The notes under the pieces were generated by a model. It made no database searches. It had not been told where the DNA came from and saw nothing but the letters and a program-made list of their open reading frames with translations. The position numbers and the translations under genes are program-made. A DNA stretch of 64,000 nucleotides, from contig OZ024741.1 of the NCBI GenBank assembly GCA_964016885.1, forward strand, positions 311,178,001-311,242,000. Reading direction: 5' to 3'. Below are positions 1-64,000 of the stretch, in pieces. Origin of the DNA: Eledone cirrhosa (lineage: Eukaryota). The stretch's first letter is position 1; every line of letters starts with the position of its first letter.

Positions 1-759
1 TTGAACGCCTGTCTCTATCTCCGTTTGATTGTCAAAATAGATATTAACATTCTTTATTAGTCTTAATTCTATCAACTCTTCTATTATTTACCTTTTAATA
101 TAAACTGCTATAGATAAAATGAGATTTCTGATTTCTTGATTCAATTCCCTAATGCATATACCAGCTGGCTACTAAGATTGATGTTATTCAGTAGCAATCG
201 AAATCTCCCCCTTCCCCAATTGACATTTTATAATTAATACTACTACACCAAATGACCAGCCCTGTCCACTGTCCAATTGGTCAAGTAGAGATTAAAATTG
301 GCACTCCCAAAAATTCATATTTAGATAAAATGAACCATTTACTCATGGTATTCTCATTAGAAACCCATTATATACTTGTTTAGCAGTAAATTGATTTACC
401 ATCTGTCATATACTATCCCCTCTTTTTCTTCCTCTATTACTAATATAAATACTTCAATTTTTCTGATTTTATCCAATTTATCCAAAATCTCTGAAGAAGT
501 GACAACTGATTATACATTTGCTATCGAATACTTGCTAACATTATATGATTACGCAAGCAGCGATACATAGGTATTCCGTCTGTTACAGAAACATATGTCA
601 ATACCTAATAAATTCCTTTTTAAAAAAAGCACTTTCATTTTATATTCATCCTTTCTACATTTTCTCCGGAATATAATTTATACTCGTTGAGCAAACCTGC
701 ACGTACGCTGTTCATCTCTAACGTAACGATATATTATCACTACATTATTGATAACCTGA

Positions 760-763
<4 letters not shown>

Positions 764-834
<71 letters not shown>
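764..834. repeat. (TA)n microsatellite, representative of dozens of (TA)n, (TG)n, (CATA)n and (GA)n tracts
   Basis: Directly visible. Confidence 0.98.
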
Positions 835-839
<5 letters not shown>

Positions 840-990
840 ATACTTTGGGAGGGTCATGTTGCCAATAAGAAACACACGCACCAGTTGCTTTCACTTCAAT
901 TTAATTTATTATATATTTATAAATTTACAAATTTATAAATTTCTGGTTGGTTGGTTGGTTCCACAACCAGATATTTGTTTATATATATAT

Positions 991-1035
991 AGTCATAGTT
1001 CTTTCGTCACAAACTCTGTGACCTCTTCAGTGACT
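991..1035 (-). ncRNA. Minimal type I hammerhead ribozyme motif in the PLE pseudo-LTR
   Basis: AGUCA-CUGAAGA-G-GUCAC(agaguuu)GUGAC-GAAA-GAAC-UA-UGACU; second copy at about 8640-8683. Confidence 0.7.
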
Positions 1036-1336
1036 GGGGATTTCTTTCTCCGTTTCTGTGCCTTTCCTTTCTTCTATCCTACGCCATTTTGTTTGTGTGT
1101 GGGTTGCGTGCTCAGTTTGCGCATGCGCCACATCCGGGTGTCTGTGTGTGTTTGTGTTCATTTTTCTATTTTTCTATTTATATTTTTCTATTTGTTTGTT
1201 TATTTATTTATTTATTGTTGGTTGGTTGTTTGTTCTATGTGTGTGTGTGTTTTCATTTTGTCTTGTGTGTGTTTTCATTTTGTGTGTGTTTTCAATTGTA
1301 AGTTGTTTGTTCTATGTGTGTGTTTTCATTTTGTCC

Positions 1337-4054
1337 TTAATTGTAAGTTGTGATGTTGCTGTTCCACTCATATTTTCTATTTAATTTTGGTTTTAATTCT
1401 TTTATGCTTACTGCCTCTGTAATTTGCCTAAACATTGCGTCTTTCTTGTGTGTGGGTTCTATTTTTATTTCTATGCTCTCTAATTTACCCCTGTGTTCTA
1501 TCTTAGCATGTTGGTAGAGCACAGATGATTCTTTACTATCTTGGAGGTCTCGCCAGTGTTCATTTATTCGTTCCCCTATACTACGAGCTGTCTCACCTAT
1601 GTACACTATATTTTTGTTTCTACATTGTCCTTCAGTACATCTTATGCTATATACTACATTTCTAGTTTTACAGTTAATATGGGGGCTTATTTTACAGGTT
1701 ATACATTTCTTATCTATACATGAGGGTCTTTGGAACGGGTATGTCTTGCTAATAAGTGTTTTTACGGAGGTACCAGGTCTTTCTACTATCTTAATATTGA
1801 GATTATGTTTCTTTAGGGCCCTTCTAAATTTGTAGGCTAGTTCGCCTCTAGGGGTTGTATTGATGAACATTACACTCTGGTATTTATTGCTATCATACCA
1901 TGAGTTTATTCTATTGGCCTTGTTCTTAGTTCTTTCTATTCTATTCCAAAATTTGCTCCTATACAAGGGGCAGGTCCCATTTATGTCATTATTTACCATT
2001 TTTTCCCATTTGGTTCTGGCTCCTTTATACACTCTGATTCTATCTCTCTGATTGTAGCCAGAGAACTGCATACGGTGGATGAAGTGTTGTATGTGTCTCT
2101 CTAGTTCTTCGGGGTTGCACATGCGGGACACATTTCTCATCACCCGTACCAAATCCGCAATCAGTATGTTGATTTTGGTATGGTCCGAAATGGCCGAGTT
2201 TCGGTGGATCAGATGTTTGGAAGTCATGGGTTTGGCATAATGGGAATGGAGGATTTGTTTTTGGTTGTTAATAGTATCTAACCAGAGCTCTGTGTCTAGT
2301 ACAGGTAATCGATGGTTGGGGTGTCTACTTGGGTAGTCTATAGTAACTCTAATGCTCTGGTGGATGGAGTTTGCTATTTGCTGGATGCTTTCCATTGTGT
2401 TTTTCTCTAGTTCCTGACTGTTCTTTAGTGGGGGTGTCTTAACTACGATGTTTATATCATCTACGTAGCGGGAGTACATTATCAGGGTTAAGCTGTCTTC
2501 TAATTGTTCATTAAGTTTTTGTTTAAGTCTACTGTCCCACCATACCATGAATAAGTTAGCTATGTCGCCTGCAATGCTAACACCAATGGCTGCTCCTTCC
2601 TCTTGGGCATATGTTTTACCATTAAATTTGAACATATGTTCCTTAAGGGTTAATTTTATGCTGGCCCCTACCGCATGTGCAATCATTTTCTTCAGTTCAT
2701 CGTGGTTTTCGGGTGTCCGTATGGCTCTGGTCCACCCGTTCCATCTATCTGTGTGGGTTTTCTTGGCCATTGAGGTAATGGTAGGTGGTCTGCCTCTTGC
2801 TGGTCTTGTAGGGCACATGTTGCTAAGGTCATAAGTGTCTAGGTAACTATTACTATGGGTAAGCTTAAGTAGGAGTCCCAGCTCACTGGTATCAATCCCA
2901 CGGAACTCAACCTTGCTCTCGCTGATCATTTCGACGCATTTCTCCACAGCAAAATCCACATCAATAGATGGATACAGGGACACAACATCCATACTGCCTA
3001 TTATGCAGTTTGTTAGGTCCCCAGATCGGTTACCCGCGCCGATTCTGCTGAGGAGGTCCTCCGTGCTGTCACACACATCTGGGGACATCTCAATGATGGG
3101 GCGTATGATCAGGGAGAGGAAGTAGGACAGTCTGTAGTTACTAGCAATGTTAGCCCCACAGACTAGCCGTGTTGGTGGTCCCGCGACAGGGTCCCAGCCC
3201 GTTTTATGGTCTTTTCGAAGCCCATACAACGCCGGCACGTCATTGTTCCAGGCCTGGAAGTTGTTGGCAGTCCTTTTGTTGGGCTGCATTATATTTGTCC
3301 ACATCACCATATGGGCATTGAGGGTTTTTTCTCTATCCTCATGCTCCTGTGGTGTTACCTCTCTTGTGTTAGTGATGTGGGGTTGCATTGCCTGGATGTA
3401 GTTTGGCAGGCTGTCAACCGACATTCTGCCAGACTTGTCTGTTGGAAAGCATGCTATCTCTCCATTACGCGAGCGCTGCATGAGCTTACGCAAGCCATTT
3501 GCAGATTCTTCTCCCAGTTGCTGGGCCTCTATTCTATTATGCTTCTTGCTATACTGTTCTATAATATTTCTAAGTTCGGATTTAGCTATACTAAATTGTG
3601 CTTCTGTTTGTTCATCGACCTGCGACGGCAACTGCGTGCGTTTGTTAAATGGCAAAGTCGTGGCGTGGACTCGTCGTAGGTCGAATGATTTATCGGAGGG
3701 GTTATAAAACGGAGAGTTCCAGGCTGCTGCTTTATGTGTACTAGTGCTATAGTTATTGTTAGTTGTGTTGTTTCTATTGTTTCTATTTCCACCAACAGCA
3801 GCAGCCTCAGCTTCATGGTTGTTTCTATGTCTCTCATAATTACTCCTGTCTCTTTCCACTGGCTCAATGTTGTTATCTACCCTATTTTGTGTGTCTGTGT
3901 GTTCGTCTTGATTATTCTCTTTGTCCTTAGTCTCCCATCTCCTTTTCCTTTTAATCCTATTACTTTCTCTTATTTCTCTGATTTCTGTGCTACTGTCATT
4001 ACTTGTTTTCTGTGTCTGTGTGTTTGTTAAGATTGTGGTGGTGGTGAGAGGCAT
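1337..4054 (-). CDS. Penelope-like retroelement ORF: reverse transcriptase plus C-terminal GIY-YIG endonuclease
   Basis: Uninterrupted 905 aa. Motifs: TDKSG, LYGLRKDHK, SMDVVSLYPSI, QEEGAAIG, YSRYVDD, LPVLD, and NVVYSIRC...VYIGETARSIGERINEH. True start codon uncertain. Confidence 0.93.
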   Translation of the reverse strand: MPLTTTTILTNTQTQKTSNDSSTEIREIRESNRIKRKRRWETKDKENNQDEHTDTQNRVDNNIEPVERDRSNYERHRNNHEAEAAAVGGNRNNRNNTTNNNYSTSTHKAAAWNSPFYNPSDKSFDLRRVHATTLPFNKRTQLPSQVDEQTEAQFSIAKSELRNIIEQYSKKHNRIEAQQLGEESANGLRKLMQRSRNGEIACFPTDKSGRMSVDSLPNYIQAMQPHITNTREVTPQEHEDREKTLNAHMVMWTNIMQPNKRTANNFQAWNNDVPALYGLRKDHKTGWDPVAGPPTRLVCGANIASNYRLSYFLSLIIRPIIEMSPDVCDSTEDLLSRIGAGNRSGDLTNCIIGSMDVVSLYPSIDVDFAVEKCVEMISESKVEFRGIDTSELGLLLKLTHSNSYLDTYDLSNMCPTRPARGRPPTITSMAKKTHTDRWNGWTRAIRTPENHDELKKMIAHAVGASIKLTLKEHMFKFNGKTYAQEEGAAIGVSIAGDIANLFMVWWDSRLKQKLNEQLEDSLTLIMYSRYVDDINIVVKTPPLKNSQELEKNTMESIQQIANSIHQSIRVTIDYPSRHPNHRLPVLDTELWLDTINNQKQILHSHYAKPMTSKHLIHRNSAISDHTKINILIADLVRVMRNVSRMCNPEELERHIQHFIHRMQFSGYNQRDRIRVYKGARTKWEKMVNNDINGTCPLYRSKFWNRIERTKNKANRINSWYDSNKYQSVMFINTTPRGELAYKFRRALKKHNLNIKIVERPGTSVKTLISKTYPFQRPSCIDKKCITCKISPHINCKTRNVVYSIRCTEGQCRNKNIVYIGETARSIGERINEHWRDLQDSKESSVLYQHAKIEHRGKLESIEIKIEPTHKKDAMFRQITEAVSIKELKPKLNRKYEWNSNITTYN

Positions 4055-4243
4055 TGAATGCGTGTGTGTTGTTGTTGATGATGTGTGTTGTTGTTGATGT
4101 GTGCTGTTGTTGTCTCCGTGTGTGTGTGTGTTATCGTTGTTGTGTGTGTTGTTATTGTTGTTTGTGTTTGCGTGTCTGTTGTTGTTGTATCTGGGTATGT
4201 TGCTATTGTTGTTGTTGTTGATGTGTGTGTTGTTTCAGAAACG

Positions 4244-4274
<31 letters not shown>

Positions 4275-6177
4275 AATATATATATGTAGGAGGTGAGTGT
4301 TATTGTAGTACAATAAAGCAATGCAGATATCGGATAAGAAGCACTCTACAGTTTGTAGGACTGGAGTATACATAATATATAAGATCAAAAGATGGTTAAA
4401 AGAGTTCCATGTATTTTATTATGCGCATTTCAAAAAATTATTAAGAACAATATACGTAATCTCTTTAACCAACATAACTTAAAAATTGAATTTGATAACA
4501 GCATCAAACTAGCTAATTTCTTGGATGTATCTCTTAATCTTGACACTGGCCTACATTACACTTACCATAAAAACAATGAGAACCTAAATTATGTTAATTT
4601 TAAATCTAACCAGCCCACTAATATTAAGAATGCTATAGTTAGTAATATTGGAAAAATAATATCTAACCTATCTTCTAATAAAAACATCTTTGATGCTAAC
4701 GCCAATTACGATAATAACGCGCTTTCTAAAGCCGGCTATCCTGATAAAATCAAATATAGTAAAGAAATAAATTCTAGAAGATCATACAGTAGAATAATTA
4801 ATCATGATCATTCCAATAACTTTAATAAAAGACCTAGATACAAAAACATAATCTGGTATAATGCTCCTTTCTCCATCTCTATTAATAATAATATTCCTAA
4901 ATTATTCTTTAGGGCCTTAAATAAATGTTTCCCTCCCTCACATATCTATAGTAAAATATTTAACAAACACACTATAAAATGTTCCTATTCGACCTCCTCC
5001 AACATTTCCAACATTATCTCTAAACACAACAATAAAATACTAAATACTAAATCTCTTCCTTCCAACACTGAATATCATAATAATAGTAATAGTACACCCG
5101 ACGTCATTGTAAACTCTAGGCTAATTTCTGCAAACCCAAATACAACGTCAAACACAACTTCGCTAAATCAAGAAACTATTATTCCTATCGTAAATAACTT
5201 CTCCAATCCAATTCCTTCTATAGATAACACTAGGTCACTCGGTAATAACTTTGCTAATCTCTCTAATCGCAATTGCAATTGCCCTGTTAAAAATAAATGT
5301 CCTCTCAACAACCATTGTCTTGAAAAAAACTTAATCTACGAATGTAAAGTTATAACTGACACCAATTCCTTCACCTATTTTGGCTCCACTTCCACCTCCT
5401 TTAAAGCTCGTCTTTATAATAATCATTCGTCTTTTAAATACCAACTTAAAAGAACCAACACGGCACTCTCAGAACTCATATGGTCCTTGAAAGACAAAAA
5501 TATTAAATATAACATCTCTTGGTAAAAGGTTTCTTCTGCTTCTTCATTGAACAGTTCTCTATCCAAGACTTTCAATCTCTGTTTAAATGAAAAATTTACC
5601 ATTATATCTAATTTAGATTCTATAATAAATAGACGCACTGACTTGTTTTCTCTCTGCTTGCATAAATTCCACAGAACATTCCATAAAGTATACAGCTAAT
5701 ATCTAATACTTTATCAATTTAAAATCCTTTTCTCAAAGGCACTTATTTATATATATACTTCTTTGAAAATATACCCATCTTTCTACCTTATTTCAAAGTT
5801 ATTTATTATACATTATATAATACTAGTTACTCATTCTATATCACTCCTATTTATCACTTCCCTTTCTTCCTTTTCCTTTTCTTTTCCTTTTTCTTTTAAT
5901 TTCTAAACCCTTTTCTCATTGTGCCTAACATAGAAACAATTATTTTCTCATTGTGCATAACATAGAAACAATTATTACACAGTACAATATATTCTTACTT
6001 TATATCACCTTGAAAAAAATCCTTCGTAAACATAAACATTTGTTTGACGTTAGATTATTCATCCTCAATTCATTTTTTTTCTCCCTTTCATCTAACTTAT
6101 TCATCCTATCTTCTACTCCTTTCACAATATATCCTTACTTACATTACTATTGCTTTTTTAATAATACATATGAAAAT

Positions 6178-6335
6178 TTTCTTTCCATCGCACATATTAT
6201 TAAAGCCTTAAATATTATTCTTAATACATATTAACATTTTCTTTCCATCGCACATATTATTAAACCCTTAAATATTATTCTTAATACATATTAACAATTA
6301 CTTTTCATCGCACATATTATTAAACCCTTCAATAT
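6178..6335 (+). repeat. Three ~60-bp tandem repeats
   Basis: ctttccatcgcacatattattaaa(g/c)ccttaaatattattcttaatacatattaaca repeated. Confidence 0.8.
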
Positions 6336-6692
6336 ACAAACCTTAACTTAACATTATTTTTCTCTTCGTTAATTTTCAAATTCTTTTAATTTATATATTA
6401 TCTTCCAACGGTTTTTCAACCTGTCTATGTAAAACAATATATTGTTCTCAGGTATGACAGCTATCTCTCTCTCTCTCTATCACCCATCTCTCCTCGTATC
6501 GCATACTTCCTCATTATACTCCTCCCCTTCCACTTTTTACTCTCATCTCCTCCTCTTTTTCATCCTTTCCACTCCACCCCCCTCAAAAATCTTTTTTTCC
6601 AATATCACACATCAATCTAAAACTACTTTTCATATGTTGATTTAAAACTGCACTATTCACAAGTGTTTTTTAAACTTCATATCATGTCTTCC

Positions 6693-6763
6693 TATTTTAT
6701 CTGATGAAAACACAAATGTTACTGCATGATGATATTTGTTTTTGAAATGCGCATAATAAAATA
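6693..6763 (+). ncRNA. Type I hammerhead motif with palindromic stem III (UGCGCA)
   Basis: UAUUUUAU-CUGAUGA-stem II-GAAA-UGCGCA-UA-AUAAAAUA; degenerate copy (UUGAUGA) at about 9226-9295. Confidence 0.7.
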
Positions 6764-6800
6764 CATAGAACTCTTTTAACCATCTTTTGATCTTATATAT

Positions 6801-6886
<86 letters not shown>

Positions 6887-7167
6887 AATATATGGCCTCA
6901 GCCGGATGGCTGAAACAGGTAAAAGAGTAAGAGAGTAATATATTTAATATAAAAATGGTTTCTCCAGGACTTGAACTGTTTCATTCTGGAGAATCCATCA
7001 TGAAGCCCGTGATGGTTAATAGGGGCACTGTAAGTCCGAAAAGATACGTTTTCCCCGGGTTCAATCGGCGGGAACCACAGTAATTAAGGTAGTCATTTCA
7101 TAGCAGAGTATAAATATTTAATATAGAAATGTCTTCTACAGGAATTGATCTGTTTCATTTATATTGA

Positions 7168-7352
7168 GGATTGGCAGTATCAGTAGAGGGTCGGAGGCCA
7201 TGCTTTGCAGCAAAGAGCTACGGCCCTTTATGGTCTGAGTTCAAATCCCGCCGAGGTTAACTTTGCCTTTCATCCTTACAGGGTCGATAAAATAAAGTAC
7301 CAGTATTGTATTGGGTAATTGCTGGCCTTGAGCCAAAAGTAGAAACAATTAT
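7168..7352 (+). mobile_element. tRNA-derived SINE
   Basis: A-box-like TGGCAGTATCAG, B-box GAGTTCAAATCC and core gcctttcatccttacagggtcgataaaataaagtaccag. Several copies in the window. Confidence 0.8.
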
Positions 7353-7627
7353 TATAATCTCTACGTTAAAAAGAAATAATTGTGATTGGCTGCTAGAGTT
7401 ATGGTAAGTGATGTACAAGTGTTACTCAGCCAGTTTCACTGTTTAACCGTCAGTGGTAAAGGTTCCTATTTGATATTCGGCAGACAAGTCGACCCCTGGA
7501 TTTGGATAGATATTTTGGATAGATATAAAATAGGAACCTCTACCACTGACTGTTAAACAGTGAAACTGGCTGTCTAGCAACCCATCACAATTTGTTCTGT
7601 TTAAGTCTGTTTAACATAGAGATTATA
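7353..7627. mobile_element. MITE-like fold-back element
   Basis: Terminal inverted repeats tataatctctacgttaaa / tttaacatagagattata, plus internal arms cagccagtttcactgtttaac..aggttcctattt and its complement. Confidence 0.65.
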
Positions 7628-8223
7628 TTAATATCAATGACTTTCCGTAGCTTAGAGTGTAGGTTACCATAGGTTGGTTAAGTTTAGGCTAGGCTGATAC
7701 CCTCAGTCAGTTAGAACTCACTTTCGACAGAAGATGTGTCTTAGAATTATCTCAACTATCGGAAAACATATGGTCATTTCCCCACGAAACAAAAATGGCC
7801 GAAAGTCAAAATATATCGTCATGTAATGCTGATAAACTGAGGATAAGGAAATTTTAGGTTTTTAAAATTACGGCGTATCAAGTAACGGTGTGGTAGCAGG
7901 TTGTTTACTAATAAAACAGTTCAGTTAAATCATTTTGTTAACTGTAAAATCAATTTTACAAATTGTATTTTCTTCACATGCACTTTTATTTTACAACTAT
8001 TTAGTGTTTATTTCCATATTTTATATTTTGTGCAAATAATGTGCGGCAAGCATATCTACGGCTGGTGAGATGGTAATGCCTTATTTCTGGGAGGCCTCGT
8101 CTTATCCGGCGTATATAGGCCTAAACCTGAAATAGACCTCATAATTTCAGAAGTCGACCTATGTGCCGGATCAACTTTCACGCCGGCATATACGGTATAT
8201 ATATACATAAATGTATGTATGTG

Positions 8224-8289
<66 letters not shown>

Positions 8290-8307
8290 TACATATATAC
8301 ATATGTG

Positions 8308-8353
<46 letters not shown>

Positions 8354-8371
8354 TACATATATACATATGTG

Positions 8372-8424
<53 letters not shown>

Positions 8425-8426
<2 letters not shown>

Positions 8427-9170
8427 CGTTTATGAAGTATTTGTTTAGCAAGATTCTCTATCTGAAAACGTGTGTTGAAACCGATATTGTTATACTTTGG
8501 GAGGGTCATGTTGCCAATAAGAAACACACGCACCGATTGGTTTCACTCCAATTTATTATAAATTTAATTTATAAATTTAAGAATTTATAAATTTCCGGTT
8601 GGTTGGTTGGTTCCACAACCGGACTGTTGTTCATATATTGTCAAAGTTCTTTCATCACAAATTCTGTGACCTCTTCAGTGACTGGGGATTCTTTTCTTTG
8701 TTTTGTGCCTCTCCTTTGTTCTGTCCTACGCCATCTTGTTTGTGTGTGTGTTGTGTGCTTAGTTTGCGCATATGTTACATCCGGGTGTCTGTGTGTGTTT
8801 TTATTTGTTTAATTATTTGTTTATTTACATGTTACTGGTTGGTTGTTTGTTCTATGTGCGTGTGTTTTCATTTTGTCCTTATTTGTAAGTTTGATGTTGC
8901 TATTCCATTCATGATTTCTATTCAATTTTGGTTGGAGTTCATTTATGTTTATTGCCTCTGTGATTCGTGTAAACATTGCGTCTTTTCTGTGTGTAGATTT
9001 TATTTTTATTTCTATGTTCTTTAATTTGCCCTTATGTTCTATTTAAGCATGTTGGTGGAGTATCGATGATTCCTTTTTATCTTGAAGCCCTCGCCAGTGT
9101 AAATTTAACCGTTCTCCTATACTACGTGCTGTCTCACCTCTGTACACTATATTCTTATCTTTACATTATG
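8425..9170 (-). mobile_element. 3' fragment of Penelope family 1 (GIY-YIG C-terminus plus pLTR)
   Basis: Colinear, diverged match to 832-1625. Confidence 0.85.
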
Positions 9171-9184
9171 TAGACTGGACAATT

Positions 9185-9420
9185 TCTTGTTGACAAGCGT
9201 TTTTAGGCCTCATATCATGTTACCTTATTTTATTTGATGAGAATAGAATTGTTGTCCCAGGATGATGTTGTTTTCGAAATGCGCATAATAAAATATATAG
9301 AACTTTTTAAACATCTTTTAATTTCTTCTTTAATATATACTCCAGTTTTACCAACTGTTGAGTTCTACTTATCTGAAATATGCTTAATTTTATTGTTCTA
9401 CAATATCACTCACCTTCTAC
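9185..9420 (+). mobile_element. pLTR fragment of Penelope family 2
   Basis: Matches 6655-6795 and the reverse complement of 4285-4435. Confidence 0.75.
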
Positions 9421-10086
9421 ATATATATATGTATATATATGTATGTGTTTGCGTATATGTATATGGATGTCTGTGATCTATATGCACTTGTCATAGACAC
9501 ACACACACACAGATAAACACACATAGACAAACACATATATATACACACAAACTCACACATATATACAACATCACAACAGTCTCTCTTCCATTCTACTTTT
9601 CTGTCTCCTCTCCCTCTCTCTATGTCTCTCTTTCAATCTAATCTGTCACAACAACAATCTCTTTCTCTCTATCTTTCTCTCACTTTGTTTATGAAGGTAC
9701 CCGGAAAAAACCCACATCTCGGGATCCCGTGGTCTGATTTATCCAAAACTTGTTTTATTCCATTTTTATTTCCATTCCAGGGTCAACTTCCATTCAAAGT
9801 ATTTTCCCATTAATCGCCCTTTTGGCTGCATTACATTACAGACAAGCAAGCAAGCAATCACAGACATTTAGTAATATATATATACATAGATAAACATACC
9901 GGATATCGCTAGATATCCAAAATACAAATACTGATAATATATATAAAGCTATGATAGAGACAACATTTTCATTTTCTAACCGTGTGGCGCAGCATATTAC
10001 CTTTCCATATTTATAATTATATTTAACTCATAGTGTATTATTAGTGTATCTATATATATATATACACTAATTATATATTATTATTA

Positions 10087-10140
<54 letters not shown>

Positions 10141-10571
10141 TAATAATAATAAGTTTCCAGATTTACATTACTATTTGAAGCAATCCTCAAAGTTACATTT
10201 GACGTCGTATTTATACTTGTGTTATTTTGCCTAGAGTTTACATTGACGTCGGGCCTTACAGTGTTTTATTATAGGATCCTGAGGGATCCTGAAGTCAGAG
10301 ACAATCTGGTTAAAAAGATGGATGCATTAGAGTTCGGAAATGACTGGACTTCCTTTAAGAAGGCAGTTTATATATACATACACATATACATACACACATT
10401 TATATATATATATATACATACACACACATATATATATCGGCCTTCCAATTTCATTTTACATTATATACATGTCTGTGTATACTTTAGTTATTAAAAATCA
10501 TTTTTAAGTGAACGTTATTTTTCAAAAATATTTTGAAGCGTACGTGACCCAACGGGTAACGGGTGGTCTAG

Positions 10572-11167
10572 TCTATCAAGATAATACTAAAAGTCTGTGA
10601 TTGCTTGTTTCCTTGTCTGTAATGTAATACAGCCAAAAGGGCGCATAATGGGAAAATATTTTGAGAGGAACTTGAGCATGAAATGGGAATATAAATGGAA
10701 TAAAACAAGTTTTGCGTAAATCGAAGCATGCGTTCCCGAGATATGGGATTTTTCCGGGTATCTTTATAAATAGCCAAAACAGTGCATAATGGGAAAATAC
10801 TCCGAAAGTAACATAACCCTGCAAACCTTCATAAAAATCCAAATTGCTGCATAATGGGAAAATACTCCGAAAGTAAAATTAGCCTGAAATGGGATTACAA
10901 ACAGAATAAAACATGTTTGGCGTAAATCGTTACACAGGTTCCTGAGATATGGGGTTTTCCGGTTACCTTCATCAACAGAGAGAGTTAAAGATAGAGAGAA
11001 AGAGATAGTGGTTGTAAGAGAGTAGATTGAAAGAGGGACATGGAGAGAGGGAGTGAAGACGGCGCAGGAGATTGTAGCAGGGAGCCTTGTTGTGCATATA
11101 TATATGAGAGTGTGTGTGTAAAGTTCTATGACCAGTATATATAGATCACAGATAGCCCCCCCCCCCC

Positions 11168-11204
<37 letters not shown>

Positions 11205-11455
11205 ACACACATACATTTATACACACACACACACACACATACACACACATATGTATATATGTATATATGTATGAATACACACACATTTACATATATACAT
11301 ACACACACGTGTATATATAGGCCTTCCGGTTTCATTTGACATTATATACATGTCAGTGTATATTCTAATCATTTAAAAATTATTTTAAACTGAAGAGTAT
11401 TAAAAAAAAAACATTTTGAAAGTGAATGTGACCCAATGGGTCACTGGTGCTCTGG
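10572..11455 (+). mobile_element. Non-autonomous Helitron-like repeat
   Basis: Starts TCTAT and ends with the hairpin GTGACCCA-TGGGTCAC followed by CTGG. Extra 3' ends lie at 10370-10571 (ending CTAG) and 26670-26880, and an inverted partial copy at 9425-9880. Confidence 0.5.
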
Positions 11456-11602
11456 TGTTAAATATTAATAAACAATTGAAAGTCTTCACCTATGAATGGA
11501 GGCTGATGAGGCACAGTCATCTAAGGGATTCCAACAGAGGCAAGGGTGAGTAAAATTTAACGATCTTCGTTTATGATACTAGAGGCTATCAAGACAGTGC
11601 TC

Positions 11603-11703
<101 letters not shown>

Positions 11704-11875
11704 CATTTACAAATATTAGAACTATTTCATTCAAATGTAATAATCAGGAAAGCCGATTCCAGATGATTACTTTGGATGAAACTATTCTAGTCCTGTAGAA
11801 GCGATTTCTATATTAAATATTATATTTACACCCACACACACAGACACACGCAAACATATATATATATATATATAT

Positions 11876-11961
<86 letters not shown>

Positions 11962-11988
11962 TAAATACGTAAAAGGTTTTTCATATAC

Positions 11989-12120
11989 CTTGGCAATAGT
12001 GACCAACATAACCTGCATCACATCCAAGTAAACATGTTCCATTTCGCTTGCCACAGTTCCTATTGTCGAGACAATGGCATAACCCCTTACAAGCAACACC
12101 AAACTTTCCTACTGGGCATT
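11989..12120 (-). CDS. EGF-like repeat exon (132 nt, phase 1-1) of a MEGF10/CED-1/SCARF-like multi-EGF protein
   Basis: Bounded by ttttcag|AA and AG|gtatat. Reads ECPVGKFGVACKGLCHCLDNRNCGKRNGTCLLGCDAGYVGHYCQ, with 8 Cys in the CxxGxFGxxCxxxCxC...GxC...GCxxGYxGxxC pattern. Not in the ORF track in this frame. Confidence 0.85.
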
Positions 12121-12315
12121 CTGAAAATATCAATATGTATATGATAATGTTGAAGATATCATTAATTACATACAGATATCAATGATACAATTTTATACCA
12201 AATTTTAAGATTACCATAATAAAAATACCATAATAATAATAAATATATACTACAAAATCGTACCATATTCTAACGGATCCCAAGATATGTATTTGCGACA
12301 TTCTTCCATGTAAAT

Positions 12316-12346
<31 letters not shown>

Positions 12347-12427
12347 ATATAGTGTATATATATATAAATGCATACATACATACATAGGAGATACACTTAT
12401 ACTAGATAAATGCATACATACATACTT

Positions 12428-13068
12428 ACAAGAGAGATACACTTACACCAGAATGGTTGTCAAACAATACTGGTCCCCAAGAACAAATACATCCACCTGG
12501 CAAAAAACAACCGACCCATTTCATGCCAGAACCTGATGTATAAAGTGTATATAGCCTGCCCGAACCTGTTCCTCCAAAATTCCTGTGAAAATAATCACAT
12601 CATCGCAGATGAACAAGCAGCTGGAAAGAAAGTGGTTTTGGGGTGTGTTGAACAATTCCTAATCAATAAAACAGCGATGTAGGAGGTGCGACAACTTAGG
12701 AGGAATAAAGTTACAGTCTGGCTGGACTACAGGAAAGCTTTCGATTCTGCTCCTTTTTCTTGGGCTACTATCCTAAATTTAAAGACAGAGAAGGGGGGAA
12801 TCTATATTCACTGATAAAATAAAATATCACAGAGGTATATTTCAAGGAGACAGTCTCTCTGTTATATTATTTATCCTGTCATTAAACCATTTGTCTTTTC
12901 TGCTGAAGAAATGTGAAGAATACATCATTGGCTCACAGGAAGACAGAAATACGAGTCTAACCCATAATTTCTTTGTGGATGGTCTGAAACTCTATGCCGA
13001 GAACATAGATGGGATGAGGAAAAATCTTGACATGGTTACAACGTTCTCAAAGGATATAGGAATGGAGT
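12428..13068 (+). mobile_element. Truncated R4/Dong-like LINE RT fragment (copies at ~16005-16640 and 19530-20175)
   Basis: RPIACQNLMYK, WLDYRKAFDS, GIFQGDSLS and FFVDGLKL with stops; homologous to 32185-32895. Confidence 0.85.
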
Positions 13069-13117
13069 GTGGTGCCTCATATGAAGATCGAGCAGTCAAC
13101 ACACGTCGACTGCTATC

Positions 13118-15135
13118 GTGAATGTAATTGTAGAAACACGGCCACTTGCCCCATGGCTGGGAAATGCCTCACCAAAAACATAGTCTAAGACTGTAAGGTC
13201 TCCACTTTAGATAGAACCTTCAGGTATGTTGGGGCAACTGCCACTGAATTTAAGGATAGATGGTATAATCACCGCCATACCTATAATTAGATTCAACAAA
13301 TAGCATGGTGCTTTCTGAATTAGTCTGGAAGCTTAAACAACAGTATATAGATCACGCCTTATCCTGGTCCATAATTTGCTCAGCCCGGCTATTTAATGGC
13401 AGGACTGGCGTCTGTAATTTATGTATAGGTGAAACCTTTAATATTATTAGAGGCGGCCCCCTATAAATCAATAGGAGAGTGGATTTTTTAAAGAACTGCC
13501 AACATAGAACCTCTAAAACCTTCCGCAGGATTTTTGGAAAGTAACCTTCCACTAACTCCTCCCACACTACCTTAGCCATAGAGTTCTCTCAATTAGCAAA
13601 AAAAAAAAAGACTATCACACCCTCAGGTAGTTAGACAGCTTAGATCGTTTGCGCACTTACAAACGGTACTCGGCTTGTTTCCACAGAGTTCTCACGGCTG
13701 AGTGCACATTAGAATATCTAGTTAGTAAATAATTAGAATGATTACACACTCAGGTAACAACGATTACGCTCTCTATACATAACTCTACACACAGTACCCG
13801 GTTTCTGGAGACACTGAGTCCCCACAGTTACGACTGGTCAAGTTCCTATCGATTGAACACTACACTAGGTTTTGATCCGTGATCATCTAACCATGGAGTG
13901 CTCACGGTTACAGATTGGAGAATAGTACTTACACACCATTAATGGGCCTACACACATCCTCTGGGTTTTGCTATTCTTTGTTATTTTATTTTACTTTTTG
14001 TGTTGGATAACACACCTCAACCTCTCAAACACATATCTTAAAAGCCCAAGCGCCGATATGACGGGAAATCACACATACTGACACCTTAACCCAAATACCC
14101 AACCCTACACAGAGCCCCTTGGAGGCCTACATAGCGGTTGCTTGCACGCACAGATTTGGGGACTCGGATTCTCAATGGGACAGCGGCACATACTGCGTTC
14201 GTTATGAGCTTACTACTTACTCTTCACATGGATGTGTATATACCTTAACATACACTTTTTTGGACGATACGGAAGTGTATATATCATAACATACACTATT
14301 CGGAGATACGGATGTTACAATTCAATCTATACACGTATAGCAGAACATTGAACTGAAATTACTTGCGTGTCTATAGGGTTGCGGTTGACCCAATTTTTTC
14401 CAATTCTTTTGGACGATTCGGATGTGTATATACCATAACATATACTATTTTGAGATACGGATGTTACAATTCAATCTATACACATATAGCAGAACATGGA
14501 ACTGAACTTACTTGCCTGTGTATAGGCTTGCGGTTTACCCAATGTTTCCAATTTACATCGTCAAATTGAGATTTGAAAAATATAACATTTGCTGTTTTGT
14601 AAACTAACTTTAGGTGAATACTATGTTGGTATATTTATATTTTTTCTTTGACCTCGCGTCAGTGTGTGTGAGTGTGTATAGTCACTGACACTAACTGTGA
14701 CCGTCTATAGTTCTACAGATTTGATGCAATGTTAGTATATGTATATATTTTTTCTTTGACCTCGCGTCGGTGTGTGTTTCTGTGTGTGTACCCACTCACA
14801 TGAACTGTGACCGACTATAATTCTACAGATTTGATTGATATCCAGCGTCTTTTACAGCTATTGCGAGATAGAGACTTGATAGTTTTATGACCCTAACAGA
14901 GGACGATAGCAGTCGCCGTGTTTTCACTGATTGATCTTCATTTGATGGACTAAACTCTGTGAGTCAACAACGTTAATTTTCTCCCTCATATAAAGGATTT
15001 GAAGACAATTCATTTTCACCCGACGAGTTCAGTGATAATCGATCATGGCTGCACGATCGATCTATCTCTTATTGAAACATGTGTCGTATTTAAAATGATT
15101 AGACATTTATACCATGCCTTCGGATCTTTATTTTG

Positions 15136-15138
<3 letters not shown>
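13118..15138 (+). mobile_element. Neptune-like PLE 3' fragment: GIY-YIG remnant plus long 3' region (copies at ~16640-18650 and 20230-22110)
   Basis: CNCR..TCPMAGKCLTKNIVYDCKV..YVGATATEFKDRWYNH..CNLC. Ends in a degenerate hammerhead-like motif (~15006-15100) followed by (TA)n. Confidence 0.72.
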
Positions 15139-15206
<68 letters not shown>

Positions 15207-15385
15207 TTTAGAACTATTAGAACTATTTCATACAAATGTAATGATCAGGAAACCCGTTTCCAGATGAATTCTTTGGATGAAACTATTCCAGTCCTGTAGA
15301 AGCGATTTTTATATTAAACATCATATTTACACACACACACAAACACACATACACACAGACACACGCAAACATATATATATATATA

Positions 15386-15517
<132 letters not shown>

Positions 15518-15569
15518 TGTGCGTGTGTGTGTGTGTGTGTAGTAAATACGTAACAAGTTTTTGATATAC

Positions 15570-15704
15570 CTTGTTGGCAATTGTCACCATCATAACCTGC
15601 ATAACATCCATCTGAACATGTTCCATTTCGCTTGACACAGTTACTATTGTCGAGACAATGGCATAACCCCTTACAAGCAACACCAAACTTTCCTACTGGG
15701 CATT
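15570..15704 (-). CDS. EGF-like repeat exon (135 nt, phase 1-1)
   Basis: AG/GT bounded; ECPVGKFGVACKGLCHCLDNSNCVKRNGTCSDGCYAGYDGDNCQQ (within ORF 15283..15744). Confidence 0.88.
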
Positions 15705-18647
15705 CTGAAAATATCAATATATATGATAATGTTGAAGATATCATTAATTACATACAGATATCAATGATACAATTTTATACCAAATTTTAAGATTACCATA
15801 ATAAAAAATACCATAATAAAAATAATCATATCCTACAAAATCGTACCATATTCTAACGGACCCCACGATATGTACTTGCGACATTCTTCCATTTAAATAC
15901 ACAAACACGCACATATATATATATAATATAGTGTATATATATAAATGCATACATAGATACTTAGAAGATACACTTATACTAGATAAATTCATACATATAT
16001 ACATACAAGTGAGATACACTTATACCAGAATGGTTGACATTAGCACAAACAATACTGGTCCCAAAGAACAAATACACCCACCTGGCAAAAAACAACTGAC
16101 CCATTGCATGCCAGACTCTGATGCATAAGGTGTATATAGCCTGCCTGAACCTGTTCCTCCAAAATTCCTGTGAAAATAATCACATCATCGCAGATGAACA
16201 AGCAGCTGGAAAGAAAGGGGATTTGGGGTGTGTTGAACAATTCCTAATCAATAAAACAGCGATGTAGGAGGTGCGACAACTTAGGAGGAATATGGCGACA
16301 GTCTGGCTGGACTACAGGACAGCTTTCTATTCTGCTCCTCCTTCTTGGGCTACTATCCTAAAGTTAATGACAGAGAAGGAGGACTCTATTTTCACTGATA
16401 AAATAAAATATCACAGAGGTATATTTCAAGGAGACAGTCTCTCTGTGATATTATTTATCCTGTCATTAAACCCTTTGTCTTTTCTGCTCAAGAAATGTGA
16501 AGAATACATCATTGGCGCACAGGAAGATAGAAATACGAGCCTAACCCATAATTTCTTTGTGGATGGTCTGAAACTCTATGCCAAGAACATAGATGGGATG
16601 AGGAAAAATCTTGACATGGTTACAACGTTCTCAAAGGATACTGTAATTGCAGGAAAACGGCCACTTGCCCCATGGCTGGGAAATGCCTCACCAAAAACAT
16701 AGTCTACGACTGTAAGGCCTCAACTTTAGATAGAAACTTCAGGTATGTTTGGGTAACTTCCACTGAATTTAAGGATATATGGTATAATCATCGGGATACC
16801 TTTAATAGAATAGATACAAAAATATCACGGTGCTTTCTGAATTAGTCTGGAAGCTTAAACAACAGAATATAGAGCACTCCTTATCCTGGTCCATAATTTG
16901 GTCAGCCCGGCCATATAACGGCAGCACTGGCGTCTGTAATTTATGTATAGGTGAAACCTTTAATATTCTTAGAGGCGGCCCCCGTTAAATCAATAGGACT
17001 TTTTCAACAAATGCCAACATAGAACCTCTAAAACCTTCCGCAGGATTTTTGGAAAGCAACCTACTACTATCTCCTCCCTCTCTAACTTAGCCATAGAGTT
17101 CTCTCAATTAGCAAAAAAAAAAGACTATCACACCCTCAGGTAGTTAGACAGCTTAGATCGTTTGCGCACTTACAAACGGTACTCGGCTTGTTTCCACAGA
17201 GTTCTCACAGCTGAGTGCACATTAGAATATCTAGTTAGTAAATAATTAGAATGATTACACACTCAGGTAAGAACGATTACGCTCTCTATACATAACTCTA
17301 CACACACTACCCGGTTTCTTTAGACACTGAGTACCCAGAGTTACGACTGGTCACGTTCCTATCGATTGAACACTACACTAGGTTTTGATCCGTGATCATC
17401 TAACCATGGAGTGCTCACGGTTACAGATTGGAGAATAGTACTTACACACCATTAATGGGCCTACACACATCCTCTGGGTTTTGCTATTCTTTGTTATTTT
17501 ATTTTACTTTTTGTGTTGGATAACACACCTCCACCACTCAAACATCTTTCTTAAAAGCCGAAGTGCCGATATGACGGGATATCGCACATACTGACACCTT
17601 AACCCAAATACCCAACCCTACACAGAGCCCCTTGGTGGCCTACATAGCGGTTGCTTGCACGCACAGATTTGGGGACTCAGATTCTCAATGGGACAAGGGC
17701 ACATACTGCGTTTGTTATGAGCTGACTACTTGCTTTTCACATGGATGTGTATATACCTTAACATACACTTTTGGGACGATACGGATGTGTATATACCATA
17801 ACATACACTATTTGGAGCTACGGATGTTACAATTCAATCTATACACGTATAGCAGAACATTGAACTGAACTTACTTGCGTGTCTATAGGGTTGCGGTTGA
17901 CCCAATCTTTCCAATTCTTTTGGACGATTCGGATGTATATATACCATAACATACACTATTTGGAGATACGGATGTTACAATTCAATCTATACACATATAG
18001 CAGAACATGGAACTGAACTTACTTGCGTGTGTATAGTGTAGCGGTTAACCCAATTTTTCCAATTTACATCGTTAAATTGAGATTTGACCAATAAAACATT
18101 TGTTGTTTCGTAAACTAACTTTAGGTGAATACTATGTTGGTATATTTATGTTTTTTCTTTGACCTCGTGACAGTGTGTGTGAGTGTCTGTACTCACTCAG
18201 ACTATTTGTGACCGTCTATAGTTCTACAGATTTGATGCTAATGTTGGTATATGTATATATTTTTTCTTTGACCTCGCGTCGGTGTATCTGTGTCTGTGTG
18301 TGTACCCACTCACATTAACTGTGACCGACTGTAATTCTACAGATTTGATTGATGTCCAGCCACTTTTACAGCTATTGGTAGAGAGAAACTTGATAGTTTT
18401 ATGACCCTAACTGAGGACGATTGCAGTCGCCGTGTTTTGACTGCTTGATCTTCATTTGATGGACTAAACTCTGTGAGTGAACATCGTCAATTTTCTCCCT
18501 CATATCAAGGATTTGAAGACAATTCATTTTCACATGACGAGTTCAGTGATAATCGATCATGGCTACACGATCGATCTATCCCTTATTGAAATATGTGTCT
18601 TGATTAAAATGATTGGACATTTATACCATGCCTTCGGATCTTTATTT

Positions 18648-18682
<35 letters not shown>

Positions 18683-18829
18683 TTTAGAAGTATTAGAACT
18701 ATTTCATTCAAATGTAATAATCAGTAAACCCGTTTCCAGATGAATTCTTTGGATGAAACTATTCTAGTCCTGTAGAAGCGATTTCTATATTAATCATCAT
18801 ATTTACACACACACACAGAGACACACGCA

Positions 18830-18952
<123 letters not shown>

Positions 18953-19023
18953 GCGTGTGTGTGTGCGTGCGTGTGTTTGTGTGTGTGCGTGTGTGTAGTA
19001 AATACGTAACAAGTTTGATATAC

Positions 19024-19158
19024 CTTGTTGGCAATTGTGACCAATATAACCTCCAGAACATCCATGTAAACATGTTCCATTTCGCATGTCACACTTTATA
19101 TTGTTGAGACAATGGCATATCCCCTTACAAGCAACACCAAACTTTCCTACTGGGCATT
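19024..19158 (-). CDS. EGF-like repeat exon (135 nt, phase 1-1)
   Basis: AG/GT bounded; ECPVGKFGVACKGICHCLNNIKCDMRNGTCLHGCSGGYIGHNCQQ. Confidence 0.88.
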
Positions 19159-22108
19159 CTGAAAATATCAATATATATGATAATTTTGAAGATATCATTA
19201 ATTACATACAGATATCAATGATACAATTTTATACCAAATTTTAAGATTACCATAATAAAAATACCATAATAAAAATACTCAGATCCTACCGAATCGTATC
19301 ATATTCTAACGGATGCTACGATATGTATTTGCGACATTCTTCCATTTAAATACACAAACACACACACATATATATATAATATAGTGTATATATAAAAATG
19401 CATACATACATACATAGGAGATACTCTTATACTAGATAAATGCATACATACATACATACATACATACATACATACATACATACATACATACATACATACA
19501 TACATACATACATACATACATACACACATACAAGGGAGATACACTTATACCAGAATGGTTGACATTAGTACAAAACATACTGGTCCCCAAGAACAAATCC
19601 ACCCACCTGGCAGAAAACAACCGACCCATTGCTTGCCAGTATCTGATGCATAAGGTGTATACAGCCTGCCTGAACCTATTCCTCCAAGATCCCTGTGAAA
19701 ATAAACACATCAACGCAGATGAACAAGAAGCTGGAAAGAAAGAAGATTTTGGGTATGAGGAACAATTCCTAATCAACAAAACACCGATGTAGGAGGTGCG
19801 ACAACTTAGGAGGAATATGGCTACAGTCTAGCTGGACTACAGGAAAGCTTTCGATTCTGCTCCTTCTTCTTGGTCTACTATCCTAAAGTTAAAGACAGAG
19901 AAGGAGGACTCTATTTTCACTGATAAAATAAAATATCACAGAGGTATATTTCAAGGAGACAGTCTCTCTGTGATATTATTTATCCTGTCATTAAACCCTT
20001 TGTCTTTTCTGCTCAAGAAATGTGAAGAATACATCATTGGGTCACAGGAAGACAGAAATACGAGCCTAACCCATAATTTCTTTGTGGATGGTCTGAAACT
20101 CTATGCCAAGAACATAGATGGGATGAGGAAAAATCTTGACATGGTTACAACGTTCTCAAAGGATATAGGAATGGCGTGTGGAGCCTCATATGAAGATCAA
20201 GCAGTCAAAACACGTCGACTGCTATCGTGAATGTAATTGCAGAAAATGTAATTGCAGGAAAACGGCCACTTGCCCCATGGCTGGGAAATGCCTCACCAAA
20301 AACATAGTCTACGACTGTAAGGTTTCCACTTTAGATAGAACCATCAGGAATATTGGGGCAACTGCCACTGTATTTAAGGCTAGATAGTATAATCACCGGG
20401 ATACCTTTAATAGATTAGATACAAAAAATATCACGGTGCTTTCTGAATTAGTCTGGAAGCTCAAACAACAGAATATAGAGCACTCCTTATCCTGGTCCAT
20501 AATTTTCTCAGCCCGGCCATATAACGGCAGCACTGGCGTCTGTAATTTATGTATAGCTGAAACCTTTAATATTATTAGAGGCGGCCCCCTTTAAATCAAT
20601 AGGACTTTTTCAACAACTGCCAACATAGAACCTCTAAAATCTTCCGCAGGATTTTTGGAAAGCAACCTACTACTATCTCCTCCCTCTCTAACTTAGCCAT
20701 AGAGTTCTCTCAATTAGCAAAAAAAAAAAGACTATCATTCCCTCAGGTAGTTAGACAGCTTAGATCGTTTGCGCACTTACAAACGGTACTCGGCCTGTTT
20801 CTACAGAGTTCTCACAGCTGAGTGCACATTAGAATATCTAGTTAGTAAATAATTAGAATGATTACACACTCAGGTAATTACAATTACGCTCTCTAAACAT
20901 AACTCTAGACACAGTACCCGGTTTCTTTAGACACTGAGTCCCCACAGTTACGACTGGTCAAGTTCCTATCGATTGAACCCTAAACTGGGTTTTGATCCGT
21001 GATCATTTAACCATGGAGTGCTCACGGTTACAGATTGGACAATACTACTTACACACCATTAATGGCCCTACACACATCCTCTGGGTTTTGCTATTCTTTG
21101 TTATTTTATTTTACTTTTTGTGTTGGATAACACACCTCCACCACACAAACACCTTTCTTAAAAGCCGAAGTGCCGATATGACGGGAAATCGCACATACTG
21201 ACACCTTAACCCAAATACCCAACCCTACACAGAGCCCCTTGGAGGCCTACATAGCGGTTGCTTGCACGCACAGATTTGGGGACTCAGATTCTCAATGGGA
21301 CAACGGCACATACTGCGTTCGTTATGAGCTGATTACTTGCTCTTCACATGGATGTGTATATACCTTAACACACTTTTTTGGACGATACGGATGTGTATAT
21401 ACCATAACATACACTATTTGGAGATACGGATGTTACAATTCAATCTATACACGTATTGCAGAACATTGAACTGAACTTACTTGCGTGTATATAGGGTTGC
21501 GGTTGACCCAATTTTTCCAATTTACATCGTCAAATTGAGATTTGACCAATATAACATTGGTTGTTTTGTAAACTAACTTTAGGTGAATACTATGTTGGTA
21601 TATTTATGTTTTTTCTTTGACCTCGTGACAGTGTGTGTGAGTGGCTGTACTCACTTACACTATCTGTGACCGTCTATAGTTCTACAGATTTGATGCTATG
21701 TTGGTATATATATATATATTTTTTCTTTGACCTCGCCTCGGTGTATCTGTGTCTGTGTGTGTACCCGCTCACATTAACTGTGACCGACTGTAATTCTACA
21801 GCTTTGATTGATGTCCAGCCACTTTTACAGCTATTGGGAGATAGAGACTTGATAATTTTATCACCCTAACTGAGGACGAGAGCAGTCGCCGTGTTTTAAC
21901 TGCTTGATCTTCATATGATGGACTAAACTCTGTGAGTGAACAACGTTAATTTTCTCCCTCATATCAAGGATTTGAAGACAATTCATTTTCACCTAACGAC
22001 TTCAGTGATAATCGCTCATGGCTACACGATCGATCTATCTCTTATTGAAACATGTGTCGTGATTAAAATGATTGGATATTTATACCATGCCTTCGGATCT
22101 TTATTTTG

Positions 22109-22143
<35 letters not shown>

Positions 22144-22300
22144 TATAAATATGCATTTAGAACTATTAGAACTATTTCATTCAAATGTAATGATCAGGAA
22201 ACCCGTTTCCAGATGAATTCTTTGGATGAATCTATTCTAGTCCTGTAGAAGCGGTTTTATATTAAACATCATATTTAGACACACACAGACATGCGCAAAC

Positions 22301-22446
<146 letters not shown>

Positions 22447-22473
22447 TAAATACGTAACAAGTTTTTGATATAC

Positions 22474-22608
22474 CTTGTTGGCAATTGTCACCAATATAAC
22501 CTGCAGAACATCCATCTGAACATATTCCATTCCGCTTGTCACAGTTTCTAATGTCGAGACAATGGCATGTCCCTGTACAATCAACACCAAAGTTTTCTAT
22601 TCCGCATT
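22474..22608 (-). CDS. EGF-like repeat exon (135 nt, phase 1-1)
   Basis: AG/GT bounded; ECGIENFGVDCTGTCHCLDIRNCDKRNGICSDGCSAGYIGDNCQQ, translated by hand. Confidence 0.82.
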
Positions 22609-23183
22609 CTGAAATATATATAAGATTTCTATATTAAACATCATATTTACACACACACACACAAACGCATACACGCGCACACCCGCACTCACCCACAACC
22701 ACACACAGAAACACACACACACACATATATATATATTTATATATATATATATAGAGAGAGAGAGAGTGTGTCAGAGACATAGAGGGAGAGAAAATTAAAA
22801 TGGTGGTTCTAACATAGCTTTATACATATGAGTATGTGTAGTTTGGATATCTAGCAATATGCGATATGTTTAGGTATAATAATAATAAATAATTATAGGG
22901 TGTAAGTATCACTTTTAATATAGACATAGCTTCTACAGTACTAGAAATATTTCATTCAAAAGTAATCATCAGGAAAGCCGTTTACTGATGATTTCTTTGG
23001 AAGAATCTATTCCAGTCCAGTAGAAAAGATTTATATATTAAAACCCATATTTGCACACACACACATATACACTCATACAACCCCCCCCCCCCCGCCACAC
23101 ACACAGACGCACACGTCCACACAATTATATATGTATTTGTGTGTGCGTGTGTATAGTAAATAGATAACAGGTTCATGATATAC

Positions 23184-23318
23184 CTTGTTGGCAATTCTCA
23201 CCAATATAACCTGCAGCACATCCACCTGAACATGTTCCATTAATCAAGTCACAGTTATCATTGTTGATACAATGGCATTTCCCAATACAACCAAAACCAT
23301 AACTTCCTACTGGGCATT
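23184..23318 (-). CDS. EGF-like repeat exon (135 nt, phase 1-1)
   Basis: tttttag|AA ... AG|gtatat; ECPVGSYGFGCIGKCHCINNDNCDLINGTCSGGCAAGYIGENCQQ. Confidence 0.88.
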
Positions 23319-23754
23319 CTAAAAATATCAATATATATGATAATGTTGAAGATATCATTAATTACAAACAGATATCAATGATACAATTTTATATCAAATT
23401 TTAAGATTAAAGTGGTCTTGTGTTAAACAAATGAACTTGTATATTTATTGAATATTATATCGATCCTCTATAAAATATACATGGATTTTTAGTTCACTTA
23501 AATGCAATGTTGGAAACATTCTGAAAGAAACAAACAATATCATAAGTAAAATAGCATATATAATCCTTCCAAATCTTACCATATTCTAACAGTGACTACG
23601 ATATGTAATTGCGAGATTCTTACATTTAAATAAACACACAAAAACACACATTCATAGATATATATATAATATATACTGTATATGTATAAATGCATACATA
23701 TACACATACACACACACATACATAGATACATACATACATACCTACATACAAAAG

Positions 23755-25745
23755 AAAACAAAGAAAACAAATAATGAAATATTACGTGTTATTAACGAAA
23801 TAGGGGATGAATATTTACGACGGATAAAACCCCAACATTTTTGCGAATCAACGCCTGTTTATATGCCTTAGCAACGACAGTGAAGCATTATCTTGGTGAT
23901 AGCAGGGATATTAACAAGAACAGAACACCACCAAAATACCATCATATATAACTAAAATAGAAAAAAAGATTGCTGACCTATGAAAACACAGGATATGTAA
24001 CAATGCTCCTTACATGCAAACAAACACCAAAAAACCTCAGTCCTCACCAACAAAGAGTGAAAAATAAATAGAGACGATGTTTGGTAACAGTAGAACCAGA
24101 ACTCTCCAATATAAGCTGATCACCCTCAAACAAGAATTGAGAGCTGCTAGCGAAAAACGCCGATACCTGAAGAAGGTAGATGAGAGAAAAGGTATCTTGA
24201 ACTTGTTGTTAGACCTCTACCAATGAGTTCTTAAGGGAGATACACTTATACCAGAATGTTTGACATTAGCACAAACATTACTGGTCCCCATAAACAAAGA
24301 CACCCACTTGGCAAAAAACTACCGACCCATTGCATGCCAGAACCTGATGTATAAGATGTATACAGCCTGCTTGAACCTATTCCTCCAAGATCACTGTGAA
24401 AATAATAACATTATCACAGATGAACAAGCAGCTGGGAAGAATGGGGTTTGGGGATTTGCTGAACAACTCCAAATCAACAACACTGCGATGACCGAGGTGC
24501 AACAACTTAGGAGGAATATGATTACAGTCTGGCTGGACTACAGGAAAGCTTTCGATTCTGTTCCCCAGTCTTGGAAGATAGAGGCTCTCCAACTTGCTAA
24601 AGTCCCAGACATTATTGTCAGAGTCATAGAGAGGCTGTCTTCCTAAGGTTAAAGACAGAGAGGGAGGAATCTATTTTTACTGATAAAATAAAATATTTGC
24701 AGGGGTATATTTCAGGGGGACAGTCTCTCTGTGATATTATTCCTCTTGTCATTAAACCCTTGTCCTTTCTGCTCAAGAAATGTGAGGGATAGATCATTGG
24801 CTCACAGGAGAACAGAAATACGAACCTAACACATAATTTCTTTGTAGATGATCTGAAACTCTATGCCAAGAACATGGATGGGATGAAGAAACATCTTGAC
24901 CTGGTTACAACGTTCTCCAAGGATATAGGAATGGAGTTTGGCCAAGATAAATGCTAATACATGACTGAAAAGCGGAAAAAAAAAAATCACTCTATCAACA
25001 TTGTCATCAATGGCCTAATTGTTTCACCGATATCTGATGAGGACTGCTACAGATACCTGGGGATAGATGAGAACATATCTTATAATGGTATCTGTAATAA
25101 AGAACGCGTAACCAGGGAATACTACACCCGATTAAGAAAGATCTGGCTATCGGAACTCTCTGCGCAAAACAAAACAGTGGTTCCCTATGTGCTTTCTTTG
25201 CCTGTCCTAACACCACCGTTTGGAATACTCAACTGGACGATAGACGAAATCCAAGCAGCTGATGTGGGAACTCGAAAAATACTAAACAACACCGGAAACT
25301 TCCACATCAACAGTGACATAGACCGCCTTTACTTGAAACGTAAGCAGGGAGGCAGGGGCCTAAGATCAGTCCAGGCAACATTTGAATGTCGCATCATATC
25401 TCTCCGATATCTACGAACCTCGAAGTGTAGGAGACCATTTCTGGAGCAAGTCTATCTGCATGAAACAGATATGATCATGACAGTTGGGAAGGAACTCCTC
25501 GAGAGATATTCCCTGTGTGATAATCAAAATCTCACACCAAGGGATGTCGCTCAGCAGTATCGCAGTGAATCCATGGATGAAAAACTGCATGCCTATCAGC
25601 AAAACATCATGCATGGATATGTTGCCAGGAGGCTCCAGAGTGAGAGTAATATAGATAAGGAAAGTAGTCTATCTTGGACCAACAACCGCAATATTGGCTC
25701 ATACTTTGAAGGATACGCTTTTGCAATCCAAGAACAGGAGATAAC
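23755..25745 (+). mobile_element. R4/Dong-like LINE family A, truncated and internally deleted
   Basis: Homologous to 31390-33710; WLDYRKAFDSVP and FVDDLKL. Begins directly after a (CATA)n tract. Confidence 0.88.
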
Positions 25746-25747
25746 AT

Positions 25748-26509
25748 TTCAAAACCCAAATAAGTTTCGCAACGAAAGTATAAAAAATGAAAGATTCCAT
25801 TTTCTGTGTCCATCAACAGGTATCCAGAAAATTAGGATGTTTCACCTCGAAATATTTTTGGAGGTCTGGTGTACAAGCGCAAACGCACGTGGTTTTCCAG
25901 CTCACTAGCTAACCCCATACTCATGGTGCTAGAAATAACAGCCGTTTATACGGGATTAAAATTTAGCTCAACAAAAGGAGACGTAATATTATATTATATT
26001 TAGAGATATAAACTCAAACAGTCCTTTACAATTAATAGCACAAAGAAAGAAGCATTTCTGAGCCGTGAAATACACGGTTGCGCTTGTACACCAAACCTCC
26101 AAAAATATTTCGAGGTGAAACATCCTAATTTTCTGGATACCTGTTGATGAACACAGAAAATGGAATCTTTCACTTTTTTATACTATCGTTGCGAAACTTA
26201 TTTGGGTTTTGAAATTCAAATTTGTCTTCGGAACAGGTTTGGATTTTGAAATTTAAATTTGTCCAGGTATCACGGTTATTGCCAATATGGGTTTGTTTTT
26301 ATTGATTTATTATTTTAAATCGAGACAGGCAAACTATGTTTATTTGAATTAGTGTATTTCATTCTAGCTAACTTGGTCTTTACAATACAAACACTTATGT
26401 GTTTATCATATATTAATTTATATTAACTTGTATTTGACGGCTCAGAAATGCTTCTTTCTTTGAGCTAATTAATTGTAAAGGACTGTTTGAGTTTATAACT
26501 CTAAATATA

Positions 26510-26520
<11 letters not shown>
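25748..26520. repeat. Interleaved inverted repeats (A..B A'..B')
   Basis: 25748-25883 is inverted at 26078-26215; 25990-26073 is inverted at 26430-26515. Confidence 0.8.
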
Positions 26521-26604
<84 letters not shown>

Positions 26605-28498
26605 AAACTTGGGAAGCGTCATATTGTTGTAATAATTGTTTCTACTTTTGGCACAAGGCCAGCAATTATATATATATATATGTACGTATACACACACATT
26701 TATATACATACTTACACACACGTGTATATATATGTATATATATACGCCTTCCGGTTTCATTTCACGTTATAGACATGTCTGTGTATATTCTAATCATTTA
26801 AATATTATTTCTAAGTCAACAGGATTTAAAAAAAAACATTTTGAAAGTAGATGTGACCCATTGGGTCACCGGTGGTCGGATGTATAATATTAATAAACAA
26901 TTGAAAGTGTTCAGCTATGAATGGAGGCTGATGAGGAAGAGCCATCTAAGGGAGCCCAACAGAGGTAAGGGCGAGTAAATCTCAACGATCTTCGTTTATG
27001 ACTCTGGTGCAATTTATGCTCGGAGGAAACTTTACAAATGGTGTTTTCGACGGACTAACTCTTAAACAAGAAAGTGAACTGGTAACTGCATGTAAACACA
27101 GATTGCGTAGTACTTACCTCGCCCTCAAACCCCATAATGACCCGGGGGGGGGGGTGTAGACTAGGGCTATAACACCCCACTTGCCGATTTTGTAATGGGT
27201 AACCTCTGCTTGCAAAGGTAGACTTAGATCTTCTTTTATATCTTTTTATCGCTTCCTCTATATTTCCTTCTTCCCCATCCCTCCCTAGTCCTTCCACTCC
27301 AGTCCTCTTTCTTTGTCGTCGTCCTTTTACTTTCTCGCCCACCCGAGGCAGTCCCTCGGCGCTTTGTAGCCTCAGTACCCCCACCCCCTTCCCCTATTCT
27401 ATGATAGATTTGGCCGACTCCGCTTTTTATAGCAGATGTGTTAGACCCCGGATACTTGCCTTCTTATCCGATGGCTGCCTCTTTTCCGTGCTTTCTATAT
27501 TTCTTAGTGGTATCTTTGCTTTAATTTCTCGTATATCAGTAAATTTTTTTTTTTTGGGGGGGGGGGGGGGATTCTAAATTAATTTTCAGTATCAAATTTT
27601 ACGTATACTTCGTACGAGCATTTGTGTAGTTTGCACTAGAATTTTTGTATCGTGGCGGCACCCTTAGAGATACTATTAGTATTCTTTTTCGGGATTCTGA
27701 ATTATTATTTCGTATTAGTTTTTTTTTTTTTGCACTGGGTGGTTGCTGGCCTTGTGCCTGGTTAGAAATCTTTATTTCGTACTGGTCTCGGGACTCTGAA
27801 TTATTATTTAGTGGTAGTTTCTTTAGTATTTTGGCCCCCCACTTCTTGACCCGTCACCGTAAGATATATTCGGTTGTTTACTTATACCTCTTAAAAGGGT
27901 CTCATTATAATTCCGTCCCACCTAGTAAACCTTTCTTTAGTCTAGCAGTACCAGTGAGAGACTTGATAGCTGTCCGTAGGTTATAGTAAACAGACATTTT
28001 ATTTTTTTTTTTTACATTTAATTGTTTTTTAACACTCTCGGTATTTTTCTATATATTTACCCCATATTGTTTTATTTATTGTTTCGACTTCCTTCCCCTC
28101 CCCCTCCCTATTATCTTCTTTGACCTCCTGCCCAGCTGTAGTTGGCACTATCATCGCACGACTGGGTTTCCTCCACCCCCTCTCCCTCTTTCTTCTACTG
28201 GCAGGTTCAGCTACCTCTTCCCTCCACAAATTGCCATGATAGAATTATTATGTCTCAACAACAAACTTTTGACCAATCCTTGTGACAATCACTTTTACCA
28301 TATATGGAATTACCCCCTGAGAAGCTCGGCTATTCATATACCAGGATAAAAATTTTCATTTAGTCCAGAATTAGCAGTCGAAACGGCTTGAGCTCAGCCG
28401 TCATTGTCCTACTCGTTCCTATTACCCACTCTACTACCCTAAGTATTGAGTACTTTGGTGCGTTATGGTCCACCTGGTCCCCTACCACATTTCCTTCG

Positions 28499-28583
<85 letters not shown>

Positions 28584-28831
28584 TATACATATATATATAC
28601 ATATATGCATTTAGATCTATTTCATTCAAATATAATAATCAGGAAAGCCGTTTCCAGATGATTTCTTTGTATGAAACTATTCTAGTCCTGTAGAAGCGAT
28701 TTCTATATTTAACATCATATTTACACACACAAACGCACACAGACACAGACACACGCAAACATATGTATATATATATATATGAGTGTTTGTGTGCGTGTGT
28801 GTAGTAAATACGTAACACGTTTTTGATATAC

Positions 28832-28964
28832 CTTGTTATCAATTGTCACCAACATAACCTGCAGAATCTATCTGAACATGTTCCATTTCGCTTGTCACAG
28901 TTACTATTGTTGAGACAATCGCATGTCCCTATACAATTAACACCAAAGTTTCATATTCGGCCTT
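28832..28964 (-). pseudogene. Dead EGF pseudo-exon (paralogue of 22474-22608)
   Basis: 133 nt. First Cys changed to Gly, in-frame TGA at codon 5, a 2-nt deletion in the GC motif, and last Cys changed to TGA. AG/GT dinucleotides are still present. Confidence 0.85.
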
Positions 28965-29143
28965 CTGAAGTATATATAAGATTTCTATATTAAACATCAT
29001 ATTTACACACACACAAGTGCATGCACGCACACACCCGCACTCACCCACAGCCACACACACAACCACACACACACACACACACGCATATATATGTGTTGCG
29101 TATATAGTAATTATTGTAATTACGTAACAAGTTTATAATATAC

Positions 29144-29275
29144 CTTGGCAAGGGTCACCAATATAACCTGTAGAACATCCATCTGAACATGTTCCATTTC
29201 GCGTGTCACAGTTACTATTGTCGAGACAATGACATGTCCTCTTACAACCTAGACCAAACATTCCTGCTGGGCATT
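29144..29275 (-). CDS. EGF-like repeat exon (132 nt, phase 1-1)
   Basis: AG/GT bounded; ECPAGMFGLGCKRTCHCLDNSNCDTRNGTCSDGCSTGYIGDPCQ. Confidence 0.87.
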
Positions 29276-29720
29276 CTGAAAATATCAATATATATGATAA
29301 TGTTGAAGATATCATTAATTACATACAAATATCAATGATACAATTTTATACCAAATTTTAAGATTAAAGTGATCTTGTGATAAACATATGAACTTGTTTA
29401 CTTATTGAATATTATATAGATCCTCTATAATATATACATGGATGTTTAATTCAATTAAATGCAATGTTAAACACATTATGCAAGACACAAACCATACCAT
29501 AATAAAAATAATCATATCCTACAAAATCTTACCATATTCTAACAGTTCCTACGATATGTATTTGCGACATTCTTCCATTTAAATACACACACACACACAC
29601 ACACGCACACATATATGTATATATAATATATATATATATATAATATATATATATAATATAGTGTATATATATAATATATAATATAGTGTATATATATAAA
29701 TGCATACACACATACATACA

Positions 29721-30290
29721 TGGTGGTAGCTGCCAACTCGTTTTCGAGTACGGCCACTACTTTATATCCATGTAGGAGAACCCCCACCGATGCGCTGAAC
29801 GAGTGTGACTTTTTAGTCCAGCCAGCAACTTGAAAACTCTGGTACAAACACTACACTTGTGACAATTATTGACACATAGTGCTGGGCCCATGGTACTATG
29901 TGACGACAAGTGCAGAGAGATCTCCAGATATAAAGCAATACCTCTGCCGTGAAGCTTTTATAGTGAGCAAAGGCATTGCACAAAGCCAGTCCCACTCTCT
30001 TAACCAAGATGATATTTACCAAAAAGAAGAACAAGTCAACATCATTGGATACCATCAGGGTTGCAGGTGTTATATCAGAGTTTTCCTTCTCCTAGAATTC
30101 TGTCTTGACAAAGGCTAAGTGGTCATCTCTCCCGGTGATTTTGGATGGTCATTGACACTTAAGAGCTCCTTTGCCCTTTGAGAGGTTTTGTTTTTAGTCC
30201 TGCAGGATGTCCAAAGTCACCCTCCTCACCAAGAAACCTTGGTGGGGTTGCCAGTTTAGTCGCCAACGACCCGACCATGAGACAGGTTGT
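29721..30290 (-). mobile_element. Short non-autonomous RTE-like element (family C)
   Basis: Encodes a terminal C2H2-like remnant (CSVCTRVFK.LAGLKSH.RSAH), has a 3' hairpin ACTCG-AAAA-CGAGT and is followed by (ATGT)n. Copies at 38946-39358, 53889-54180 and 54212-54803. Confidence 0.62.
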
Positions 30291-30341
30291 ACATACATAC
30301 ATACATACATACATACATACATACATACATACATACATACA

Positions 30342-30462
30342 TCAAAATTTGCAAAGACTTCTTGCGATTCAAGGGATGACAATTTCTTTTCTTTTACAAC
30401 CTTGCCACCAGGAAGGATGACCGGGTAAAAAAAATATACTCAAAATTAAGAGAAAGAGATAA
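30342..30462 (+). mobile_element. 3'-terminal fragment of LINE family B
   Basis: Matches 38779-38898 (KICKT.LRFKG stop plus 3' UTR). Confidence 0.85.
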
Positions 30463-30471
30463 CACATACAT

Positions 30472-33400
30472 CAGTCAACGCGATCACTCGCATATTTTGG
30501 CATGGGAGACTATTTATTAAATTTAAGATGAATACTATCTCCGACAGTAATGCCACAACTACAGGCAGGTTGAATAACTGGTTATTCTTCTAACTATCCC
30601 TTCTGAAAACACCTTTTATTCGAATTCATAGAGATATCCAACTAAATACATAATTCATTTTAAAAGGATTTGCTACAAACAGCATGGCTGAACACAACAT
30701 TAACAACAAAATTAAGAAAGTATCGAAGACAAATAACAAAGAAGGTAATCAAACTTTATTCAGTTGTAGCTACAGAAGAAACCGAAATTATAAATCGTAT
30801 TTCTCTTGGAGTTGCGAACTTAATAATGATTTATTTAATTGTTATAAAATGGCAAAGACAATCCCTCCATTGGCTATATGAATAGAATGAAGCTACACTG
30901 GGACGAAATGCACCCAGAGCTAAATTATTTCACAGCGAAACAATTAAGCCAACAAGCGACGTTTGTCGAACGTAAAAATAAGATAAATATTATTAATTGT
31001 AAGTCCCCCATAACAAACATGGAATCAACAACACGTGCTACAGATCGACATGCTACTAGACCTCCTAGCAGCCAGGTCGAACAGCGCCTTGAAACAACTA
31101 TGCCTGTGAGAAACTTGACACCACCTGTACCATCTAAGTCTACCTCGAATGCTAGGGAAAACACTATCGATAATAATAATAATAATTGAAGAAATAATAA
31201 TAATAATCGAATAAATGTGACACCACGTATACCACCCGAGTCTACCTCGACTGTTATGGAAAATACTATCGATAATGATAATCAAAAGTATAAACAATTG
31301 AAAACTTCCCTCAACGAAATCTTCCAGAGAGAAATTAACTCATGTATAAATATCTCTCTGGCTGAACGTGTTAAAATGACAATGGTGAATAAAAAAACAA
31401 ATAATGAAATAATACGTGTTATTGACGAAATAGGAGATGAATATTTACGACGGATGAAAACCCCAACATATTGGCAAATCAACGCCTGTTCATATGCCTT
31501 AGCAATGACAGTGAAGCATTATCTTGGTGATAGCAGGGAGATTAACAAGAACAGAACACCACCAAAATACCATCATATATAACTAAAATAGAAAAAAAGA
31601 TTGCTGACCTACGAAAACACAGGGTATGTAACAATACTCCTTACATGCAAACAAACACAAAAGAACCTCACTCCTCACCAACAAAGAGTGAATAATAAAA
31701 TAGAGACGATGTTTGGTTACAGTAGAACCAGAACTCTCCAATATAAGCTGATCACCCTCAAACAAGAATTGAGAGCTGTTAGCGAAAGACGCCGATACCT
31801 GAAGAAGGTAGATGAGAGAAAAATGCTTAATAAAAGATTCAGATGAAACCAAACATCAGTCTATAGAGATATGAAGGGCAGAATAATAAGTGTCACTGAG
31901 GTCCCATCCCATAAAGACATAGATTCCGTTTGGAGAAAAATATGGGGTGAAAAGAAGAATTTCAACCAAGATGCAGTGTGGCTAAGAGAAATCCGAAAGA
32001 ACTATTGCTCCTACACTACAACAAAAACATACGAAATAAGTGAGGGTACCCTTGAGACTGTGATAGGAAAACTCCAAGATAAGAAAACACCAGGAAGAGA
32101 CATGATTGTCGGCTTCTGGTACAAAAATCTGATATTCTATCGGAGGTATCTTACTGACCTCTACCAACAAGTTCTTAAGGGAGATAAACTTATACCAGAA
32201 TGGTTGACATTAGCACAAACGTTACTGGTCTCCAAGAACAAAGATACCCACTTGGTAAAAAACTACCGACCCATTGCATGCCAGAACCTGATGTATAAGA
32301 TGTATACAGTCTGCTTGAACCTATTCCTCCAAGATCACTGTGAAAATAATAACATCATCACAGATGAACAAGCAGCTGGAAAGAAAAGTGTTTGGGGATG
32401 TGCTGAACAACTCCTAATCAACAAAACTGCGATGTCGGAGGTGCGACAACTTAGGAGGAATATGACTACAGTCGTGCTGGACTACAAGAAAGCTTTCGAT
32501 TCTGTTCCCCACTCTTGGATGATAGAGGCCCTCCAACTTGCTAAAGTCCCAGACATTATTGTCAGAGCCATAGAGAAGCTCTCTTCTTCTTGGGCTACTA
32601 TCCTAAGGTTAAAGACAGAGAGGGGGCACTCTATTTTCACTGATAAAATAAAATATTGCAGGGGTATATTTAAGGGGGACAGTCTCTCTGTGATATTGTT
32701 CATCTTGTCATTAAACCCCTTGTCCTTTCTGCTCAAGAAATGTGAGGGATACATTATTGGCTCACAGAAGGACAGAAATACGAACCTAACCCATAACCTA
32801 TTTGTGGACAATCTGAAACTCTATGCCAAGAACATGGATGCGATGAAGAAAAATGTTGACCTGGTTACAACGTTCTCAAAGGATATAGGAATGGAGTTTG
32901 GCCAAGATAAATGCTCATACATGACTGTAAAGCGGGGAAAGACAACAACCCAATCTAGCAACATTGTCATCAATGGTCTAACTGTTTCACCGATATCTGA
33001 TGAGGACTGCTACAGATACCTGGGGATAGATGAGAACATATCCTATAATGGTATCTGTAATAAAGTACGCGTAACCAGGGAATACTACACCCGATTAAGA
33101 AAGATCTGGTCATCGGAACTCTCTGCGCAAAACAAAACAGTGGCTCACAATGTGTTTGCTGTGCCTGTCCTAACACCAACGTTTGGAATACTCAATTGGA
33201 CGATAGACGAAATCCGAGCAGTTGATGTTGGAACTCGAAAAATACTGAACAACACCGGAAACTTCCACATCAACAATGACATAGACTGCCTTTACTTGAA
33301 ACGTAAGCAGGGAGGCAGAGGCCTAACATCAGTCCAGACAACATTTGAATGTCGCATCATATCTCTCCGACAACATCTACGAACCTCGAAGCTTAGGAGA

Positions 33401-34597
33401 CCGCTTCTCGAGCAAGTCTATCTGCATGAAACAGATGAGATCATGAGAGTTGGGAAGGAACTCCTCGAGAGATATTCCATGTGTGATAATCAAAATTTCA
33501 CACCCAGGGATGTTGCTCAGCAGAATCGCAGTGAATCCATGGATGAAAAACTGAATGCCTATCAGCAAAAAATAATGCATGTATATGTTGCAAGGAAGCT
33601 CCAGAATGAGAGTAATATAGATAAGGAAAGTAGTCTATCTTGGACCAACAACCGCTATATTGGCTCCCACTTTGAAGGATACGCTTTTGCAATCAAAGAA
33701 CAGGAGATTAGCACAAAATACCTGATTCACAAAAGAGATAGGGATGCAGGCAAAACACCTACATGTGATAACAAATGCAGACTCTGCAGAACTAATATCG
33801 AGGATATCACCCATGTCATCAGCAGCTGCCCAAAGATGTCATCGCGCTACTATCTACCCATGAGGCATGATGTAGTGACCAAAACACTGTACAATGCAGT
33901 TCGTAAAAAAGATAGCCCCGATAATAAACACATTAAAAGCTACAGCAATGTGGAAGACATCTATGTACATAATATGAAAGAGTACTGGTGGAATGTTCCA
34001 GTAAAACCCCAATAAAATGCCGGCATAACAGACCAGATATTATGATATGGGATAGGGAGAAGAAAACATGCACAGTAGTGGAAATTAGCTGCCCAGCAGA
34101 TGCCAATATAATATCAAAGATTAGTTAAAAGGAGAATATTTATGCAGAACTGATGGGAAATCTGCAGATAGTCCACCCTGATTACTCCTTCAGATTTATG
34201 CCTGTGATTATTGGAGCACTGGGATATGTTAGTAACTGCCTCAATACAAATCTTGAGAAGCTTGGCTTCACAGGAACAGAAAGAACACAACTAGTTAGGA
34301 AACTACAAGTACAATCCATTAATGGAACAGTAAAAATATGTAAAACATTCCAAAAATATTGCATCTAATAACTGCATATACACATGTACAAATACAAATC
34401 ATATACACATGCACACATACAACTCAAAATATACACATCCACACATACGATAACACCCATATCTACACATGCATGCATACATACATATCTACCTAGCTGA
34501 TGTTGTGTAAATTCCAATGAGAGAGTCATGTGTCTATGTTAGAAACCGACTCTCTCTCTATTGGTAAAACTTTGTGAAATTATAAAACCAGAAGAAC
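30472..34597 (+). mobile_element. Near full-length R4/Dong-like non-LTR retrotransposon, family A (RT, CCHC finger, RLE), inactivated
   Basis: ORF 31871-34015 has LDYKKAFDSVPH, GIFKGDSLS, LFVDNLKL (catalytic D to N), CRLC..H..C and RHD; downstream frame reads HNRPDIMIWD..VVEISCP. Contains stops and frameshifts. Flanked by CATA repeats. Confidence 0.92.
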
Positions 34598-34634
34598 CTA
34601 CATACATACATACATACATACATACATACATACA

Positions 34635-34663
<29 letters not shown>

Positions 34664-34666
<3 letters not shown>

Positions 34667-37600
34667 AAATGGCGACCGTTGTGGTCAGTGTCCGATAATG
34701 GGACGTGTGTAATTACGGCTTACATGAAGGCAACATACCATATATTGGAACAAGTTGAGCTACATTACGTGGTAAGATTACATACAATAATTCTACATAA
34801 GTTTTTGAACTGTAAGTGTGTTGTAAAACACCTATTTATATGAGCGATACATACACTTATGATATATGAACGATACATACACTTTAACATATAAATGCAA
34901 CGTTGTTATATTACATTTATAAAGAAATATACAAGTAACGTTTTCGATTCAGAAACAAAAACATAAGTGTTTGAACTGTGAATATGTTGTGAATAAGTTG
35001 TACAACACCTATTTATTTGAATGATTCATAAACTTTAACATATAAATACAGCGTTGTTATATTATATTACATTCATAAAGAAATATACTAAGTAACGGTT
35101 CTTTTTGTTCTCGATTCAAACGATTCAAGAACAACGCTTAAAACACAGTTGTAGAATTAAAAACTAAGTGAAAAGAAATATTACCCAAGTTGTGAATAAC
35201 TTTAAATTTGATTCCGACAGAACTTTGTCGAAATTTTAAAGAAGATCATCGACTATTTTGAAAAATAAATACGAAATATTAGTGAATAGACGAAATATTA
35301 GACGAAATATTAGTGAATAGACGAAAGTACAAGTCTCCTTCGACCAAATCGCAACTACGACCGTTGTATACACTGGAGCTACGAGCTTAACAAAGAATTA
35401 TATAAAGCATACAAACAATCTGAACCCCAAAAGTTCGGTTTTATGCAAAGGCTAAAAACTTTATGGAACTCCAAACACCCAGAATTAGACTTTTCTACAA
35501 AGCATTTAAATGAACAGGCAAAACGTAAAATTAGATGTAAATTGATACATCTAACGGAATTGAGTGATACTACAAATACAGCCCTTGTAGACAACCACCC
35601 CACCTCCACTGACAGACAAAGAGAATGGCCAGCTAAATCTAACAGTGAACAGCTCACCAACAATTTTGCTGAAATCCATCCCACTTCCACTGAAGAACAG
35701 CGAGAAAGGTCAGCTAACTCTGGTAGTAATTGTCACCACATCAACAACGAGGCTGAACTTCATGACTCTACTGAACAAACAGAACACCAAAAACTTGTGG
35801 ACACATTACAAGTGATATGAAACGATATGTTTCAAGAGATACACTGCCTTAATGTGAGTGACAGACCATACAACGCCAGGATCAGTAAAGAGCCCACTAA
35901 ATTGGAATTGGAAGCAGTGAACGAAATAGCTGGCAATTATCCGAAGACTATACGATCTAAAGGTGTAGAAGCGACATTTGAAACACTTAATATTTTGTTA
36001 TATGTTTCAGCTGTCACGTTGCTATCGTATAACACACATCTAAAACCACGCAATCAAGATACAAACAGAAAGCCTGAACCAGCGTGGATTGGAAATTTAA
36101 AAAGCAAAATGTTGTCCCTGAGACGAAGTATCTCACACATCGCAGTCGTTATGAAATGCAACATACAGAGCAACTTCACACGACACCAGGAAGACCTAAA
36201 GAAAAAGTTTGAGAGACGATTTGTAGATACAAAATTTAAAGCTTTGAACTCCAAATTACACCAGTTGAAACAACAACTCACAGCTACAACAGAAAGACTA
36301 AAATATAAGTCAGCAGCACATAAACGACAAGTGCTAAATAGATTGTTTTCCAGAGATCCTAAATCAGTTTATCGCAGCTTCGGTGACAAAAGCTCAATCC
36401 CTGTACACGACACCCCTTCAAATGAACAGGTTGAGAGCTACTGGAGATCTGTATGGGAAACGGATGACGGATTCAACAGACAAACTAATTGGCTAAAAGA
36501 ACTGGAACAGGAGTACTGCCAACATGTCCAGACAAAACAATATGACATAGATGGGTCAATACTGGAAACAGCACTACAGAAAATGTCGAATAGGAAATCG
36601 CCAGGCCCAGACCTCATTACAGGATACTGGTTGAAGTATTTCACTTTCTATCGGCAAGATCTCATACAGCTGTTTACAGAAACCATTAAAGGCACACAAG
36701 AACGGCCCAGATGGTTATCAACTGCCACTACGCTCCTCATTCCCCCAAATAGCCAAACCACCCTTGCTAAAAATTACCGCACAAAGCCTGCCAAAACATC
36801 ATGTATAAATTATATACTGGGTGCCTTAACCTGTTCTTACAGGATCACTGTGCTACCAACAACATCATAACACCTGAGCAAGCTGGTGGAAAGAGGGAGG
36901 TGTGGGATTGCATAGATCACCTACTAACTAACAAAATGATTCAGGAAAAAACAACAAAGAATCGCAGAAACATGACTGTGGTGTGGCTGGATTATCAAAA
37001 AGCATTTGATAGTGTACCTCATGGGTGGATTATTAAGCCTTTACAGTTAACCAAAGTCCCACAACCATTGGTAGCTGCTGTTGAACGCCTGACCAAGAAC
37101 AGGTACACCAATTTGATACTTAGAGGTGAGAAGGAGCAAGTTAAGACTGATAAGATACATTACCAGAAGGGCATCTTTCAGGGTGATAGCTTGTCAGTGC
37201 TACTCTTCGTTCTCTCACTGAATCCACTATCTTAGGAAACAAGCTGGACAAAGAAGTGGGTCCAGAAGTATCTCCCATCTTTTCTTAGTTGATGACCTGA
37301 AGTTGTATGGGCCAAATATTAATGACATCAAGAAACAATTGGACCTCATTACACAATTTTCAACCGACATCAAAATGAAATTTAGTGAGTCCAAGTGTGC
37401 ATATTTGGCAGTAAAACGTGGAAGAGCTGTGCCCTCCTCTAGAAATCTAGAGATGAACGGCCTGACAATACAACCTCTACAGTCAGGTGACAACTACAGA
37501 TATCTTGGACAGGATGAGAATGTCAGATATGATGGACCCATAAATAAGGATAGAACCAGAAGTGAATACCTCAGAAGAATAAAGAAAATATGGTCATCAT

Positions 37601-38898
37601 AACTGTCAGCGTATAACAAATACTTATGCGTACTACAATACTTATGCTATGCCAATTCTAATGCCAACATTTGACCTGCTGAACTGGTCATTGCAAGAAC
37701 TAAGTGAGATGGATGTTAGAACTCGAAAACTTCTCAGTGTTACTGGGAACTTTGACATCAATGGTGATGTGGATAGGCTATACTTCTCACGCAAGGAAGG
37801 TGGCCGGGGTCTAAAATCAATATTAACAACATATGAGACCCGGATAGTAACACTGAAGCAAGACCTTCAACAGAGGAAAAAGGTTGGCAACCATCTTGCC
37901 CAGGTTTATGAGCATGAAAAAAAAAATATCATTAGAATAGCGACTGATCTGGAGGAGAGATATGGAATAAAGCCTGATATAAATCTCTCACCCAGAGAAA
38001 TCGGAAGATCCTATTCAATATTCAAACGAGATAAAAAAATTGACCAATTTACAGAAAAAGTTGTGCATGGATACTTCAGACGTAAAACAAAGACCATAGA
38101 GAGGATAAACCACTCAAAAAGCCTAGCATGGAGTTTCGACAAGTTTATGACATCACACCTTGAGGGATATCTCTATGCAATACAGGAACAAGAACTCCCT
38201 ACCAAATATCTGCTGCACAAAGAGGAGGGCCAGCAGCTGACAATAAATGTAGGCTATGTAAAGCAAAGATCGAGGATGTAAGCCACATTGTTGCCAGCTG
38301 CGAAAGAATGTCATCTCGCTACTACCTCCCCATGAGACACGATGGCATAGCTAGAACCATCTGGAACACACTTCGGAAAACAAAATTAACAACAAACGAG
38401 GAAGAATATATTGAGACAGATGGCACTAAGGAATACTGGTGGAACCTGAAAATAAAAACTGCCACCAAATTAAGCACAACCGGCCTGATATTGTTGTTTG
38501 GGACCACACATTGAAAACGTGTTCTGTTGTGGAGATCAGCTGCCCACTTGATGTAAACATTGTCAGAAAAATACAGAAGGAGGACATCTACGGACCATTG
38601 ATGAGGAGTTTACAAATCCAGTATCCAAGATACACCTTTAGCTTCATACCCATCATTATTGGAGCTACGGGTTATATACCAACCCGCTTGGACCAAAATA
38701 TGACTGAACTTGGATTTGCGGACAAAAAGCGCAGCTCCCTAATTCATAGTCTACAAATGGCTGCGATAGCTTGCACCTTCAAAATTTGCAAAACTTTCTT
38801 GCGATTCAAGGGATGACAATTTCTTTTCTTTTACAACCTTGCCACCAAAAAGGTGGCTGGTAAAATAAAATATACTCGAAATTAAGAGAAAGCGATAA
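34664..38898 (+). mobile_element. Near full-length R4/Dong-like LINE, family B, frameshifted
   Basis: KSPGPD, WLDYQKAFDSVPH, GIFQGDSLS, FLVDDLKL, MSSRYYLPMRHD and HNRPDIVVWD..VVEISCP. (CATA)n on both sides. Confidence 0.92.
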
Positions 38899-38945
38899 CA
38901 TACATACATACATACATACATACATACATACATACATACATACAT

Positions 38946-39358
38946 AGTGGCTGCCAACTCGTTTTCGAGTACGGCCACTACATTATATCCATGTAGGAGA
39001 ACCCCTACCGATGCGCTGAAAAAGTGTGACTTTTTAGTCCAGCCAGCGTCTTGAAAACTCTGGTACAAACACTACACCTGTGACAATTATTGACACATAG
39101 TGCTGGGCCCATGGTACCATGTGATGACAAGTGCAGTGAGATCTCCAGATATAAAGCAATACCTGTGCCGTGAAGTTTTATAGTGAGCAAAGGCACTGCA
39201 CAAAGCCAGTCCCACTCTCTTAACCAAGATGATATTTACCAAAAAGAAGAACAAGTCAACATCATTGGATACCATCAGGGTTGCAGGTGTTATATCAGAG
39301 TTTTTCCTTCTCCTAGAATTCTGCCTTGACAAAGGCTAAGGGGTCATCTATCCCGGCT
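38946..39358 (-). mobile_element. Family C RTE-like short element, 5'-truncated
   Basis: Matches 29721-30135; lies between (CATA)n tracts. Confidence 0.7.
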
Positions 39359-39765
39359 ATACATACATACATACATACATACATACATACATACATACAT
39401 ACATACATACATACATACAGTCAACGCGATCAGTCGCATATTTTGGCGTGGGAGACTATTTATTAAATTTAAGATGAATACTATCTCCGACAGTAATGCC
39501 ACAACTACAGTCATCTTGAATAACTGGTTATTCTTCTAACTATATCTTCTGAAGACAGCTTTTATTCGAATTCCTAGAGATATCCGACTAAATACATGAT
39601 TCATTTTACAAGGATTTGCTACAAACAGCATGGCTGAACACAAGATCACAACAAAATTAAGGAAGTACCGAAGACAAATAACAAGGAGTGTAAACAAACT
39701 TTATTCAGTTGTACTACAGAAGAAACCGAAATTATAAATCGCATTTCTCTTGGAGTTGCGAAACT

Positions 39766-39958
39766 TAATAATTGTTTCTACTTTTGGCACAAGGCCAGCA
39801 ATTATCCAGTGCATTACTGGTACTTTATTTTATCGACCCCGTAAGGATGAAAGGCAAAGTTAACCTCGGCAGGATTTTGAACTCAGATCAGAAAGGGGCG
39901 TAACTCTGTGCTACAAAGCATGTTGTCCGACCCTCTACCGATACTGCCAAACGACCAC
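39766..39958 (-). mobile_element. tRNA-derived SINE inserted in LINE A
   Basis: Reverse complement of the 7168-7352 family; flanked by the duplicated target gagttgcgaa(a)cttaataat. Confidence 0.85.
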
Positions 39959-40205
39959 CGAGTTGCGAACTTAATAATGATTTATTTAAGTTAAAGATGT
40001 ACATCCATATATGTATACTGAAATACTAGTATGTATATGAATACACACACGTATACATATGTAGATGTACCAAGTTTTTTCACTGGTCACTTTACTGTGA
40101 GTGGCCAGCTATTCTGTATGTAAACACACAGACAAACCGGTTTTTATAGTCATACTGGTTTTTGAGGAAACACCTTTCCTCTATTCTGCAGAAAGCCAGA
40201 CAAGG

Positions 40206-40250
40206 AATATTGAACTAGTTTCGTTGTTGTTACAACTCATCAGCAATATT
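40206..40250 (-). ncRNA. Minimal type I hammerhead ribozyme (inverted arm)
   Basis: Exact reverse complement of 40653-40697. Confidence 0.85.
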
Positions 40251-40652
40251 TACCTATCTTCCGGCCTTTCTAGAGAATCGTAAAAGCACATATCGTTATA
40301 TGCTTTTTCTATGAAAATTAGTAGTGGGCAGACTAATTTGCATAGAGTGTGAGTAAGTACCGGTTCAACGGAGACGATAAAACAAATAACGAAACGAAAT
40401 TAAATTTCGTTTCGTTTGTAACTCACTTTTGTATGACTGACGCTTAAACAATTAAGTTAAAGATGTACATCCATATATGTATACTGAAATACTAGTATGT
40501 ATATGAATACACACACGTATACATATGTAGATGTACCAAGTTTTTTCACTGGTCACTTTACTGTGAGTTAAAGATGTACAACCATATATTAAGTTAAAGA
40601 TGTACATCCATATATGCTTTTACGATTCTCTAGAAAGGCCGGAAGATAGGTA

Positions 40653-40697
40653 AATATTGCTGATGAGTTGTAACAACAACGAAACTAGTTCAATATT
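40653..40697 (+). ncRNA. Minimal type I hammerhead ribozyme
   Basis: AAUAUUG-CUGAUGA-GUUG(uaacaa)CAAC-GAAA-CUAG-UU-CAAUAUU, with perfect stems I and II and a palindromic CUAG stem III. Confidence 0.85.
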
Positions 40698-41118
40698 CCT
40701 TGTCTGGCTTTCTGCAGAATAGAGGAAAGGTGTTTCCTCAAAAACCAGTATGACTATAAAAACCGGTTTGTCTGTGTGTTTACATACAGAATAGCTGGCC
40801 ACTCACAGTAAAGTGACCAGTGAAAAAACTTGGTACATCTACATATGTATACGTGTGTGTATTCATATACATACTAGTATTTCAGTATACATATATGGAT
40901 GTACATCTTTAACTTAATTGTTTAAGCGTCAGTCATACAAAAGTGAGTTACAAACGAAACGAAATTTAATTTCGTTTCGTTATTTGTTTTATCGTCTCCG
41001 TTGAACCGGTACTTACTCACACTCTATGCAAATTAGTCTGCCCACTACTAATTTTCATAGAAAAAGCATATAACGATATGTGCTTTTACGATTCTCTAGA
41101 AAGGCCGGAAGATAGGTA

Positions 41119-41163
41119 AATATTGCTGATGAGTTGTAACAACAACGAAACTAGTTCAATATT
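41119..41163 (+). ncRNA. Minimal type I hammerhead ribozyme (next tandem copy)
   Basis: Identical to 40653-40697, 466 bp downstream. Confidence 0.85.
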
Positions 41164-44100
41164 CCTTGTCTGGCTTTCTGGAGAATAGAGGAAAGGTGTT
41201 TCCTCAGAAACCAGTATGACTCTAAAAACCGGTTTGTCTGTGTGTTTACATACAGAATAGCTGGCCACTCACAGTAAAGTGACCAGTGAAGAAACTTGGT
41301 ACATCTACATATGTATACGTGTGTGTATTCATATACATACTAGTATTTCAGTATACATATATGGATGTACATCTTTAACTTAATTGTTTAAGCGTCAGTC
41401 ATACAAAAGTGAGTTACAAACGAAACGAAATTTAATTTCGTTTCGTTATTTGTTTTAATGATTTATTTAATTGTCATAAAATGGCAAAAATCAATCCCTC
41501 CATTGGCTATATGAACAGAATGAATCTACACTGGGACAAAATACACCAAGAACTAAATTATTTCACAGCGAAACAATTACGCCAACAAGTGACGTTTGTT
41601 GAACGTAAAAATAAGATAAATCATATTAATTGTAAGCCTATACAAACATGCTATCAACAACACGTGCTACCGGTCGCCATGCTACTAGACTTCCTAGGAG
41701 CCAAGTCGAACAGCGCCTTGAAACAACTTTGCTGTAAGAAACGAAATCTTCCAGAGAGAAATTAAGTCATGTATAAATATCTCTCTGGCTGAACGTGTTA
41801 AAACGACAATGTTTAATAAAAAAACAAATAATGAAATACTACGTGTTATTGACGAAATAGGAGATGAATATTTACGACGGATGAAAACCCCAACATATTG
41901 GCAAATCAACGCCTGTTCATATGCCTTAGCAACGACAGTGAAGCATTATCTTGGTGATAGCAGGGAGATTAACAAGAACAGAACACCACCAAAATACCAT
42001 CATATATAACTAAAATAGAAAAAAAGATTGCTGACCTACGAAAACACAGGATATGTAACAATGCTCCTTACATGCAAACAAACACAAAAAAACCTCACTC
42101 CTCACCAACAAAGAGTGAAAAATAAAATAGAGACGATGTTTGGTAACAGTAGAACCAGAAATCTCCAATATAAGCTGATCACCCTCAAACAAGAATTGAG
42201 AGCTGTTAGCGAAAAACGCCGATACCTGAAGAAGGTAGATGAGAGAAAAATGCTCAATAAAAGATTCAGACGAAACCAAACATCAGAGTATAGAGATATG
42301 AAGGGCAAAATAATAAGTGTCACTGAGGCCCCATCCCAGAAAGACATAGATTCCTTTCGGAGCAAAATATGGGGTGAAAAGAAGAATTTCAACCAAGATG
42401 CAGTGTGGCTGAAAGAAATCTGAAAGAACTATTACTTCTACACTACAACAAAAGAATACGAAATAAGTGAGGGTACCCTTCAGACTGTGATAGGAAAACT
42501 CCAAGATAAGAAAACACCCGGAAGAGACATGATTGTCGGCTACTGGTACAAAAATCTGATATTCTATCGGAGGTATCTTACTGACCTCTACCAACAAGTT
42601 CTTAAGGGAGATACACTTATACCAGAATGTTTGACATTATCACAAACATTACTGGTCTCCAAGAACAAAGACACCCACTTGGCAAAAAAATACCGACCCA
42701 TTGCATGCCAGAACCTGATGTATAAGATGTATACAGCCTACTTGAATCTATTCCTCCAAGATCACTGTGAAAATAATAACATCATCACAGATGAACAAGC
42801 AGCTGGAAAGAAAGGGGTTTGGGGATGTGCTGAACAACTCCTAATCAACAAAACTGCGATGTCGGAGGTGCTACAACTTAGGAGGAATATAGCTAGAGTC
42901 TGGCTGGACTACAGGAAAGATTTATATTCTGTTCCGCACTCTTGGAAGATAGAGGCTCTCCAACTTGCTAAAGTCCCAGACATTATTGTCAGAGCTATAG
43001 AGAGGCTGTCTTCTTCTTGGGCTACTATCCTAATGTTAAAGACAGAGAGGGGGGACTCTATTTTCACTGATAGAATAAAATATTGCAGGGGTATATTTCA
43101 GGGGGACAGTCTCTGTGTGATATTATTCATCTTGTTATTAGACCCCCTGTCCTTTCTGCTCAAGAATAGTGAGGGATAGATCATTGGCCTAACTGTTTCA
43201 CCGTATCTGATGAGGACAGCTACAGATACCTGGGGATAGATGACAACATATCCTATAATCGTATCTGTAATAAAGAATGCGTAATCAGGGAATACTACAC
43301 CCGATTAAGAAGATCTGGTCATCGGAACTCCCTGAACAAAACAAAACAGTGTCTCACAATGTGTTTGCTGTGTCTGTCCTAACACCAACGTTTGGAATAC
43401 TCAATTGGACGATAGACGAAATCCGAGCAGTTGATATTGGAACTCGAAACATTCTAAAACACATTGGAAATGTTTACATCAACAGTGACACAGACCGCCT
43501 TTACTTGAAACGTAAGCAGGGAGTCAGAGGCCTAACATCAGTCCAGACAACATTTGAATGTCGCATCATATCTCTCCGACAACATCTACGAACCTCGAAG
43601 CGTAGGAACCCGTTTCTCAAGCAATTCTCTCTGCATGAAACAGATAAGATCATGAGAGTTGGGGGGGAACTCCTCGAGAGATATTCCCTGTGTGATAAAC
43701 AAAAACTCACACCCAGGGAAGTCGCTCAGCTGTATCACAATGAATCCATGGATGTGAAACTGCATACTTTTCAGCAAAAAAAATGTTTGGATATGTTGCC
43801 AGGAAGCTCCAAAGTGAGAGTTATATAGATAAGGAATTAGTCTATCTTGGATCAACAACCGCTATATTGGCTTCCACTTTGAAGAATACGCTTTTGCAAT
43901 CCAAGAACAGGAGATTAACACGAAATACCTGATTCACAAAAGAGATAGGGATGCAGGCAAAACACCTAGATGTGATAACAAGTGCAGACTATGCAGAATT
44001 AACATCGAGGATATCATCCATGTCATCAGCAGCTGCCCAAAGATGTCATCGCGGTACTATCTACCTATGAGGCATGATGCGGTGGACAAAACTCTGTACA

Positions 44101-44782
44101 ATGCAGTTCGTAAAAAAGATAGCCCTGATAATAAACACATTAAAAGCTACAGCAATGTGGAAGATATCCATGTACATAATATGAAAGAGTACTGGTGGAA
44201 TGTTCCAGTAAAAACCCCAATAACATGAAGGCATAACAGACCAGATATTATGATATGGGACAGGGAGAAGAAAGCATACACAGTAGTGGAAATTAGCTGC
44301 CCAGCAGGTGCCAATATAATATCAAACATTAGTGAAGTGGAGAATATTTATGCAAAACTGCTGATTACACCTTCAGATTTTTGCCTGTGATTATTGAGGT
44401 ACTGGGGTATGTTAGTAACTGCCTCAATACAAATCATCAGAAGCTAGGCTTCACAGGAACATAAAGAACACAACTAGTTAGGAAATTACAAGTACAATCC
44501 ATTAATGGAACAGTAAAAATATGTAAAACATTCCAAAAATGTTGCATCTAATAACTACATATACACATGTACAGATGCAAATCATATACACATGCACACA
44601 TACAACTCAAAACATCCACATCCACACATACGATAACACCCATATCTAGACATGCATGCATACATATCTACCTAGTTGATGTTGTGTAAATTCCAATGAG
44701 AGAGTCATGTGTCTATGTTAGAAACCGACTCTCTTTATTGGTAAAACTTTGTGAAATTATAAAACCAGAAGAACATACATAC

Positions 44783-47070
44783 AAGTGTTCAAGGGAGATA
44801 CACTTATACCAGATTGGTTGACATTACCACAAACAATACTGGTCGCCAAGAACAAGTACACCCACCTGGCAAAAATTAACCGACCCATTGCATGCCAGAC
44901 CCTGATGGATAAGGCGTATACAGCCTGCCTGAACCTATTCTTCCAAGATCCCTGTGAAAATAATGACATCATCACAGATGAACAAGCAGCCGGAAAGAAA
45001 AGGGTTTAGGGGTGTGTTGAACAATTCCTAATCAACAAAACAGCGATGTAGGAGGTGCGACAACTTAGGAGGAATAAGGCTACATTCTGGATGGGCTACA
45101 GGAAAGCTTTCGATTCTGCTCCTTTTTCTTGGGCTACTATCCTAAAGTTAAAGACAGAGAAGGAGGACTCTATTTTCACTGATAAAATAGAATATCACTG
45201 AGGTATATTTCAAGAAGACAGTCTGTATGTGATATTATTTATCCTGTCATTAAACCATTTGTCTTTCTGCTCAAGATATGTGAAGGATACATCATTGGCT
45301 CACAGGACGACAGAAATACGATCCTAACCAATAATTCCTTTCTGGATGGTCTGAAACTCTATGCCAAGAACATAGATGGGATGAAGAAAAATCTTGACCT
45401 GGTTACAACATTCTCATAGGATATAAGAATACGAATGGAGTTTAGTCAAGATAAATGTTCATATATGACGGTAAAGTAGGGAAAAACAACAACCCAATAT
45501 AGCAACATTGACATCAATGGCCTAACTGTTTCACCTATATCTGATGAGGAGTGTTACAGATACCTGGGGATAGATGAGAACATATCATATAATGGTATCT
45601 GTAATAAGGTACGTGTAACCAGGGAATATTACACCCGATTAAGTAACATATGGTCATCAGAACTCTCTGCGCACAATAAAATAGTGGCACACAATGTGTT
45701 TGCTGTGCCTGTCCCAACACCAACGTTTGGAATACTCAACTGACAATAGACGAAATCCGAGCAATTGATGTTAGCACTCGAAAAATACTAAACAACACCG
45801 GAAACTTCCAAATCAACAGTCACATAGACTGCCTTTACCTGAAACGTAAGCAGGGAGGCAGAGGCCTAACATCAGTCCAGACAGCATTTGAATGTCGCAT
45901 CATATATCCCTCCGACAACACCTACTAACCTCAAAGCGTAGGAGCCCGTCTCTCGAGCAAGTCTATCTGCATGAAACAGATAAGATCATGAGAGTTGGGA
46001 AGGATCTCCTCGAAAGATATTTCCTGTCTGATAAGGAGAAACTTACACCCAGGGAAGTCGCTAAGCAGTGTGGCAGTGAATCCATGGATGAAAAAGTGCA
46101 TACTTATCAGCAGAAAATCATGCAAGGAAGCTGCAGAAGGAGAGTAATATAGATAAACAAAGTAGTCTATCTTGGACCAACAACCGCTATATTGGCTACC
46201 ATTTTGAAGGATACGCTTTTGTAATCCAAGACCAGGAAATCAACACGAAAAGAGATAGGGATGCAGGCAAAAGACCTAGAAGTGATAACAAGTACAGGCT
46301 CTGCAGAATTAACATCGAAGATGTCACCCATCTCATAAGCAGCTGTCCAAAGAGGTCCTCGCGGTACTATCTACTTATGAGGCATGATGTAGTGGCCAAA
46401 GCACTGTACAATGCAATCAGTAGAAAAGATAACCCCGATAATAAACACACCAAAGGCTACACACAATGTGGACGACATACATATACATAATATGAAAGAG
46501 TACTTGTGGAATGTTCCTGTAAAAACCCCAGCAAAATGCAGGCACCACAGACCAGATATAATGATATGGGACAGGGAAAAGTAGGCAGGCACAGTAGGGA
46601 AAGTTAGTTGCTCAGCAGATGCCAATTTAATATGAAAGATTAGAAAAAAGGAGAAATCTGCTAATACTCCACCCTGATTATACCTTCAGATATATGCCTG
46701 TGATTATTGGGACACTGGGATATGTTAGTAACTGCCTCAATACAAATCTTGAGAAGCTGGTCTTCACAGGAACAGAAAGAAAACAACTAGTTAGGAAATT
46801 ACAAGTACAATCCATTAAAGGAACAATAAAAATATGTAAAACTTTCCAAAAACATTGAATCTAATAACTGCATACACGCCTGTATAGGTACAAAGCCTAT
46901 AGACATGCACACACATACAATAACATCCATACTTACACATGCCTGCAGACATGTATACATATTTACCTAGTTGATGTTGTGTAAATTGTCTAAAAGAGTC
47001 TTATAACTATGTTAGAAACAGCCTCTCTCAATGTTGGGAAACATTTGTGAAATTATAAAACCAGAAGAAC
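44783..47070 (+). mobile_element. Older 5'-truncated LINE family A copy
   Basis: Degenerate RT/RLE; ends ataaaaccagaagaac-atacat. Confidence 0.88.
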
Positions 47071-47724
47071 ATACATATATATATATATATCTAAATTATA
47101 ATAAAGTATGGCTGCGGGACTGCGAACGGTTTATTTCTGTTTATCCTGTTAGTAAAATAAGTTGGATTACTTTGAATAAATAATGAATGAATATTACATA
47201 ATTTATGTCCTAAAAACATAAATAATTTAAAATTGACTTCTTTTCAAATTTTCATTCACATTTCTACACTTTCTCTATAGCGTCGCCACCAACACTACTT
47301 CAACTACCATATATATAGAAAGAGAGAGTGTGTGATGAGAGAGATAGAGAGATTATGATTTTCTACACGCTGACGCGTATGACTGTGCACATACATACAT
47401 CTATATGTATGAGTATATAACTATTGAGAGTATATAATTATAATCGCGCAAACACAAACTTATGAAAAATACACGCTCACACGCATTCACACAAATACAC
47501 ATACATTCACACATACTTTCACACAAACATACATACATTTACACATATACATTTACACAAACACACACATGCAATCATTATAGCAACGTTCGGTGAAATG
47601 GAAATTGTAGGGTAAAACAAGTATAACGTTTTATTTATTCATTAAAACTTTACTTATTTATTAACTCTTTTTTTTTAAAAACTCATTTAATATAATGGTT
47701 ACAGAACGTAAACACTAACGAATA

Positions 47725-48071
47725 CAATTTTTTCTACTTTTGGCAGTGTATTACTATATCGACCCCGTAAGAATGAAAGGCAAAGTTAACCTCGGTGGGA
47801 ATTAAACTCATATCGTAAAGGGCCGTAACTCTATGCTGCAAAACGTGGCATCCGACCATCTACCGATACTGCCAATCCACAACCTTTTTAATAATTGTTT
47901 CTACTTTTGGCACAAGGCCAACAATTATCCCAGTGAATTACTGGTACTTTATTTTATCGACCCCGTAAGGATGAAAGGCAAAGTTAACCTCAACGGAATT
48001 TGAACTGAGGCCGTAAAGGGACTAAACTATGCTGGAAAGCATGGCATCCGACCCACTACCGATACTGCCAA
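47725..48071 (-). mobile_element. Two adjacent tRNA-derived SINEs
   Basis: About 47725-47880 (internally deleted) and 47890-48071; same family as 7168-7352. Confidence 0.8.
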
Positions 48072-48229
48072 TTCAATATAATATATACAAAGTAAAGGGA
48101 AAGGAAAAAAAGAAAGAGAAAAATTACACAAGTACGTAATACACACATCTTAGACGACATAGAACAAAATACAGGCGAAAGAGTGGGAAAAAATTAGCCG
48201 CTACCAGAGCAAAATATAGCATTGTAGCG

Positions 48230-48700
48230 ATGAGCACTGGGAAATCACTCTAATCATTTTTGAGGCAGGCCACCACGCTCGCACCGTTACCTGGGGTGAT
48301 GGCAACTGAGGTGCTGGAACATACAAGTGCCCTCACGAGCATCACCAGTTACTTCTGTTTGGCGAGCCGCCAGTGTGAGATAAGAATCTCGCTCTCACTA
48401 GCCAGACTTCTCCAAAAGTCTCGAACGCCACAGGCACGATAATGTAGTTAGCTGACAGAACACGATATTTTAGGATTTTGTTCCGTTCAGCTGCCGATGT
48501 TGTAGCTCTCGCCCTTACCGCATCCAGTATGTGGGAAGAAGCAAAAGAGTCAATAACTGTGACGTCCCAGGTAAGGCAACTGCCTCTTTACCAGAAGCAC
48601 AGAGTAAGACCGTCAGGTCTTTTCCCATCAATTCAGCACAACCCAGATGGTTCCAAAATTGATGGGATGTTTGCCCGGGCCAAAGCACTAAAGTGGTAAG
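48230..48700 (-). mobile_element. CRE-clade-like non-LTR element, RLE-domain remnant
   Basis: Hand translation gives [41 protein letters not shown]...IIVPVAFETFG. Confidence 0.7.
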
Positions 48701-48879
48701 AGGATAGCGTGTGTATGTGCGCGAGCGTGATTTTGTCGGCGTTCTTAAAGTAGAGACACGTGTGTGTGAGTCACTGTTTTTAATTTAGACATATATATGC
48801 GTTTATCACTTTCCTTCCTTTTACTCACACATACATTCACACAAACGCACAAACACATTGCATGATGGACGGGTGGACA

Positions 48880-49546
48880 GATGTCCCTCAAATTTATATA
48901 CATGTGAATGGAGTTCTACTGAAGCAGTTACAGAAACCCAAGTATCTTGGAGCCGTGTTCATGAGTGATGGAATGCAGGAGGCTGAATTAAGTGCAAGAA
49001 TTGCAAAAACTGATGCAGTAATGCGCCAGCCTCAACATTCAGCAATCAGAAGAAGGGGGTAGGTGTAAAAGCAAAACTCGATGTCTTCCTGGTATTCCTG
49101 CCAACTCTTACTGAGGATCATGAATCTTGAGTAATGACCAAAAGAATACAATTGCAAATAAAATGGCAGAAATGGGATTCCTCCGAAGGATTTTGGAGTA
49201 ACGTTACTCGATAAAGTGTATAGCTCAGAGACCAGAGAGTCACTCCTGGTAGAGCCGCTACCTCTCCGAATTGAGAGAGCACAACTCCGATATTATGAGC
49301 GTGTGGTTAGAATGTCTCAGTAAAGAATCGCTGGACACATTTTACAGGCAAAGTCAACCGGCAAGAGACCCAGAGGTAGAACCTGAGCAAGATAGTTGGA
49401 TAACACCCATGAGCTTGGCTGGTCACGCTTTGGGATCCAGCTGAATCGGTTAGAGATGTTTGCTACTGACAGCTTCGCTGGAAGGAGTGTTTGAGAAGGA
49501 CTCTGCCCCCACGACCCTCTCAGAAATAAGTGGGTGAAGAAGAAGA
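48880..49546 (+). mobile_element. RTE-clade LINE 3' fragment
   Basis: NGVLLKQLQKPKYLG..ELSARIAK..LLRIERAQLRY..GKRPRGR, ending in (GAA)n. Confidence 0.75.
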
Positions 49547-49715
49547 TATTTTCAATTTACCTTTCAATTTACGTATATCTATATGCACATATATTTGCGT
49601 ATAATACCAATATGCACACTACATTTGCTAGTAGAAAACCGCCCTTGCGGCGGTTTTTCTGCTGGTTTATATAATGTTAATATTAATATTTATAAATATG
49701 ATAAACGGGGGGTGG

Positions 49716-49893
49716 ATTGGCAGTATCGGTAGAGGGTCGGACGCCATGCTTTCCAGCATAGTTACGTCCCTTTACGATCTGAGATCAAATCCCGCCGATG
49801 TTGACTTTGCCTTTCATCCTTACGGTGTCGATAAAATAAAGTACCAGTAATGAACTGGGTAATTACTGTCCTTGTGCCTAAAGTAGAAACAAT
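49716..49893 (+). mobile_element. tRNA-derived SINE
   Basis: Same family as 7168-7352. Confidence 0.8.
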
Positions 49894-50397
49894 TAATATT
49901 ATAAATATAATATTAATGGTATACTGATTCACTGAATTATCTAAACTATCGGAAAAACTACTGTAATTTCCCCATAAAACAAAATAGGCAGAAGGTAAAA
50001 TATATCGCCATGTAATGCTGATACCCAGAGGATTAGGAATATTTAGGTTTTAAAATTACCGAGTATCAAATCACGGTGTGGTAGCATGTTGTTTACTAAT
50101 AAAACAGTTCACTTATATCGTTTTGTTAACTGAACATAAAATTTTACACATTGTACTTTGCACACATGCATTTTTATTTTACAACTATTTAGTATTTATT
50201 TCCATGTTTTATATTTTATGCAAATAAACAACGGCAAGCATATCTACGACTGGAGAGATGGTAATGCCTTATTTTTGGGGTGTCGTCTCAACCGGCGTAT
50301 ATTGGCCTAAACCTGAATTACAAATCCGAATTTGATGGGTCGACCTATGCAGCGGGTCAACTTTTACACCGGCATATACGACATATATATATAAATG

Positions 50398-50478
<81 letters not shown>

Positions 50479-50519
50479 CATATATATGTACATATGTGTG
50501 TGTGTGTGTGGGGGGGGTA

Positions 50520-50563
<44 letters not shown>

Positions 50564-51008
50564 GTAAGTACGTAACAATGTTATGATGATGTTCAACATA
50601 TCATTAATTACATACAGATATCAATGATACGATCTCATACCAAATTTTAAGATTAAGCTGGTCTTGTGATAAACAAATACACTTGCATATTTATTGAAGA
50701 TTATATCGATCCTCTATAAAATATACATGGATTTTTATTTCAGTTAAAAGCAATGTTAAAAAATATTATGAAAGAAACAAACTATATTATACGTAAAATA
50801 ACATTTATAATCCTTCCAAATCTTATCATATTCTAACAGTTACAACGATATGAAATAACGACATTCTAACATTTAAATAAACACACACATAAACACACAC
50901 ACATATAGATATATATATATAATATATAATATATAATGTATATATATAAATGCTTACATACACACATACAACCATACATACATACATACACACACACACA
51001 CAAACACG

Positions 51009-52887
<1,879 letters not shown>

Positions 52888-53298
52888 GACATAGAGAGAG
52901 AGATAATTAAAATGGTGGTTCTAACATAGTTTTATACATATGAGTATGTGTTGTTTGTATATTTAGCAATATGTGATATGTTTAGGTATAATAATAATAA
53001 ATAATTATAGGGTTTAAATATCACGTTTAATGTAGACATAGCTTCCACAGTACTAGAATTATTTCATTCAAAAGTAATCATCATAAAAGCCGATTACTGA
53101 TGATTTCTTTGAAAGAAACTACTCTAGTCCAGTAGAAGCGATTTATATATTAAACATCATATGTGCACACACACACACATATACACTCAGACACCACCCC
53201 TCCACCACCTCACACACAGACGCACACTCAGACACAATTATATATGTATTTGTGTGCGTGTGTGTGTTTATGTGTATAGTAAAAAGTATATGATATAC

Positions 53299-53433
53299 CT
53301 CCTTGGCAATTCACACCAATATAACCTGCAGCACATCCATCTGAACATGCTCCATCAAACATGTCACAGTTATTATTGTTGATACAATGGCATATCGAAT
53401 TACAACCAAAACCAAACCTTCCGACTGGGCAAT
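53299..53433 (-). CDS. EGF-like repeat exon (135 nt, phase 1-1)
   Basis: tttttag|AT ... AG|gtatat; DCPVGRFGFGCNSICHCINNNNCDMFDGACSDGCAAGYIGVNCQG. Flanks are paralogous to those of exon 23184-23318. Confidence 0.87.
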
Positions 53434-53765
53434 CTAAAAATATCAATATATATGATAATGTTTAATATTTCATTAATTACATACAGATATCAATGATACA
53501 ATTTGACATCAAATTTTAAGATTGAAGTGGTCTTGTGTTAAACAAATGAACTTGTATATTTATTGAATATTATATCGATCCTATATGAAATATATATGGA
53601 ATTTTAGTTCAGTTAAATGCAATGTTGAAAACATTCTGAATGAAACAAACAATATCATAAGTAAAATAACATATATAATCCTTCCAAATCTTACCATATT
53701 CTAACAGTGACCACGATATGTAATTGCGAGATTCTTATATTTAAATAAACACACACAAACACACA

Positions 53766-53830
<65 letters not shown>

Positions 53831-53888
53831 TGTATATGTATAAATGCATACATATACACATACACACACACATACATACATACCTACA

Positions 53889-54803
53889 TGGTGGCTGCCA
53901 ACTCGTTTTCGAGTACGGCCACTACGTTATATCCATGTAGGAGAACCCCTACCAATGCGCTGAACGAGTGTGACTTTTTAGTCCAGCCAGCGACTTGAAA
54001 ACTCTGGTACAAACAATACACCTGTGACAATTATTGACACATAGTGCTGGGCCCATGGTACCATGTGACGACAAGTGCAGAGAGTTCAGAGATCTCCAGA
54101 TATAAAGCAATGCCTGTGCCGTGAAGCTTTTATAGTGAGCAAAGGCACTGCACAAAGCCAGTCCCACTCTCTTAACCAATATAACATACCTACATACATA
54201 CATACATACATAGTGGCTGCCAACTCGTTTTCGAGTACGGCCACTACTTTATATCCATGTAGGAGAACTCCTACCGATGCGCTGAACGAGTGTGACATTT
54301 TAGTCCAGCTAGCCACTTGAAAACTCTGGTACAAACACTACACCTGTGACAATTATTGACACATAGTGCTGGGCCCATGGTTCCATGTGACGACAAGTGC
54401 AGAGAGATCTCCAGATATAAAGCAATGCCTGTGCCGTGAAGCTTTTATAGTGAGCAAAGGCACTGCACAAAGCCAGTCCCACTCTCTTGACCAAGATGAT
54501 ATTTACCAAAAAGAAGAACAAGTCAACATCATTGGATACCATCAGGGTTGCAGGTGTTATATCAGAGTTTTCCTTCTCCTAGAATTCTGCCTTTACAAAG
54601 GCTAAGGGGTCATCTCTCCCGGTGATTTTGGATGGCCATTGACTCTTTGACAGGTTTTGTTTTTAGTCCTGCAGGATGTCCAAAGTCACCCTCCTCACCA
54701 AGAAACCTTGGTGGGGTTGCCAGTTTAGTCGCCAACGACCCGACCATGAGACAGGTTGTACTGGGATACATGTTACCAGTAGCACCAACTGGTGACCTGA
54801 CAT
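53889..54803 (-). mobile_element. Two tandem family C RTE-like short elements
   Basis: 53889-54180 is partial and 54212-54803 is longer; separated by (CATA)n. Confidence 0.7.
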
Positions 54804-54844
54804 AAACATACATACATACATACATACATACATACATACATACA

Positions 54845-55373
54845 CGGAAAACAAAATTAACAACAAACGAGGAAGAATATATTGAGACAGATGGCACTAA
54901 GGAATACTGGTGGAACCTGAAAATAAAAACTGCCACCAAATTAAAGCACAACCGGCCTGATATTGTTGTTTGGGATCACACATTGAAAACGTGTTCTGTT
55001 GTGGAGATCAGCTGCCCATTTGATGTAAACGTTGTCAGAAAATTACAGGAGAAGGAGGACATCTACGGGCCATTGATGAGGAGTTTACAAATCCAGTATC
55101 CAAGATACATCTTTAGCTTCATACCCATCATTATTAGAGCTACGGGTTATATACCAACCCGCTTGGACCAAAGTATGACTGAACTTGGATTTGCGGACAA
55201 AAAGCGCAGCTGCCTAATTCATAGTCTACAAATGGCTGCGATAGCTGGCACCTTCAAAATTTGCAAAACATTCTTGCGATTCAAGGGATGACAATTTCTT
55301 TACTTTTACAACCTTGCCACCAGGAAGGTGGCCGGTCAAAAAAATTATACCCGAAATTAAGAGAAAGAGATTA
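54845..55373 (+). mobile_element. 3' fragment of LINE family B (RLE domain)
   Basis: Matches 38373-38898; (CATA)n on both sides. Confidence 0.88.
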
Positions 55374-55559
55374 CATACATATACATACATACATACATAC
55401 ATACATACATACATACATACATACATACATACAAATATACATACATATATAATATTAGTATTAATATTATTGTTATAACATTAATGGTATACTGATTCAC
55501 CGAATTATCTAAACTATCGGAAAAATTACGGTAATTTCCCCACGAAACAAAATAGGACG

Positions 55560-55918
55560 ATGGTGGACGGATTCTACACGAGAATTCTGAGGATGGCTTT
55601 GAACATTAATCAGTATACATTGAGGATGAAGAACTCAGAGCTGTACTGGAGCCTACCGAAAGTCAGCTCAAAAGTGACACAGAGGTTAGCTGGACATGGT
55701 CACTGATATGCAGAGTTGACATTGCACTCAGTGCACCTGTGGGAGCCCCTGCATAGGCACACTGGAAGAGGAAGACCGAAGTTACGATATAGACATGCCC
55801 TATGGACATACACTGCTCTGTTGGAGACGCAGGACATGGCAGCGATAATGAGGGACAGAGAACGCTGGAGAGAACACGTCCATGGATCAAGGGAATTTTA
55901 CCCGCCCTAGATAGATAG
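55560..55918 (+). mobile_element. RTE-clade LINE 3' fragment
   Basis: DGFYTRILRMALNI..LAGH..LWEP..GRGRP..MRDRERWREHV with a (TAGA)n tail. Confidence 0.7.
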
Positions 55919-56488
55919 AATGCTGATGCACAACGGATCAGTAATATTTAGGGTTTTGAAATTACTGTGTGTCACGTAACGGTATAGTAGCAGATTGTTT
56001 ACTAATAAAACAGTTCAATTAAACCATTTTGTTCACTGTAAAATAAATAAAAATCGTATTTTCTTCACATGCATTTTTATTTTACAGCAATTTACTGTTT
56101 ATTTCCATGTTTTATATTCCATGCAAATAAACAACAATGTATAATAAAAATAAACAATTGAATGTCTTCAGCTATGAATGGAGACTGATGCAAAAAGAGC
56201 CATTTAACGGATTCCAGCAGATGTAAGGGCGGGTAAATCTCGACGATCTTCGTTTCTGACTCAGATCGCTATCAAGACATATATATAGTGCCTTATAAAT
56301 ATATATATATATATATAGTATTAGTTATACTATTTATGGTTATGTAAACACAAAACCTAAAGCAGTTGTAAGTATTTTACACACACCCTAAATAGTGGTA
56401 GGCAGTAATGTATTACTACCTTATTACCAGTAAGTTAAGTAGCTCAATGTAAAAACATCAGATGATTTACAGAGCAGTTATATGAAAT

Positions 56489-56526
<38 letters not shown>

Positions 56527-56600
56527 CCCACTCTACTACCCTAAGTATTGAGTACTTTGGTGCGTTATGGTCCACCTGGTTCCTTACCACTTTTCCCTCG

Positions 56601-56671
<71 letters not shown>

Positions 56672-56684
56672 TGTGTTTTGCGAG

Positions 56685-57285
56685 GTTTTTATATGAAATC
56701 GTGTGTCGAAACAAATATTTTTATACTTGGGGTGGGTCGAATTAATAACAGAACACACTCACTGTTTGGTTGGTTTTTGCTTCTGTATCTTTTATATCAG
56801 GTAATTTATTCGGCCCTCAATGTGTACCATTGACTGACCAAAGGTATAAAATTACAGATATAATATAGACTCAAACACATATATATAGTCTAACAAAGTT
56901 CTTTCATTGGACATCTGCAACATCGTCAGTGGTGCTATTATTATTTTACTCCTGTTGTATTGTATATCTATGCCATCTTAAATAAAGATTAAATAAATAT
57001 GGCGTAGATATACAATACAACAGGAGGAACATAATAATAGCACCACTGACGATGTTGCAGATGTCCAACGAAACAACTTTCTTAGACTATGTATATGTGT
57101 TTGTGTCTATATTATATCTGAATTTTTTAACCGTTGGTCAGTCAATGGAAAACATTGAGGACCGAATAAATTAACTGATATAAAAGATACAAAAGCGAAA
57201 GCCGACTAAACAGTGAGTGTGTTCTGTTATTAATTCTGGCAATATTATTATAACAATATGACCCTCCCCAAGTATAACAATATAT
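56685..57285. mobile_element. Fold-back of a PLE pLTR related to family 1
   Basis: Arms ~56740-56970 and 57003-57235. Contain CTGACGA-T-GTTG..CAAC-GAAA hammerhead-like cores. Termini tatacttgggg(a)gggtca resemble 835-860. Confidence 0.7.
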
Positions 57286-57666
57286 ATATATATATTATAT
57301 ATACATTTATTCATATTTATATTAGTCCTGGTCTCAATTGGATGCAACCACTGTAATTCTAGAACAAAATACTATTGTAGGGTGTAAATTTCACGTTTCA
57401 TATAGACAAGGCTTCAACGGAAATATAACTATTTCATTCAAAATGGATGAAACTATTCCAGTCCTGTAGAAGCGATTTATATGTTAAACATCATATTTAC
57501 AAACACACACATATATATACTGTTAGACTGGTACATTTCTATCGACATAAATAGCATGAAAGGCAAAGTTATTTGAACGTAGAAAGCAGAGAATCGGAAA
57601 GAATATATAAACTTTCCATCCGGCATTCTAACGACTGTTTATATGCCAATTTGCATATATATATAT

Positions 57667-58110
57667 ACTAGCAGAGGTACCCGGCGTTGCTCGGATATTA
57701 AATAGCAGTTGTGTATACCAGTTATGTCAGTACTTCAGTGCTGCTTCGAAACTATACTTTTATAAAATCATCCGCTTTTTCCAAAATGGGATTCCTGCCC
57801 CCAGGGGTTCCCTACTCAATTTGTGCCAATTCTGAGAGTTCACATTCATCTGTAGGACAAACGTAGCCCATGTGTCAAGTTTTGTGAAAATCGGTTGCGA
57901 ACTCCAGAAGTTATGACGTTTGTTCCATTCATTGCACTGCAGTGCTTCAGTAGTCTCCAAGGAAGTGGTTAAAGTGGTTAAAGGGGTTATCTGCCGGGGG
58001 GCCCTATAATCAATATCTGGAAAAATGACAGTGCCCATGACCATCCGGAGTACATAAGTAACCTATGTCTTAAGTTTGGTGAAAATACTGTAGAAATGCA
58101 TAAGGTTTAT
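57667..58110 (-). mobile_element. Helitron-like non-autonomous repeat
   Basis: Terminal ACTAG next to the imperfect hairpin cccggcgttgctcgg; caagttttgtgaaaatcgg motifs. Confidence 0.4.
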
Positions 58111-59241
58111 ACATGCGCGCGCGCGTGTGTGTGTATTTGTGTGTGCGTATGTATGTGTATGTTCATCGGGGCATACGTATGTACTGGCCTAAATCTTCAC
58201 TATTTACTTTTACTATTTTAATAACCTCTGTCATTTTCGTTTTCAATTTTATTTATAACATTCTTAAACTCCGGGGCTGGAAATCATTGTTATTTTAAAT
58301 AGAATATTAGTCTAACGACTCCATTTATACCATAAACTTGGTCTTGTCTTTGCATGAAATTGTTCTTCACGCTCCACATAACGATGTATTATCCTCGCTT
58401 TTTTCCGTTCATTGCCAGGGAAAGTCTTCACGAACCAAAATATCGTCTTCCTGTTTTCATTCGGTTGCATCGTTTCTCGAAATATTTACTTCTGCGTTCA
58501 CAGACTACTCAGTTCAATTTGAATGGGAAATTCCTGTTTCATCGATTTTCTCCGTAACCATGGAAGCTTGTAGTAGGCAAAAGTCTATTAACAACGAAAT
58601 AACGTTGTCTTTGATATTTTATTTTAAATAAGACAATGAATTGAAAAATACTACTTACTGTTAATTGTGGTTAACATGTATTAGAAATAAAATGAAAATG
58701 ATATCTGAAAAAACGTCCTTGAAAACATGACTCGCCTCGCAATTTAATGGTTTTATTTCTTTTGATGGAAAACAGTGACTGTTTTCGGTTGGCATTTCGT
58801 AAGATGGTACTGCAGAATTGGTTTCATAAAAGGGTACTGTATGATAGTTTACACTTTGATTGCCCTGGTCAGCAAGAAGGGCCTCTATATATTAGATATT
58901 TATTAGAAGAGGGGGAAATAACTAACCCCAGTATTAGAACAGGGGGTTCGCAATGTAAGGGTTTTATTTCTTTTGTAGAAAACAGTTACCTTTTTCGTTT
59001 TGGCATTTCGTAAAATTCTACTGCAGAATCGATTTCATAAAACAGTACTGTATGATCGTTATAAAATTATTTAAATTTAATATAGAGCAATTGTATTTTA
59101 AAAATGAAATTGAAACGTACTGTAGTAGCCAAAAGTTTATTAACAGCGAAATAACGTTGTCTTTGATATGTTTTTTAGACAAAAGTATTAGAACAGGGGA
59201 AATAACTCACCGAACGCGAGAGTTTTGGGGCCCAGGGACCA

Positions 59242-59441
59242 NNNNNNNNNNNNNNNNNNNNNNNNNNNNNNNNNNNNNNNNNNNNNNNNNNNNNNNNNNN
59301 NNNNNNNNNNNNNNNNNNNNNNNNNNNNNNNNNNNNNNNNNNNNNNNNNNNNNNNNNNNNNNNNNNNNNNNNNNNNNNNNNNNNNNNNNNNNNNNNNNNN
59401 NNNNNNNNNNNNNNNNNNNNNNNNNNNNNNNNNNNNNNNNN
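59242..59441. other. Assembly gap (200 N)
   Basis: Run of N. Confidence 1.
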
Positions 59442-59844
59442 AGAGAGGGGGAATGATCTTATAGAGAGCCGAATTTACATACGACGCTCATCTCTACGGA
59501 AAGTAAAAGAGTGTTGTCATATAGAGAGTGAAGAGAGACAGAGTGTAAAGCAGTTAAATTATAGAGAGGGTGCAAGAGGTAGAGAGAGAGAGATGACGCT
59601 CAGCTTTATAATATTTGAGAGTGAAGAGAGACAGAGAGAGTAAAGCAGTTAAATTATAGACAGGGGGAATGATCTATTATAGAGAGAGGGAAGAGCGACG
59701 GAGAGAGTAAAGCTAACAAACTATAGGGAGGTGTGTAGGATACATACATACATACATACATACATACATACATACATACATACATACATACATACATACA
59801 TACATACATAATACACACGACGCTCAGCTTTATAATATTATAGA

Positions 59845-60385
59845 TAGTCTAACGAAGTTCTTTCGTTGTACATCCATAACATCATCAGTGGTACTATTAT
59901 CATTTTTCCTCCTATTGTATTGCAATGTATTGTATTGTCTACGCCATATTTATTTTATCTATTTATTTATTTATTCATTTTTGTCTCTGTATCCGCGCAT
60001 GCTTTTGCGTGTGTGTATAATTTTTGGTGTGTGTGTTCGCGTCTGTGTGTATGCGTTTTGGTTTTATATTCTATCTTTGTTTATTAGTGTGTGCTTATAT
60101 GTGTTTGTTGTTATTGTACTTGTGTATATATTTATTTATTTATTTATGTTTCTCTTAAGTCAGTATTGTTTGTTTGGGTATGGTTGTTGTTGTTATTCGA
60201 TTCATTTTTTTTTCTGTTTAACTTTGGCCTTCTAAGCTCTATTTCGCTCGCTTCTCTGATTTGTCTACCTGTTGGGTCATTTCTATGTTTAGATATTATT
60301 TTAATTTCTATGTTGTCTATATTACTGACATGTTGTTGTCTGGTGTGTTCGTATAGTACTCAACCGTTTTTGAACCGTTTATATA
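59845..60385 (-). mobile_element. PLE 3' fragment (GIY-YIG C-terminus plus pLTR with hammerhead-like core)
   Basis: DNIEIKIISKHRNDPTGRQIREASEIELRRPKLNRK resembles the end of the 905-aa ORF; CTGATGA..AAC-GAAAGAACTT at ~59850-59892. Confidence 0.72.
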
Positions 60386-61521
60386 TATGGAAAAATGAAA
60401 CGAAATTTCATTTCTCACTCTTAGTACGGCTGTTACTTAAATATAAGTATGTATGCGTACATACATATATGTGTGCATGTATTTATATATATACATACTA
60501 CTGTACGTCTGTATACATATATGTATTTATTTTTCCAGGCGCTCGGGCCGATCAGCCCTCCTAGAGTGCTTGGAAAAATAAATTTCCCTTTCTTTGGGCA
60601 AACGAATTTACTCGGAACAACTGCTTCGCCCTGGGGCCCTGCTAGACTTGGAACCCGCCGCGCCACCGGCTATTGACCGCCAAACAGTACCTTTAAATTC
60701 TAGGCTTAATCATAACTTTTAAATTTATCATGCATCCTCCTACTAGCACGTAAATAAATCCCCCACCAGTGTGAATAACTAGTAATCGTTTGTTATATAC
60801 GATGGCCAGCCGGCGGTGGCGAACTTCCTGCTAACACACCCGACGCTTAAGACAGTTACATTCCTGGAATGCTCGGAAAAATAAATTTCCATATCTTTCG
60901 CTAGACGATAATACTCGGAACGGTTGACACGCCGTTGGGCCCGGGGCTGGCTGGTTATTGACCGCTAAGCATGGGCTTAATCTTTTCTCTATATTCTACC
61001 TTGAAACTTTATTGTGACCGTCTATAATACACTTAAACTTTTTCATAAAAGCTTCCTTCTGTAAATTCCTTTAACTTAATCTCATAACTTCCTACGTAAA
61101 CCTTATTTTTCTAATTTCATCTTAAATGGCACCTTCTAAACCTAAACATAAATTTACGTTTCTATTTGTGAATCTTAATTTCTGTCCATACATTAAACCA
61201 TGCAGACGCCCACTATATATTACCATATGTAGCTTTGTTGAAGAGATATATGTCCTTTGAAATAATGTTTTTCGCGGCACTTTCTAGCACGCATGACAAG
61301 CTTGATTGTAACCCGATCTCAACACTGGCCTCTGTCTTTGACGGGGGGTAGTAGTACACGATAAGCCTGCGTCCCTTCACCAGAGAGACATAAGTAGGCT
61401 TACTAGTCAACACATAAGGGCGGCCGACCGTGCTAGAAGATGCTAAAAGTTCGGTACCCCTCATGTCTCTGATTTTCAGCCCCATGGATTTTGTCTATTA
61501 TATTCCTTTGTTATATTTCAA

Positions 61522-61579
61522 ATACCTGATGATGTCACCGGCTTCATACTGAACCCGGACATTGAAATGATCATAGTAT
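61522..61579 (+). ncRNA. Hammerhead-like motif with palindromic stem III (UGAUCA)
   Basis: AUAC-CUGAUGA-UGUC..GACA-UU-GAAA-UGAUCA-UA-GUAU; the stem II junction is imperfect. Confidence 0.5.
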
Positions 61580-61825
61580 AATAAACCTTTCAAGGAAGTA
61601 CACCAGTCCAGCCTCCTGTTATTTTATAATAAGTAACCCCGTACTCGAACCACCAACCACACAAACGAAGACGGGTGAGTTCCATACGTTGAGTGCTTTC
61701 CATAATATTACATCGAGGTTGACCATACGGAATGACTAGTTCTATCCAGTGGTAAACCAACAAACCTAAATTAATATATATATACATATATACTGTATAC
61801 TTTGAATTATTGTCGTTAAATGTAC

Positions 61826-61903
<78 letters not shown>

Positions 61904-62011
61904 ATATATATATATTAATAAATATTTGCTCTACGGTTCTTATATATTTGATATATATTTATCCTTATCGAGCCCTCTTTGGATTTTAGTCTTCAAATTT
62001 ATTATTATTAC

Positions 62012-62105
<94 letters not shown>

Positions 62106-62676
62106 CGCTGTGACCCGTCTATTTCGTTTATACTGCTTCCTCTTTCTCTGTATCTTTACCCTCTTTAACAGTCACTCTCTATGTTAGCCTCTTCCTCACC
62201 CTTCACTCACTAACTCTCTGTTACTACCTCTCCTCCTCCTCCTTCTTCCCGATTGACCTGTGCATAAATCATTTCTTTCGCACATTTGGCCAGGCTGGTT
62301 CGCCTTTTTTCTCTCTCTCGTCTACGATTTCACAGAAATTATGTTCACCGAATTCACAGACTAGATTCCTTCTTCCTCCCGTTAGACCTGTACGGAATTC
62401 CTTCCTTGCTCACATTCCAACCAGGTTTGATGGTCTTTATTCTCTCTCGTTCAGGATTTCACCGAACCTATATTCATGGAAATTTGGGACTTGACTCGTA
62501 CTTCCTCACTTTTCGTTGCTTCACCATCTTTGTTTGTTTACACTCTCGCTGTCCCCTTTATTTACGTGTCCCAATGACTTGTTTTACCCGTTGCTCGCAC
62601 CAACCGCGGCTATATGGTCTTTAAAGCGGAGAAATACCTGTGATGGTGGGAAGATCACTGACGAAGGACCACTTTA

Positions 62677-62743
<67 letters not shown>

Positions 62744-63119
62744 TATGGTGTGAACCGAACATTATGGTCTGTCGGTTGTGATCCAGATAAAAAGAAGCGT
62801 TCAACAATCTGTATAAATGGTGCAAGCCGGAGCATTATATATTAATAAAAAATATCCTTAGCGAAATATGTATAACGGAGTTAAATAAATCTGAATCAAC
62901 TGAATATGGCCTTTTATTAATATATATATAATGGCTGCAACTTCATTTTCAGTAATGCCAGCGCATTATACATAAGCATGAGCATCACGGACGTGGCTTT
63001 TTAGCCATGTTAGGTACATGCCTATGGCCAGCAACAACATGCATCGCAAAAATATCACTTACTGAGCAATGTCTATGTTTGCAGCTATTTCAACTCAGGA
63101 AAGGCTTTGCATGCATCCA

Positions 63120-63325
63120 ATCCTACACCATGAACCTGAAGATTGCGAAAGCATGAAAGTACTTGATCAATTAACACTTAACCATAAATATTCTACCATA
63201 CTATTTCATTCTAATACCATTATAAATTTTAAAGGGTGTGTAAATAAAACGAGTAAATCAGACAAAGTTGGAATTCCTTTTATTAATATAATCTTCTATA
63301 CACAATAATACACACCCATGTATAT

Positions 63326-63378
<53 letters not shown>

Positions 63379-63733
63379 TAGATAGATAGATAGATAAATA
63401 TACACGGCAGTGTATGATTGTGTATAGAAGATTATATTAATAAAAGGAATTCCAACTTTGTCTGATTTACTCGTTTTATTTATAGTCCTTTAAAATGTAT
63501 AATGGTATTAGAATGAAATTATATTGTAGAATATTAAATGTTAAGTGTTAATTGAACAAGTACTTTCATGCTTTCGCAATCTTCCCGTTTCATAATGTGT
63601 GGTGACAGTCAAGTTTGCAATTTTCAACTGAAATTTTCAACAATTTTCAACAGTTAAAAATTGCAAACTTGACTGACACCACACATTACGAACCTGAAGA
63701 TTGCGAAAGCATGAAAGTACTTGTTCAATTAAC

Positions 63734-63735
<2 letters not shown>
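63120..63735. repeat. Inverted-repeat cluster with minimal hammerheads
   Basis: 63130-63310 is inverted at 63415-63592, and there is a palindrome at 63540-63735. GAAC-CUGAAGA-U-UGC(gaaa)GCA-U-GAAA-GUAC-UU-GUUC at 63690-63726, with a near copy at 63132-63168. Confidence 0.75.
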
Positions 63736-63810
<75 letters not shown>

Positions 63811-64000
63811 CTGTATAGAACCAATTTGAAACTAGTTAGACCATTACTTTACAGAGTACTCGTAATTTGGCACAGTACCGTATGAGAGTCTAGCTTAATC
63901 TACCTATACACATATCTGATTAGAAGAATTCTTCGGGTGAATCGCTTAATCCATTAAGACTGAGTGCTCTACTGTTGTTAGATATAACCTCCCGTTTTTA

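Follow-up and report, generated by a model that had tools for sequence, protein, structure and literature searches.

The 133-nt stretch at positions 28832..28964 (minus strand) of the 64,000-nt piece of Eledone cirrhosa DNA analysed here, referred to as the window, is best read as one copy, now decayed, out of a tandem array of EGF-like exons. The array likely belongs to one living cell-surface receptor gene, and the decayed copy is likely skipped without regulation. We assign this reading as a whole a probability of roughly 70%. The productive mRNA likely omits the exon, because only this copy has died while the seven others stay under selection. Judged from the genomic DNA, such an omission is likely, and the copy is likely a pseudoexon that results from birth-and-death of exons in a fast-diversifying receptor array. 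A decayed and skipped copy had been named in the preliminary description of the region as the mundane alternative; among the readings compared here it is the best fit.

The exon array and its decayed copy

A search of the 64-kb window with nhmmer (--max) identified eight exon copies at E<=1.2e-49 and nothing further below E=2. The dead copy is one of these eight copies of a phase 1-1, eight-cysteine EGF-like exon on the minus strand. The most 5' copy in the window is C2 (53299..53433, 135 nt, minus strand, as are all those that follow). It is followed by A0 (29144..29275, 132 nt, phase 1-1, eight cysteines), which ends 179 nt upstream of the dead copy. After the dead copy come C1 (23184..23318, 135 nt), B1 (22474..22608, 135 nt), which is the sister of the dead copy, A1 (19024..19158, 135 nt), A2 (15570..15704, 135 nt) and, most 3' in the window, A3 (11989..12120, 132 nt). 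Five intact exons downstream in transcript order, and one intact exon at a distance of about 180 nt, had been described before, and both observations hold, the intron to A0 measuring 179 nt. The description of the intact exons as phase 1-1 and multiples of three in length also holds for 7 of 7. Each is 132 or 135 nt long, is bounded by AG and GT, and encodes a module of 43-44 residues. Fifteen of the 43 columns are invariant across the intact copies, including all eight cysteines. Throughout the array the donors are GTATAT and the introns GT-AG. A 200-nt assembly gap (59242-59441) upstream of the first exon copy could hide further exons.

The bounds of the dead copy are exact, with AG directly before 28964 and GT directly after 28832 on the minus strand. 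In the phase-1 reading codon 4 is TGA, and once the frame has shifted there is a stop at codon 39. It is 74-88% identical to the seven intact copies, and the closest of these is B1 (88%). Over codons 1-43 the dead copy and B1 differ by 16 substitutions and a 2-nt deletion. Seven of the substitutions and the deletion are private to the dead copy, the other six intact copies siding with B1 at these positions. The private changes are Cys1 to Gly (28962), Gly4 to a TGA stop (28953), a substitution at 28938, His15 to Asp (28920), Gly32 to Arg (28869), the 2-nt deletion at about 28865-28866 within Cys33, Cys42 to TGA (28839) and Gln43 to TAA (28838). B1 has four changes of its own, at which the six others match the dead copy; none of them affects a cysteine or creates a stop. 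In total there are four disabling events in the dead copy (Cys1, the stop at codon 4, the deletion, and the Cys42/Gln43 stops) against none in the seven intact copies, and therefore the gene does not seem to be dead as a whole. The earlier claim of a stop-containing, frameshifted exon amid intact exons is confirmed by the TGA at codon 4, the 2-nt deletion and the two further stops.

The preliminary description had also pointed to the AG and GT that the dead exon retains. They are indeed present, but they are uninformative, because about eight substitutions in 129 nt would spare all four bases with P=0.77. Compared with the sister, there is one pyrimidine change in the last 20 bases of the acceptor, and the donor is identical over 12 bases. 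The splice sites thus look as good as those of the sister and would not in themselves explain silencing. Two stop-free sub-exons of 51 and 75 nt, starting from a cryptic AG at 28928, have weak sites and three cysteines and were judged to be chance.

The copies at 12.0, 15.6 and 19.1 kb sit in exon-plus-intron units of about 3.5 kb. The three paralogous introns of these units (12121..22473) are 5.6-6.9% divergent, with 14-19 gap events per pair, and were used as a neutral yardstick. The intron between A0 and the dead copy (28965..29143, minus strand) is 179 nt long and begins with 164 nt from the start of the standard downstream intron, i.e. the donor and a CA/TA/TG microsatellite block, to which a 15-nt acceptor is joined. 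The middle of a normal multi-kilobase unit intron is gone, which leaves a TG-rich tract near the acceptor. About 40 nt separate the end of this tract from the AG, and there is a single branch-point-like TTAAT at +151. Between -120 and -40 the dead copy has 28 TG dinucleotides and B1 has 26, compared with 6-7 in the other six copies. Of the aligned bases in the upstream intron, 114 out of 128 match between the dead copy and B1 (11% divergence). From this shared acceptor region it follows that both copies come from one duplication. Folding of 28700-29290 gave z=-2.6, and structural silencing is not proposed here, as the microsatellite blocks pair locally on each side of the dead exon instead of looping it out.

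A ninth unit that lacks the exon is located at 50540..50899 (minus strand). Here the upstream flank is fused to the downstream flank at about 50580, and about 165 nt with the acceptor, the exon and the donor are lost. The decayed copy and the exon-less unit together imply that duplication creates new units and that units are lost through point decay or deletion. The eight exon copies and the one exon-less unit are shown to have arisen via duplication of the exon with its introns. The preliminary description mentioned neither the ninth unit nor the fact that selection is diversifying the intact copies (see below).

A 34-nt word (28678-28711) is found downstream of most exon copies, with nine matches in the window, and contigs pile up on it to a total depth of about 240,000; it comes from a dispersed repeat of very high copy number that has become part of the exon unit. 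The 3.5-kb units also contain a two-copy tandem repeat of 148-149 nt (14258-14553 and 17768-18064) with no protein match.

Other elements were observed in the window as well. A 965-codon open frame at 1337-4234 (minus strand) has a weak RT match (Pfam RVT_1, E 3e-4, below the cut-off) and a C-terminal 'VVY...YIGET' motif that we take to be GIY-YIG, which makes an intact Penelope-like retroelement likely. At 4383-5525 (plus strand) there is a second relic, which is broken. Non-LTR retrotransposon copies on the plus strand (31847-34015, 35317-38816, 41722-46490 and 24227-25908; RVT_1 E 2e-22) have an end, 'RHD...RPDIVV', that is presumably a restriction-like endonuclease. All of these copies are antisense to the receptor gene and located within its introns, and short pieces of them are carried in the 3.5-kb units. 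At 39986-41457, inverted and direct repeats (190-580 nt, 98.7-99.7% identical) are nested in one another and represent either a fold-back element of recent origin or an artefact of assembly. Palindromic or inverted MITE-like elements are located at 56739-57236 (arms 89% identical), 63546-63734 (88%) and 51528-52384 (97%).

Selection among the intact copies and the likely identity of the gene

To estimate neutral survival, simulations were run on the exon tree with rates derived from the introns, using the full, half and one-third tree length and 20,000 runs each. The probability that all seven copies keep the frame, have no stop and retain eight cysteines was 0, 0.0002 and 0.003, respectively. 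Selection acts on all seven intact copies, and in the five downstream ones it is purifying on the cysteines and the frame. Since these five copies are free of lesions, the gene did not die with the first lesion in the dead exon.

Pairwise dN/dS exceeds 1 in 21 out of 21 intact pairs, which are non-independent, with values from 1.2 to 7.5 and one pair without any synonymous change. The codon models give an overall omega of 2.5 (p=0.02 versus 1), and the comparison of M2a with M1a (p=0.001) places about 60% of the codons at omega 4.7 and 40% at 0.27; these tests use seven short sequences, simple custom model code and a tree with weak support, 46-69 at three of its four inner nodes. The pooled pN/pS is 2.34. 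Neutral simulations, about 1,500 for each of 12 settings and run with simple custom model code both with and without random conversion tracts, attained this value in no more than 0.6% of cases per setting. The intact copies diversify fast at non-cysteine codons on a fixed cysteine scaffold.

A profile built from the seven units matched 22 proteins among 297 candidates, and four of the best seven are Octopus proteins with E-values from 1e-149 to 4e-50. The Octopus relatives contain F5/8C, EGF units, a hydrophobic segment and a tyrosine-phosphatase (PTP) domain, and the number of units per chain in the relatives is 5-14. The closest relatives are receptors from O. sinensis and O. vulgaris with 55-70% identity per unit, and no close protein (>75%) was found in the protein searches. 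The Octopus proteins therefore appear to be members of the family and not the gene in the window. An exhaustive protein search returned 1,948 matches at E<=0.001, and the ten that were examined are molluscan and amphioxus MEGF/draper/RPTP-like proteins. According to tblastn with five relatives, and with the N- and C-terminal parts of six relatives, there is no non-EGF exon in the 64-kb window, neither a start, a TM nor a PTP exon. With 180 proteins, tblastn gave one stray match (E 2e-4, 41442-41645) amid retrotransposon relics. Going by these relatives, the gene is likely a F5/8C-EGF(n)-TM-tyrosine-phosphatase receptor or a truncated relative of one, with its other exons beyond the window.

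Single units stay under the Pfam cut-off, with E 0.02-0.11 in two out of three. A near-length protein search gave no match, a single-exon protein search gave one, and a sequence search of the PDB gave one weak match, 6u11_A. The AlphaFold model of one unit has a mean pLDDT of 43.8 and is too poor to use. With the pairing of laminin-type EGF modules, each exon would contain the four disulfides of its unit in full, and units would therefore be freely removable.

The O. sinensis gene LOC115219456 has eight RefSeq models. X1-X3 contain all 10 units, while in X4-X8 unit 10, unit 5, units 2-3, units 5-7 or units 2-5 are missing exactly. Two of the three shorter Magallana models lose a single block, of 46 and 138 residues. 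Both the RefSeq and the Magallana models are computational and may reflect mis-mapping of reads between similar units or deletion alleles. As modelled, the RefSeq set appears to describe cassette loss of whole units, not a choice of one among N.

The receptors of LOC115219456 and its neighbours (XP_036365016-25; O. vulgaris CAI9733294-99) have the same eight-cysteine unit as the window, 55-70% identical, and their unit number differs by whole units both among paralogs and among RefSeq models. However, they alternate between unit types of 43 and 45 residues, whereas the window has the long type only, and they carry non-EGF domains, none of which is found within the window. The model of O. sinensis XP_029644740.2 (691 aa) ends right after an EGF unit, without TM/PTP, and is possibly a secreted form or a truncated model.

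Probable skipping of the dead copy and the alternatives

The loss of one unit of phase 1-1 and 3n length would cost one module of about 44 residues and keep the frame, and a copy that was weakly included would therefore be free to die. Leaky inclusion of the dead exon would likely be removed by nonsense-mediated decay (NMD). Because its splice sites appear no weaker than those of the sister, partial inclusion combined with NMD is plausible. The TG-rich tract before the acceptor may have weakened inclusion, by what we assume to be an analogy with TG-repeat silencing in CFTR exon 9; against this account, B1 carries the same tract and the same TG-rich acceptor region, yet it is intact.

The preliminary description argued that the dead exon must be skipped if the downstream exons are translated. 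We infer such skipping as well, and the argument gains from the purifying selection on the five downstream copies and from the fact that between no two copies is there a non-EGF exon of the related receptors. The latter also makes one array in one gene the simplest reading of the sequence. Skipping of the dead exon would be marked by a junction from 29144 to 23318. The skip models in RefSeq come from a gene that is only 55-70% identical per unit, which counts against the support that they give.

Nothing need be skipped if the exons are spread over several genes, or if their gene has since become a pseudogene. We consider this unlikely. Related receptors are clustered, with four O. sinensis relatives on contigs of one size (68,403,164), and 24 kb of retrotransposon relics lie between C2 and A0; these observations would suit separate genes, as does the lack of any start, TM or PTP exon in the 64 kb. 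However, non-EGF exons of the relatives would be expected to separate such genes and are seen between no two copies. A dead gene is hard to reconcile with zero disabling lesions in the five downstream copies against four in the dead one, or with the low neutral survival (P<=0.003), and even if the whole gene had died very recently, earlier skipping would still be required. The case of separate genes or a pseudogene, which the preliminary description had set against its own proposal, is accordingly not favoured.

A second alternative keeps the exon in use, as a regulated poison or terminal exon whose stop at codon 4 on inclusion leads to NMD or to a secreted ectodomain. The splice sites that match the intact sister and the position of the in-frame stop, just four codons in, are compatible with a poison exon. 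There is, however, no sign of conservation in the comparison with the sister copy (exon 12%, upstream intron 11% diverged), the retention of AG and GT is expected anyway (P=0.77), and the lesions past the first stop would serve no purpose. As to a terminal exon, AATAAA occurs seven times before the next exon, but seven in 5.5 kb equals the window average (88 in 64 kb). The O. sinensis model that ends after an EGF unit without TM/PTP would fit a secreted form. On balance this alternative, which had been proposed before, is very unlikely, as the comparison of the exon and its upstream intron with the sister shows no trace of the conservation that it calls for.

In a Dscam-like arrangement the exons would form a mutually exclusive set with one variant per mRNA, and the dead exon would be a dead variant. 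Tandem homologous exons of equal phase and size that diverge under positive selection are what such a set would look like. In the sections of PMC4165533 used here, four mechanisms of mutual exclusion are described: steric interference, U2/U12 incompatibility, NMD of non-3n combinations and docker-selector pairing. Steric exclusion is contradicted by the shortest intron, which measures 179 nt and has its branch-like site at +151, compared with less than 40 nt in C. elegans, and 3n exons would give no exclusion enforced by NMD (both according to the same sections of PMC4165533). The introns are uniformly GT-AG with GTATAT donors, which argues against U2/U12 incompatibility. For docker-selector pairing, we searched the window for stretches able to pair with the 150 nt that precede each copy; the best matches outside microsatellites are 11-15 nt long with E 0.03-1.7, and a docker could also lie beyond the window. 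One stretch of 13 nt (52339-52351) matches the complement of a site that lies about 55-65 nt before six of the eight copies (E=0.11 per query). As the flanks are paralogous, this is one chance-level event counted six times; the stretch is probably chance, though placed where a docker would be, and is a weak lead. Further, a single chain holds 5-14 units in the relatives, and all 10 are present in the full model. A Dscam-like set is therefore highly improbable. Of the two modes of use that the preliminary description had considered, cassette use is backed by the whole-unit skipping annotated in a relative, while mutual exclusion is unsupported. In human, most tandem exons become constitutive after duplication, according to the part of PMC8373072 consulted.

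To evaluate the lesions in the DNA itself, we compared the window with contigs from three runs (X1, X2 and X3) of one sample, which is possibly the assembly's own source, so that they are not independent. Introns and exons are covered alike, and the contigs were therefore taken as genomic DNA that carries no splice information. Pieces with zero differences span 28923-28990, which includes the first stop and the Cys1 change, at depth 20 in X1 and 22 in X2, and 28803-28866, which includes the last two stops, at depth 11 in X1. The window's base at 28962 is present in all three runs at a depth of about 20-22. The stops in the dead copy are real, at least in that sample. The window's base at 28920 is absent from every contig aligned there in X1-X3, and the 2-nt deletion is spanned by none of the 24 pieces listed, beyond which there are 2318 more, so that this says nothing for or against it. 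Some contigs have the undeleted sequence at 28865-28866, seen as loose ends in X1 and X3 and as 'AC put in' in X3. The frameshift and His15 to Asp may be allele-specific, assembly errors, or the result of paralog confusion.

Lesions produced by assembly errors, or a copy that is a mis-assembled duplicate, are highly improbable: the microsatellite-rich region, the base at 28920 and the undeleted versions at 28865-28866 point that way, but the codon-4 stop with Cys1 to Gly in zero-difference contigs of X1 and X2, the last two stops in X1 and the base at 28962 in all three runs point against errors, and a distance of 12% from the nearest paralog points against a duplicate.

Contig joints that skip 283, 384 and 127 nt were rejected as splicing, having short sides and no GT-AG ends; they fit paralogous DNA together with a 33-nt direct repeat that flanks the dead exon on both sides. 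Over parts of A0 and its acceptor the summed depth is 1,300-3,500, which is no copy number, compared with 11-30 for the zero-difference pieces, and 760-798 contigs were aligned per run. This hints at many look-alike units in the genome.

Known systems and the biology of the array

A decayed, skipped domain exon has a parallel in pseudoexon 3 of KIR2DL, which in the portions of PMC2808958 and PMC2973822 used here is likewise a domain exon that has died while its receptor lives on and evolves fast. The KIR exon encodes an Ig domain in a multigene family, whereas the array here has many tandem EGF copies in one gene, and skipping is experimentally known for KIR2DL and predicted for the octopus dead exon. 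Arrays 4, 6 and 9/11 of arthropod Dscam are likewise tandem duplicated ectodomain exons that evolve by birth-and-death (PMC3236188, in the text accessible to us). They differ in that one exon per array is used in each mRNA, while the octopus relatives string units together, and in that the introns of the octopus array are mostly kilobases long. There is also a signal of positive selection among the octopus paralogous exons, whereas none was found for Dscam within that same text of PMC3236188. Gain and loss of domain exons combined with positive selection is described for mollusc receptors in the exonization and pseudoexonization of lophotrochozoan RLRs, but there a different protein family is concerned, with grafting of single domains and no tandem array (PMC8998645, going by the extracts available). 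Mollusc EGF and RPTP transcripts, which may be related to the octopus gene, appear in snail anti-schistosome responses, in the excerpt of PMC13619432 seen. No publication on the octopus array was found in the literature searched, most subscription papers and supplementary tables lying outside it.

The dead exon is a case of ordinary decay, and by its logic it shows that the array tolerates the loss of a unit. The part of the locus worth following is the positive selection on the live copies. A pN/pS of 2.3 among paralogous exons of what is likely one gene is a pattern typical of arms-race recognition surfaces.

We tentatively suggest, as a possibility that we regard as rather unlikely, that the octopod lectin-EGF-phosphatase receptors form a variable recognition repertoire, made by a high rate of EGF-exon birth, positive selection and death together with combinatorial cassette skipping. 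If so, the dead exon and the exon-less unit would be turnover caught in progress. Protocadherins and RNA editing are other routes to diversity in cephalopods, and combinatorial use of the cassettes would be a route to receptor diversity apart from these. The ectodomains of such a repertoire would be specific to a cell or an individual and would serve immune recognition, allorecognition or the self-recognition of neurons.
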